Shown here: in pieces, positions 1-64,000 of the stretch
How the letters are laid out: each line of letters starts with the position of its first letter
How positions within the stretch are numbered: the stretch's first letter is position 1
DNA from: Laetmonice hystrix
Taxonomy: Eukaryota
Assembly (NCBI GenBank): GCA_965235115.1
Contig: OZ249436.1
Location: 3,784,001 to 3,848,000, forward strand
DNA: 64,000 nt
Direction: 5' to 3'
Notes under the pieces: generated by a model
Told to the model about the DNA's origin: nothing
The model's input: only the letters and a program-made list of their open reading frames with translations
Database searches by the model: none
Program-made: the position numbers and the translations under genes

Positions 1-224
1 ATGTCCAGGCGGGTTGTATAATGTCAACTTGATGTAAACTGAATTACCTGTAGGTGGAAACAAAAGTGAGGGATACACCATACTTGTGTGCTCTTTTGGT
101 TCAAGAAACGCGTAGAAATCCCATTGCAAACCAAAGTTATGTGGGAATCAATCCTGAGAGCTCACTCCTGAAGTAAGGTGGCTGTTCGTTCGACATTCAT
201 GTATAGGAAAGGTACGAGTGTAAT

Positions 225-335
225 CATGTGGATAATTCAATGTATAATGTGTGATATATAATGTGTGGATAATTCAATGTATAATGTGTGATATATAATG
301 TGTGGATAATTCAATGTATAATATATAATGTGTTG
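225..335. repeat. Short tandem repeat, ~38-bp unit (atgtgtggataattcaatgtataatgtgtgatatata), ~3 copies
   Basis: Direct repeats visible in the sequence. Confidence 0.8.
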
Positions 336-1574
336 ATAAATAATCTGAGGCGGTGACAAGCCTCACTGTATGCCAGAAATCGCGATGATGTTCGAAATCG
401 CGATGATATTCGATTGTTGAATGTTCGACTTCCTGGCGGTCACGCCAACCAATAAGTGTACTTGTTTTAAATATGGACGGCGATCAATAGGTGATATGGT
501 CCATATCCAGCGAATATCCATACTATAGAAATCTGTGGGTAAAATGTCCACACCGCTATCACTACCTATGCTTGTAGTTTGTGTTGTCAAACTTTGACAT
601 GCACAGTTATCCCATCTATCCCTACCTACCATGTATTGATCAGCTAATGCAAGTTCTACAACATGCGTTCGGTTTATCGAAATCATTTGGTCCTTCATTT
701 ATTTACAAATTCAATGTTATTCACCGAAGCGAACATTTTGCCCTGCTGTATACCATTGAATTTGGTAGTTAAATACCAGAGTTCAGAACATGTGGTCCTT
801 GGCTCTGCGACCTTAACGTGAGATATAGCTGGACGTCTCCAGGTTTATCTCTGGCTAGCACTAGAAATCTTCCCTACCTGTCGACGATGGCACATACTGC
901 AAAGAAAAGAATACTTATATAACACCTACCACATGCAGACATAATGAATTAGTTGAGGGTAATCCTCCCAAATATTCCCAATCTGAGAAACCCCGAAAAG
1001 GTCATTGTTTTAAAAAAATACGAGTTATACGAGTTATTGGCATCCCTTGAATACGGAAAGGTCTGAATAGATTAAGGCTATAGAGTCTGCGATTCAAAAG
1101 TTGATTTGAAAGTACTATTTAAAATTGATCTTACTCTCGTAAAAATTAAATACAATTGATAAATTCGGGAGAATGCGCGTGTAGAGGAAAGTACTCACTG
1201 ATCTAGTGTCCTGGTGCCGCCTCACGTAGTCTTGGCCTGGTTGATTGAAGCCTGGTAATTCATGCCACCCGGCATATCAGTTCTCAGGCTAATCAGTTCA
1301 TCAGGCATATCAGTTCATCAGGCATATCGGCTCATGCATATTATCCTATCAGGCTCATCAGGATTTAAATCCATCAGGACATAACACTCCTTCCAGTAAG
1401 TAATCCATGAAAATTTACCTCCCTCCAGTAAGTAATCCATGAAGACGTACGGTATCAAAGTGGACTCATTCCTACTTGAGAGGCTCACTGCGGGAAATGG
1501 CAGAAGTCTCCCCGGAAGATGGCAGCACCATCTTAGGAAATGGTCTCCTCGAAAGAAGTCACTGAGAAGGCCAC

Positions 1575-2546
1575 CTATATAATGGAAATATAGAAACATT
1601 AACATACAATGTTTATATAACGGAAATATAGATACATTAACATACTGGGGATATATGTTTATATAATGGAAGTATAGATACATTAACATACTAGGGATAC
1701 ATGTTTATATAATGGATAATATAGATACAATTAACATACTGAGGATACATGTTTATATAATGGAAATATAGATACATTAACATACTATGGATACATGTTT
1801 ATATAATGGAAATATAGATACATTAACATACTAGGGATACATGTTTATATAATGGATAATATAGATACATTAACATACTATGGATACATGTTTATATAAT
1901 GGATAATATAGATACATTAACATACTAGGGATACATGTTTATATAATGGAAATATAGATACATTAACATACTAGGGATACATGTTTATATAATGGAAATA
2001 TAGATACATTAACATACTAGGGATACATGTTTATATAATGGATAATATAGATACATTAACATACTAGGGATACATGTTTATATAATGGATAATATAGATA
2101 CATTAACATACTAGGGATACATGTTTATATAATGGATAATATAGATACATTAACATACTAGGGATACATGTTTATATAATGGAAATATAGATACATTAAC
2201 ATACTAGGGATACATGTTTATATAATGGATAATATAGATACATTAACATACTAGGGATACATGTTTATATAATGGATAATATAGATACATTAACATACTA
2301 GGGATACATGTTTATATAATGGATAATATAGATACATTAACATACTAGGGATACATGTTTATATAATGGATAATATAGATACATTAACATACTAGGGATA
2401 CATGTTTATATAATGGAAATATAGATACATTAACATACTGGGGATACATGTTTATATAATGGAAATATAGATACATTAACATACTAGGGATACATGTTTA
2501 TATAATGGAAATATAGATACATTAACATACTAGGGATACATGTTTA
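1575..2546. repeat. AT-rich minisatellite, 46-47-bp unit (gatacatgtttatataatgga(t)aatatagatacattaacatactagg), ~21 copies
   Basis: Near-identical tandem units visible directly. Confidence 0.95.
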
Positions 2547-2579
2547 TGGAACATATCCAGGGGTTGGGCTCTATACGGT

Positions 2580-2966
2580 ATCAGGACACTTCCTTCTGGA
2601 CATCTTCCCCCGGACTTCTGCCCCCGAGGACATCTGCCCCGGACTTCTGCCCCCGGACTTCTGACCCCCCCCCCCAGATATTCGCCCCCCGGACATTAGC
2701 CCCGTAGGACTTTTGCCCCCCCCCCCTCCTAGGACATATGCCCCCTAGTGTTAGTGTTATAGGGTTAGTTAGGGTTAGGTGTCCTAGGGGAGCAGAAGTC
2801 CTACGGGGGTTATTGTCCGGGGGGTGGGGGGGTGGGGGGGTGGAAGTCTGGGGGGGGGGGCAGATTTCCTAGGGGGCAGAAGACCTACGGGAGCAAATGT
2901 CCGGGGGTCAGAAATCCGGGGGAAAATGTCTTGAGGGCGGATGTCTGGGGGGCAAATGCCCTAGAC
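2580..2966. mobile_element. Foldback/MITE-like element: C-rich left arm (ggacwtctgcccc motifs), G-rich right arm (ggggcagawgtcc), central tagggttagttagggttagg
   Basis: The two arms are imperfect reverse complements built from short sub-repeats around a TTAGGG-like core; no coding capacity. Confidence 0.6.
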
Positions 2967-4440
2967 GGGACTAGAGCACATGCATGCACACATGTCATGT
3001 CCCGCATGTTTCTATCCATACATTATAAAGGCAACGTTCCGAAACAATCTTACCTGCCATTCCTGACAACGTGATCTTTCAATGTTCGCGGCAACGTTTC
3101 AACTTGCTGAATGACCGTATTCTCGAAATGGCAATCTTTATATAGTTGCGTGCCACGTGACAGAATGCGTCCAGACGAACCAGTCCATGTCAAAGTTCAA
3201 ACGCCTCGATCTTGGTTCTATTTTCGTGACATCCCGTGTCGAGACGCTCGCCCCTTCAAGGACACATTTTGACCAGTTATGTAATGTGTGGTGTGTAGTT
3301 TCGCGACTTGTTCGATGAAATGCCAATATTGGGTCCGTATTTAGCGGGGAAGGGAGTTGACACGAAGGAAACCTGCCTTTTTCAAATAAAAATATGCTCT
3401 TCATGACCTCGGCCTGGCCCTTTGGCTGCGTGCGGCCTCGGGCCGGTGTTAAATTCGTAAAATGTGCCTAGTCCAGAACGCGGGGGTCAGGGGGGGGGGG
3501 AGGGGGTCGGTCGGTCGGTCGGTCGGGGGAACCCCCTTTTGGACGAACCCCTTTCAAAAGTACGACCCTCCTCTTTAAAACTGCAACGTTGATCGTAGAT
3601 CTAGTGCTAGGGCTGCGCACTCAGTTGTTCACATTCGGCCGAATATTCGAGTCGGCCGAATATATCGTCTTCAGTCATGTTCGGCTGATTAAAAGGAACC
3701 AATTGCATCTTATGTTAGAGAAAATCAAACTTTTTCCGATATAGCTACCTACATGTTTACAAATTTATCTCAGACCAGACGCCACAGGAATTACCACGTT
3801 GTGTGATGTTGTTCAACAAACCAGCATTCTTGTTTTCACGGTTAAAATTGTGTACATTCTAGGGGTCAGGGGTGATTAGAATATGTTTTAGTAAATAGCG
3901 AATCTTTCCTTAGAAACACAAGAATATTGTTTATATTGGACAAAAAAAAACTTCAACTCAGTGACTCCCCCCAGAAAAGTGTACCTTGAATTGCTAGGTT
4001 TTGTCAATAATAATAGAATACAAAGTATGACCACTCTAGGGCCCGCCCCCTTACATGCTTGAACACTTTAGGGCCCGTCCCCTTTTCTATTCTTGAACAG
4101 AATGGACGCAGGTTGAAAATCCTTTTTGAAAAATCTTAAACAAATTCAATAGTATCCATACGATATTGAATGTATATCATTATAATCCTAATGAAAAGCC
4201 AGGTTAAGACAATGAATGAAATATAACACATTCGTAGGAAGTTGATCGAGCACGGCATGGTCAGGTACTTTGGCGTCCTCTATCGGAAGGGGCATAAACT
4301 AAAACGGTGGTCGCGGAATTTGGCTCACTATGAACACGGTGGCGACCTCTTACGGAGGGAGTTACTAAGTAGAATGAAGTCACAAGACGTGGGGCTGAAC
4401 GAATTAACGCCATGAGATAAAAAGACAGTGATGTAATTAT

Positions 4441-4675
4441 CCGATTGGGCGAGAACTGCTACCGGCTTCTAATGACTTCACGCCAAATTCGAAAATAGGC
4501 GGCCATGCTGTCAGGGCTATGTAGCGTCTGACACATTTGTCAGGTGTCGACTAGCTCAGAGTGAGCACCCTTTATCGCACCTCACGACCGCCTCTTGCCA
4601 TCAACACTCGCCTCCACTCTGATTCTTTCCCACCATATATTACGGGCACCAGCATTACTTGGAAACAATCATCGT
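4441..4675 (+). promoter_or_regulatory. Putative promoter of the array gene (copy 1, conserved in all copies): inverted CCAAT (ccgattggg 4441-4449), TGACTTCA (4472-4479), TTCGAAA, TATA-like TATATTA (4636-4642), TCAT initiator-like site ~4669
   Basis: Motif matches with TATA-to-initiator spacing of ~30 bp; ATG follows ~55 nt later in good context (acagtcATGG). Confidence 0.55.
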
Positions 4676-4722
4676 TAAGCCTTCAGCTTGCAACAATTCA
4701 CTCAGAATATTTTACTACAGTC

Positions 4723-5043
4723 ATGGCTCCAGTTGATAAACTCATCTCTGAGATGCGCCAGATGGACCGCAAGTTCAAGGTGGCCTGTCAGCAAGTCAAT
4801 CTCCTCAACAACCGTATCAAGGAAATGAAGACCAAACACGACCGTGCCGTCCGCAAGAACCGCCGCTCCTTCCGCTACCACAACCGGCTCCGTCTGGTCA
4901 CCCTGGAGGGGGTGAGGAACATGTTCTGGGAGTACGCCAACAGCCGTGCCGACCTCCTGGACGATATGGAGGACCGCCTCATGGAGGAGTTTCAGGTCGA
5001 CTGGGAGGAGGTGTGCGAGGATGAGGACGACCAGCACCAGTGA
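4723..5043 (+). CDS. Array gene copy 1: 106-aa intronless protein, predicted helical/coiled coil, basic RKNRRSFRY core, acidic C-tail; function unknown
   Basis: ATG in good context and GC3-rich codons contrasting with AT-rich flanks; the GTG-started 54-aa extension in the ORF track runs through the TATA region and is not considered coding. Confidence 0.85.
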   Translation: MAPVDKLISEMRQMDRKFKVACQQVNLLNNRIKEMKTKHDRAVRKNRRSFRYHNRLRLVTLEGVRNMFWEYANSRADLLDDMEDRLMEEFQVDWEEVCEDEDDQHQ

Positions 5044-5073
5044 AGAGAACCATTCTCTCACACAAACCTACAC

Positions 5074-5109
5074 GGCCCTTGTCAGGGCCACACTCTGTCT
5101 CAAAAGAAT
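5074..5109 (+). terminator. Histone-type 3' stem-loop GGCCCT-TGTC-AGGGCC (5074-5089), then ACAC, then purine-rich HDE-like CAAAAGAAT (5101-5109). Intact also at 8777, 11055, 12028, 13002, 13981, 16274, 18570 and 20870
   Basis: 6-bp stem and 4-nt loop matching the metazoan histone consensus GGYYYT-TYTN-ARRRCC-AC except at loop position 2 (G); sits 30 nt after the stop codon. Confidence 0.75.
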
Positions 5110-6132
5110 CGATGATTGTTATTTTGTTTTGACTCCTGTCTTTCATGACTCTTCTCAGCTCCCTTTTAGTTTCCCCAATGAACCATCCTTTGTAATCCAT
5201 GTGGAAACAGAACGAAGTTGTCCGAGAATGATTAAAAAAAAATTCATATCGTGCCTCTATAACAGTACATTAAATGGCATGCCAGTTATATTGCAAGATC
5301 CCTGTACTCCGATATAATTAAATAGGCCTACTTTGAAAAGAAGATAGTAAAAAGTAACCAACTTCGTATCAATTTCTATATTCATGCCTCCCTCTATGTG
5401 TCCCCTTTTCTATTCTTGCACAGTTTCTAGTGCTTTGCCACGCATTGTTGCCTGGCTTTTCTCTTTGCAGGCGGCCTATAGACACTAACACATTAATAAT
5501 GTTCACAAATTCAACAGTATCCATACGATATTGAATCTATATCATATTATAATCCTAATGAAAAGCCAGGTTAAGACAATGAATGAAATATTATCCATTC
5601 GTAGGAAGACAGAGCTGAGCCTTTAGGCGGGTGTAATGCGCTGAGTTGAACGGGCACGGCATGGTCAGGTACTTTGGCGCCCTCTATCAGAAGGGGCGTA
5701 AACTAAAACGGTGGTCGCGGAATTTGGCTCACTATGAACACGGTGGCGACCTCTTACGGAGGGAGTTACTAAGTAGAATGAAGTCACAAGACGTAGGGCT
5801 GAACGAATTAACGCCATGAGATAAAAAGACAGTGATGTAATTATCCGATTGGGCGAGAACTGCTACCTGCTTCTAATGACTTCACGCCAAATTCGAAAAT
5901 AGGCGGCCATGCTGTCAGGGCTACAGCGTCTAACACATTTGTCAGGTGTCAACTGAGTGACTAGCTCAGAGTGAGCACCCTTTATCGCACCTCACGACCG
6001 CCTCTTGCCATCAACACTCACCTCCACACTAATTCTTTCCCACCATATATTACGGGCACCAGCATTACTTGGAAACAACCATCGTTAAGCCTTCAGCTTG
6101 CAACAATTCACTCAGAATATTTTACTACAGTC

Positions 6133-6453
6133 ATGGCTCCAGTTGATAAACTCATCTCTGAGATGCGCCTAATGGACTGCAAGTTCAAGGTGGCCTGTCA
6201 GCAAATCAATCTCCTCAACAAACGTATCAAGGAAATGAAGACCAAATACGACCGTGCCGTCCGCAACAACCGCCGCACCTTCCGCTACCACAACCGCCTC
6301 CGTCTGGTCACCCTGGAGGGAGTGAGGAACATGTTCTGGGAGTACGCCAACAGCCGTGCCGACCTCCTGGACGATATGCAGGACCGCCTCATGGAGGAGT
6401 TTCAGGTGGACTGGGAGGAGGTATGCGAGGATGAGGACGACCAGCACCAGTGA
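6133..6453 (+). CDS. Array gene copy 2 (stem-loop has a mismatch, AGTGCC, at 6484-6499)
   Basis: Intact 106-codon ORF nearly identical to copy 1. Confidence 0.85.
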   Translation: MAPVDKLISEMRLMDCKFKVACQQINLLNKRIKEMKTKYDRAVRNNRRTFRYHNRLRLVTLEGVRNMFWEYANSRADLLDDMQDRLMEEFQVDWEEVCEDEDDQHQ

Positions 6454-6645
6454 AGAAAACCATTCTCTCACACAAACCTACACGGCCCTTGTCAGTGCCA
6501 CACTCTGTCTCAAAAGAATCGATGATTGTTATTTTGTTTTGACTCCTGTCTTTCATGACTCTTCTCAGCTCCCTTTTAGTTCATCCAATGAACTATCCTT
6601 TGTAATCCATGTGGAAACAGAACGAAGTCGTCCGAGAATGATTAA

Positions 6646-7514
6646 AAGAAAAGACCATCGCCAGCCTGTATAGGCCAGGCACACATGCCGTGATATTCTA
6701 AGCAAGTTAAAAAATATTTGAACACAATTGGTGCTCAGATGGTTAAGATATAGGCACTTTAGTGCCGGAGGCTTCTTACAACCTGCTCAGCTGGTTAAGG
6801 CTGCCATTCCTTGGGCTAATCTCAAAGTGCGCATGCTCGCCCTAGGCGAGCATGCGCAGCACGACTGGTCTCCAGTTTGGGAGGAACTGAAAGCTGACGC
6901 ACCTGTTACGTTGATCGATTTGGAAGGCAGCGAACATTGACAGCTTATAAGCAAAATTTGTTAGAACATAGACGAAAACAATCGATAGTGATGAGGAATG
7001 GCTAGGAAAAGCCTACCGATGTCAGGGGACATATCCGGGTAGACACGGATCTGGGCAGCCGTGGGTTTCGGCCGCCTGCATTCGTACCACTTGGATTCGT
7101 GCATGCGTGTGAATGTTGACGGGAGCTTGGCCCCTGAGGCCCGGCTCCACTCTGATTACGACCGCGGGCAATGGCAGTGTCAGCATGGTCAGCACAGACC
7201 TGCTGCGTTTAGTTGTGACTGTGACTGTGACTGTGGGACTGACCCCCGTCGATTTGCCACCCGCCTCGGCTGCCTTTAGCCTAGTATAGCCTAGCAGTGC
7301 AATGCAAAAAATTAGCCCTGGAACGTCACTTCCGGTCAGCCCAATAGCAACAAATGGCTGCGCCGCTGAAGCCAGTGATTTTGACACGGTTGTCATGTTC
7401 AATATATGACTTCTTGGAATAGGGGGACATTTATTTCCAACCACTACTCTGAAAGGTGAGTATATATAGAGGCCTTGCAGCTGTCCAAATGTGATTTTTG
7501 ACTGGTCTTCTCCT
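6646..7514. mobile_element. 869-bp non-autonomous DNA transposon, Kolobok-like. Further copies at 8939-9807, 14143-15011, 16436-17307, 18732-19606 and 21032-21900
   Basis: TTAA on both sides (6642-6645, 7515-7518); imperfect TIR AAGAAAAGACCA / AGGAGAAGACCA (10/12); empty single-TTAA site in unit 1 at 5232-5235. Confidence 0.8.
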
Positions 7515-8425
7515 TTAAAAAAGAATTTCATACCGTGCCTCTATAACAGTAGGCCTACATTAAATGGCATGCCAGTTATATTGCAAGAATTTAGATCCCT
7601 GTACTCCGATATAATTAAATATTTTGAAAAGAAGATAGTAAAAAGTAACCAACTTCGTATCAATTTCTATATTCTTGCCTCCCTCTATGTGCCCCCTTTT
7701 CTATTCTTGGACAGTTTCTAGTGCTTTGCCACGCATTGTTGCCTGGCTTTTCTCTTTGCAGGCGGCCTAGGCTATAGACACAAACACATTAATAATGTTC
7801 ACAAATTCAACAGTATCCATACGATTTTGAATCTATATCATATTATAATCCTAATGAAAAGCAAGGTTAAGACAATGAATGAAATATAACAATTCGTGGG
7901 AAGATAGAGCTGATAGCTTTTAGGCGGGTGTAATGCGCTGAGTTGATCGAGCACGGCATGGTCAGGTACTTTGGCGTCCTCTATCGGAAGGGGCGTAAAC
8001 TTGATGGTCGCGGAATTTGGCTCAATATGAACACGGTGGCGACCTCTTACGGAGGGAGTTACTAAGTAGACTGAAGTCACAAGACGTGGGGCTGAACGAA
8101 TTAACGCCATGAGATAAAAAGACAGTGATGTAATTATCCGATTGGGCGAGAACTGCTACCGGTTTCTAATGACTTCACGCCAAATTCGAAAATAGGCGGC
8201 CATGCTGTCAGGGCTACAGCGTCTAACACATTTGTCAGGTGTCAACTGAGTGACTAGCTCAGAGTGAGCACCCTTTATCGCACCTCACGACCGCCTCTTG
8301 CCATCAACACTCACCTCCACACTGATTCTTTCCCACCATATATTACGGGCACCAGCATTACTTGGAAACAATCATCGTTAAGCCTTCAGCTTGCAACAAT
8401 TCACTCAGAATATTTTACTACAGTC

Positions 8426-8746
8426 ATGGCTCCAGTTGATAAACTCATCTCTGAGATGCGCCAGATGGACTGCAAGTTCAAGGTGGCCTGTCAGCAAATC
8501 AATCTCCTCAACAAACGTATCAAGGAAATGAAGACCAAATACGACCGTGCCGTCTGCAACAACCGCCGCACCTTCCGCTACCACAACCGCCTCCGTCTGG
8601 TCACCCTGGAGGGAGGGAGGAACATGTCCTGGGAGTACGCCAACAGCCGTGCCGACCTCCTGGACGATATGCAGGACCGCCTCATGGAGGAGTTTCAGGT
8701 GGACTGGGAGGAGGTATGCGAGGATGAGGACGACCAGCACCAGTGA
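8426..8746 (+). CDS. Array gene copy 3 (LEGGRNMSWEY variant)
   Basis: Intact ORF with two substitutions in an otherwise invariant motif. Confidence 0.75.
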   Translation: MAPVDKLISEMRQMDCKFKVACQQINLLNKRIKEMKTKYDRAVCNNRRTFRYHNRLRLVTLEGGRNMSWEYANSRADLLDDMQDRLMEEFQVDWEEVCEDEDDQHQ

Positions 8747-10703
8747 AGAGAACCATTCTCTCACACAAACCTACACGGCCCTTGTCAGGGCCACACTCTG
8801 TCTCAAAAGAATCGATGATTGTTATTTTGTTTTGACTCCTGTCTTTCATGACTCTTCTCAGCTCCCTTTTAGTTCCCCCAATGAACCATCCTTTGTAATC
8901 CATGTGGAAACAGAACGAAGTCGTCCGAGAATGATTAAAAGAAAAGACCATCGCCAGTCTGTATAGGCCAGGCACACATGCCGTGATATTCTAAGCAAGT
9001 TAAAAAATATTTGAACACAATTGGTGCTCAGATGGTTAAGATATAGGCACTTTAGTGCCGGAGGCTTCTTACAACCTGCTCAGCTGGTTAAGGCTGCCAT
9101 TCCTTGGGCTAATCTCAAAGTGCGCATGCTCGCCCTAGGCGAGCATGCGCAGCACGACTGCTCTCCAGTTTAGGAGGAACTGAAAGCTGACGCACCTGTT
9201 ACGTTGATCGATTTGGAAGGCAGCGAACATTGACAGCTTATAAGCAAAATTTGTTAGAACATAGACGAAAACCATCGATAGTGATGAGGAATGGCTAGGA
9301 AAAGCCTACCGATGTCAGGGGACATATCCGGGTAGACACGGATCTGGGCAGCCGTGGGTTTCGGCCGCCTGCATTCGTACCACTTGGATTCGTGCATGCG
9401 TGTGAATGTTGACGGGAGCTTGGCCCCTGAGGCCCGGCTCCACTCTGACTACGACCGCGGGCAATGGCAGTGTCAGCATGGTCAGCACAGACCTGCTGCG
9501 TTTAGTTGTGACTGTGACTGTGACTGTGGAACTGACCCCCGTCGATTTGCCACCCGCCTCGGCTGCCTTTAGCCTAGTATAGCCTAGCCGTGCCATGCAA
9601 AAAATTAGCCCTGGAACGTCACTTCCGGTCAGCCCAATAGCAACAAATGGCTGCGCTGCTGAAGCCAGTGATTTTGACACGGTTGTCATGTTCAATATAT
9701 GACTTCTTGGAATAGGGGGACATTTATTTCCAACCACTACTCTGAAAGGTGAGTATATATAGAGGCCTTGCAGCTGTCCAAATGTGATTTTTGACTGGTC
9801 TTCTCCTTTAAAAAAGAATTTCATACCGTGCCTCTATAACAGTAGGCCTACATTAAATGGCATGCCAGTTATATTGCAAGAATTTAGATCCCTGTACTCC
9901 GATATAATTAAATATTTTGAAAAGAAGATAGTAAAAAGTAACCAACTTCGTATCAATTTCTATATTCTTGCCTCCCTCTATGTGCCCCCTTTTCTATTCT
10001 TGGACAGTTTCTAGTGCTTTGCCACGCATTGTTGCCTGGCTTTTCTCTTTGCAGGCGGCCTATAGACACGAACACATTAATAATGTTCACAAATTCAACA
10101 GTATCCATACGATTTTGAATCTATATCATATTATAATCCTAATGAAAAGCAAGGTTAAGACAATGAATGAAATATAACACATTCGTGGGAAGATAGAGCT
10201 GATAGCTTTTAGGCGGGTGTAATGCGCCGAGTTGATCGAGCACGGCATGGTCAGGTACTTTGGCGTCCTCTATCGGAAGGGGCGTAAACCTGATGGTCGC
10301 GGAATTTGGCTCACTATGAACACGGTGGCGACCTCTTACGGAGGGAGTACTAAGTAGACGTAGGGCTGAACGAATTAACGCCATGAGATAAAAAGACAGC
10401 TGGTGATGTAATTATCCGATTGGGCGAGAACTGCTACCGGCTTCTAATGACTTCACGCCAAATTCGAAAATAGGCGGCCATGCTGTCAGGGCTACAGCGT
10501 CTAACACATTTGTCAGGTGTCAACTGAGTGACTAGCTCAGAGTGAGCACCCTTTATCGCACCTCACGACCGCCTCTTGCCATCAACACTCACCTCCACAC
10601 TGATTCTTTCCCACCATATATTACGGGCACCAGCATTACTTGGAAACAATCATCGTTCAGCTTTCAGCTTGCAACAATTCACTCAGAATATTTTACTACA
10701 GTC

Positions 10704-11024
10704 ATGGCTCCAGCTGATAAACTCATCTCTGAGATGCGCCAGATGGACTGCAAGTTCAAGGTGGCCTGTCAGCAAATCAATCTCCTCAACAAACGTATCA
10801 AGGAAATGAATACCAAATACGACCGTGCCGTCTGCAAGAACCGCCGCTCCTTCCGCTACCACAACCGCCTCCGTCTGGTCACCCTGGAGGGAGTGAGGAA
10901 CATGTTCTGGGAGTATGCCAACAGCCGTGCCGACCTCCTGGACGATATCCAGGACCGCCTCATGGAGGAGTTTCAGGTCGACTGGGAGCAGGTGTGCGAG
11001 GGCAATGACGACCAGCACCAGTGA
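10704..11024 (+). CDS. Array gene copy 4 (short unit)
   Basis: Intact 106-codon ORF. Confidence 0.85.
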   Translation: MAPADKLISEMRQMDCKFKVACQQINLLNKRIKEMNTKYDRAVCKNRRSFRYHNRLRLVTLEGVRNMFWEYANSRADLLDDIQDRLMEEFQVDWEQVCEGNDDQHQ

Positions 11025-11676
11025 AGAGAACCATTCTCTCAGACAAACCTACACGGCCCTTGTCAGGGCCACACTCTGTCTCAAAAGAATCGATGATTGT
11101 TATTTTGTTTTGACTCCTGTCTTTCATGACTCTTCTCAGCTCCCTTTTAGTTCCCCCAATGAACCATCCTTTGTATTCCATGCAGTAATGCGGGTGTAAT
11201 GCGCCGAGTTGATCGAGCACGGCATGGTCAGGTACTTTGGCGTCCTCTATCGGAAGGGGCGTAAACTTGATGGTCGCGGAATTTGGCTCACTATGAACAC
11301 GGTGGCGACCTCTTACGGAGGGAGTACTAAGTAGACGTAGGGCTGAACAATTTAACGCCATGAGATAAAAAGACAGTGATGTAATTATCCGATTGGGCGA
11401 GAACTGCTACCGGCTTCTAGTGACTTCACGCCAAATTCGAAAATAGGCGGCCATGCTGGCAGGGCTACAGCGTCTAACACATTTGTCAGGTGTCAACTGA
11501 GCGACTAGCTCAGAGTGAGCACCCTTTATCGCACCTCACGACCGCCTCTTGCCATCAACACTCACCTCCACACTGATTCTTTCCCACCATATATTACGGG
11601 CACCAGGATTACTTGGAAACAATCATCGCTAAGCCTTCAGCTTGCAACATTTCACTCAGAATATTTTACTACAGTC

Positions 11677-11997
11677 ATGGCTCCAGCTGATAAACTCATC
11701 TCTGAGATGCGCCAGATGGACCGCAAGTTCAAGGTGGCCTGTCAGCAAATCAATCTCCTCAACAAACGTATCAAGGAAATGAAAACCAAATACGACCGTG
11801 CCGTCCGCAAGAACCGCCGCTCCTTCCGCTACCACAACCGCCTCCGTCTGGTCACCCTGGAGGGAGTGAGGAACATGTTCTGGGAGTATGCCAACAGCCG
11901 TGCCGACCTCCTGGACGATATCCAGGACCGCCTCATGGAGGAGTTTCAGGTCGACTGGGAGCAGGTGTGCGAGGGCAATGACGACCAGCACCAGTGA
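11677..11997 (+). CDS. Array gene copy 5 (short unit)
   Basis: Intact 106-codon ORF. Confidence 0.85.
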   Translation: MAPADKLISEMRQMDRKFKVACQQINLLNKRIKEMKTKYDRAVRKNRRSFRYHNRLRLVTLEGVRNMFWEYANSRADLLDDIQDRLMEEFQVDWEQVCEGNDDQHQ

Positions 11998-12650
11998 AGA
12001 GAACCATTCTCTCAGACAAACCTACACGGCCCTTGTCAGGGCCACACTCTGTCTCAAAAGAATCGATGATTGTTATTTTGTTTTGACTCCTGTCTTTCAT
12101 GACTCTTCTCAGCTCCCTTTTAGTTCCCCCAATGAACCATCCTTTGTATTCCATGCAGTAATGCGGGTGTAATGCGCCGAGTTGATCGAGCACGGCATGG
12201 TCAGGTACTTTGGCGTCCTCTATCGGAAGGGGCGTAAACTTGATGGTCGCGGAATTTGGCTCACTATGAACACGGTGGCGACCTCTTACGGAGGGAGTAC
12301 TAAGTAGACGTAGGGCTGAACAATTTAACGCCATGAGATAAAAAGACAGTGATGTAATTATCCGATTGGGCGAGAACTGCTACCGGCTTCTAGTGACTTC
12401 ACGCCAAATTCGAAAATAGGCGGCCATGCTGGCAGGGCTACAGCGTCTTAACACATTTGTCAGGTGTCAACTGAGCGACTAGCTCAGAGTGAGCACGCTT
12501 TATCGCACCTCACGACCGCCTCTTGCCATCAACACTCACCTCCACACTGATTCTTTCCCACCATATATTACGGGCACCAGGATTACTTGGAAACAATCAT
12601 CGCTAAGCCTTCAGCTTGCAACATTTCACTCAGAATATTTTACTACAGTC

Positions 12651-12971
12651 ATGGCTCCAGCTGATAAACTCATCTCTGAGATGCGCCAGATGGACCGCAA
12701 GTTCAAGGTGGCCTGTCAGCAAATCAATCTCCTCAACAAACGTATCAAGGAAATGAAAATCAAATACGACCGTGCCGTCCGCAAGAACCGCCGCTCCTTC
12801 CGCTACCACAACCGCCTCCGTCTGGTCACCCTGGAGGGAGTGAGGAACATGTTCTGGGAGTATGCCAACAGCCGTGCCGACCTCCTGGACGATATGCAGG
12901 GCCGCCTCATGGAGGAGTTTCAGGTCGACTGGGAGGAGGTGTGCGAGGGCAATGACGACCAGCACCAGTGA
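12651..12971 (+). CDS. Array gene copy 6 (short unit)
   Basis: Intact 106-codon ORF. Confidence 0.85.
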   Translation: MAPADKLISEMRQMDRKFKVACQQINLLNKRIKEMKIKYDRAVRKNRRSFRYHNRLRLVTLEGVRNMFWEYANSRADLLDDMQGRLMEEFQVDWEEVCEGNDDQHQ

Positions 12972-13629
12972 AGAGAACCATTCTCTCACACAAACCTACA
13001 CGGCCCTTGTCAGGGCCACACTCTGTCTCAAAAGAATTGATGATTGTTATTTTGTTTTGACTCCTGTCTTTCATGACTCTTCTCAGCTCCCTTTTAGTTC
13101 CCCCAATGAACCATCCTTTGTATTCCATGCAGTAATGCGGGTGTAATGCGCCGAGTTGATCGAGCACGGCATGGTCAGGTACTTTGGCGTCCTCTATCGG
13201 AAGGGGCGTAAACTTGATGGTCGCGGAATTTGGCTCACTATGAACACGGTGGCGACCTCTTACGGAGGGAGTACTAAGTAGACGTAGGGCTGAACAATTT
13301 AACGCCATGAGATAAAAAGACAGTGATGTAATTATCCGATTGGGCGAGAACTGCTATCGGCTTCTAATGACTTCACGCCAAATTCGAAAATAGGCGACCA
13401 TGCTGGCAGGGCTACAGCGTCTAGATCTAACACATTTGTCAGGTGTCAACTGAGCGACTAGCTCAGAGTGAGCACCCTTTATTGCACCTCACGACCGCCT
13501 CTTGACATCAACACTCACCTCCACACTGATTCTTTCCCACCATATATTACGGGCACCAGGATTACTTGGAAACAATCATCGTTCAGCTATCAGCTTGCAA
13601 CAATTCACTCAGAATATTTTACTACAATC

Positions 13630-13950
13630 ATGGCTCCAGTTGATAAACTCATCTCTGAGATGCGCCAGATGGACCGCAAGTTCAAGGTGGCCTGTCAGCA
13701 AATCAATCTCCTCAACAAACGTATCAAGGAAATGAATACCAAATACGACCGTGCCGTCCGCAAGAACCGCCGCTCCTTCCGCTACCACAACCGCCTCCGT
13801 CTGGTCACCCTGGAGGGAGTGAGGAACATGTTCTGGGAGTACGCCAACAGTCGTGCCGACCTCCTGGACGATATGGAGGACCGCCTAATGGAGGAGTTTC
13901 AGGTGGACTGGGAGGAGGTATGCGAGGATGAGGACGACCAGCACCAGTGA
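13630..13950 (+). CDS. Array gene copy 7
   Basis: Intact 106-codon ORF. Confidence 0.85.
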   Translation: MAPVDKLISEMRQMDRKFKVACQQINLLNKRIKEMNTKYDRAVRKNRRSFRYHNRLRLVTLEGVRNMFWEYANSRADLLDDMEDRLMEEFQVDWEEVCEDEDDQHQ

Positions 13951-15923
13951 AGAAAACCATTCTCTCACACAAACCTACACGGCCCTTGTCAGGGCCACAC
14001 TCTGTCTCAAAAGAATCGATGATTGTTATTTTGTTTTGACTCCTGTCTTTCATGACTCTTCTCAGCTCCCTTTTAGTTCCCCCAATGAACCATCCTTTGT
14101 AATCCATGTGGAAACAGAACGAAGTCATCCGAGAATGATTAAAAGAAAAGACCATCGCCAGCCTGTATAGGCCAGGCACACATGACGTGATATTCTAAGC
14201 AAGTTAAAAAATATTTGAACACAATTGGTGCTCAGATGGTTAAGATATAGGCACTTTAGTGCCGGAGGCTTCTTACAACCTGCTCAGCTGGTTAAGGCTG
14301 CCATTCCTTGGGCTAATCTCAAAGTGCGCATGCTCGCCTTAGGCGAGCATGCGCAGCACGACTGCTCTCCGGTTTGGGAGGAACTGAAAGCTGACGCACC
14401 TGTTACGTTGATCGATTTGGAAGGCAGCGAACATTGACAGCTTATAAGCAAAATTTGTTAGAACATAGACGAAAACCACCGATAGTGATGAGGAATGGCT
14501 AGGAAAAGCCTACCGATGTCAGGGGACATATCCGGGTAGACACGGATCTGGGCAGCCATGGGTTTCGGCCGCCTGCATTCGTACCACTTGGATTCGTGCA
14601 TGCGTGTGAATGTTGACGGGAGCTTGGCCCCTGAGGCCCGGCTCCACTCTGACTACGACCGCGGGCAATGGCAGTGTCATCATGGTCAGCACAGACCTGC
14701 TGCGTTTAGTTGTGACTGTGACTGTGACTGTGGAACTGACCCCCGTCGATTTGCCACCCGCCTCGGCTGCCTTTAGCCTAGTATAGCCTAGCCGTGCCAT
14801 GCAAAAAATTAGCCCTGGAACGTCACTTCCGGTCAGCCCAATAGCAACAAATGGCTGCGCTGCTGAAGCCAGTGATTTTGACACGGTTGTCATGTTCAAT
14901 ATATGACTTCTTGGAATAGGGGGACATTTATTTCCAACCACTACTCTGAAAGGTGAGTATATATAGAGGCCTTGCAGCTGTCCAAATGTGATTTTTGACT
15001 GGTCTTCTCCTTTAAAAAAGAATTTCATACCGTGCCTCTATAACAGTAGGCCTACATTAAATGGCATGCCAGTTATATTGCAAGAATTTAGATCCCTGTA
15101 CTCCGATATAATTAAATATTTTGAAAAGAAGATAGTAAAAAGTAACCAACTTCGTATCAATTTCTATATTCTTGCCTCCCTCTATGTGCCCCCTTTTCTA
15201 TTCTTGGACAGTTTCTAGTGCTTGGCCACGCATTGTTGCCTGGCTTTTCTCTTTGCAGGCGGCCTAGGCTATAGACACAAACACATTAATAATGTTCACA
15301 AATTCAACAGTATCCATACGATTTTGAATCTATATCATATTATAATCCTAATGAAAAGCAAGGTTAAGACAATGAATGAAATATAACACTTTCGTGGGAA
15401 GACAGAGCTGATAGCTTTTAGGCGGGTGTAATGCGCTGAGTTGATCGAGCACGGCATGGTCAGGTACTTTGGCGTCCTCTATCGGAAGGGGCGTAAACTT
15501 GATGGTCGCGGAATTTGGCTCACTATGAACACGGTGGCGACCTCTTACGGAGGGAGTTACTAAGTAGACTGAAGTCACAAGACGTAGGGCTGAACGAATT
15601 AACGGCATGAGATAAAAAGACAGTGATGTAATTATCCGATTGGGCGAGAACTGCTACCGGCTTCTGATGACTTCACGCCAAATTCGAAAATAGGCGGCCA
15701 TGCTGTCAGGGCTACAGCATCTAACACATTTGTCAGGTGTCAACTGAGTGACTAGCTCAGAGTGAGCACCCTTTATCGCACCTCACGACCGCCTCTTGCC
15801 ATCAACACTCACCTCCACACTAATTCTTTCCCACCATATATTACGGGCACCAGCATTACTTGGAAACAATCATCATTAAGCCTTCAGCTTGCAACAATTC
15901 ACTCAGAATATTTTACTACAGTC

Positions 15924-16243
15924 ATGGCTCCAGTTGATAAACTCATCTCTGAGATGCGCCAGATGGACTGCAAGTTCAAGGTGGCCTGTCAGCAAATCAA
16001 TCTCCTCAACAAACGTATCAAGGAAATGAAGACCAAATACGACCGTGCCGTCCGCAACAACCGCCGCACCTTCCGCTACCACAACCGCCTCCGTCTGGTC
16101 ACCCTGGAGGGAGTGAGGAACATGTTCTGGGAGTACACCAACAGCCGTGCCGACCTCCTGGACGATATGCAGGACGCCTCATGGAGGAGTTTCAGGTGGA
16201 CTGGGAGGAGGTATGCGAGGATGAGGACGACCAGCACCAGTGC
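15924..16243 (+). pseudogene. Array gene copy 8, frameshifted: 1-bp deletion near 16175 (aggacgcctc vs aggaccgcctc) and original stop changed TGA>TGC; the shifted frame reads to 16463
   Basis: Comparison with sibling copies; an assembly error is possible. Confidence 0.7.
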
Positions 16244-18218
16244 AGAAAACCATTCTCTCACACAAACCTACACGGCCCTTGTCAGGGCCACACTCTGTCT
16301 CAAAAGAATCGATGATTGTTATTTTGTTTTGACTCCTGTCTTTCATGACTCTTCTCAGCTCCCTTTTAATTCCCCCAATGAACCATCCTTTGTAATCCAT
16401 GTGGAAACAGAACGAAGTCGTCCGAGAATGATTAAAAGAAAAGACCATCGCCAGCCTGTATAGGCCAGTCACACATGCCGTGATATCTAAGCAAGTTAAA
16501 AAATATTTGAACACAATTGGTGCTCAGATGGTTAAGATATAGGCACTTTAGTGCCGGAGGCTTCTTACAACCTGCTCAGCTGGTTAAGGCTGCCATTCCT
16601 TGGGCTAATCTCAAAGTGCGCATGCTCGCCCGCCCTAGGCGAGCATGCGCAGCACGACTGCTCTCCAGTTTGGGAGGAACTGAAAGCTGACGCACCTGTT
16701 ACGTTGATCGATTTGGAAGGCAGCGAACATTGACAGCTTATAAGCAAAATTTGTTAGAACATAGACGAAAACCATCGATAGTGATGAGGAATGGCTAGGA
16801 AAAGCCTACCGATGTCAGGGGACATATCCGGGTAGACACGGATCTGGGCAGCCGTGGGTTTCGGCCGCCTGCATTCGTCCCACTTGGATTCGTGCATGCG
16901 TGTGAATGTTGACGGGAGCTTGGCCCCTGAGGCCCGGCTCCACTCTGACTACGACCGCGGGCAATGGCAGTGTCAGCATGGTCAGCACAGACCTGCTGCG
17001 TTTAGTTGTGACTGTGACTGTGACTGTGGGACTGACCCCCGTCGATTTGCCACCCGCCTCGGCTGCCTTTAGCCTAGTATAGCCTAGCAGTGCAATGCAA
17101 AAAATTAGCCCTGGAACGTCACTTCCGGTCAGCCCAATAGCAACAAATGGCTGCGCCGCTGAAGCCAGTGATTTTGACACGGTTGTCATGTTCAATATAT
17201 GACTTCTTGGAATAGGGGGACATTTATTTCCAACCACTACTCTGAAAGGTGAGTATATATAGAGGCCTTGCAGCTGTCCAAATGTGATTTTTGACTGGTC
17301 TTCTCCTTTAAAAAAGAATTTCATACCGTGCCTCTATAACACTAGGCCTACATTAAATGGCATGCCAGTTATATTGCAAGAATTTAGATCCCTGTACTCC
17401 GATATAATTAAATATTTTGAAAAGAAGATAGTAAAAAGTAACCAACTTCGTATCAATTTCTATATTCTTGCCTCCCTCTATGTGCCCCCTTTTCTATTCT
17501 TGGACAGTTTCTAGTGCTTGGCCACGCATTGTTGCCTGGCTTTTCTCTTTGCAGGCGGCCTAGGCTATAGACACAAACACATTAATAATGTTCACAAATT
17601 CAACAGTATCCATACGATTTTGAATCTATATCATATTATAATCCTAATGAAAAGCAAGGTTAAGACAATGAATGAAATATAACACATTCGTGGGAAGACA
17701 GAGCTGATAGCTTTTAGGCGGGTGTAATGCGCTGAGTTGATCGAGCACGGCATGGTCAGGTACTTTGGCGTCCTCTATCGGAAGGGGCGTAAACTTGATG
17801 GTCGCGGAATTTGGCTCACTATGAACACGGTGGCGACCTCTTACGGAGGGAGTTACTAAGTAGAATGAAGTCACAAGACGTAGGGCTGAACGAATTAACG
17901 CCATGAGATAAAAAGACAGTGATGTAATTATCCGATTGGGCGAGAACTGCTACCGGCTTCTAATGACTTCACGCCAAATTTGAAAATAGGCGGCCATGCT
18001 GTCAGGGCTACAGCGTCTAACACATTTGTCAGGTGTCAACTGAGTGACTAGCTCAGAGTGAGCACCCTTTTCGCACCTCACGACCGCCTCTTGCCATCAA
18101 CACTCACCTCTACACTAATTCTTTCCCACCATATATTACGGGCACCAGCATTACTTGGAAACTATCATCGTTAAGCCTTCAGCTTGCAACAATTCACTCA
18201 GAATATTTTACTACAGTC

Positions 18219-18539
18219 ATGGCTCCAGTTGATAAACTCATCTCTGAGATGCGCCAGATGGACTGCAAGTTTAAGGTGGCCTGTCAGCAAATGAATCTCC
18301 TCAACAAACGTATCAAGGAAATGAAGACCAAATACGACCGTGCCGTCCGCAACAACCGCCGCACCTTCCGCTACCACAACCGCCTCCGTCTGGTCACCCT
18401 GGAGGGAGTGAGGAACATGTTCTGGGAGTACGCCAACAGCCGTGCCGACCTCCTGGACGATATGCAGGACCGCCTCATGGAGGAGTTTCAGGTGGACTGG
18501 GAGGAGGTATGCGAGGATGAGGACGACCAGCACCAGTGA
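18219..18539 (+). CDS. Array gene copy 9
   Basis: Intact 106-codon ORF; a 1-bp deletion upstream breaks the GTG extension, which supports the ATG start. Confidence 0.85.
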   Translation: MAPVDKLISEMRQMDCKFKVACQQMNLLNKRIKEMKTKYDRAVRNNRRTFRYHNRLRLVTLEGVRNMFWEYANSRADLLDDMQDRLMEEFQVDWEEVCEDEDDQHQ

Positions 18540-20518
18540 AGAAAACCATTCTCTCACACAAACCTACACGGCCCTTGTCAGGGCCACACTCTGTCTCAAA
18601 AGAATCGATGATTGTTATTTTGTTTTGACTCCTGTCTTTCATGACTCTTCTCAGCTCCCTTTTAGTTCCCCCAATGAACCATCCTTTGTAATCCATGTGG
18701 AAACAGAACGAAGTCGTCCGAGAATGATTAAAAGAAAAGACCATCGCCAGCCTGTATAGGCCAGGCACACATGCCGTGATATTCTAAGCAAGTTAAAAAA
18801 TATTTGAACACAATTGGTGCTCAGATGGTTAAGATATAGGCACTTTAGTGCCGGAGGCTTCTTACAACCTGCTCAGCTGGTTAAGGCTGCCATTCCTTGG
18901 GCTAATCTCAAAGTGCGCATGCTCGCCCTAGGCGAGCATGCGCAGCACGACTGCTCTCCAGTTTGGGAGGAACTGAAAGCTGACGCACCTGTTACGTTGA
19001 TCGATTTGGAAGGCAGCGAACATTGACAGCTTATAAGCATAATTTGTTAGAACATAGACGAAAACCATCGATAGTGATGAGGAATGGCTAGGAAAAGCCT
19101 ACCGATGTCAGGGGACATATCCGGGTAGACACGGATCTGGGCAGCCATGGGTTTCGGCCGCCTGCATTCGTCCCACTTGGATTCGTGCATGCGTGTGAAT
19201 GTTGACGGGAGCTTGGCCCCTGAGGCCCGGCTCCACTCTGACTACGACCGCGGGCAATGGCAGTGTCAGCATGGTCAGCACAGACCTGCTGCGTTTAGTT
19301 GTGACTGTGACTGTGACTGTGACTGTGGAACTGACCCCCGTCGATTTGCCACCCGCCTCGGCTGCCTTTAGCCTAGTATAGCCTAGCCGTGCCATGCAAA
19401 AAATTAGCCCTGGAACGTCACTTCCGGTCAGCCCAATAGCAACAAATGGCTGCGCTGCTGAAGCCAGTGATTTTGACACGGTTGTCATGTTCAATATATG
19501 ACTTCTTGGAATAGGGGGACATTTATTTCCAACCACTACTCTGAAAGGTGAGTATATATAGAGGCCTTGCAGCTGTCCAAATGTGATTTTTGACTGGTCT
19601 TCTCCTTTGAAAAAGAATTTCATACCGTGCCTCTATAACAGTAGGCCTACATTAAATGGCATGCCAGTTATATTGCAAGAATTTAGATCCCTGTACTCCG
19701 ATATAATTAAATATTTTGAAAAGAAGATAGTAAAAAGTAACCAACTTCGTATCAATTTCTATATTCTTGCCTCCCTCTATGTGCCCCCTTTTCTATTCTT
19801 GGACAGTTTCTAGTGCTTGGCCACGCATTGTTGCCTGGCTTTTCTCTTTGCAGGCGGCCTAGGCTATAGACACAAACACATTAATAATGTTCACAAATTC
19901 AACAGTATCCATACGATTTTGAATCTATATCATATTATAATCCTAATGAAAAGCAAGGTTAAGACAATGAATGAAATATAACACTTTCGTGGGAAGACAG
20001 AGCTGATAGCTTTTAGGCGGGTGTAATGCGCTGAGTTGATCGAGCACGGCATGGTCAGGTACTTTGGCGTCCTCTATCGGAAGGGGCGTAAACTTGATGG
20101 TCGCGGAATTTGGCTCACTATGAACACGGTGGCGACCTCTTACGGAGGGAGTTACTAAGTAGAATGAAGTCACAAGACGTAGGGCTGAACGAATTAACGC
20201 CATGAGATAAAAAGACAGTGATGTAATTATCCGATTGGGCGAGAACTGCTACCGGCTTCTAATGACTTCACGCCAAATTCGAAAATAGGCGGCCATGCTG
20301 TCAGGGCTACAGCATCTAACACATTTGTCAGGTGTCAACTGAGTGACTAGCTCAGAGTGAGCACCCTTTATCGCACCTCACGACCGCCTCTTGCCATCAA
20401 CACTCACCTCCACACTAATTCTTTCCCACCATATATTACGGGCACCAGCATTACTTGGAAACAACCATCGTTAAGCCTTCAGCTTGCAACAATTCACTCA
20501 GAATATTTTACTACAGTC

Positions 20519-20839
20519 ATGGCTCCAGTTGATAAACTCATCTCTGAGATGCGCCAGATGGACTGCAAGTTCAAGGTGGCCTGTCAGCAAATCAATCTCC
20601 TCAACAAACGTATCAAGGAAATGAAGACCAAATACGACCGTGCCGTCCGCAACAACCGCCGCACCTTCCGCTACCACAACCGCCTCCGTCTGGTCACCCT
20701 GGAGGGAGTGAGGAACATGTTCTGGGAGTACGCCAACAGCCGTGCCGACCTCCTGGACGATATGCAGGACCGCCTCATGGAGGAGTTTCAGGTGGACTGG
20801 GAGGAGGTATGCGAGGATGAGGACGACCAGCACCAGTGA
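20519..20839 (+). CDS. Array gene copy 10
   Basis: Intact 106-codon ORF. Confidence 0.85.
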   Translation: MAPVDKLISEMRQMDCKFKVACQQINLLNKRIKEMKTKYDRAVRNNRRTFRYHNRLRLVTLEGVRNMFWEYANSRADLLDDMQDRLMEEFQVDWEEVCEDEDDQHQ

Positions 20840-22798
20840 AGAAAACCATTCTCTCACACAAACCTACACGGCCCTTGTCAGGGCCACACTCTGTCTCAAA
20901 AGAATCGATGATTGTTATTTTGTTTTGACTCCTGTCTTTCATGACTCTTCTCAGCTCCCTTTTAGTTCCCCCAATGAACCATCCTTTGTAATCCATGTGG
21001 AAACAGAACGAAGTCGTCCGAGAATGATTAAAAGAAAAGACCATCGCCAGCCTGTATAGGCCAGGCACACATGCCGTAATATTCTAAGCAAGTTAAAAAA
21101 TATTTGAACACAATTGGTGCTCAGATGGTTAAGATATAGGCACTTTAGTGCCGGAGGCTTCTTACAACCTGCTCAGCTGGTTAAGGCTGCCATTCCTTGG
21201 GCTAATCTCAAAGTGCGCATGCTCGCCCTAGGCGAGCATGCGCAGCACGACTGCTCTCCAGTTTGGGAGGAACTGAAAGCTGACGCACCTGTTACGTTGA
21301 TCGATTTGGAAGGCAGCGAACATTGACAGCTTATAAGCAAAATTTGTTAGAACATAGACGAAAACCATCGATAGTGATGAGGAATGGCTAGGAAAAGCCT
21401 ACCGATGTCAGGGGACATATCCGGGTAGACACGGATCTGGGCAGCCGTGGGTTTCGGCCGCCTGCATTCGTACCACTTGGATTCGTGCATGCGTGTGAAT
21501 GTTGACGGGAGCTTGGCCCCTGAGGCCCGGCTCCACTCTGACTACGACCGCGGGCAATGGCAGTGTCAGCATGGTCAGCACAGACCTGCTGCGTTTAGTT
21601 GTGACTGTGACTGTGACTGTGGAACTGACCCCCGTCGATTTGCCACCCGCCTCGGCTGCCTTTAGCCTAGTATAGCCTAGTCGTGCCATGCAAAAAATTA
21701 GCCCTGGAACGTCACTTCCGGTCAGCCCAATAGCAACAAATGGCTGCGCTGCTGAAGCCAGTGATTTTGACACGGTTGTCATGTTCAATATATGACTTCT
21801 TGGAATAGGGGGACATTTATTTCCAACCACTACTCTGAAAGGTGAGTATATATAGAGGCCTTGCAACTGTCCAAATGTGTTTTTTGACTGGTCTTCTCCT
21901 TTAAAAAAGAATTTCATGCCGTGCCTCTATAAAAGTAGGCCTACATTAAATGGCATGCCAGTTATATTGCAAGAATTTAGATCCCTGTACTCCGATATAA
22001 TTAAATATTTTGAAAAGAAGATAGTAAAAAGTAACCAACTTCGTATCAATTTCTATATTCTTGCCTCCCTCTATGTGCCCCCTTTTCTATTCTTGGACAG
22101 TTTCTAGTGCTTGGCCACGCATTGTTGCCTGGCTTTTCTCTTTGCAGGCGGCCTATAGACACGAACACATTAGGCCTAATAATGTTCACAAATTCAACAG
22201 TATCCATACGATTTTGAATCTATATCATATTATAATCCTAATGAAAAGCAAGGTTAAGACAATGAATGAAATATAACACATTCGTGGGAAGACAGAGCTG
22301 ATAGCTTTTAGGCGGGTGTAATGCGCTGAGTTGATCGAGCACGGCATGGTCAGGTACTTTGGCGTCCTCTATCGGAAGGGGCGTAAACTTGATGGTCGCG
22401 GAATTTGGCTCACTATGAACACGGTGGCGACCTCTTACGGAGGGAGTACTAAGTAGACGTAGGGCTGAACGAATTAACGCCATGAGATAAAAAGACAGTG
22501 ATGTAATTATCCGATTGGGCGAGAACTGCTACCGGCTTCTAATGACTTCACGCCAAATTCGAAAATAGGCGGCCATGCTGTCAGGGCTACAGCGTCTAAC
22601 ACATTTGTCAGGTGTCAACTGAGTGACTAGCTCAGAGTGAGCACCCTTTATCCCACCTCACGACCGCCTCTTGCCATCAACACTCACCTCCACACTGATT
22701 CTTTCCCACCATATATTACGGGCACCAGCATAACTTGGAAACAATCATCGTTAAGCTTTCAGCTTGCAACAATTCACTCAGAATATTTTACTACAGTC

Positions 22799-23119
22799 AT
22801 GGCTCCAGTTGATAAACTCATCTCTGAGATGCGCCAGATGGACCGCAAGTTCAAGGTGGCCTGTCAGCAAATCAATCTCCTCAACAAACGTATCAAGGAA
22901 ATGAATACCAAATACGACCGTGCCGTCCGCAACAACCGCCGCACCTTCCGCTACCACAACCGCCTCCGTCTGGTCACCCTAGAGGGAGTGAGGAACATGT
23001 TCTGGGAGTACGCCAACAGCCGTGCCGACCTCCTGGACGATATGCAGGACCGCCTCATGGAGGAGTTTCAGGTCGACTGGGAGGAGGTGTGCGAGGGCAA
23101 TGACGACCAGCACCAGTGA
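22799..23119 (+). CDS. Array gene copy 11 (ORF intact; 5' half of the stem-loop deleted)
   Basis: 3' UTR reads aaacctac-tcagggccaca and lacks acggcccttg. Confidence 0.75.
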   Translation: MAPVDKLISEMRQMDRKFKVACQQINLLNKRIKEMNTKYDRAVRNNRRTFRYHNRLRLVTLEGVRNMFWEYANSRADLLDDMQDRLMEEFQVDWEEVCEGNDDQHQ

Positions 23120-23455
23120 AGAAAACCATTCTCTCACACAAACCTACTCAGGGCCACACTCTGTCTCAAAAGAATCGATGATTGTTATTTTGTTTTGACT
23201 CCTGTCTTTCATGACTCTTCTCAGCTCCCTTTTAGTTCCCCCAATGAACCATCCTTTGTTATCCATGCAGTAGGCCAAATTCCGCGACCATCAAGTTTAC
23301 GCCCCTTCCGATAGAGGACGCCAAAGTACCTGACCATGCATGAGTGCCCGCAAAAGAGATGTCAAGATTTTAGTGCAGGCTGTTAAATACAGATGTCGCT
23401 TTCGTTTGAGCTAAATGGAACTCTTCAAAGCCTGTTGGGAGGTAAGAAAGGATTG

Positions 23456-23470
23456 TGGCGGGAAGTTGAA
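23456..23470 (+). promoter_or_regulatory. E2F / CDE-CHR-like element TGGCGG-GAAG-TTGAA upstream of the CENP-U-like gene
   Basis: GGCGG, 4-nt spacer and TTGAA resemble the CDE/CHR layout of cell-cycle promoters; ~80 bp before the ATG. Confidence 0.5.
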
Positions 23471-23545
23471 CTGTTGTGGGCGAGTGTAAAAGAATCAAAA
23501 CATTCATTCGTTTCGTTGATTACTGAGCAGCGATTACCACCATCG

Positions 23546-26500
23546 ATGGCAGATCCAACAAACATACAACAGTCCGGACGGCAAAGTCAATGGAAGCTGC
23601 CCTTGCGGGGAAGATCGTAAGTTGTATACCTTCCAATGTACGCTGGGGTCTACTTCTTCTTCTTCTTTTTTTTTTTTTTTTTTTTGAGGGGGGGTGTCTT
23701 ATCTTGTCTTCTCTTGTAATCAGCATTACCTTATTGATTGATGGATTGTTAATGGCCATAATATTATGACTCTGTCATTTGCCGGCTAAATAATAAATAT
23801 ATGATAGGCCTACACTGCCCCACTGGCGGATCCGGGGGGGGGGGGGTTTAGGGGGTTTAAACCCCCCTCAGAGCCACCAATTATAAGCGCCTACTGGACC
23901 CCGTCCGTTGGCGCTAGGGCTCCCTCCCTTCGCGAGCTCGGCACTGTTGGCGTCTCTGTAAACCCCCCCCCCCCCCCCTTGAAAAAATCCTAGATCCGCG
24001 CCTGTGCCCCGTCTTTTCCAGCCTTGTTGATTTCAAATTGCTGACCCTGAGGGCTGAGGCCCCTCCCCCTGCTCCCTCAAAACCCTAAGGTCTACCCAGC
24101 CTAGTGTAGATCCGATCTACATGTAAATTAAACATTCACTAGAAGTGACAACTTGTAGACTTCACTAGGCAGGCTATCTCAGCTTAGTTATATAAATCGG
24201 CACCCTAAACTACAGGGAAAATTATCGGAAGCTAAATTATTGAGCAATTTGCTTCCCTAAGATCATAAATTGCTTCCCTGAAGGCAAAGTGTTATACATT
24301 GTGTAAACCCTATTTTTGGAAGCAATCATTGGCATATCTGATTCCGTGGAAACTCCTTAATTTCGACCCCCGAAACTGGGAACCTTGGACCGAGGTTTTG
24401 GGTTTTTTTTTTAGCTAAACATCACACTGCACGGTACTTAAATTAGTCTTACATTATAAAGAAAGTGTTATTTGTCATTCTACTCTTCTTGATAACAGTA
24501 TTTTTTATAGTAAAAATTACTTCAATATTTTGAAATTTGCTGAGTATGATTGCAATCTATAGCAGGGCTCGAAAAAACCTACGTCCGATCGTCCGGGACG
24601 ACTAGAATATGTCTCTGGGCAAGTAAAATTTAAGGTTTGTGTAGTATGTCCTAGTTACTACTTGCCCGAAGGTCAAGTTCGGGCAAGTAAAACTGGTACC
24701 GGTAGATCTTTTTCGAGCCCTGTATAGTGAAGCCATCGACTGATCAATTTGAGCCCGAACCCTGTGTAACAAATTTAGCCAGGCAACTATCCTGTTAATG
24801 TTATAATTTACATTATAGACGACGCCAGCCAACTGCGAGAGCCTTCACTTTTACAAGATCGTGGGAGAAGAATATATCCCCTGCGGCAGTCATCAAGGAG
24901 TCGGTATGTTCAATCTGAGACATGTCAATAAAACCAGATGTTAAACACAAAGTTAACAGTGGCGCCTGCGGCCACTGCAAAGTTATTATTGTGAAATTAA
25001 TTTTTTATGTTGCTTGTCACATTTGAACAAAATTGATTGTATTCAAAGTAAGTTTTGTAGCTGACAATTGCTGGAGTTGAATGTATTTTATAAATATAGA
25101 AGATTTATTTCATAAAGTGTGTCAATGTGATGTTAATCCATAAAGCACGGTGGCCGAGGACAACTAGTCGAGGTGCCGCAGCCCTCATCAAGTACACAAA
25201 TCTCCCAGTACATACAGGAGAATTCAATTCCACTGGTCATCAAAAGTCCACTGGCCCGCCCTATACCAGGTACTTCAATACTGAGAACACTTTGGTAGCA
25301 GTCTTCCTGGCATTAGGCCGAAGTTATAATGAAGGAAAATGAATTAATAGATGAATTTCAGCCATAAAATTATATGCATCGGTGTAAGTAAAAGAAGAGA
25401 AAGTGACACGGCCAATATTTCTTAGTCCTCACCTGTCATGTATTCCTGGTCAAGGTTCATTTCTTAGATAGTTATTAAGTTGTTATCTTTAAATAAAAGT
25501 TGCAGAAGAAAGTGAAGATGATGAAAGTTTACCTGGTGACACACATGAAGATGAAGCTGTAGAAGATGACAATGAAAGTAGGTCGGAAGGGTATGAGGAT
25601 AAAGTCCAAGCAGACACAGCAGAAAGAAATGACTCCAAGCCTTCCGGTGAGAATGATGTAGAGGAGGAAGATGATGACACAGGTTGGATGACCGAGAAGA
25701 TTATATTTGAAAATGACGTGGTCCTTTCAGTTAAGAAAGGTCAAGTCCAGCCCTTGGAAAACGAGATTGAGAGAATGGCATTTGGTGAGAATTTAGAGGA
25801 AGCAGAAGTTACAGGTGTCAGAGAGAAAGGAAGAGAAAACTTCATTCAAGAAAATGAAGGTAAAGGAAGGAAGTTGAGAAAAGAAGTAGAAGGTGGGGAG
25901 TTTGACAAAATGTCCAACCACTCGAGAGGAACCAGTGATCAGGATACCAGACTTTTTGATGATCACATAGAAGGTGGTTTAGGTCATTTTGCGGTAGAAA
26001 GTCCTACGAGAAAAAGATTGCACGAGTCGTTGGGAAGACTTCAGACAGCTGAATCACCCATCCAGAAGCGCTTACTTTTGCAGAGGCACAGCACTCCAAT
26101 ACCCAACAAGAGAGCAAAGCCATTTCTTGACACAGTGGTTGTCACACCTGGAGACTTACCAAGTGATGAGCAATCGGCATCACTGGCAGCATCATCCACA
26201 AAAAAACCTACAAGGTAGCATACCTACAAGTGCAATTTATAATTGGTCTCTCTACGTACTTTCAAAATGGTTTCATGTCAAGCCTTCATTACAAAATTGG
26301 AAATCATAATATATAGCTAAAAACCTGGGGCAGGTTTTTTTTAAAGTTTGTTCAGTTGATGGTGTAAAAAAAACTTTAATCCAAAGGGAACAATATTTGG
26401 TTTTGGGGATGAGAAAAAGAATAGTCTGGCCTTGCACACAAAAAATGGTGTTACTTGTGTTTCTGTTGTAGTTTGCAGCCTCGGAGGAGTAGCTCTAAAG

Positions 26501-29500
26501 GAAGAAACATCTCAAATTCTCTGAGGTCAAACAAGACCCCTACAGTCAGGGAAACTCCCAGTTCAAGTAGAAAGCTACGACAGACAACGCTGATGGAGCT
26601 GGAGCCGTCTGTGCTCAAACCAAGAACGCCAGCAAACCGTACATCAGACAACTCGTCCGGTCAGACAACGGTAACATAGAGTCATTCAGAATGATCTGTA
26701 AACAGAGTCACTGCTAATGAAAACACAGTTATATGTTCAGTAAATACCTTCGTTTTGAAATTTCCATGTATAAACATTGGAGAGGACATTACTGTTAACT
26801 TTGAATATCCTGTTACTGTACATTTACCAAGTCTGACTACATCATTGTAGAGGTTCACAACTGAGAACGCTCGAAGTGGTCGAGCCGTTCATTCCAGGAG
26901 GTCACGGAGACCTGTTCAATTGACCATCAGACCAGAAGATCTCTGTGATGTTATTGAAGGTATTATTATAGAAATCTTTACATAATGAAATAATTACCTA
27001 TTTCACCTGATAGATTTGTTTAATTTTGTGTACAGTAGTGCTATGTTCCAGCTGCATGACGAAGATGGATGATACATTTTCAAGTCGATATGATATGTAT
27101 GTTCCAGAGTACATTAAAGCACAATAAAGAATCATTTTTAGTAATAAATTTTTTTTCAGATGTGAGAATCTGGCAAGGTATAGACCAGGGACGTCGAAAC
27201 CTTCAGCATGCAACTGACCTTGACATTATCTTGGACCAGATTGAGGAGGGAGCATACAGGATACTGTATGTACCACCGGTATTGAGTCACTAATTTGGCA
27301 TGACACTGTAGTACCAAGGATATTCCTTTTACTTATTTGAGATGGCACCTGATCTATCTTTGGCACCAGGTGCCATCTCAGGTGAGATGGCACCTGATCT
27401 ATCTTTTAGCATTGGTTATCATGTCTTGAGGTGAAGTTGTGCTGTAATTGATCTTAAGCGTGATTTTTGAATTGGAACCTACGTTGCACCAATTTACTTA
27501 TGTTGTGTATTACATAATTATAATTTTCAATATTTTCAGACAAAACGTTGAAGACCCAGTATGTCATAAAGCCATCTGTAAATTGATTGAAAAGACACGG
27601 AAAGACATCAGAACAACAGTAAGTTACCTAATACATTGTATCTGAACTCGACTCAATATATTTGTTTAAATTTATACAGATCTTGACAGAATTTGAAAAC
27701 ACTAAGAGTACTATATTGTCTTTTATAACATTAACTCCTGATAAAAAGATTGTTATAAAATTTTTAGTATTCCTTGCAGTGAAATAAATGATTTGTTTGC
27801 CCATGATATTTATGGAGTTATTGCATCAGTAATGTTTCAAATAGTTCATATATACAAGCTACAGGATTATGGCTCAAAACTGGGATTTTATTTTGTGATC
27901 CTAGATAACGGCTGTAATTGGTCACCAGAAATTGAAAAATACTCTCACAAAGGTAAGGAAATGTTTTATGTACCAGGCATATGAATACAGGTAATCGATC
28001 ACCCTACGGCCGCTAGTTTTGTTGAAGCGCTGTCCCCATCTCCTACAAATCTGCGTATTTCAAGCTTACCTGATCTTGAATCTATCCCACTGGACTAATA
28101 AAACATTCTGTCGTAACCATAACAGTGTTGTGCTAGGTCTGTTGTTGATTATAAGCCATAATGAGGCGATATATCCCATATCTTTAATCTCAATGGACTG
28201 AGAACCGAGAACGCCATGACCACGTTAGCATTGTTAGGGCGGTTGTTACTAAGCAACGGGATTGGGCGCATGCGTTGCCTCGCACTGCTCTGCCCGCCCT
28301 CTGCCCACAATTCAAATAAGGGCATGATTTGATTCGCTAGAAACCCCTTAAAATAATTGTTTTGTTGAATTGACTGCGATTATTTCAATTTTCGGACAGA
28401 TTTCCTTTAAGGAAGAATGGATAAACGATGTGTTAGCATTGTTAGTATTCTGTACGGTACTTTAAGTATGCATAATTATTACAGACTGTATGTAATTATT
28501 ACAGACTGTGCGCAATGTGAGGGAAAAGAGGAATGACCTCTTGGTTCTGCAACAAGAAAACAACAGGTAACTCCAATCAGATCTGTCCCAAACTGGCCAT
28601 GACCTGTCTTATCCAGTCCAATGTCTGCCCCCAAACTGGCCATGACCTCTGTCTTATCCAGTCCAATGTCTGCCCCAAAACTGGCCATGACCTGTCTTAT
28701 CCAGTCCAATGTCTGCCCCAAAACTGGCCATGACCTGTCTTATCCTGTCCAATGTCTGCCCCAAAACTGGTCATGACCTCCGCCTTATCCAGTCCAGTGT
28801 CTGCCCCAAAACTGGCCATGACCTCTGTCTTATCCAGTCCAATGTCTGCCCCAAAACTGGCCATGACCTCCATCTTATCCAGTCCAATGTCTGCCCCAAA
28901 ACTGGCCATGACCTCCATCTTATCCAGTCCAATGTCTGCCCCAAAACTGGCCATGACCTCTGTCTTATCCAGTCCAGTGTCTGCCCCAAAACTGGCCATG
29001 ACCTCCGCCTTATCCAGTCCAGTGTCTGCCCCAAAACTGGCCATGACCTCTGTCTTATCCAGTCCAATGTCTGCCCCCAAACTGGCCATGACCTCTGTCT
29101 TATCCAGTCCAATGTCTGCCCCAAAACTGGCCATGACCTCCGTCTTATCCAGTCCAATGTCTGCCCCAAAACTGGCCATGACCTCCGTCATATCCAGTCC
29201 AATGTCTGCCCCAAAACTGGCCATGACCTCCGTCATATCCAGTCCAATGTCTGCCCCAAAACTGGCCATGACCTCCGTCATATCCAGTCCAATGTCTGCC
29301 CCAAAACTGGCCATGACCTCCGTCATATCCAGTCCAATGTCTGCCCCAAAACTGGCCATGACCTCCGTCATATCCAGTCCAATGTCTGCCCCGAAACATG
29401 ACCTCCGTCATATCCAGTCCAATGTCTGCCCCAAAACTGGCCATGACCTCCGTCTTATCCAGTCCAATGTCTGCCCTAAAACTGGCCATGACCTCTGTCT

Positions 29501-31078
29501 TATCCAGTCCAATGTCTGCCCCAAAACTGGCCATTACCTCCGTCATATCCAGTCCAATGTCTGCCCTAAAACTGGCCATGACCTCCGTCATATCCAGTCC
29601 AATGTCTGCCCCAAAACTGGCCATGACCTCCGTCATATCCAGTCCAATGTCTGCCCTAAAACTGGCCATGACCTCTGTCTTATCCAGTCCAATGTCTGCT
29701 CCAAAACTGGCCATGACCTCTGTCTTATCCAGTCCAGTGTCTGCCCCAAAACTGGCCATGACCTCCGTCATATCCAGTCCAATGTCTGCCCCAAAACTGG
29801 CCATGACCTCCGTCATATCCAGTCCAATGTCTGCCCCAAAACTGGCCATGACCTCCGTCATATCTAGTCCAATGTCTGCCCCAAAACTGGCCATGACCTC
29901 CGTCATATCCAGTCCAATGTCTGCCCTAAAACTGGCCATGACCTCTGTCTTATCCAGTCCAATGTCTGCTCCAAAACTGGCCATGACCTCCGTCATATCC
30001 AGTCCAATGTCTGCCCCAAAACTGGCCATGACCTCCGTCATATCCAGTCCAATGTCTGCCCCAAAACTGGCCATTACCTCCGTCATATCCAGTCCAATGT
30101 CTGCCCTAAAACTGTTATGGCCTGTCTTATCCAGTGTAATGTCTTCCTAGGAAATAGATCATATGTGGCATGTGTTTTTAAGTGATGGTTAAAAGTTAAG
30201 GACATTGTACCCTCCTACAGTCTACACAAATGGAAACAGTTTTTACCAGATTGCAGGTTACTCATCTACTTGTATTATTATTGTTTATGATAAAGCCTGA
30301 AGGTTGAGGTGACCAAGTTGTCCATACACGGGAGGGTATAATACTTGTATTATTATTGTTTATGATAAAGCTTGAAGGTTGAGGTGACCAAGTTGAAGCA
30401 GCAAACATCAGAACCCTACAGGCACCCAAAGTCTATGATTGAAATATCAAAGTTTCTGACCAACCTTGGAGACCTACAGGATTCGTTTGCTAGCCGTGCT
30501 CCAAACAAGATTTCACGCAAGGTAAGTGTAAAGGTGTAAATGTAAGTGTAAATGTAAGTGTAAATGCAAGGTAAATGAGTCAGCGAGATTTGTATCATGT
30601 GTTTAACTAGAGATGACTTCCCACCCAAAAAATGAAAGAATCTTACTTAGAATGTTCTAAAATTAAAATTAGGAAACCTAAGACCCTATATTGTTGGTTG
30701 GCTAGTCAAACATGATGCGACTAAGATACTAGACTTTGCATATAACAGCCTTGCATATACCAGACAATCGGCTATAACGTACTGAAACTGAAAGTCCCAG
30801 TCCCGTCTAACGATATAACAGACAAAAATCTCTGGTCCCAATCAGTACATTATATGCGAAGTCTACTGTAGTATAAATAGTGTTGTGATGTAGGTTTGCT
30901 TTCTTTACAGAAAACCATCACATATGGTGCTACAAACACTGTACTCGAGGGTATGAAGGACAAGGTGCAGATAGTACCCAAGGTGCAGTCAGTTAACCGG
31001 CGACTTGAATTATGGCTGGATGCTCAGGTCCGAACAACCACCTCATTCAACACTACGTCGGTTGAGATGACAGGTTAA
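23546..31078 (+). CDS. CENPU: Centromere protein U-like, ~638 aa. Exons 23546-23616, 24819-24903, 25146-25269, 25500(or 25506)-26214, 26472-26670, 26851-26959, 27160-27265, 27540-27618, 27905-27952, 28505-28566, 30371-30521, 30911-31078
   Basis: Phase-consistent GT-AG model. C-terminal IW..TDLDIILDQIE..VEDPVCHKAI..REKRNDLLVLQQE..SKFLTNLGDLQ..TY..VQSVNRRLELWLD matches the vertebrate CENP-U C-terminal region as recalled. QRHSTP resembles the CENP-U/PBIP1 Polo-box docking motif PLHST. The first three exons are less certain. Confidence 0.75.
23821..24004. mobile_element. Short MITE-like element (ggcggatcc ... ctagatccgcgcctg) with G-run and C-run arms
   Basis: Imperfect terminal inverted repeats; relatives at 46657-46815 and ~47975-48208. 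Confidence 0.55.
24563..24722. mobile_element. 160-bp MITE, TIR CAGGGCTCGAAAAA, 5-bp TSD TATAG
   Basis: Perfect 14-bp TIR with tatag directly on both sides. Confidence 0.75.
28584..30135. repeat. Intronic minisatellite, 45-bp unit (atccagtccaatgtctgccccaaaactggccatgacctccgtcat), ~34 copies
   Basis: Tandem units inside the CENPU intron 28567-30370. Confidence 0.95.
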
Positions 31079-31591
31079 CACATACCAGCGATCACTTCTT
31101 CTATAAATACCAGATACAAGGCCACATTTTTCGCAAGGAAGGGACCTCGTGATATTTAAGTTAACGGGTTCTAGATCAAACCTGTTGTGTAAAGTTACAA
31201 GTCATTAATTTTGTTAGTGTGAGAATTTACTTTCAACTGTTGAGGTTGATGTTTTATGGTAAAATATGTTCAAGTACATGTATGTACTGCACATTTTCTA
31301 AGTGCCATAATCTCAATGCCTGAGATTTCCTAGAGGATTTCATCCGGGGTGGGGGTTGGGGGGGGGCGTAACCTAGGGTTGAGTATTTTTTCAGGGTGCC
31401 CAGCACTCCTATTTTTCCTATAAATTTCTCTATTTTTCCTGCCATCCTATAAATTCCCATACGTGTATTTGTACATTTCTGTAAGACTGTTAGTATGTGC
31501 TGATATGAGACTTTTCATTGTGGAAACATAGAATCAATTGTTCTTCTGTAAGTCGATTGTTATCTGGTCAAAACAACTTTACTTTGTCTTA

Positions 31592-32089
31592 AGTAGCTCT
31601 CACACTTGCACGTAGTCGGCACCGTAATCTCACGTAACATTAATACGTGGAATTACGGGAGGTGAGTACTTGAGCATTACATGAGAGTACGCGAGGCGAG
31701 AGGCAATACGTGAGAATACGGGAGGTTTTCAACATGTTCAAAATTTTCTGAATTACGTAGCCATTGTACGTAGCATTACGTGAGATTACGTAGTATTAGT
31801 ATTACGTAGACATGGCATCACGTATTCTCATGTAGTCGTGCGTAATCCTACGTAATGTCTCACGTAATGCCATGTAAAGTTAGTGCAGTCACAAAAAAAC
31901 GACGCTCCAAAATATCTCGCCTCAAATCTCAAGATATCTACGTAGCATTACGTGAGATTACGTAGTGTTACATGCGATTACATAGAGATTACGTAGTACT
32001 ACGTACTAACCCCTAATAACTGTCACGTATTTCTCATGCAAGTCTCACGTAATGATTACGGCACACTACGTGCAAGTGTGAGAGCTACT
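31592..32089. mobile_element. PIF/Harbinger-like MITE, 25-bp TIR AGTAGCTCTCACACTTGCACGTAGT, TTA TSD
   Basis: Perfect TIR; TTA at 31589-31591 and 32090-32092; interior rich in TACGTA/CACGTA. Confidence 0.8.
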
Positions 32090-32578
32090 TTAGGCACATC
32101 TATAACATTAAGTCGTGAAATCGATTTTGTGCAGTGATGGTTGGAAGGAGGACAACACGACAACAGTAATGTCCTGAATCATGACATGCCAATTTATTAT
32201 TTTACAAATACATGCTGGTACATAATAAAACATACAAAATGAAGTAAAAGGTCTTCATCCATTAATTAAATATGTTTTGATTGGCCTTATATATTTACAA
32301 TCGAGGAGAGGAACACATGCATAAATTTGTACTCTGTACAAGAACTTTACAGAACCTCTCATAACGTGATTCCAAACAGTGTTGTTTTTAGGAAAAAAGT
32401 ACATGTATACATATAATATACTTCATTTATGTTGTATATTTTATACATCAGTTCACAAGCTGCAGTGATCAGGCAGTACTGCATGGTGCGGCACATTTCG
32501 ATCACACTCAAATGTTTGTCAACAATTCTGACGCGAGGTTCAAACGTTGCTCGGACGTTTTTCTTAATTCTCCTGTTA

Positions 32579-35500
32579 CTAGGTAAACGAGGAGCACAGT
32601 GTGTTGACGACGAATTGTTTCCGCATCACAGGCAGCGAGATATAATCCATGTAATGAAGGAATCTGTTGAGAAAGAGGATGTCCAGAAGTAAGCAATGGC
32701 TCAAACACTGGTATACGTGTATATTCAATAAAAATAATTTTAAAAATTCCAAATTCCCTCAGTTTTTATTGTTCTAGTGCTCGTAATTTAACTTTTAAAA
32801 CATCTGGTGTTTTTCAACAGTATAAAAAAACATCTCGATGATTTCATATCCTTACATTTTAAACTCGAACTGCAAGATAGTCCCTAGAAAAACATTGAGA
32901 ACATCTAATACCGAGCAGGGCTCACCTCCTCTTTGTGTTGGTCACTCTACGTAGTTGCTCCGACCGACACATGGTCCGGAGGCTGGGAAGGTAATCCATG
33001 GCGATAGCTTTCTTCTGACACTGCACGTGACTTGGCAAAACTGACGATACGTACTCCAGACAGTTCCGGTGACTAGCACCCAACCTATTGTACAAGGTTA
33101 ACGATATTATTACAAATACGTTTAACCAAAACATGTGGTTAACTAATAAACATTTCTATTGGTTCTACATAAGATATTTATGTGTGTTAATGTAGATAAA
33201 ATACCTTTACATATAAAACAAGGTTGCCAACGTGCATGGTATGCCCATAAACTCTTTAGGGACATTGTCAAAGTAATTGGGTTACCCCTGATGCCCGTGC
33301 ATTTCAAAAAGAAAAATACAGTCTACGCCAGTGCCAGGATTACCTTAACAGTCAATGTTCGGTAGAAATCATGTGTAGCTCTAACTAGGAAAATATGGAT
33401 TCCGTCTCATTTCAAAAAGATGTGTGTAGGGGGGAGGGTCCATTGTCCTGCTCGACCACCAAAGCTCCTTTTTTAGGGGAGTGGCGGTGGCCTAGTGGGC
33501 ATGGATGTCGACACCTTATGCTATGCGAATGGGTGCAGTAATCTTAGGGCCTGGGTTCGATTCCTGTAGAGGACTATACAACTTTTCTCTTTAGGGACAT
33601 TGTCAAAGTAATTGGGTTACCCCTGATGCCCGTGCATTTCAAAAAGAAAAATACAGTCTACGCCAGTGCCAGGATTACCTTAACAGTCAATGTTCGGTAG
33701 AAATCATGTGTAGCTCTAACTAGGAAAATATGGATTCCGTCTCATTTCAAAAAGATGTGTGTAGGGGGGAGGGTCCATTGTCCTGCTCGACCACCAAAGC
33801 TCCTTTTTTAGGGGAGTGGCGGTGGCCTAGTGGGCATGGATGTCGACACCTTATGCTATGCGAATGGGTGCAGTAATCTTAGGGCCTGGGTTCGATTCCT
33901 GTAGAGGACTATACAACTTTTCTCTTTAGGGACATTGTCAAAGTAATTGGGTTACCCCTGATGCCCGTGCATTTCAAAAAGAAAAATACAGTTTCAGACT
34001 GGTCTATGTTTATCCAGCTGGTAACAAAATCTTAAGGGGAAAAAACGTGGTCATCTTACTTACAATAAAAGTCTATCAGATAGGCAAAGTTATGCACATA
34101 AACGACTCGGACCGCTAAGTTAAATGAGATAATATGTCACTGTTTTTATGCTTTTTCGCGCACTGTCTAAAAAAGAAAAGATTGTTCAGATGGGAAATTC
34201 CCAAATTCTGTGTTTTTTCATCTTAGGTTTTCTTCATGAATGAATGTTAGCAACCCTTACAAAAATAACTTACCTCCTGTAGACGGAGGTCTCCTGAGTG
34301 AACTGTAGACCCAAGTCGTGTCCTCTCTCAAGTGGTAAACACATTTTTTCCTCAAGTCCCTCTCTGCTGCCGAGTTGATTTATAGCATCAAGTGAAGATT
34401 GCAGTTCCAGGTTCGCCCTGGCCACACTGCCCAACTGGACATGGGTGGCGGCGGCACTGGCCACCCAGTCATTCCCATTGTGTTGGTCATCACACCTACC
34501 ACCTTGGCTAGACAGACCAGGGACCAATCGTCCTGCTGACCAGACGTGAGCATTCCTACCACAGGTACCTTCACTGTTACCACGAGGACGCAGCATATAC
34601 GCATCCAGAGCAGAAAACTGATCGTACATATCCGCCAAGGATTTCACAGATTTTAAAAGAATTCTGTCCTCATCTGAAATTTTACTTGATAATTTAGGAT
34701 GACTGTTGTTTTCAGAGCCAGAAACTGGCTCATTTGAAGCACTTTGAGACAGACAGTTATCTGGGCACTCTGATTCCGGTCTTTTTGATAATGACACAAA
34801 ACATTCATCGTCAGAATCGTTGCCACCAAAGAGTTCGGTTGCACATCGGATTCGTTTCCGTTGTACTGGTCGTGAGGGTAGAGAGTTTGCGAGGAAGCAG
34901 GCTGGGCGGCGCACAGCCTCACTGTGTGGTAGACAAAGTAACCTCAACACGTTACTGTATACCACATCCAGGTTCTCCTTCAGGAAGTCTTCAATACCTG
35001 ACATGTCTACACTTGTTTTACACTGCTGCAAATCAAAGAAAGAGAAGTAGTGTTAAAGAATCGCTGGTATTAGATGCAGAGGTTGAAGAGCAATACCTTC
35101 AACACCACTTTTAGCTTCAATCACCTCAATATTTTAGGATAAGAGTAAGAAATTTTGTTTTGAACATAAATTATTTTACCGTACAGAGATCATGTCCCAG
35201 TACTCTGCTAAAAAAAATTTCTTATCTCTATTATTATATGCGGAAATAATACATACATAAGGTACTAATGCCAAGCAGAATTCACTCTGTAGAGAGTTAG
35301 TATTAATAACCTACAGTCGAAATCTTAGGGCCTCAAATTACCTTCAGGAGTGTGAATAAATTCTGTTGGCCGTCGCCTGCAGAGGTCAAGCTTTCAAAGC
35401 ACATCTTGTGTCGTGCAGGAGTGACGGCCAAGTCTGCCACGAGAAGTTCATCCTCCCCAGTGGATGGCCGAGTGTTGGCGATCTCGTGGCCCTCCTGCGA

Positions 35501-38500
35501 GTCCTCCTCCTGGGTCGAGTGAAGTCGGCTGACTCCCAGTTTTGTTGGTGTCCCTCCCAGGCTGTCCATGGAAGAATCATCCTCGATGATGGGCCGTCCT
35601 GCGTGCCTCCTCCGGGGCTTTGGGGAATCACTCTCAAACTCATCACTGCTGTCTCTGGTGGCTTCCAGTAGAAGATGTGCCTGGAGTGGCTTCGGGCTGT
35701 CCCTCGGTCCACTCCGTGGAGAGGCTGGCTTCAGCGGCGTTAACCCACCAACAAAAATCTCTTTCTTACTTGTGAAAAAGTTGGGATGATATTTTACTGG
35801 GACCTCTTCCTGGCAGATTCCTCCACCTGAGAGCAGCCAGAACTGGAGACTCAGGAAACATTGCCGGATATTTCCCTTGTAAAGGTTCACCAGGGTTAGT
35901 AGGTCACTGAAGTCTGTGCGCACGTTCTCGGCAAGACAGACCAGCTGCATGTGGCTCGCAATGTTTACCTGAAAAACAACACATACACTCAGTGTCGATA
36001 ACATCTCACCACAGTCCCTCCAAAAAGGATTACACTACAGTCTACACTGTAATTCCTCCCCATTAAGAACTAACCTAGAACTAACCTGCCATACCTGACA
36101 GATAATAAAGTGACCTTCCATACCCGACAGATAATAAAGTGACCTTTCATACCCGACAGATAATAAAGTGACCTTTCATACCCGACAGATAATAAAGTGA
36201 CCTTCCATACCCAACAGATAATAAAGTGACCTTCCATACCTGACAGATAATAAACTGACCTTCCATACCTGACAGATAATAAAGTGACATTCCATACGCG
36301 ACAGATAATAAAGTGACATTCCATACCTGACAGATAATAAAGTGACCTTCCATACCTGACAGATAATAAAGTGACATTCCATACCTGACAGATAATAAAG
36401 TAACCTTCCATACCTGACAGATAATAAAGTGACCTTCCATATCTGACAGATAATAAAGTGACCTTCCATACCTGACAGATAATAAAGTGACATTCCATAC
36501 CTGACAGATAATAAAGTGACATTCCATACCTGACAGATAATAAAGTGACTTCCATACCTGACAGATAATAAAGTAACCTTCCCAAGCAAAAGATAATAAA
36601 GTGACTTTCCATACCTGACAGGTAATAAAGTGACCTTCCATACCCGACAGATATTCCATACATGACAGATAATAAAGTGACCTTCCATACCCGACAGATA
36701 ATAAAGTGACCTTCCATACCTGACAGATAATAAAGTGACCTTCCATACCTGACAGATAATAAAGTAACCTTCCATACCTGACAGATAATTGGCATTCCAT
36801 ACCTGACAGATAATAAAGTAACCTTCCTAAGCAAAAGATAATAAAGTGACATTCCATACCTGACAGATAATAAAGTGACCTTCCATACCTGACAGATAAT
36901 AAAGTAACCTTCATACCTGACAGATAATAAAGTAACCTTCCATACCTGACAGATAATAAAGTGACATTCCATACGCGACAGATAATAAAGTGACATTCCA
37001 TACCTGACAGATAATAAAGTGACCTTCCATACCTGACAGATAATAAAGTGACCTTCCATACCTGACAGATAATAAAGTGACCTTCCATACCTGACAGATA
37101 ATTGACATTCCATACCTGACAGATAATAAAGTTCTTGGTTCATATCTAATCCACTACACAAAACATCTTTTCACCTATTTTGTGTGCCCCTACTTAGCCT
37201 GACTATTTGTCACTACTGCAATATTTTATCATGTTTAAACACAGTAACCTTGGATGAAGACTCACCATTGGTGGGATTTTCATACACAGATGTTCATGTC
37301 TTCCTTGCACTGTGGACGCTACCTTTGGATCAGACGTCGTCAAGATGATAGGACGTTTGGTCAGAGACATAAAAGTCTGGATCGCAGTCCAGAATCCTTT
37401 ATCCTCCTCAAACACGATATCCACCTGAAGGTTCAACAACATCCTTTTATCCCCCAGTCCAACAACAGATACTTTATTAATACTCTGATTTAGTCTTTCT
37501 CTAGTTTCTGAATATCATTATTATGATTCAAATACTTCAAATGACCCTACAATGAAACCAAGTATAGTCGTAGAGCATAGCTTATTAACAAATTCTACAA
37601 ACCTCTTCAAAGAGAATGAGCGATGTGCTCGATAGGTTGAGCCCTTTCCTGGAGTTAGAGCTGTCGTCCTTGGCTGGAGTACCTGGCTGTGGGCAGGCTT
37701 TGCCAGCCGGACTGAACGTCACTCCTGCCACACATAAGAATAAAATCTCGGTTTAGTTATTGGATGTCAAAAAGGAACTTACCACTTATTGTCACCACTT
37801 GCCTTCAACTAAAATATTTCATCATCCCTACACCTGTGATGTCTTTATTTGTCTTTTTCAGTTTTTGCTGACCCCAGCCCAAAACAAACCCAATGGCTAT
37901 CAATTAACCTTGATTTTACCTACCATTTTTTGTCTCGGTAGTTTTCTTGGCACCACCTCGTTTTAGAGGGTGACTGGATGACTTTCCAGGACCAGATTGA
38001 CTCTTCTCACTGGTACAACTCTGTGGACCACCGCTGCTCTTTTTGAAAAGGTTTGCAAAGGCTGTTGGCAACTTCTTCTCTGGATTTTGGTTTGGTTTTT
38101 GTGTAGAAGCTTTCTCTGTATGGTTGATCATGGAATGGCTAGTTAACATCCAACACCCAGAACATGTAAAAACTGGCAAGGTTCCTCCTCTGATTTCCAA
38201 AAGCATACCACAAGTTTTATATTTTTTAAATGGAAGCAAAGCTTAAATTTTTAAGAACTAAGATTAATTTTTTCATTTCCTTTGTTTCATTATTATTAGT
38301 CCAGATCCTGAGCTAAGTTTCTGACATATTAGTGTACATCCCGAGTGCGACACCCGGTTCTACTCACTGGAGTTTTCCTGGGCAGCCATACTGGAGGTAA
38401 ACATGCTATCCAAGTTTTTCTTCGACACTTGGTGTGACTGCGTCGCCTCCTGAAGCTGCGCTAATATCAGTTTACCGTTACGTCTATTTGATGCATTCAC

Positions 38501-41500
38501 CTCAAACACCTGTGATCAACATAAAGGTAGGCTCTAGATTTACAGATGTAGCAGTACATGTGGCTACAAAACTCACCTCAAACACCTGTGATCAACATAA
38601 AGGTAGGCTCTAGATTTACAGATGCAGCAGTACATGTGGCTACAAAACTCTATTTCAAAATTTCCATAATATTGTCAAGATTACAAATGCTTAAAGTGAG
38701 AGATATACATGTTAAACCCCTTGGAATAACAAGATACAAAAATCCTCTATTGTACTCACTTTATATCCTAGCTCCTGGGCAAGGGCGTAAACCATAGCGG
38801 TTTTACCAACGCCATGTGGGCCACTGACAACCATGGTGTTACAGAGCAGGCTGTCAGTTTCCTCGTAATCACTGTCCTCTTCACTGCTGCCCAGATCAAA
38901 GTCACTGTCATCATCCATCATCCACTCAGACCCCAGCTCTAAATGAACATTTCAAATTGAAATAAATTGCCCTAAATTCCGTTCTCTGTCAAATTGAAGG
39001 AACATGATTTTAAAGTAAGTTACGGGTAAACACAATGATTTAAGATCAATTACTCACGTTTACTGATCTCTTTTTTTGTCTCTTCTCTGCTTTTTCCGGT
39101 GCGTTTTGCCTGTTTCATAATCTGTTTGCGGAGCCTCCTGATCTCGAGATCTGTGCGCTGGATCCACTCAATTAGCCAGGTCTTTAGTTTCTTCACACAG
39201 CTGAGGTTACCCAGGACTTCAGCACCACTCCGTGGCTGGTATTTCTCTGTCCACTGGCATTCTGGCGGCGTCTGGTCTGTATCAGCCATCAATACAGCAC
39301 ATCTTAGTTTGTTTCAGCAAAATCCATCTCAAATAAATATCTCCTCGTTGTGTACCATCAATATTTAAACTTAAAATCATAAATATTTAAACTCAAAATC
39401 ATAAATATTTAAGTCCATGCTAACTGAATGGTTCTGTTGATGACTCACAAATATATTCTCAATTCAACTATTTAGTACTATGGTACTATTTATCGACTGA
39501 GGCCATTGGTCTACAGGTACAAATCTATAGCAGCGGTGTGAAACCTACCCTGGCCACTGCCTGAACTTGTGCCAACTTTACCATCTTCTCCGATGTCAGA
39601 CTTGCTGGAAACCTCAGTCCTTTCCCCAATAATAATCTGGCAGTCATCAAGACTCTGTCTCTTGGCATGAACTCTGGAGCTTCGTCGTACCGGAGGAACG
39701 GGACCATCTCCAGTATCTTGGTGAGCTCGTCTCCTCTTACTCCGCCTGGAGGACACTTCCGACTCGGCATCCCTCTCAGCTTCGGGCAGTTTTCTCTTCT
39801 TTCCTTTGGAAACATCTTCAACTCCAGTAGTTGTAGCCTCTTTTAAACTTTTCTCTCCTGTAAAAGTGCATGGTTTGTGATATGTCTAGAGGGTTTTTTT
39901 TTTCATCAGTTCACAATATCCATTACAAAGGATACTGTCACGCTTACAGCCAAGCCAAAAATAGATTGTCATAACTCTACGTGGTTTTTCAGGGCTAATC
40001 TACAGTCTTACATACCAGCACTATCTTCCTTTTGCGAGTTATCCTTCTCTTCATCCTTTTTTGTCAGCTGTCTGAAGACACGCCTAACAGGATAGGCTGG
40101 ATTAGACAGACTAATCTCAGCAAGCAGGTACGGTCTGATCTCCGCAGGGATCTCTGCTCGTTGTTTGCTCTGTACAGGAAAACAATGCCATGAAAATATT
40201 ACCTTTATTTTTGTAAACTCTACGATTTCTCTTTTGCTTAGATTTTGATGAGTTACACTATAAATATGTCGTTAAATACATGAGTTCCAACAATTCTAAT
40301 TCCAGTTTTTTATATGCCAGCCTGGGTGGGTGGGGGACATGTGTCGTTAGGAGTGGGTGACACCACCATCACAGTGAGATGGAAAAGGGGAGAAGACACT
40401 TAGAACTTGATGTCAAAGACAGGAATGTTCAAACTTACACCATCCAGGCGTGGTCTTGGTCCACCATCACACAATCTTTTCAACTTTCTGAAGTCGGCAT
40501 CCTTCACGATTATTTCGTCACTGGTTGATATTTCCCTGAAGGTTAGTTCCACATTTGGTAGATTCCAAGGGTCTGGCGTCATCAGACTATCAGTACGACT
40601 TTCTGTCCCTGGATGTCGCTGCTGTACATGGCTGACTTCAGGAATGGGAGGATATTCATAATTGGTGGATGCCATATCTGCTGCTGCTTTCTGCTTGCGA
40701 AGTTCCTGTGGCACACCACTCATCAAAAACTGACGTCGTACCTTCAGGAGTTCTGGGTCCACAGGGATGACATCATCCGTCGACCCGGAGACCTCTGTAT
40801 CCCCACTATTTTTCTTCCGGAAGATTGAGGCCAACTTTGGTGCAACTAAATTAACAAAATAAGTTTGTAGCTGTCATTTGTTGACTAGATAGAAACAATA
40901 CAAGCAAGTCATTTAATTTTATAATACAGAGTTTTATAATCCAAAGTTGAGGCTGCTTGGTGCTCAAGACATAACTCTGCGCACAAGAATTATTGACCGA
41001 ACAAATCATCAACTATTATAGAAATGGGTTGTTGGGGAAATCGATTTTCAATTGTAACATTTTCAAATTATAGTAACATCAGACACACTTTCTCAAAAAA
41101 CAGAACAGTGTGAAAAACGGTCACTGGCACATCTCCAATATAAATCAAGACGTCATTCTCGAATCAGTCTGTCACTCTGTTTTTTTCTTGTCACATTTGT
41201 GTCGTTGTCGTCGCTCAAATATATGACATAGCAACAAATAGACAGCCCTGTAATAGGGTCATCTAAAAAAGACATTTCCTAATCTGATAACATTCACTCA
41301 CCTTTCTTCTGAGGAGATTGTTTTCTACCAGGTTTGCTTTCTTTACTCTTCTTACGTTTTGAGGGAGTTTCAAACTTCACAACTTCAACGTCAGAGTCAT
41401 CAGATTCTACAAACTGCTTCCTTTTCGGACGTACTTTCTCCTGAAATTAAAATCTCCACATTAAAACGTTATAAAGTCCCCCTTGGCCACCGGGTCATGA

Positions 41501-44500
41501 TGTGAAAGCTGTGCTGGTGTCATATAAAAACTTGCCAGTGCCACGTCTACAGATCAAGGTATTAACATTTGGATTAAAATAGTACTGTTGTGTCCTACTT
41601 CTATGTGTCATACTAATGTTGAGGGATGAGTGTGGGTACAGAAAGCAGAATACAATCCCTGTAATGCAGCAAAAAAAAATACAGAAACAAAATAACACTG
41701 ACTGGCAGCACAAAATGGTTCAAATCTGCTGATCAGCAGACAATCACATTCCTTATACCTAGCTTCTAACGGAGCATATCTTTGAATGCCGAGTTACCAA
41801 CCTCAAAACTGACTGATATTGCAACCTTTGCAGTCATTGCACTTGCTCGACTTGATCTCCGGACATTCACGCTCTCAGCTTCTGCAGTAATTTTCTTCTT
41901 TCTCCCATTGACTGCGGCACCTTTGGCAGCAGCTGACGGCTTGGAACCTTTTGGTCCTTGTTTTTTCTTGCTGACCGATTTAGCTTTTTGAAGCAGCTGT
42001 TGAGCACGGGTTACCTTCTGCAAGAAGAAGAAAATAAACTCAATTTATAAATACAACTTAGAGAGAGGTAGAATCAGGTCTACCGTCTGCCAGGGCTAAG
42101 AAATAAACATCTAACTACTGAAATAATGGTACTAAAGTCTGATAACAGCTAGGAGTCTGCTTATTGACCCGATTAACATACCTGCTGCTTTTCTGTGACT
42201 TTGCCTTCTGACGCCAACAACTTCTGAGATCTCAACCTTTAGTGGACAAAATGAAATTATTGTTCAGATTGGTGACAATGGGTGTAACATGACTGACTTG
42301 ATATATGACCACGGTGATCTTCACAAGACTTTCTAAATGGAGTACTGTCTGTGTTCAGTTTTAATATCCTTAACTTGTAAAATGAAATCATTGTTCAGAT
42401 AATTGCTGACAATGGGTGTAACATGACTTGATATATGACCACGGTGATCTTCACAAGACTTTCCAAATGGAGTACTGTCTGTGTTCAGTTTTGATCCTTA
42501 ACTTGTAATCACAACGAATGCTATAGTTACTTCTAAAGTCCTTGTGTTGATATAACAAGCAGCACCATCGAGCCCATCTTACCTGGTAAACCTCATTTTG
42601 ATGGGAGTCTTCTTGGACTTCGCCGACCCTGGGCTCACTCCCAGAAGGACTGACTTGAAGACTTCTACGTTCTCCTCTGATGTTGACTCTTGAGTCTGTT
42701 CGTCAGACTCTGTTAGCGGCACATCTCCTCCACTCTCGCTCCCAACACGAGCCCGACCCTTTCTCCGACACACCTTAGCTTTGGTTGTTTTAGCTGTTAC
42801 ATCACATTGAACAGTCTTTTTACCCTTAACTTTGGGAGTAGATGTCAGTGGTGGTTTCACAACAGTAGTTGTTCGCCGTCCTTTACTACACAGTTCATCC
42901 TTTTTCTCCCCCGTTTTTGTACTTTTCTTTGACTTGTTAGTTCTTCTGGATGATTTCATAGTCACTTTACTTGTACTTGTGGACTGTTCTTCGAGTTCTT
43001 CTCCAAAACTTGTATCAAGCTCTGGTTGTGACGCTGTGAGAGGAGCAGGGTCAGGTACCTCTGGTACTGGTACCTTTGATGGTTTTATAGTCGTCAATCC
43101 TTGGATTCCAAAACCTAATGTTCCCTGCCTTGAGCTGTTGCTAACTTTCACTTTCACTTTGTCTAGACTTGCCATCTGTGCTGCTGCCTGCTTTCTGCGC
43201 TCTTCCCTTTGCTTGAAATCATGTTCTTCTTGCTTTTTTACCTCCTCATCCGTCAACGTTTGTTCTGGAAGATCTTTGGAGACTTCTTCACGTGTAATGA
43301 TGCAACTATCGTCATGTTCTTCCACAGCAGCCTTCACACCTGGTTTTATGACATCAGAATTGTTTTTATTTTCTAGTTTGTTCTTTTTATCAGGGAGATT
43401 AATAATAGTCGTGTCAAGATGAGTGATGGTCAGGTCACAATCATCGACAACAACATTGGACCGTCTTCTCTGTGAGCTACCACCAGGCGACCCTTCATGA
43501 CCTGACAATGACCTACTTTCACTGTTACATCTTTCCCGAGACAACCCTCCTGGTTCAGCATGGACTTCAGCCTTCACAGTTATTGTAACAGAATCGTCTT
43601 CTTTCTTATTCTGCGACTTTTTACTGGCCTTAGTAAAGAACATGGCTATTCCTTTAGACTTTACCTTGGCTTTAGCAGGTGGAGAGACAGGGCTTTGAGT
43701 ACCGTCTCCTGCCTCGTCCATGGACTTTACCTTGGCTTTAGCAGGTGGAGAGATAGGGCTTTGAGTACCATCTCCTGCCTCGTCCATGGTCTTCCCCTCA
43801 CCATCAACGCCACCTCCTTCCTCACTAAAATTCAACATTTTCTTGCTTGATGCTATTTTGGTTCTATCTGTTGTTGACATCACACTGTGACTTTTCTTCA
43901 CGTCCCCACTGGACAAAGGTGTTGTAGAATGATCATCTTTGTAATCAGCTTCTATATCCTGACCTGGCTTGCAATTCGTGCTGCCAAAGGTTGTGTTCTG
44001 TACACAGTCTCCAGACCCTTCCTTGGGTTTACTTAAGCAGGCAGGGAGGTTTTTGGACTTGGAGTCGCCTTCACCCAACAAAATAACCGAGTCCTCTTCT
44101 GGTCCAACACTTCTGAGAAAATCCTCATATGATATTTCTAACTGTTCAGTTGCAGTTTCTCTTCTCTTACTTTCAGTTGGAAAAGCCACTGCATTTTTAG
44201 CTTTTTTCAGTCTTTTAGATTTGAATTTAGTTTCCTTTTTATGTGTCTCTTCTTCTTTAAAGTCATCAAGAGAATTATCAAGACTCATTACATCTCCTTC
44301 TGCTGTCGATGACAGTTTAGGATTGGCTGATTTTGTTGGGTCTGTTTTAGGAATGAATGATGATACAGACAATGTGCTACCTGCCATCCCTCCCCAAACC
44401 ATTCGCTTACTCTTGCATGGCTCAGCATCCTCAGGTTCACGTTTTTTCAGATTTCCTTCGGGTTTTATTGATTCCTTGGGTATGAAAGAAGCGGACTTCT

Positions 44501-45022
44501 TTGGTTGCCTGAAGAAATCTGTTATGAGGTTTTGAGATGCTGGCTTCTCCAAGGGAAGACTTGGAAGCTATAACAGAAAGACAAAACCATTAGCAATAGA
44601 GAGATCATTCAATCATATAACTCATACAAAACAGCCTAGAGCATATAAAAAATATCCTATCTGTATTCTGTACAAGTAGAGTGCCTGCCTTATGCTGCTT
44701 ATGAATCCCACTCAAAACCAAGGAAACAAGAATCATGCCTTGTGTAGTTTTAGCCTCTAGTGTATGGTCAGTTATTTACTCACATCAAGCTATGTTTATG
44801 TATGTATGTTCACATGCAATGTGGAACTTTTTACTCAGCTCTAACTCTTATTATTAAGTTTCTCACTGCCTCAATTCCCTCTTTTCTTACAGAATAAGAT
44901 ATGAGCACTAAATCATGCCTGCATGAGCACTAAATCATGCCTGACGATGTATTAATGTCCCTTACCCTGGCCTCGTCGGAAGCCTCCTCAACATCCATGC
45001 TAACTAATGATAAACCTGGCAT
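32579..45022 (-). CDS. ATAD5: ATPase family AAA domain-containing 5 (ELG1, PCNA unloader), multi-exon. Includes 45022-44966, 44567-42583, 42236-42182, 42017-41802, 41440-41302, 40845-40439, several internal exons, and last exon 32663-32579
   Basis: PIP-like QNLITDFF; WTEKYQPRS..VLGN..VKKLKTWL; Walker A GPHGVGKT..ALAQELGYKVFEVNAS; ILFEEVDIVFEEDKGFW..TKRPIILT; C-terminus DYLPSLRTMCRSE..KRRRFLHY, all typical of ATAD5. Confidence 0.93.
33252..33991. repeat. 335-bp tandem duplication (~2.2 copies) containing a tRNA-derived SINE-like head (A box TGGCCTAGTGG, B box GGTTCGATTCC; ~33481-33575 and ~33816-33910)
   Basis: Exact direct repeats; Pol III internal promoter boxes present but no acceptor stem. 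Confidence 0.75.
36084..37130. repeat. Intronic minisatellite, 29-bp unit (ccatacctgacagataataaagtgacctt), ~36 copies
   Basis: Tandem units in an ATAD5 intron. Confidence 0.95.
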
Positions 45023-45729
45023 CAGGAATTCACAATCACGCAGTATCCTGGATATGTAAACCTGGCATCAGGAATGTCCTTGACAATCACGCAGTATCCT
45101 GGATATGTAAACCTGGCATCAGGAATGTCCTTGACAATCACGCAGTATCATGAATATGTAAACCTGGCATCAGGAATCTCCTTCACAATCACGCAGTATC
45201 CCGGATATGTAAACCTGGCATCAGGAATCTCCTTCACAATCACGCAGTATCCCGGATATGTAAACCTGGCATCAGGAATGTCCTTCACAATCACGCAGTA
45301 TCCCGGATATGTAAACCTGGCATCAGGAATGTCCTTCACAATCACGCAGTATCCCAGATATGTAAAACTGGCATCAGGAATCTCCTTCACAATCACGCAG
45401 TATCCTGGATATGTAAACCTGGCATCAGGAATCTCCTTCACAATCACGCAGTATCCTGGATATGTAAACCTGGCATCAGGAATGTCCAAGGTCACAATCA
45501 CGCAGTATCCTGGATATGTAAACCTGGCATCAGGAATCTCCTTCACAATCACGCAGTATCATGGATATGTAAACCTGGCATCAGGAATCTCCTTCACAAT
45601 CACACAGTATCCTGGATATGTAAACCTGGCATCAGGAATCTCCTTCACAATCACGCAGTATCCCGGATATGTAAACCTGGCATCAGGAATCTCCTTCACA
45701 ATCACGCAGTATCATGAATACGAAACCTG
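45011..45729 (-). repeat. 51-bp minisatellite (~14 copies) made of the ATAD5 5' UTR and start-codon segment
   Basis: Minus-strand unit ATGCCAGGTTTACATATCCAGGATACTGCGTGATTGTGAAGGAGATTCCTG; the last ATG (45022) opens ATAD5. Confidence 0.9.
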
Positions 45730-45804
45730 AAACAAACAAAAACTTTGTGTCTTTCATTTCTTCTAACACCATCAATCCCATAATCACATCAACTGAATTA
45801 ATTA

Positions 45805-45997
45805 CCGTATAATGTCCCTTTAGCCGCGCATGTGCGTGTGCAGAAAAGCAGTGCGCGGCAATAGGGAGGTTGCGCCGGGAGCTTACAAAATTTTACACTA
45901 GGTGGCACGTTGAATACGGGTTTCCGGCACAGCTTGTTTGAAAAAATGCGGGGGTGCGCAGCAAATAGGTAGTGCGCGGCTAAAGGGACATATACGG
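45805..45997. mobile_element. Tc1/mariner (pogo/Tigger-like) MITE, TA TSD
   Basis: ta|ccgtataatgtccctttagccgcgca ... tgcgcggctaaagggacatatacgg|ta. Confidence 0.75.
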
Positions 45998-46656
45998 TAT
46001 GTATGTAAGGTTTACTGCACTACCATTATCTATTCAAGAGCTGGACCGTTCCTGTTTGATTCTTAATCTTAACATAATGCTTATTCTGCCCTCAGACGGC
46101 AGAATAAATAAATGTGTTTGACTAAACGACACAAAACAATGTGTTTGAGTTAGTGTAAAGCAGGGTAGGCCTAGGGTTAGTGTTAGTTTAGTCCCAAAAT
46201 TGTTTTTAATTAGGCACCAAATAGGATAATCTGCTATTCTGCTGGCACACATCATCCAATAAGAATCCAGTATTGCAGTCATATGACCTATCCATACACC
46301 GGCAGAAAATAACCACTGTCTAATCTTAAATAATTTAGGCCTATATTAATAAGACTGTGACTAGCTGGTTTTTAATGTATATTTAGCCAGCAATAGCTAA
46401 ATAATATTATCTTAGTTTGATTAATTAACCTAGCATTAGTATTATTATTTTTGTCTCAAATTGGCTGTTAATTGGATAAGCCGTTGAGCATCATCCAATT
46501 TTTAATAGGATTGAAGTTTAATGGTCACATGATGTCCCCGCCAAATGCTGGCTAAATAATTATATTCTATTAATAGTGCCAAAATTATTATGGACAATGT
46601 CAATCATGACTGAATTAAATTCTACATTGCTTGTGTATGATGAGTGGTAGGATAGG

Positions 46657-46815
46657 CAGGCGCGGATCCCGGAACTTTTGTAGTTTTGTAGTTGTAGGGG
46701 GGGGGGGGGGGGGGGGGTCCAGAAGATGCGAGCCGCCAGGGGATGAGGCAATGGTCTGGGGCCCTTCCCCGATATCGGATCATATTGGCGATAACAACGC
46801 CAGGATCCGCGCCTG
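46657..46815. mobile_element. Short MITE, TIR CAGGCGCGGATCC
   Basis: Perfect 13-bp TIR. Confidence 0.65.
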
Positions 46816-47147
46816 AGAGGGGGTTAGATCATTGAGCCATCTCCTGTCCATGTAATGGTTCCTGCGAGTGTGACAACCGGCTGCAGTTTGTTGACATTCT
46901 GAATCTGGCAATGTTCTCACAGTAACTCAAAACACACAGTAGTCAGTACACACCCAGACACACAACACAGTCACAGCGTCTGGCGAAATGTCGACACTCG
47001 AGGCTCTGGGCCCTCAGCGTTCTCCATCTCGCCAACCATAATATTCTCCTTGCCCCTTCAGGAAGAAGTTCAAGAACCCGAATCTATCTGGCATAAACCT
47101 TCACTCTGACAACCACCCTACATATTGTTACACAGAAAACAATCGAT

Positions 47148-47256
47148 ACTTACATTATCGTACACAGCAAAAATGGCGCGAACTACCACCTTGACCTTTG
47201 ACCTTAAAGTTGACCAATCAGCAATAACTTCCCTTTTTGGCCCTCTAGTGGCGGCT
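47148..47256 (-). promoter_or_regulatory. Putative ATAD5 promoter and non-coding first exon: minus-strand GTAAGT donor ~47153, YY1-like AAAATGGCG, TGACCTTTGACCT direct repeat, CCAAT, CTCF-like GCCCTCTAGTGGCG (47240-47253)
   Basis: Cluster of motif matches only. Confidence 0.45.
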
Positions 47257-49067
47257 ATTGGAACTACTGCTCACAGGCACCGAATCACTGCAACTGCGAG
47301 AGACAAAATAGTGCTTCAAAAAGTAGCCGTTTCTTGGAGAAACTTGCTATTTCTTTGTATTAAAAAGAAGAAAGACACAACCTACTTTATAAAGCAATGA
47401 AAATAATTCAAGATAAGGGAGAGAAAACAAGCTTCAGAGAGAATGCCTTGTGATAGAAAAAAAACAGAATCGAGAGGTCCGCTTTATGAAACGGAAAGTT
47501 ATAGCCGGCCACTCCCACAGCCGCACCGTAGGACAAGAAGCTCTGAAAAGGGGGGAGGGGGGTAATTATATTTGTGTAAGACGCAGATCCAGATTATTGG
47601 AAAGGTGGGGGAGCCAAAATCTATTAATTCGTTGGGGGGGGGGGGGGGTCCCAAGTTTTCCAGTATTCGCCGGGGGGGGGCTTCAGAAGTTGTCCTATAG
47701 GCCTATTTGCCGGGGGAATTTCGTGGGAACGAAATAGGCCTAGATCTAGATCTAGATCTAGATCTAGGCCTACATATTTTGTTCCCGCGGAATCATTTCG
47801 AGGTAACGAATTAGGCTAGCACGGTGATCCTTTAATCATTAATAGACTGGACGACCAAGTTAAACCAAAGCACGCATGGAACCATCGATCGAACCCCCAA
47901 ACTCGCTAAGCCTGTTCCAGCAGAATGAACGTCTGCATGAGGGAATTCCTCCTGAACACCGGTCTAGAATGTAACAGTGGCGGATCCAGGGGGCTAAGGG
48001 GGCGCCAGCCCCCACCCCCTAAATTCTGGACGATGCTATTTTTATCCTCCAACTCATCATAGAGGTCTACTAGATCTATATTTTAGGCCTAAGCCTCATA
48101 AGCCTCATGTTTTTATAGGCCTATGTTTTTGCCCGATGGTTAGCCCCCCCCCCCCAAAAAAAAATGAAGAAAAAAAAGAAGAAAATCCTATAGACCTAGA
48201 TCCGCCCATTTTGAAGCCCCATGCAGACAATAAAAGACGCAGTGCGTAAAGCTCTGAGAAACTAAACTATCAAATATATTTATATTTATTTATTCCTAAA
48301 AATAAATAGAAGCAACATTTAAATTTAAAAGTTACTGAGATCTACCATGATGGAGGCACGTTTATCCTGCCTGGCCCTCATAAGTATTAATATACCTAAA
48401 TGCTTGGAGAAACTTCACAATTTATATCGCCAGACGCCGGGAAATAGTGTTGTTGTTTGTTTTTTTTTTTTTTTTTTGTTGTTGAACAGTCCCCCCCCCC
48501 CTTCTAAATTCAAACATTGTCTCTGGGAGGACTCCCACTGAGATCTCCGCGCATGTTTGCCCCGCGCTCCCGTACGCATTGCCCATTTCAAACAGAGCTT
48601 TTCGTAGAATTTCTAAAGACGGCACTTCATAGGTCGGGGTCCACATCGATTATAGATTCTAGCCCTTAAACCCCTAACTTGATGCATGGAAGTTCAGCCT
48701 TATAAGCTCTTATAGATATGCGTTCGTATGGACCAGACCGGCCTGCATGGATCGGCCGTCGAGTTCCGACGTTATTAGACCCTGCATGTAGCCTAATTGT
48801 TTTAGAACGCAGTATATGGACCTGTTGGAAAATTGTGATGTCAAGCCGAACATGTAGGCGGACATGACCGAATTCCCCGTTGCCACCCTTCCTGGTAACA
48901 CTCACGTACAATATAGAAGGACATATCATGTCTCGCTCTACTTAACATCCGCATTCAGTGCCATATACTGTGTCTAGTAACACCTGAAGTTTGGATAACA
49001 CCCTGTACAATCGTCCCAGCCGTGGAATTCTCAAGGATATATGATCTAACACATAGATTTTGGAGAG

Positions 49068-52000
49068 ATGATTGGAACAGCAGTGGCATGGATCAGTGCA
49101 GCTGTAGTTATACTCGGTGAGTACATTCAACCAGTGTTTACGACACTTCAGGTAAGATCATTATCGTGTCCTGATTTTGTACCCGTGTTGATCTCTTATC
49201 GTTGGCCTATAGACCCTCCCCGAACCTCACTGCATTGCACGTCTGTACGTTTAGGTCAACGCTTTCCACTGTAGGGTATAGGTCTTATACATATAGCCTA
49301 ATGGAGGCGAGCTAATTTGATGAATGGCCCATACCTGGGTTTTGGGAATCTCTAAAGTCATCACTCATTTTCATAACAATCAGGGGTGATCAAGGATCCA
49401 ATATGTTGTAAAAAAAAATACCAATAATTATAACATAAGAGGCTTTTAATATAGGCTACCCATTGAAAACGTGTTGGAGCTTATATCCCAAAAATCTGAA
49501 AATCATTCAGCCTCTATTTCAATTATAAAATACACACATGGTTTTTTTTAAAATACATTTTATCATACCCACATGTCCACCTATGGCTAGTCCTGAATAA
49601 CTAGAGATCCTTTAATACATTTATCATCCCCGATTGTGCCCTGACTAATTCGTGTTGGTTGTATCAGAGTACGTCCAGATGACTGATGGACAATCTGCGG
49701 GGAATCCAGCTGCCGCAGCAACCTGCAGTATTCAAGGGTAGGTATAAACTCAGGGAATACTCGCCACTTTCCATGGGGTTGGCAGCGCAAAACTCTGCTG
49801 AACTACCCAGGGAATACTCGTCACTTTCCATGGGTTTGGCAGCGCTAAACTATGAATTACCCAGGGAATACTCGTCACTTTCCATGGGTTTGGCAGCGCC
49901 AAACTCTGCTGAATTACCCAGGGAATACTCGTCACTTTCCATGGGTTTGGCAGCGCCAAACTCTGCTGAATTACCCAGGGAATACTCGTCACTTTCCATG
50001 GGGTTTGGCAGCGCCAAACTCTGCTGAATTACCCAGGGAATACTCGTCACTTTCCATGGGGTTGGCAGCGCCAAACTCTGCTGAATTACCCAGGGAATAC
50101 TAGTCACCTTCCATGGGTTTGGCAGCGCCAAACTCTGCTGAATTACCCAGGGAATACTCGCCACTTTCCATGGGTTTGGCAACGCCAAACTCTGCTGAAT
50201 TACCCAGGGAATACTCGTCACTTTCCATGGGGTTGGCAGCGCCAAACTCTGCTGAATTACCCAGGGAATACTCGTCACTTTCCATGGGTTTGGCAGCGCC
50301 AAACTCTGCTGAATTACCCAGGGGAATACTCGTCACTTTCCATGGGTTTGGCAGCGCCAAACTCTGCTGAATTACTCAGGGAATACTCGTCACTTTCCAT
50401 GGGTTTGGCAACGCCAAACTCTGCTGAACTACCCAGGGAATACTCGTCACTTTCCATGGGTTTGGCAGCGCCAAACTCTGTTGAATTACCCAGGGAATAC
50501 TCGTCACTTTCCATGGGGTTGACAGCGCCAAACTCTGCTGAATTACCCAGGGAATACTCGTCACTTTCCATGGGTTTGGCAGCGCCAAACTCTGCTGAAT
50601 TACCCAGAGAATACTCGTCACTTTCCATGGGTTTGGCAGCGCCAAACTCTGCTGAATTACCCAGGGAATACTCGTCACTTTCCATGGGTTTGGTAGCGCC
50701 AAACTCTGCTGAATTACCCAGAGAATACTCGTCACTTTCCATGGGTTTGGCAGCGCCAAACTCTGCTGAATTACCCAGGGAATACTCGTCACTTTCCATG
50801 GGCTTGGCAGCGCCAGACTCTGCTGAATTACCCAGAGAATACTCGTCACTTTCCATGGGGTTGGCAGCGCCAAACTCTGCTGAATTACCCAGAGAATACT
50901 CGTCACTTTCCATGGGGTTGGCAGCGCCAAACTCTGCTGAATTACCCAGAGAATACTCGTCACTTTCCATGGGTTTGGCAACGCCAAACTCTGCTAAATT
51001 ACCGAGGGAATACTCGTCACTTTCCATGGGGTTGACAGCGCCAAACTATGCTAAATTACCGAGGGAATACTTGTCACTTTCCATGGGGTTGGCAGCGCCA
51101 AACTCTGCTGAATTACCCAGAGAATACTCGTCACTTTCCATGGGTTTGGCAGCGCTAAACTATGAATTACCCAGAGAATACTCGTCACTTTCCATGGGGT
51201 TGACAGGGCCAAATCTTATTTGTCATACATCGCTGCCCAGCCGTGAAGGTTGTTTTGGTACAGCTTTTTCTGTTCTTTGATTCAGAATTGCTCACCGACC
51301 TGAGATACAAAGATTCATTGTAGCTATCAGCAATTGCATCATCGACTCTGATGTTAAGAAACGAATACGGCGAGCTGAACTCAAAGATATTATAGATGTG
51401 AGTTGACTCTCAGAATCATTTCACACATTACAAGTATATGTTGCAAAAGTAAGCCTTTATATCGTAAAAATAGTCTGCAGGCATTATAGAAGGAAATGAC
51501 AATTTTCTTAGATCATGATAATTATTGACACGAGGATCCCTTACAATTTTCAGCTTTAGGAACACTTTCCTAACTAGGGATAGCTAAATGTGAAACAAGT
51601 CAAAATATGAAATATATTGTCATGAGTAATAAAGATATAGCAGTAAAACCACCTCATCAACGAATCTGCATGTGACCGACTCTGCCTTTATGTATATATT
51701 GTATAATAACTGGTCATTCAATGTGTATAACAGGACATTAATTCTGTGTTTCGTAGTGTTTCAACGGAGATGTCACCAACATCACACTTACTGAGGGAAG
51801 CGCCATTGAAAAAGCCCTGCTTCTCATACCAATGTTTTCAGATTGCGAGGGGCTGTCAATAGATGATTTGAAAACACTGAGGAATAATATGTAAGTGAGT
51901 TTTTCCTTCTATAAAGTAGAATTAATTCAAACAATGGCTTTTCTTTTCATGCGATCGATCCCAATTATTATGAACCAATAGACTCTATAATTATATACTA

Positions 52001-55000
52001 TAGCGTGTCGCATGTCATGTGAAACTCGAAGAATCGAATCAGTTTATTTGCAACCACAAAAGTTGGATTTGGTAAAAACTCATACTTATTGGCGGCATGA
52101 TGATATTGCCTCCGCATTGCAAATTATTATATTATCTGTGTTGGAATCAAATACAGTAAAAGGAGATTCAAAAGGATATATTTCTTAATAAAACAAGCAA
52201 TAGGTCATACGCTGAATTTGGTAAAATAATTCTCATTCTTGATTTTCTTGGGTTTTTTTTATCTCGCGTTTAGGAAATCAGTTTAACTCGTGGCGCCGTC
52301 TGTCGGTCAAATTGTCAGGATTTTTTTTTCTCGGTATCAAACATTTTCATTCCAATATTATGTCCTGACCTTTTATTTTTTCTACCTTTTAAAGGACAGA
52401 AATAGTCCTAAACGATCAAGATCTCATCGGGTGTAATATGAATATGGATGTTATGAAATACCTGCTTCATTGGAGAGACTCTACGGCATTCATGGCCACA
52501 GAGAAGAGATTAATGAAGATAGAGCACATCCGATTACAATACCTGATGCCAGCTTTATCCGAAACGTCTTGTGAAAGATTGTCAACCGAAGACTATTCTA
52601 ACATTGTGAGTACAGTTTATCTCACTCCCATAGGCCTAAATGCTTTTTAAAAGACCGCTTTCTTGAATTCCTAACTCTTTTTCGTCGTCTGATGTGTTCT
52701 ATGGTGAACTTTAACAGGTTTAATTTGATTTTGTAGGCGATAACCATGAACCAACAAACCCCTGGCCGTTGCTGGAACTGTCAGAATTCTGGTACGTTAA
52801 TAAACACTGTACCCATCGTGTATGTTACCTTTACCATTGCCATGGCAACCCCCCCCCCCCCAGTCACGCTGATCAGACAAATAGGGGGCGGGCTATTTAC
52901 TTATACTTTAGCACAAACTGATGGTACAATTTATTTTGATTATGTACGTTTGAAAATGTTTTCGTTGGTCACGTTCTCTTGCTAAATTAAGCTCTCGGTT
53001 GCGTCTCGAACCTACAGTATCTATTATTAAGACTCATTCAACCCTTCCCTCGAATCAGTAAGTGTAATTAATGGAAGTGGTCAGGGGAGAAATAAATTAC
53101 TTTGATTAAGCCAGAACGTTTGCAATGATAGGCTTGACCAGTTCTGGACCTGCAGTACGTCCAGTGACCCGCAGAGGTAGACCGCGTTTTGTGGGGACAG
53201 CGTCTCAATGCCCTTTGAACCCAATCTGCAGGAAACGATTGTGTGACAGTCTACTTACAGCCAGGTAGGTGATTCCTGGAGTAACCGCCTGTCGTTAGGG
53301 TCCGCCTTGCTAAAAACACTTCAAGAGTACAATTGTGCATATAATATGCTTTAGCTCAAAATTGCTGTGCCACGATAATACTAATCCATTAATATCTATG
53401 CACGAGACTAGTTTTTTTTTGTAAAACTTTTTTTATAAGTAGGGCCTATGTGCGTTCACACATGTATAAACAATGTTTAAAAAACCGATGTGACACTTAT
53501 TATAATTATTATATTAATATTATATTTATAATCAGACGGCCAGTAGGGCAGAGAATCGCTCAACGTGTGTGCAACACATCGTGCGCCGAGATCTGCGCCC
53601 TTTCTAGTCCCAGCAGACGATTCGTGCGGGTAGGCATGTCTTATGACGTCACTTTACTACCCAGAATTCCGTCGCCGCCGTTTGTACTAATCTGAGGGAG
53701 GACAAAATGTGGGCAGGGTTTGGGCAGGGTGGTATACTGGTACATCTCATGAGTACTGTTCCATATCCATAACCTTCTGATTTCAAATAAACAAGAGATA
53801 TACTGATAAAACTAGGAATATAATAACCGTCAAAAGCCGTCAACCAGCAACTTTATTTTACGACTTGATCCTGTTTAATGGAGCAACAGTTTCTCGATCT
53901 TTGGTTTTATTTTACAAACGATGCCATCATGTTGTACAGGAATCAATGCGTGAGTGTCCCAATCTCTCAGCTGAACAACAAGGATGTTGTTATTTGCACA
54001 AACCAGTTACGTCCTACAACGCTTCCATTTGTACTGATTTGAAAAAAGTGCTCGATCAATTCAGTTGCAGCGATATCCCTCAGGTAAGTATACAGCATAC
54101 ACCATGTGTTAGTATATAGGCCTAGTCTATATGACATAGGGGTAGGATTGGTTGGGGTTTGGACTGGAGGTGTAGACCCCCTTGAGTTGATTCCTACATG
54201 ACTTTTCAGTCTTCCTTGTTCACCCCCCCCCCCTCCTCCGTCCTATGTCCTATATAGCCCCAAAAAAGTTTGGTTTGGCCTACCACTTATCTAGCCTTAT
54301 TAAAAAAAGGACGAGACACTTCAGGGTTTATTCTTTTGCCTAAGCTCTATGTAGATCTATAGTTAGCATCAAGGCCTGATCGCCTTGATTCCCGCCCACA
54401 GGTTCTCCTGACCAGGCTGTCTCAGTTCAACTGCGACTGCAGCGACCTTCCTCGATCGGTCCAGCTTCGTTTGCCTGACTGCCGTGAGGCGGCGCTGCAG
54501 ATGGAACCGCCCACTCTGAAAGACTTTCAACAATTAGGAAATATCAAGGAACCTCCACCAGCCCTCTATGGGCTGGCACTGACGTATTACACGGTAACCT
54601 GAATTTATCACTTTCCTTCATGTACATGCATGCTGATTTTTTCGCACAGTGATTTTCGTTATCGACCACAATGATATGATATTTTCGTTACAGTTTGTGC
54701 ATCTGTTAATAGGTAGAGCTAGAGAATGTTGTTACAACAAGCTGCTGTATATTGTCGTTCTAGAACAAAGTGATATTTACGTTACAGTACAGCGATGTCC
54801 CTGTAGAAAACCTTCTGGCTGAAGAGCTCGTCATGACCGTCTTACCGAAAACAGAGTTCGACAAGTCTCTATCTAATGACGTCATTGTCAGCAACCTGCG
54901 CACTATATCCCGCCCTGTGGTAGGTCTTCAAAGTCTCTATCTAATGACGTCATTGCCAGCAACCTGCGCACTATATCCCGCCCTGTGGTAGGTCCTTATG

Positions 55001-58000
55001 AAACTCTCTATCTAATGACGTCATTGTCAGTAACCTGCGCACTATATCCCGCCCTGTGGTAGGTCCTAATGAAAGTCTCTATCTAATGACGTCATTGTCA
55101 GCAACCTGCGCACTATATCCCGCCCTGTGGTAGGTCCTTATGAAAGTCTCTATCTAATGACGTCATTGTCAGCAACCTGCGCACTATATCCCGCCCTGTG
55201 GTAGGTCCTTATGAAACTATCTATCTAATGACGTCATTGTCAGCAACCTGCGCACTATATCCCGCCCTGTGGTAGGTCCTAATGAAAGTCTCTATCTAAT
55301 GACGTCATTGTCAGCGACCTGCGCACTATATTCCGCCCTGTGGTAGGTCCTTATGAAAGTACTCATCATTGGAGGGGAGTTCAAGAGGGGGGCCTTTCAA
55401 ATTTCAAATTCAAATTCCTGGAACTGCCCCAGATCATTCAAACCACAAACTGCACCTAGACGTGCATGATTTCCAGTCGGCACACTGCTCTCAATACTCT
55501 CTCTCTATCGTGTCGATGTATTCCCTGATGTTGTTGGTTTTCTTGCATTTACAGGCGATATCGATTTTAGGAGAACGACTTGCATCATCTAATAACCCTG
55601 ACGACCTCCTACAAAGTTATTTCAAAGTGTAAGTGTTATGTAGTTTTCAAAAGGAGAGGAAGTCGCATAAGGGGAACTGAAACGGTCCAGGCATCTGTGA
55701 TATTAATATGATGTATAACTTAGCCTTTCGTCAATGATCGAATTAAAAGAGCAGTTTTAGTCGACGTTTGAAAAACTTGTTTTCATTGATTTTGATGAAT
55801 ACGCATTACGCAATACGCATCACGCCGACAATACGTACACATGGATTCCTGGCTTAAGTCATGGTGGAAAACGCAGCTCCGTTTGAACGTACGTGGAAGC
55901 CCCCAACCCCTGATAATTTAATTTTACCAGTGGTTCCTCCTTTTTTACCTATGCATAACTTCTTTCATACAGAGCTAAATGTGAGGTGTGGAAAGGTTTG
56001 AAAACCGACGGACTGGACAGGCTTAATGTGGAGTCGGCACTTACCCTGTGTCACTGTGCGGAGGACGTCGACTTGTCCCGGTTTCTCTCCAAGGTTGGTG
56101 TTATATTTGTTGTTCAAGTAGACGAAAAACGGGAAGAAAAACTGGAGGATTGCTTAGTATCGAAAGTGGTCGGGAAAGCTGTCCATCAGTTCACGAAAAG
56201 ATCTTGTCTAAACACGCCTATTTATACTTATACTTTACCTACTTTACCTACTACTTATACTGGTATTGTTTCACAATACTGCGAATTGCTCCGTGTACTT
56301 TTGTTGAAACCATCGTAGGACATACCCATTGCTTGATGTCACAAAATTGGTCGTTCCTAAATGTCTTGGATTATTTGAAAAGTCAGGTAAAAAGAGTTTT
56401 CATGTTTTTTTATCTTTTGTTCATAGGTAGACGTACTGTGTACGACAATTGACCGGGAAACCAATTCATTTGAAGAATTCAAGATGAGGGTGCGCAGGAT
56501 GGGAGTTCGCTGCATCTTGCGGATGCTAGGTTCAAAGTGAGTCAATACATTTCTCTTGTTGTCGAGTTGTTTCCTGTTCTTATAACTTGGTACATGTATT
56601 AAATCAAATATATATAGTTTACCTCATCAAATGTCATGGACACTAAGACAAGCTTAAAGTTGTAGCCCTTGTGGAACGGAACCATCGTAATGTAAAATCT
56701 TCATATAAAAAGAAAAGGTTTATATTTGTATGATAAAATAATTTGCCGGGCAGAGTAAAAAATATTCACTCTTTCTGTAACATGGCAGCTCACGCTGGCT
56801 GGACCCTGTACTTAATGACCCCTCTTTCTGTAACATGGCAGCTCACGCTGGCTGGACCCTGTACTTAATGACCCCTCTTTCTGTAACATGGCAGCTCATG
56901 CTGGCTGGACCCTGTACTTAATGACCCCTATACCAGGAAACGTGTGTGCCTGGTCATCGGTAACAGTAAGAATGTCGATCAGGACATACTGAATCTCTGG
57001 GCTCCTAGGTGTCAACAGGTATGTATTATAATATAATAATAGGCCCGATTTACGATAGGAAACTTGAAGGAAAGATGGGTCGGGTACAGCTGTAATAGTA
57101 TTGTTTCTCTGACCCTGTTAGAAAGCACGGATTGTTGGACACATGCACGGGGACATAGGCCTACAAGTACGTGACCTGCATGTATATCTTGTCATAATAT
57201 ATTACATCGTGAGGCATGTTGGGCATACACTACCAATACATGAGGTCAAACAGGGTCAATTAACAATTCATACCGCGAGATGGCGTCTCCAGTCCTACAC
57301 TGCTGCCGTAAAGGCTGCTGGCTTGCGATGGGCACTGTGAATGAGTCTCACAAACATAGGACTGGTGTTGAAAAAAAATAGACTAAGATGATCGCTTTAA
57401 CCCCTAGATAGACTTCAATCTTGATTTTCTTGATCACTTTTTTTGCTGATCCCGAGTTAATATATCTAACTCATAATTACGTCGATGTAGATATAGTATA
57501 GGCCTACAAGGGTGAAGGGAAGAGAGTTAGAGCATAACCCTAGACATATCAATTAATCGGAGAAGAATCCAGGGAAGCCCATAAAATGTATAATCCGGCC
57601 TCATTGTGCACAAATCTAAAATACAATCGTTCACATCTGTAATTCCATGAAAATATAAGATTATGTGGTCATTCACGGTGTACAGTTCCATGATTCTCAG
57701 TACTACCCTGCATGGCGACTAGACCGCGTGGTGTGCTGATGTCACGTGGTATCACACTGAGGCGATCGGAGCGACATCTGCCGTATTTTGTTTTAATAAA
57801 ATACTCTTTTTCAGGAAGAATGGGAACTTCATTCCGAGTGATGGAGTTATATCGCCCATGATAACTTAAACCCCACGAAATTTGGTGGAAAGTAAAGATC
57901 CATGGCCCTGACCTTATCCCTAACCCCTAACCCCAGTCCCTACACCTCCCAAAAACATATCCCTATCCTATCCCTATCCCTATCCCTGACCTTAACCCTA

Positions 58001-59047
58001 ACCCCTGCCCAAACATTTCGTGGAAAGTTATCATGGGGGAAGAACCAGTTAGGGTTACCGCGGCATGACTGTTCGAGCCTAGTTTGCACGTCATTGACTT
58101 GCACTGTGAACGATATGCTAACAATACACTTTTGTCGCACAGTGCAATGATCCCTTTAACCGCTATGACCATTAAACAGATCGGCGCCTATCTCCCAATA
58201 TGGTGCGAGGTCTTGATTTGTTCGTATACCAGTGACAGTTGGCGCCCTCTGCCGGGTAAGGTGTTGGTCAGGAATCCTATAAGCTGGTTCCCGGCTCCCT
58301 CGCTAGGTGGACCACAGAACCACCTAGGGAGAGAGCCGGGAACCAGCTTAGGCACCCCCATCACACTAACGTTCACCCCATGGCTTTTCTCTCTGATCAC
58401 CATGGTAACACAATGAAGCCAGTGAACGTATCAATGTTCATGTTCCACCGTATATACACGTCTATCCTACCCAGGATATCGATGTTAGCGGAGATTGCGC
58501 GGGTAACCTCCCTAGCTTCACCTCCAACTCACCAACCTATGGCCTGATCGTGAGATGTTCAGGTCATTACTGCCCACGTCTCTGTGACCTACCGACCGGA
58601 TTCATCGACAAAGTTCGCGATGTGCTACAGAAGATTGACTTCTCGTAAGTGTGCGAGACTCCTTTATCAGAGATCAATGTAGAGACTCTTCCAATGTTAA
58701 CCGTCGATAGAAATAAACAGGCCTACATATCTGTTTTGAAACAGACCATTAATTCTGTTTTACATGAGGTCCAAGCTGGTTGTTCTTTCTCAGGAGCAGA
58801 TCTAAGACCGCCCCTCCCCCTTTTTTTTGAAGAAGTGGCAAAAATTATTGGTCGGATAGGCATAAATGCATTGAGAAACTAACAATTTACATGGCTCCCC
58901 TCCAAGGTACCAAATGAGCCTCCCTTTATTCACATACCTTGTTACAGTGGACGGCCAGCGGAGGAATTGGCGAACCTGGCTTGTTTCGCTTATCTCCCTG
59001 GAGTATCAGTACCGGAGGTAGGAAACTCAACGAAAACCAACTTACTG

Positions 59048-59095
<48 letters not shown>

Positions 59096-59214
59096 GAGCG
59101 ACAGAGAGAGAGAGAGAGCGACAGAGAGAGAGCGACAGAGAGAGGGAGGGAGGGAGAGAGAGCGACAGAGACAGAGACACAGAGAGAGAGAGAGAGAGAG
59201 GGAGAGAGGGAGAG

Positions 59215-59293
<79 letters not shown>

Positions 59294-62200
59294 AACAGAC
59301 AGACAGAGACACACAGAGAGACAGAGAGACAGAGAGACAGAGAGACAGAGGGACAGAGAGAAAGAAGGAAAGAGACAAAGAGATCGTAGGAAAGGATCAG
59401 TTATAAAACAAGAAGATAACTGTATACATGTTCATTATTACGTCAACATTAAATTTGTTCAATATAGTGCCAAAAGAGAAGGTAAACTCGAGCGGAAAGA
59501 AATTAAATTATGCGGATATCAAGATTTGGTGCACGCGTTTACTAAATCCGAGTTTCCAAAAATGTAACGTATACTTCGTTTCATACTTCTCTTTGTTAAC
59601 GAGTAGGGTGTTTCAATGCCACACATCCCTGCTTCACTGTTTCCAGTCAGCCTTACCAGAGGAATTGTTTCTGTTGACTGTTTCTGTTGACTGTTTCTGT
59701 TCACTTTTTCTGTTCACTGTTTCCAGTCATCCATACCAGAGGAATTGTTTCTGTTCACTGTTTCTGTTCACTGTTTCTGTTCACTGTTTCTGTTCACTGT
59801 TTCTGTTCACTGTTTCTGTTCACTGTTTCCAGTCATCCTTACCAGAAGAATTGTTTCTTGATGACGGATCTGCTGATCGGGCGAGCTGTGAAACGATGGT
59901 TGACATTGGGAGAGAGTACGTTCGGAGACTTCAAAAAAGGAGGAAACGGCAAGGTATAGGAGTCTACGTATTTAACACAATACGGCAAGGTATAGGAGTC
60001 TACGTATTTAACACAATACGGCAAGGTATAGGAGTCTATGTATTTAACACGATACGGCAAGGTATAGGAGTCTACGTATTTAACACAATACGGCAAGGTA
60101 TAGGAGTCTATGTATTTAACACAATACGGCAAGGTATAGGAGTCTATGTATTCAACACAATACGGCAAGGTATAGGAGTCTACGTATTTAACACAATACG
60201 GCAAGGTATAGGAATCTACGTATTTAACACAATACGGCAAGGTATAGGAGTCTATGTATTTAACACAATACGGCAAGGTATAGGAGTCTATGTATTTAAC
60301 ACAATACGGCAAGGTATAGGAATCACACAATTGCAGACGATGTACTCGATGTAATCATGTATGGAGTCAAGGTTTTGTTATTCACCTCGAGCATGCAGTT
60401 CTTGAACAATGTGTATAAAAGTGAGGCGTAATATGTGTGGACCTTGATGTTCGTCACCTTAGGTCATGCCACGTCCGTAGACCGTTACCTGACCTGTTTA
60501 TGTGGTGTTAGTGTTTACGTCAGCCACGTCCACAGACCGTTTCCTGACCTGTTTATGTGATGTTGGTGTTTCCTGACCTGTTTATATGATGTTGGTGTTT
60601 ACGTGAGCCACGTCCACAGACCGTTTCCTGACCTGTTTATATGATGTTGGTGTTTACGTCAGCCACGTCCACAGACCGTTTCCTGATCTGTTTATGTGAT
60701 GTTGGTGTTTACGTCAGCCACGTCCACAGACCGTTTCCTGACCTGTTTATGTGATGTTGGTGTTTCCTGACCTGTTTATATGATGTTGGTGTTTACGTGA
60801 GCCACGTCCACAGACCGTTTCCTGATCTGTTTATATGATGTTGGTGTTTACGTCAGCCACGTCCACAGACCGTTTCCTGACCTGTTTATGTGATGTTGGT
60901 GTTTACGTCAGCCACGTCCACAGACCGTTTCCTGATCTGTTTATATGATGTTGGTGTTTACGTCAGCCACGTCCACAGACCGTTTCCTGATCTGTTTATA
61001 TGATGTTGGTGTTTACGTCAGCCACGTCCACAGACCGTTTCCTGATCTGTTTATGTGATGTTGGTGTTTCCTGACCTGTTTATGTGATGTTGGTGCTTAC
61101 GTCAGCCACGTGTGGGATTACGTGTGAGAGATTGGTCGCCTACCAGAATCTGGGTATTTCCGCGAGTGGCTTGGTTACTGGCGGCGACATTGACTGTCTC
61201 GATGGAGCCGATCTCTACTCCTGCCTGGAGAGTGGCGGTCTCCATGGCGAAGAGTGGGACGCCGAGGCCGCCAGGGAGCTCCTCAGGAAGATCAGAACGG
61301 TAGGCCTATATTATATGGGACTGACTGAGATCTATGTAGCCTACTAACAGAGAGGTTCTAGAACTTTAAATACCTATGACCTACACAACGTCCTTGAGTC
61401 CATTGATAGTAATGTCGTCTTCGACCTCCCACCATAGCACCTTCGTATCGAGGACCCGTCCAACTGGTCGGCCGTTGACCTCTCTCTTCTGGGCTCCATC
61501 GCCTCGTCCTTGACCCCGGCTGAACTCCGACACGTGACAGGCCTCAATGACCTCGTCATGACCATATTTGGCACAGTCTCCTGGTGGAGCGACAAACAGG
61601 TAAGAGATGAATTATCATGGTGTGCCTGGGTAAAGGAAGCTAGTTGAGAGGCCTTTAATATATTAAACCAAATAATACATCCCCTACGAAAATCACAAAC
61701 TGGTTCTGTCCCACCCGAACGATATCATTTGAAATTATTGAACAAAGAACTGATCTGATACCCAGCGAATGACTTATAATAACAGTTTTAGGTGTTGTGT
61801 GCATAGAAACAACTTTTCACCAACTGCACATGTTCATAGAGAGCAAACAAGTAACAGGTTCACATAATTTGATGCAACATAATTTAAATGGGCAAAAATT
61901 TCCCGGCATCTGGAGATAGAAATTGTGACAGAATACAAAGTTTCTCAAAGCATTTTGGCCTATAGCTTACCAATTATTGTTGTCACCTCTTCCAAAAAAG
62001 GGCGCCTTTAGGCCCCGGTGTTCACATGTTATTGGATCCCATTAACAGGTGATGACGCTTGCTGCACGGTTTATCCAGGACAGAAGTTTAACCCCGAACG
62101 ACCTGACCAGAAATCACATAGCTACAATGAATCATATATTCTGTGGCCTCATGCCAGACGACATTACCAAGATCGGTTTGGAAGAGTTACGGTAGGTATA

Positions 62201-63983
62201 ACTTTGCCTCTGTGATAGGCCTCGCAATACTCGGCCTATTGCCAAAGCTACACAAATGAGAACATTTTAAAACGCGCAGAATGGGATGCTATAGCGCACA
62301 TAGCCAATCATTTCAAATGAAGTGTTGCCTTTACCTTCAGCCATTGAGTCCAATGAATTTAGCTCAAGTCCTTCTACAAAGCAGATCAGGTGATTTTTCA
62401 AACGAAACGGGCCCTTCGACATCGTCACGGCCGGCGGCCATTTTAAATAAACAAAGGGAGCAGCTATAATATAAAAAGGGGGCCTGGATCTCGGGCCATA
62501 ATGGAGGAGTGCTTGGCTCCTTGTGTGATGGTATGCTCCCCGACTGGTCTTCTGTGTGCATGCGCATTAGGACCAACAACATTGCAGGCAACGGAAATCG
62601 AACTGCTCGGTTCGCATTTTTAAACGTCTGATTTATTAAATATATGGGATAAAAGCCCCCAAAAAGTGACCTTGCTGTACGGCTTGCTGTGTCCTATCCT
62701 ATATGTTGTGTTACAGTGGGGCGGTGGCCGTGTTGGGCTTGCTGTGTCCTATCCTATATGTTGTGTTACAGTGGGGCGGTGGCCGTGTTGGGCTTGCTGT
62801 GTCCTATCCTATATGTTGTGTTACAGTGGGGCGGTGGCCGTGTTGGGCTTGCTGTGTCCTATCCTATATGTTGTGTTACAGTGGGGCGGTGGCCGTGTTG
62901 GGCTTGCTGTGTCCTATATCCTATATGTTGTGTTACAGTGGGGCGGTGGCCGTGTTAGGCTTGCTGTGTCCTATCCTATATGTTGTGTTACAGTGGGGCG
63001 GTGGCCGTGTTGGGCTTGCTGTGTCCTATCCTATATGTTGTGTTACAGTGGGGCGGTGGCCGTGTTGGGTTTGCTGTGTCCTATCCTATATGTTGTGTTA
63101 CAGTGGGGCGGTGGCCGTGTTGGGCTTGCTGTGTCCTATCCAATATGTTGTGTTACAGTGGGGCGGTGGCCGTGTTGGGCTTGCTGTGTCCTAACCAATA
63201 TGTTGTGCTACAGTGGGGCAGTGGCCGTGTTGGGTTTGCTGTGTCCTATCCTATATGTTGTGTTACAGTGGGGCGGTGGCCGTGTTGGGCTTGCTGTGTC
63301 CTATCCAATATGTTGTGTTGAAGTGGGGCGGTGGCCGTGTTGGGCTTGCTGTGTCCTAACCAATATGTTGTGTTGCAGTGGGGCGGTGGCCGTGTTGGGT
63401 TTGCTGTGTCCTATCCTATATGTTGTGTTACAGTGGTGCGGTGGCCGTGTTGGGTCTGCTCCAGCGGTGTTCGCGACCCGTCCTCCGGACGCTCGCCTCC
63501 CGATATAAAAACGAAATCTACGGCCGCACCGTGTCCGAATGGTCCGAGGACGACTTCGCCGAGGTTGGAATCGTAATAGGTAAGGTGCACTCCCCGCAGT
63601 TATAGATTAGGGTGGTGGGGGATGATTGGGTTGAAACTTCGAAAAGCTCTCAACAAGTAAAAAGAAATATTCCATATGGTGTTTTTCCACGAAAAACACC
63701 ATATATTGCGCCCTATAGGAGGCCAACATCCGGGGTACCCGGTCAGGGTTAGACCTATAGCGCTTTATATAAAATATGGCGTAGGCCTAGCAAAAAAAAA
63801 GAGATTTAATACAGAAACTAATTCGGATCCCAACTCAACTTTTCAACTGCTCCCAATATTTAAAAAAACAATATTTCATTACCAGCTGGACTGTCAGGAC
63901 GGGAGCTCATGTCAGCTGGACAAGCCCCGCTGGATCACATCGATAAAATTGTTGTTTTACACATGGCTGTAGAGGACTTTAAG
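49068..63983 (+). CDS. Otoancorin/stereocilin/mesothelin-superfamily surface protein, multi-exon, 3' end beyond the window. Exons include 49068-49116, ~49667-49737, ~51285-51397, ~51757-51890, ~52395-52605, 59833-59953, 61106-61300, 63434-63579, ~63885-63983
   Basis: Hydrophobic N-terminus (MIGTAVAWISAAVVIL); phase-consistent exons where checked; motifs DPSNWSAVDLSLLGSIASSLTPAEL, IFCGLMPDDI, LGLLQRC..LRTLA..YGRTVSEWSEDDFAEVGIVIAGLS resemble the family's helical repeats as recalled. Confidence 0.72.
49750..51208. repeat. Intronic minisatellite, 57-bp unit with internal hairpin GTTTGGC-AGC-GCCAAAC, ~25 copies
   Basis: Tandem units between the exon ending ~49737 and the exon starting ~51285. 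Confidence 0.95.
54863..55358 (+). repeat. ~71-bp repeat, 7 copies, made of an exon 3' end plus GTAGGT donor; each copy has the palindrome AATGACGTCATT
   Basis: The first unit is the coding exon end (KSLSNDVIVSNLRTISRPV|gtaggt). Confidence 0.9.
56769..56929 (+). repeat. 53-bp repeat, 3 copies, spanning an acceptor site (gcag|ctca)
   Basis: Direct repeats. Confidence 0.85.
57853..58037. mobile_element. Foldback element (cccatgataactt ... aagttatcatggg) with a ccctaa/ccctat core
   Basis: Inverted arms; architecture similar to 2580-2966. Confidence 0.5.
58280..58350. repeat. ~31-bp-arm inverted repeat (taagctggttcccggctc ... gagccgggaaccagctta), probably a miniature MITE
   Basis: Near-perfect hairpin. 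Confidence 0.7.
59048..59382. repeat. (GA)n / (GACA)n microsatellite
   Basis: Visible directly. Confidence 0.98.
59947..60321 (+). repeat. 36-bp repeat, ~10.5 copies, starting at an exon end (acggcaag|gtatagg)
   Basis: Each unit contains the donor site. Confidence 0.92.
60466..61111 (+). repeat. ~55-bp repeat with 30-bp sub-units, ending at an acceptor (gtcag|ccacgt)
   Basis: Tandem units; the last runs into the exon at 61106. Confidence 0.9.
62680..63455 (+). repeat. 55-bp repeat, ~14 copies, made of an acceptor plus exon start (ttacag|tggggcggtggccgtgttggg)
   Basis: The last unit is the real exon start at 63434 (GAVAVLGLLQRC). Confidence 0.92.
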
Positions 63984-64000
63984 GTAGGCATAATATTTGT

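Follow-up and report, generated by a model that had tools for sequence, protein, structure and literature searches.

A tandem non-histone gene family with a histone-type mRNA 3' end signal in Laetmonice hystrix

The gene array

The window analysed here is a stretch of 64,000 nucleotides from the genome of Laetmonice hystrix (GCA_965235115.1 OZ249436.1:3784001-3848000). It contains a tandem array of intronless gene copies (Table 1), which extends beyond the window on the upstream side, at C1:3.76-3.78 Mb of the genome. An earlier note on this DNA had counted 11 open reading frames of 106 aa. The 11 intronless copies were recovered, with 10 intact frames of that length; the copy at 15924 is frameshifted and is probably a pseudogene. 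The units measure 0.97 kb (n = 3), 1.41 kb (n = 1) or 2.28-2.30 kb (n = 6). The copies are mutually 89-100% identical, and the hairpins of the array are therefore not independent of each other.

Promoter elements had been proposed as well. Indeed, a TATA-like ATATATTA is located at -88 in 11/11 copies, and an inverted CCAAT was found upstream of copy 1. In the upstream regions of the paralogs, no over-represented 7-mer was detected, the best one (6 of 18 regions) equalling the shuffle maximum. Between diverged paralogs, dN/dS ranges from 0.13 to 0.57. The window genes are real coding genes, and diverged copies are under purifying selection.

Table 1. Features of the array, in positions of the window
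Feature	Start	End	Strand	Details
Array	4400	23300	+	11 gene units
Inverted CCAAT	4444	4448		ATTGG, upstream of copy 1
TATA-like element	4635	4642	+	ATATATTA, copy 1, 88 nt before ATG
Copy 1 CDS	4723	5043	+	106 aa, intronless
Copy 1 signal	5069	5114	+	stem-loop 5074-5089, HDE 13-mer 5101-5113, RF00032 27.2 bits
Copy 2 CDS	6133	6453	+	106 aa
Copy 2 signal	6479	6524	+	G>T in 3' arm (hairpin 6484-6499) breaks one pair, 17.9 bits, HDE intact
Copy 3 CDS	8426	8746	+	106 aa
Copy 3 signal	8772	8817	+	stem-loop and HDE, 27.2 bits
Copy 4 CDS	10704	11024	+	106 aa, 0.97-kb unit
Copy 4 signal	11050	11095	+	stem-loop and HDE, 27.2 bits
Copy 5 CDS	11677	11997	+	106 aa, 0.97-kb unit
Copy 5 signal	12023	12068	+	stem-loop and HDE, 27.2 bits
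Copy 6 CDS	12651	12971	+	106 aa, 0.97-kb unit
Copy 6 signal	12997	13042	+	stem-loop and HDE (one mismatch in HDE), 28.8 bits
Copy 7 CDS	13630	13950	+	106 aa
Copy 7 signal	13976	14021	+	stem-loop and HDE, 27.2 bits
Copy 8 ORF	15924	16463	+	179 aa, frameshift near codon 85, runs through 3' signal
Copy 8 signal	16269	16314	+	stem-loop and HDE, 27.2 bits
Copy 9 CDS	18219	18539	+	106 aa
Copy 9 signal	18565	18610	+	stem-loop and HDE, 27.2 bits
Copy 10 CDS	20519	20839	+	106 aa
Copy 10 signal	20865	20910	+	stem-loop and HDE, 27.2 bits
Copy 11 CDS	22799	23119	+	106 aa, last of the array
Copy 11 remnant	23140	23179	+	10-nt deletion took hairpin 5' arm; 3' arm and HDE (23167-23179) remain

The stem-loop and the downstream element

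The hairpin GGCCCTTGTCAGGGCC consists of a 6-bp stem (GGCCCT/AGGGCC) and a 4-nt loop (UGUC), flanked by UACAC on the 5' side and ACAC on the 3' side. Centroid folding of the 3' UTR gives this hairpin. Nine exact occurrences and one with a single mismatch are present in the window, for a shuffle expectation of 0.02, and the remaining copy lacks the 5' arm; the nine intact hairpins reported earlier were thus confirmed. The spacing also agrees with the previous description, namely 30 nt from stop to hairpin and about 12 nt from there to a purine-rich element. In copy 1, the gap between stop and stem is 30 nt, and 11 nt separate the stem from CAAAAGAAT, which starts at 5101. The downstream 13-mer CAAAAGARTCGAT was found in 11/11 copies, 10 of them exact and one with one mismatch (chance expectation 0.22). 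The element CAAAAGAATCGAT lies 11 nt past the stem throughout the array, once mismatched.

RF00032, the Rfam model of the histone stem-loop, has a gathering cut-off of 34 bits, at which no match was obtained in the window. In E-value mode, nine copies reach 27.2-28.8 bits, with E from 1.3e-4 to 5.3e-4, against 17.9 bits for the mutated copy, and no match at E up to 10 came from the remaining 40 kb of the window. The hairpin and the downstream element in the window are not a product of chance.

The metazoan histone signal (RF00032, SLBP/U7) has the same design. Both comprise a 6-bp stem with G-C at pair 2, a 4-nt loop with U at positions 1 and 3, a stem-loop about 30 nt past the stop, and a purine-rich element 11-13 nt past the stem, in genes that are intronless and tandem. 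For metazoan histones, a passage of bioRxiv 10.64898/2026.10.14.759114 gives a median stop-to-stem distance of 30 nt. The family differs from this model in the UGUC loop and UACAC flank of the window copies, in one subfamily with a mismatched pair 4, and in its host gene, which encodes a helical-hairpin protein without histone similarity.

Comparison with the histone genes of the same genome

The core histone genes of this genome also stay below 34 bits (H3 28.6, H4 27.9, H2B 25.6, H2A 25.3), and true histone signals in this species are thus not told apart by the gathering cut-off. The RF00032 search suggested in the earlier note places the window copies in the range of these genes. In L077, the core histone repeat, the H4 and H3 genes end in a GGCCCT/AGGGCC stem with CAAAAGAGTCGAT. 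H2B ends in a GGUCCU/AGGACC stem with CAAAAGAATCGAT, and this sequence is the same 13-mer as in the window. The H3/H4 form CAAAAGAGTCGAT recurs in other paralogs, and in those on C5 and C21, spacer and HDE are nearly identical to those of H4. The family signal equals the histone signal of the same genome.

Two caveats had been raised before, one on the G in the second loop position and one on the 5' flank. Both lose weight because they are peculiar to the C1 arrays, the other paralogs having UUUC or UCUC loops and CCAAA-type flanks (CCAAA or CAAAC), and because the genome's own core histone genes also lack CCAAA. These carry CAAC, CUAU, UAAU or CAAU 5' of the stem and CCCCA 3' of it.

In genomic position, the window array is separate from the histone arrays (C4:36.5 Mb and C20:7.16 Mb). 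The core quartet, in a repeat with 5S rRNA and U2 snRNA, occupies C4:36.53-36.63 Mb and C20:7.16-7.20 Mb, and H1-only arrays are found at C20:6.82-6.93 Mb and C4:36.09-36.20 Mb. The loci of the family are on C1, C19, C6 and others, in contrast to C4 and C20 for the histones. Like the family, the histone arrays run head-to-tail in short intronless units, with tens of copies and the same 3' signal. The family units are smaller (0.97-2.3 kb) and hold one gene each, for an unrelated protein. The family genes share the architecture of histone genes, being intronless and having a TATA promoter, the histone-type 3' signal and a 3' UTR that is short.

Paralogs and relatives in other organisms

At least 151 protein matches are present in the genome, on 11 contigs (including C1-C6, C8, C19, C21 and C30). 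When the RF00032 matches of the whole genome are ranked, 12 of the top 13 lie just downstream of family members on C5, C8 and C21, at 37.3-40.4 bits and thus above the cut-off; the thirteenth belongs to an H2A.X-like gene. Among 18 further paralog loci (37-89% protein identity, several pairs with dS >1), 16 have a match past the stop on the gene strand, at 21.0-33.0 bits. The stop-to-stem distance is 16-55 nt in most paralogs, with outliers at 85-282 nt. In the cluster at C5:36.98-37.01 Mb, several frames are truncated or contain a stop, and their stem-loops still score 37-40 bits. Conservation in this cluster is partly due to recent duplication rather than selection. As a separate observation, a dispersed repeat of the same genome, unrelated to the family, also carries a stem-loop of 35.5-36.9 bits.

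Relatives were also found on 38 metagenome contigs. In 31 of the 37 that could be assessed, an RF00032 match lies downstream on the gene strand (20/20 in one set and 11/17 in the other), mostly 27-53 nt past the stop. In a tree of 51 family proteins, bearers of the stem-loop occur in all major clades. Members without it form one clade of five (support 100/99) and three scattered rows. A conserved subfamily without the element comprises C8:18855209 of this genome and L114-L117.

Covariation was assessed in 44 stem-loops of the family only, 43 of them distinct, in which 93.8% of the cells are paired. Compensatory changes occur at three of the six pairs: G-C to A-U at pair 1 (6 rows), and C-G to U-A at pair 3 (2 rows) and pair 4 (10 rows). 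The covariation score was 0.195 against 0.113 in shuffles, none of which reached it (0/500), and every slid stem register was worse. Changes on both sides of a pair and further pair types were not above the shuffles, of which 66/500 and 499/500, respectively, reached the observed values. All 43 distinct rows have G-C at pair 2; in the loop, U3 never varies and U1 is kept in at least 90%. Pair 2 and loop U3 are named as SLBP determinants in a passage of bioRxiv 10.64898/2026.10.14.759114. At pair 4, 16 of the 43 distinct stem-loops, all from one metagenome subfamily, have a conserved mismatch, C.A or A.C, which could weaken SLBP binding. The comparison of homologues proposed in the earlier note thus found the stem-loop at the same place in divergent paralogs and relatives, with compensatory changes in the stem.

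Explanations for the histone-type 3' end

The best explanation, with a probability of roughly three in four, is a large, tandemly amplified non-histone family with histone-gene architecture and a functional histone-type 3' signal, for which processing by SLBP and U7 is predicted. Co-option of this architecture by a non-histone family had been suggested before and is supported here. The RF00032 level, the identity of the HDE, the conserved stem-loop and the non-histone protein all speak for it. Weighing against it are the loop G, the UACAC flank and the scores below 34 bits of the window copies, the ATTAAA of the longer units, the pair 4 mismatches, the two covariation measures within the shuffle range, the subfamily lacking the element, the hairpins behind truncated frames on C5, the separation from the histone arrays, and the negative U7 searches.

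Alternatively, the stem-loop may be functional while the mRNAs are largely, or in certain tissues, read through and polyadenylated, without strict coupling to replication. Seven of the 11 units, the longer ones with a complete 3' flank, have an ATTAAA at +187/+188 relative to the stop, noted before at about 190 nt; read-through and polyadenylation are therefore possible. AATAAA or ATTAAA hexamers also lie downstream of many metagenome homologues. Mammalian histone genes that are polyadenylated in differentiated tissues would be a parallel, and PMC5100578 describes such polyadenylation for some replication-dependent histone mRNAs. In mussel (Mytilus), H1 'orphon' genes carry a polyadenylation signal, according to part of PMC6210712. 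There, as with the ATTAAA at +188 in the longer units, a hexamer lies near the 3' end of a histone-type gene, but the orphon genes encode histones, unlike the family. On the other side, the three 0.97-kb units contain neither AATAAA nor ATTAAA in 1000 nt past the stop, in line with the earlier description. In the homologues, the hexamer positions vary, whereas the position of the stem-loop is conserved. Moreover, the HDE is conserved together with the stem-loop, and an HDE is needed only for U7-dependent cleavage. A dual mode of this kind is considered unlikely.

The 3' flank could also be a decaying relic, inherited by a family ancestor that arose within or next to a histone unit, its functionless element persisting because the copies are young. 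This would suit the near-identical, non-independent hairpins of the array, the high-scoring hairpins behind truncated frames in the C5 cluster, and the resemblance of spacer and HDE to those of H4 on C5 and C21. It is nonetheless highly improbable, as paralogs with dS >1 and unalignable flanks still share the element, the stem has compensatory changes, and most of the assessable relatives from other organisms retain the element, equally far from the stop.

There is just as little reason to expect that the hairpin is read by a factor other than SLBP/U7, as a terminator or other site, or that the frame is incidental to a repeat unit acting as a selfish satellite or mobile element. The conserved pair 4 mismatch of one subfamily and the stem-loop of the dispersed repeat would agree with such a view. 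So would the nearest ESM Atlas clusters, which either lack a name or bear the automatic label 'transposase family protein', at low recognition. However, the Pfam scans, which covered transposase domains, assigned the protein to no family. The most constant positions (pair 2 G-C, loop U1 and U3) are the known SLBP determinants, and the genome's own histone genes have the same HDE. Furthermore, the dN/dS values are below 1 and the protein is conserved in 15 named species, all molluscs.

The encoded protein

The family encodes a small protein of about 100-130 aa, basic in its first half and ending in an acidic tail at the C-terminus. The AlphaFold2 model (pLDDT 92.4) has helices at residues 2-44, 48-90 and 94-104, and the protein is confidently predicted to be an alpha-helical two-helix hairpin with an acidic tail. 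Pfam holds no family for it; PF00125 and other histones were absent at E up to 1, two weak coiled-coil-type hits being the only ones. No histone was among the hits of a PDB profile search at E up to 10. Foldseek gave no match at E up to 0.001. Its 46 listed matches were generic helical hairpins of the ESCRT-III/PspA, ING or prefoldin sort, at E of 0.2 or more, with no histone among them. The lack of resemblance to histones claimed earlier is thereby borne out by Pfam, the PDB profile search and the predicted fold. A strongly diverged histone, or a chromatin protein of histone-like type, with a 3' end inherited from a histone gene, which the gene architecture and the basic-plus-acidic composition would suit, is extremely improbable given these searches and a model in which two 43-residue helices form a hairpin and not a histone fold.

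A profile search gave 1145 cluster representatives at E up to 0.001. The named relatives are uncharacterised proteins, and the family is apparently mollusc-wide.

Processing machinery and significance

An SLBP RNA-binding domain is encoded in the genome (PF15247, 54.6 and 37.7 bits, in two adjacent exons at C5:10536109-10538197). For U7 snRNA, a genome search with RF00066 gave nothing over its cut-off, and four pattern scans yielded counts no higher than controls. L079 was considered as a U7 candidate and rejected, as it has a short hairpin only and no RF00066 match.

In the predicted pathway, SLBP (domain at C5:10.536-10.538 Mb) would bind the stem-loop of the family, and U7 snRNP would pair with the downstream element. 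The pre-mRNA would be cut a few nt past the stem, near 5093-5095 in copy 1. The product would be a non-polyadenylated mRNA, with synthesis, translation and decay in step with histone mRNAs. Expression may be timed to S phase and to the rapid embryonic cleavages. The high copy number would serve bulk supply, as for histone genes.

To our knowledge, the stem-loop and downstream element otherwise mark only replication-dependent histone mRNAs, and no prior account of such a family was found in the literature searched. On balance, we lean towards regarding these genes as the first non-histone protein-coding family under the SLBP/U7 3'-end pathway, an old family with hundreds of copies that encodes a hairpin protein made on the histone schedule. 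If so, its age would span the bivalve, gastropod and cephalopod lineages, and the protein could be an unrecognised partner that chromatin assembly or DNA replication in molluscs requires in stoichiometric amounts.

Structure of the array and its 3' signal

The array comprises 11 head-to-tail units of one gene at about 4400-23300 of the window, on the plus strand. Three units are 0.97 kb long, one is 1.41 kb and six are 2.28-2.30 kb, the extra DNA of the longer units sitting between the 3' flank and the following promoter. The sequence GGCCCTTGTCAGGGCC lies 30 nt 3' of the stop codon and is exact in nine of the 11 copies, against 0.02 expected from shuffles of the window. The copy at 6484 has a hairpin with one broken pair, and the last copy has lost the 5' arm through a 10-nt deletion. 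The purine-rich downstream element (HDE), CAAAAGAATCGAT, follows 11 nt 3' of the stem in every one of the 11 copies, with a mismatch in one (0.22 expected). A TATA-like box is located 88 nt upstream of every ATG.

An earlier note on this DNA had described 11 intronless ORFs of 106 aa, a hairpin 30 nt past the stop that is intact in nine copies, a purine-rich element about 12 nt beyond it, an upstream TATA element, no AATAAA or ATTAAA in the 0.97-kb units and an ATTAAA about 190 nt downstream in the longer ones. Since the ORF, hairpin, HDE, hexamer and TATA checks all agree, this description is accurate save for one frameshifted copy; the other ten ORFs are uninterrupted. Of the longer units, the seven whose 3' flank is complete have the hexamer ATTAAA at +187/+188, and transcription may read through to it. 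The three short units hold neither AATAAA nor ATTAAA within 1000 nt 3' of the stop.

The six 2.28-2.30 kb units exceed the 0.97-kb units by about 1.3 kb (window 6650-7960 and counterparts). This extra DNA is probably a repeat that inserted into the unit and was multiplied along with it; a 169-aa minus-strand ORF within it is without any Pfam match. Elsewhere in the window, long minisatellite arrays are numerous (period 29-57 nt, 14-35 copies).

Table. Coordinates of the array and of related features; C-numbers are contigs of the same genome and L-numbers are fetched loci
Feature	Location	Strand	Remarks
Intact 106-aa ORFs (10)	window starts 4723, 6133, 8426, 10704, 11677, 12651, 13630, 18219, 20519, 22799	+	
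Frameshifted copy	window start 15924	+	shift near codon 85; ORF runs on to 179 aa
ORFs in extra DNA (examples)	window 7022-7531, 7838-8110	-	
Minisatellite arrays	window 1604-2547, 28582-30144, 36084-37132, 45011-45729, 49751-51213, 62681-63454		
Family arrays on C1	1.03-1.06, 1.57-1.64, 3.76-3.81 Mb		
Long family array	C19		period 1.33 kb
Smaller family array	C6		
Scattered divergent family members	C2, C3, C4, C5, C8, C21, C30		
Core histone repeat	C4:36536000-36544500; C20:7163000-7171500		L077; L078
H1-only tandem arrays	C20:6.82-6.93 Mb; C4:36.09-36.20 Mb		period 4.1-4.7 kb
Dispersed repeat	C18:7141281, C1:29317073, C1:37207212, C2:11955367, C2:14721227, C2:35236477, C2:35683338, C4:32784330, C5:21463298, C7:32902797		L022-L031
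PF00125-matching arrays	C10:28.03-28.08, C3:20.49-20.52, C3:37.69-37.71, C8:8.44-8.46, C4:14.82-14.85 Mb		

Comparison with the histone genes of the same genome

The likeness to the histone 3' stem-loop (Rfam RF00032) did not appear at the gathering cut-off of 34 bits, where the window gave zero matches. It did appear in E-value mode, in which RF00032 was the sole family matching the window repeatedly. The nine intact copies scored 27.2-28.8 bits (E 1.3e-4 to 5.3e-4) over the full 46-position length, and the mutated copy scored 17.9 bits. In the other 40 kb of the window, used as a control on both strands, no RF00032 match was found at E up to 10. The cut-off is the wrong yardstick for this organism because its bona fide core histone stem-loops reach only 25.3-28.6 bits (H3 28.6, H4 27.9, H2B 25.6, H2A 25.3); the textbook CCAAA 5' flank is absent from these genes. 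Given these scores, the window copies match the model as well as the organism's own core histone genes do.

This known system shares not only the score range of the stem-loop but also the HDE. The H2B element is letter-identical to the window 13-mer, H3 and H4 carry CAAAAGAGTCGAT, and close variants, all with TCGAT at the end, occur in H2A, H1 and an H2A.X-like gene. The core histone repeat, of about 7.4 kb, contains H3, H4, H2B and H2A together with 5S rRNA (119.4 bits) and U2 snRNA (188.7 bits) genes, and H1 is found in separate arrays.

Other repeats with histone-like features were also observed. At least 10 copies of a dispersed repeat occur on six contigs; in it, tandem repeats of about 40 nt precede about 1.1 kb of sequence common to the copies. 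The repeat includes a canonical histone-type stem-loop that scores above the Rfam cut-off (35.5-36.9 bits) and then a purine-rich run, with neither a histone nor a family ORF upstream of the stem-loop; it may be a mobile element or a retrocopy with a captured histone 3' end. Several more tandem arrays match the histone-fold family PF00125 at a weak to moderate level (34-69 bits); in-frame stops interrupt some of these matches, and the arrays may consist of divergent histone-like genes or of pseudogenes.

The gene family across the genome

The genome (627 Mb in 35 contigs, the window being C1:3784001-3848000) holds at least 151 matches to the family protein, a count for which 150 of 521 first-look candidates were scored. 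The 13 best-scoring RF00032 matches in the genome all exceed the cut-off (37.3-40.4 bits); 12 of them are located immediately 3' of family members on C5, C8 and C21, and the remaining one belongs to the H2A.X-like gene. In the paralogs behind these matches the loops are canonical (UUUC, UCUC) and the flanks read CAAAC or CCAAA. Part of the conservation in the C5 cluster (36.977-37.009 Mb) is due to recent duplication, because perfect stem-loops, at 37.3-40.4 bits the best of the genome, stand there beside truncated or stop-containing ORFs (21-72 aa, and one of 133 aa with an internal stop).

Eighteen further paralog loci, whose proteins are 37-89% identical to that of the window copy, were retrieved. 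Past the stop, 16 of them have an RF00032 match on the gene strand (21.0-33.0 bits); C30:1896087 and C8:18855209 have none. Two stem-loops per 3' UTR occur at C6:34671381 and C2:34971743 (L044, L048), and the 3' UTR of the paralog at C1:3766998 (L042:1151-1361) has six in a 33-nt tandem repeat, with the HDE after the last only. TATA-like boxes were seen 60-128 nt 5' of the ATG in 11 of the 18. The stem-loop and the HDE persist despite synonymous divergence above 1 between several of these paralogs, and despite upstream regions in which no 7-mer is common to more of them than in shuffles. A tRNA gene (73.8 bits; C8:19420572-19420645, L053:91-164) lies about 500 nt 5' of one divergent family member.

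Relatives in other organisms and covariation of the stem

With E up to 0.001, a profile of the family matched 1145 cluster representatives among 1.84 billion proteins; with E up to 1e-10 it matched 660. Where the sources give organism names, these are always molluscs (15 species), namely bivalves (Mya, Mactra, Mytilus, Dreissena, Pinctada, Mizuhopecten, Sinanodonta), gastropods (two Elysia species, Batillaria, Nucella, Biomphalaria, Lymnaea, Arion) and the cephalopod Octopus bimaculoides. All these relatives are annotated as hypothetical or uncharacterised, and a cluster look-up for 10 relatives returned no names.

DNA of relatives came from metagenome contigs, 38 of which encode one; in one of these, the gene extends off the contig end, which puts it outside the assessable set. 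RF00032 matched 3' of the ORF on the gene strand at 20/20 loci of the first batch (20.5-29.2 bits) and at 11/17 assessable loci of the second (22.9-36.5 bits), mostly with the stem starting 27-53 nt past the stop. The expectation that homologues keep the hairpin at the same position is thus borne out at 31 of 37 loci. All four members of a distinct, well-conserved subfamily are among the six loci that gave no match, and the subfamily's member in the present genome (C8:18855209) is likewise without the element. A maximum-likelihood tree was built from 51 proteins (five near-duplicate contigs and a truncated one left out); in it, this subfamily forms one clade of five with support of 100/99, and three other element-less rows are scattered. 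Element-bearing members occur in every major clade, and rooting was by midpoint alone. There are therefore two candidate histories: the ancestor of the sampled family had the element, which was then lost about four times, or a single gain took place near the family's base.

Covariation was assessed in 44 family-only elements (43 distinct, histone genes excluded), in which 93.8% of the stem cells hold standard pairs. A check for a covarying stem, which the earlier note had proposed, showed compensatory changes at three of the six pairs: G-C to A-U at pair 1 (six rows), C-G to U-A at pair 3 (two rows, plus three with U.G) and C-G to U-A at pair 4 (10 rows). A conserved mismatch at pair 4 (C.A or A.C) is found in sixteen rows, all from one metagenome subfamily. 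The covariation score was 0.195 versus 0.113 in shuffles and was reached by 0/500 of them, and slid registers were all far worse than the true one. Two of the five measures did not exceed the shuffles, namely the count of pairs with a double change (reached by 66/500) and the count of further pair types (499/500); as the rows are related, none of these shuffle figures is a probability. Pair 2 (G-C), pairs 5 and 6 and loop positions U1 and U3 never or hardly vary. Pair 2 and U3 are named as SLBP determinants in a 2026 histone stem-loop survey (bioRxiv 10.64898/2026.10.14.759114).

The encoded protein

Judging from its sequence, the family protein is a real gene product. Diverged paralogs give dN/dS ratios of 0.13-0.57; for near-identical array copies, where counts are small, the ratios are 0.37-1.14. 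Pfam has no family for the protein. A PDB profile search gave no specific relative, only coiled coils of tropomyosin, BAP31 and GCC2 at E 0.015-0.39, and the ESM Atlas placed it in unnamed clusters with a recognition value of 1775, under the level reached by 91 of 100 proteins of known families. AlphaFold2, run on a 26-sequence alignment, gave a confident model (pLDDT 92.4), which predicts a hairpin of two 43-residue helices (2-44 and 48-90) followed by a short helix (94-104). Foldseek searches of the PDB with the model returned generic helical hairpins (ESCRT-III/PspA, ING, prefoldin), none at E up to 0.001. Lys and Arg abound in the first half of the sequence; its last 30 residues form an acidic stretch. 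The predicted fold is not a histone fold; the earlier statement that the protein shows no histone similarity held in Pfam, the PDB profile search and the modelled fold alike. A chromatin- or replication-linked role is suggested solely by the apparent mode of mRNA control.

Probable processing by SLBP and U7

Processing of the family pre-mRNAs by the SLBP/U7 pathway is the most economical reading of the sequence evidence, because an SLBP RNA-binding domain is encoded in the genome (C5:10.536-10.538 Mb) and its histone genes use the same stem-loop and HDE. SLBP would bind the family pre-mRNAs at the stem-loop, and the U7 snRNP would cut them a few nucleotides past the stem. The resulting mRNAs would lack poly(A) and be replication-coupled like histone mRNAs. 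Among the sequencing runs listed as containing the sequence there was no RNA run; the three listed (one sample of one study) resemble genomic DNA contigs: their cover spans intergenic parts, and word depth follows the repeat copy number.

The U7 snRNA gene was not found in a genome-wide search with its Rfam model (RF00066), which gave three matches of 20.8-24.1 bits, none over the cut-off. Two patterns combining the reverse complement of the HDE with an Sm-site motif gave 0 and 3 matches versus 1 and 14 in reversed controls. With the published Sm-site consensus RUUUNUCYNG (PMC5054213), two further patterns gave 116 matches versus 174 in the control, and 1 versus 6. In the single hit (L079) an Sm-like site accompanies a sequence perfectly complementary to the H2B-type HDE, yet this locus was rejected because its hairpin has only 5-6 bp and RF00066 does not match it at E up to 10.

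Novelty and significance

SLBP is regarded as an RNA-binding protein that serves a single family. According to published descriptions, no cellular mRNAs other than those of replication-dependent histones have a terminal stem-loop in place of poly(A) (PMC4604434; PMC5054213). The 2026 survey scanned the flanks of histone coding sequences only (bioRxiv 10.64898/2026.10.14.759114) and could therefore not detect the present family. Full-text searches of literature outside subscription journals found no report of a non-histone gene family with a histone stem-loop. The RNA element itself belongs to a known family. The novel point is that an unrelated, amplified gene family makes stable use of it.

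A second, unrelated family that retains the signal despite deep divergence would demonstrate that co-option of the pathway can occur. The family would also offer a natural non-histone substrate, in which the effects of the signal could be separated from those of the histone coding region. Moreover, poly(A)-selected mollusc transcriptomes would systematically under-count an abundant family, and such under-reporting may be why it has no name. The finding would also point to a protein that cells apparently need in histone-like amounts and at histone-like times.

Follow-up and report, generated by a model that had tools for sequence, protein, structure and literature searches.

What does a short gene that resembles no named protein gain from the 3′ end of a histone gene, and why is it repeated so many times? 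The question is raised by the window, by which we mean the whole 64,000-nucleotide stretch analysed (C1:3784001-3848000 of a 627-Mb, 35-contig animal genome). The original prediction described an arrayed 106-residue orphan protein, a helical hairpin with a basic turn and an acidic tail, and suggested that it is associated with nucleic acids, chromatin or histones and needed at high dose.

An array of eleven gene units

The gene first noticed, copy 1, is an intronless ATG-to-TGA ORF of 106 residues at window positions 4723-5043 on the plus strand, encoding a hairpin protein with a basic core and an acidic tail. It heads 11 tandem copies that span 4723-23119 and share 94.7-96.9% DNA identity with it, and the array of 11 gene units as a whole, delimited by BLAST and by reading the ORFs, occupies 4140-23267 (plus strand). 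A TATA-like box, ATATATT (4635-4641, plus strand), lies about 88 nt 5′ of the copy 1 ATG and recurs at the same place in 11/11 copies, in each case as a consensus match without a chance control. On the other side of the gene, a stem-loop, GGCCCT-TGTC-AGGGCC followed by ACAC (5074-5089, plus strand), begins 30 nt 3′ of the stop codon, beyond the segment to which the original prediction was confined. It is succeeded after 12 nt by AAAAGAATCGAT, an element resembling a histone downstream element (HDE) (5102-5113, plus strand), which is identical to the HDE of the genome's own H2B gene.

The remaining copies repeat this layout on the same strand: copy 2 at 6133-6453 (hairpin 6484-6499 with one broken pair, HDE at 6512), copy 3 at 8426-8746 (hairpin 8777-8792, HDE 8805; the conserved motif LEGVRNMF has two changes), copy 4 at 10704-11024 (hairpin 11055-11070, HDE 11083), copy 5 at 11677-11997 (hairpin 12028-12043, HDE 12056), copy 6 at 12651-12971 (hairpin 13002-13017, HDE 13030), copy 7 at 13630-13950 (hairpin 13981-13996, HDE 14009), copy 9 at 18219-18539 (hairpin 18570-18585, HDE 18598) and copy 10 at 20519-20839 (hairpin 20870-20885, HDE 20898). 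Copy 8 (15924-16242) is frameshifted near codon 84, and its frame stays open to 16463, across its own hairpin at 16274-16289; copy 11 (22799-23119) has lost the 5′ arm of its hairpin and retains its HDE at 23168. The frame is thus intact in 10 of the 11 copies and the hairpin is full in nine, with one broken pair and one lost 5′ arm in the others, while the HDE is found in 11/11; damage to frame or hairpin affects three of the 11.

The ATG-to-ATG spacings (1410, 2293, 2278, 973, 974, 979, 2294, 2295, 2300 and 2280) correspond to units of about 0.97, 1.4 or 2.3 kb. An interspersed high-copy repeat of about 873 bp, recognized from depth and from gaps in the BLAST alignments (6641-7515, unstranded), occurs in the six long units and is missing from the short ones; its depth is 100,000-480,000, whereas the spacer stands at about 1,000, and one joint bypasses it. 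It holds an antisense ORF of 169 residues. We rejected these antisense ORFs and further overlapping ORFs of 80-133 residues as genes, since their positions fall within the inserted repeat or across the gene; neither kind had a Pfam match where tested. At the right end of the array stands an inverted copy, 66-70 bp long, of a piece of the unit's upstream region (23274-23339). Farther along the window, the minus strand carries exons of an ATAD5 (ELG1) gene at 34270-44402 (E = 1e-11 to human ATAD5), with many minisatellites in its introns and flanks.

A helical hairpin with a basic core and an acidic tail

With an alignment of 102 sequences, AlphaFold2 models the 106-residue protein at a mean pLDDT of 95.7 with helices at residues 3-44, 48-90 and 94-104. 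In this prediction, long antiparallel helices form a hairpin whose core is basic and whose tail is acidic. The charge counts agree with this: copy 1 has a net charge of +11 over residues 1-72 and of -13 over residues 73-106, and 102/102 aligned homologues have a net positive core (median +7), and 92% have a negative tail (median -7). Hence, the architecture proposed originally is borne out, with corrections of detail. The N-terminal helix is present, but the stretch quoted for it, ..QQINLLNKRIKEMKTKYDRA, is the common form of the array (for example, the copy at 11677), copy 1 itself reading ..QQVNLLNNRIKEMKTKHDRA. The second helix is likewise present, but starts at R48, inside the Arg/aromatic cluster, and not at LEGVRN. 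The N-terminus is polar and free of hydrophobic stretches, as read from the sequence without a predictor, in keeping with the claimed lack of a signal peptide. Residues F18, Q24, N29, R38, A42, R55, E62, R65 and Y71 are kept in at least 90% of the 102 sequences, and the family as a whole is distinguished by the motif KFxxACxQxxLLN..RYxRA..RSFRYxLRLRL..EGVRNMFYEYA. Aromatic residues also occur in the acidic tail, as judged from sequence.

No family described so far accommodates the protein. As had been anticipated, it contains no recognized domain: Pfam searches reached the cut-off for no family either with the 106-residue protein (best E = 0.012) or with the 102 aligned members, which also lack any histone or H1 match. 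PHROGs, a sequence search of the PDB and a wide VIA-align search were equally without a specific match. Structurally, Foldseek found no match in the PDB at E≤0.001, and the confident hairpin model retrieved nothing but generic coiled-coil hairpins, all alike at a TM-score of about 0.7, Z of 9-11 (up to 10.8) and identity of 4-17%. Well-known antiparallel coiled-coil hairpins, such as the ESCRT-III/PspA/Vipp1 core, prefoldin, the ING N-terminal domain and SMC arms, likewise consist of two long helices, but they are without sequence signal to the family and their Z-scores fall in the range that any helical hairpin gives. With ESCRT-III/PspA, the plain hairpin alone aligns (E≥0.2), and Snf7/PspA is absent among the top Pfam families. 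A relationship to ING (PF12998) was considered and gave no signal: it too is absent among the top Pfam families; ING3 figures among the generic fold matches with a Z of 10.2, and hhalign gave a probability below 1%, a weak test in that two single ING exon stretches served as targets. A complex prediction with the genome's own H2A-H2B gave no answer, scoring 0.00 in a run with the alignment unused and no folded controls. The ESM Atlas offers leads only: the query retrieves fungal clusters of low recognition, and the homologue P0204 a mollusc cluster (0.76).

A large spiralian family under purifying selection

The high copy number claimed for the gene holds well beyond the window: the genome contains at least 151 family matches (150 of 521 candidates having been scored), with arrays at three places on C1, on C19 (about 70 copies of a 1.33-kb unit), C6, C5 and C8, and with dispersed paralogues whose identity falls to 37%. 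L070, a more divergent member that was found from the side of the RNA signal, matches at E = 1e-15 to 1e-20. On C8 (19.420-19.431 Mb), the array L039 repeats a 3.2-kb unit with two different family members on opposite strands, each followed by a hairpin.

The label "orphan" stands in the sense that the family is unnamed, and fails in that it is large and present in bivalves, a gastropod and annelids. A profile search among 1.84 billion representatives recovered 868 clusters at 50% identity, those with names being from molluscs and annelids; as most of the matches are nameless, the range may be wider. The named relatives match by profile at E-values to 1e-26 or better and share the family motif. 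They comprise Mya arenaria MAR_007173, MAR_017186-8 and MAR_017287, Patella caerulea SNE40_012698, Lamellibrachia satsuma LSAT2_008627, an unnamed product of Mytilus edulis and Capitella teleta CAPTEDRAFT_195377, in which the C-terminal part matches the family. All are hypothetical proteins with neither an assigned function nor a Pfam family. The Mya models consist of the domain repeated head to tail, and probably represent tandem arrays joined by gene prediction. Longer forms of the protein (five matches among 8000 candidates scored) contain no transposase or histone domain and are read as gene-model fusions.

The claim that the 106-residue protein is the product of a real gene under purifying selection is sustained by its comparison with six deep paralogues, which gives dN/dS values of 0.16-0.38 (Nei-Gojobori, codons 1-95) at a dS of 1-3.6, that is, near saturation. 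Against five closer paralogues the ratio is 0.42-1.06, the top value coming from one close pair with 15 differences, and among the ten intact window copies pN/pS is 0.53. In a tree of 56 rows and 95 columns with many open forks, L049, a paralogue from the same genome that lacks the hairpin, groups with the named mollusc proteins (97/99), and close cross-species pairs are formed by L036 with P0207 and L032 with P0006. This tree is compatible both with an ancestral hairpin and with more than one gain.

Histone-type 3′ ends across the family

The histone-like gene layout and 3′ end described above recur widely in the family. At copy 1, the hairpin matches the Rfam Histone3 model (RF00032) with 27.2 bits and E = 1.2e-4; the gathering score being 34, it appears only at an E-value threshold, and a search of the window at the gathering threshold returns nothing. 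Its stem is present in both the MFE and the centroid structures. A hairpin lies within 330 nt of the end of 71 of 76 distinct family ORFs, 69 of which also have an HDE-like purine-rich element; these 76 are the ORFs in the fetched stretches, about half of the 151 matches and many of them array copies. By contrast, the same loose hairpin test was positive in 4/242 control windows. The hairpin is also retained behind paralogues with about 40% identity or less. The five misses are two frames that read through their own hairpin, the deleted copy 11, a frameshifted copy of L037 and L049, the last being the only true absence. The coding region is a continuous ORF in all hairpin-bearing copies, though introns could still exist in the 5′ UTR.

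The same association emerges when the genome is searched for the RNA signal. Of the 14 best Histone3 matches in a whole-genome Rfam search (75 candidates scored), 10 stand directly behind family ORFs, all above the gathering score. A strict pattern of hairpin plus HDE matches the genome 442 times, and its reverse 0 times; histone genes and other loci are among the first 100 matches listed. We aligned 28 non-redundant hairpins (22 of the 44 distinct ones from this genome and six from other organisms), in which 99.4% of the stem cells pair, a figure partly built in, since the alignment took in only loci where a hairpin had been found. The third stem pair switches between C-G (19), U-A (7) and U-G (2), as it also does in the histone genes of this genome. 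Loop position 3 is U in 28/28 and position 1 in 27/28, whereas position 2 takes all four bases and is G in the window copies. Passages of PMC4604434 report that L1 and L3 determine SLBP binding, and that L2C binds like the wild type and mainly affects 3′hExo; G at L2 is absent from the mutants described in those passages. The loop variation of the family, as far as its sequences go, thus follows the pattern that SLBP reads.

TATA-like boxes, scored without a chance control, precede 17/23 family genes, 60-130 nt 5′ of the ATG, and 4/4 core histone genes. AATAAA or ATTAAA occurs within 400 nt in 5/23 family genes and 2/4 core histone genes. A poly(A) form of the copy 1 message is possible, because ATTAAA hexamers occur 190-276 nt 3′ of its stop.

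Some members have more elaborate 3′ regions: L048 (8553-8740), L032, L034 and L036 have a series of two to six hairpins, the HDE standing past the last one. In L049 (2791-3190; C8:18.856 Mb), the family gene is followed by a second ORF of 101 residues and then by GGCTTT-CAAA-AAAGCC, whose loop has no U at position 3, with an exact HDE.

The genome's own histone genes and processing machinery

The H2A, H2B, H3, H4 and H1 genes of this genome end in a hairpin and an HDE as the family genes do. Hairpins of the form GGYCCT-YCTC-AGGRCC or GGCTCT-TCTC-AGAGCC are found in the core histone unit (L053) and the H1 arrays (L051 and L052), and the HDEs are AAAAGAATCGAT in H2B, AAAAGAGTCGAT in H3 and H4, GAAAGATTCGAT in H2A and AGAAGTGTCGAT in H1. 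The window HDE is the H2B one exactly, and that of H3 and H4 differs from it by one base. The 3′ flank of H4 is nearly identical to that of the family paralogue L031. None of the histone repeat units examined (L053, L051, L052) contains a family ORF.

As for the machinery, the genome has an SLBP gene. A U7 snRNA was not located: the best Rfam RF00066 match has E = 1.4, three sequence patterns matched at chance level, and none of the 12 candidates inspected combines a convincing Sm site with a hairpin.

The histone genes themselves show some unusual arrangements. H1 forms pure tandem arrays (C20:6.82-6.93 Mb and C4:36.09-36.20 Mb) apart from the four-gene core units. Many further arrays of divergent or broken ORFs, H2B-like or otherwise of the histone fold, occur on C3 (18.3-20.6 Mb and 37.7 Mb), C4 (14.8 Mb), C8 and C10 (28.0 Mb), including L074 and L075; those that were read retain the hairpin and HDE.

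Homologues from other organisms

Thirteen homologous loci with 43-55% identity were recovered from other organisms in metagenome contigs. Six of them have a Histone3 match (26-34.4 bits) 38-105 nt from the stop, followed at the same distance by a different HDE, AAAAAGA(A/G)ATAACTTG. As these six come from two assemblies and form one clade in the tree, they count as one independent lineage. We predict that the histone HDE of the organism behind L059-L066 would be AAAAAGA(A/G)AUAACUUG, as for the family genes there. Five other loci have no hairpin within 700 nt of the stop, and two are uninformative, L064 being cut off and L062, which has a GT-AG intron, running off its contig. Hence, given these five loci, L049 and the intron of L062, the hairpin is not universal in the family. 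The related hairpin-less homologues L057 and L058 each carry, roughly equally far past the stop, a 3′ UTR hairpin that is longer and of another kind.

Histone-type signals behind other loci

The histone-type signal also occurs outside the histones and the family. A Helentron subfamily (L072, 1-925 and 1513-1555, C3:624300-626000; also at 8.79 Mb and 8.84 Mb on C3) combines a Rep-helicase-endonuclease frame of 2700-2850 residues with a canonical histone hairpin and HDE, and its transposon message may use the histone route. At L071 (C2:51.208-51.218 Mb and 51.370-51.382 Mb), an unrelated orphan ORF of 185 residues, without a Pfam match, is arrayed with a period of about 2.2 kb; 33 nt separate its stop from a hairpin and HDE. 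Dispersed repeats filled with minisatellites (L067, C1:29.317 Mb; L068, C2:11.955 Mb; L069, C18:7.141 Mb; and about seven further sites) terminate in an identical histone hairpin above the Rfam gathering score, without an evident gene, and are possibly non-autonomous elements. As the signal is found behind the Helentron subfamily and some non-coding repeats, it does not by itself prove a working gene.

A proposed histone-style gene family for a non-histone protein

The DNA-level evidence for histone-style family genes is strong. We propose, with a probability of roughly 0.7, that the family consists of genes that are built in the style of replication-dependent histone genes but have a non-histone protein as product, and whose messages would be processed by SLBP and U7 without polyadenylation. 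In the histone-message pathway as set out in passages of PMC10730174, SLBP and U7 act in a cut 4-5 nt past the hairpin. By analogy, SLBP would bind the hairpin behind the family ORFs, the U7 snRNP would pair with the HDE, and the RNA would be cut 4-5 nt 3′ of the hairpin and remain without a poly(A) tail. The message would then be made, translated and destroyed together with the histone messages, in S phase or from a maternal store and in the cleavage stages, and the arrays would supply the dose of the protein. The hairpin-less and spliced members would be replication-independent counterparts, as is the case for variant histones.

The charge layout and gene architecture might suit a bulk nuclear protein, for which a role in chromatin is possible and is offered tentatively. 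In such a role, the basic and aromatic hairpin (R38 Y39 x R41 A42, R48-R57, E62 G63 x R65 and Y71) would grip DNA or an acidic chromatin surface, and the variable acidic tail would buffer histones or mask the basic face.

The same 3′ signal could in principle have come with a mobile element, the family being cargo of a transposon or virus, for instance an accessory gene of a Helentron that captured a histone 3′ end, and its arrays the debris of its spread. The genome has about 100 long Helentron frames, one subfamily of which carries the hairpin and HDE about 590 nt past its helicase-endonuclease ORF, and the family paralogues are many, dispersed and very divergent. Helentrons have been described as capturing histone gene fragments (passages of PMC4067079), and the subfamily seen here likewise ends in a histone signal. 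However, the tests run placed no family gene inside or close to such elements: the positions tested lie at least 470 kb from the nearest Helentron helicase end among the matches listed, both lists being partial; the 7 kb upstream of the hairpin-bearing Helentron contain no family ORF; and five other Helentron 3′ flanks (1.5 kb) are without the hairpin. Nor did the match to a transposon or viral accessory ORF that would have overturned the original prediction turn up, there being no relatives in IMG/VR contigs or prokaryote genomes, and none among predicted viral structures at E≤0.001, invertebrate DNA viruses being thinly sampled in such collections. The spliced member L062 and the close cross-species pairs (L036/P0207 and L032/P0006) also speak against cargo, and we consider this origin unlikely. 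Less likely again is an origin of the 3′ signal as an inert copy taken from a histone gene, with the array a decaying amplification of one gene. The three damaged copies, the G at loop position 2 and the pN/pS within the array would suit such decay, and the likeness of the L031 and H4 flanks could reflect recent conversion. Against this, the hairpin and HDE persist behind paralogues separated by a dS of 1-3.6, amid UTR sequence that is otherwise unalignable, and the hairpin recurs behind homologues in another lineage with an HDE of its own. Inert sequence would have decayed over such distances, and we consider this reading very unlikely.

If the signal is used, its use might still be uncoupled from S phase, as in messages stored in oocytes, confined to germ cells or made in dual stem-loop and poly(A) forms, and the product might be a coiled-coil adaptor, an RNA binder or a membrane or filament protein and not a chromatin component. 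The AATAAA or ATTAAA downstream of 5/23 genes and the existence of hairpin-less members would fit such other timing, and the fold matches to ESCRT-III/PspA, prefoldin, an SMC arm and plain hairpins (Z up to 10.8) such other roles. However, at 4-17% identity no fold match is outstanding, and the family-wide basic core and acidic tail, together with the histone-like dose, would fit a nuclear role better; we regard this combination as rather unlikely. Histone-style genes for a non-histone protein remain our preferred reading. Going further, and with more doubt, one could see in them an old, unrecognised spiralian class of non-histone mRNAs processed by SLBP and U7. The family would be its main member and a sixth bulk chromatin protein, with replication-coupled stem-loop arrays and replication-independent spliced variants, and other orphan arrays and the Helentron subfamily would use the same route for S-phase timing. 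Such a class would have gone unnoticed until now because RNA-seq of poly(A)-selected libraries and gene prediction would drop or merge the family genes.

Implications

For human cells, PMC4604434 states that no cellular mRNAs other than the replication-dependent histone mRNAs lack poly(A) or are targets of SLBP. If our proposal is right, a selected family of over 150 copies that keeps the hairpin among distant paralogues and also in another lineage would plainly break this histone-only rule, and one would have to ask by what path non-histone loci come to U7 and the histone locus body. No non-histone family with a histone 3′ end was met in the full-text literature, including passages of PMC13525598 and PMC3597683, subscription journals being sparse in it. 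A 2026 preprint on the evolution of the machinery (10.64898/2026.10.14.759114) contains no non-histone, annelid or mollusc terms. The machinery itself is already known, and the novelty hinges on the RNA being processed as proposed. The family also points to a conserved, probably abundant, unannotated protein of molluscs and annelids.

Comparison with replication-dependent histone genes

The closest known parallel to the family lies in the replication-dependent histone genes. Like them, the family genes are short and intronless, have a TATA-like promoter and form tandem arrays. The two share a 6-bp stem, a 4-nt loop with U at L1 and L3 and A/C-rich flanks, and the purine-rich HDE of the family, 12-14 nt downstream, matches those of the genome's own histones. 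In contrast, the family product is a two-helix hairpin without a histone fold or any histone or H1 Pfam match, and it evolves far faster than histones. By the defining feature of replication-dependent histone genes, a histone product, the family genes hence fall outside that class. Beyond the single gene, the spliced or hairpin-less relatives parallel the variant histones, and the head-to-head paired array L039 recalls paired histone genes.
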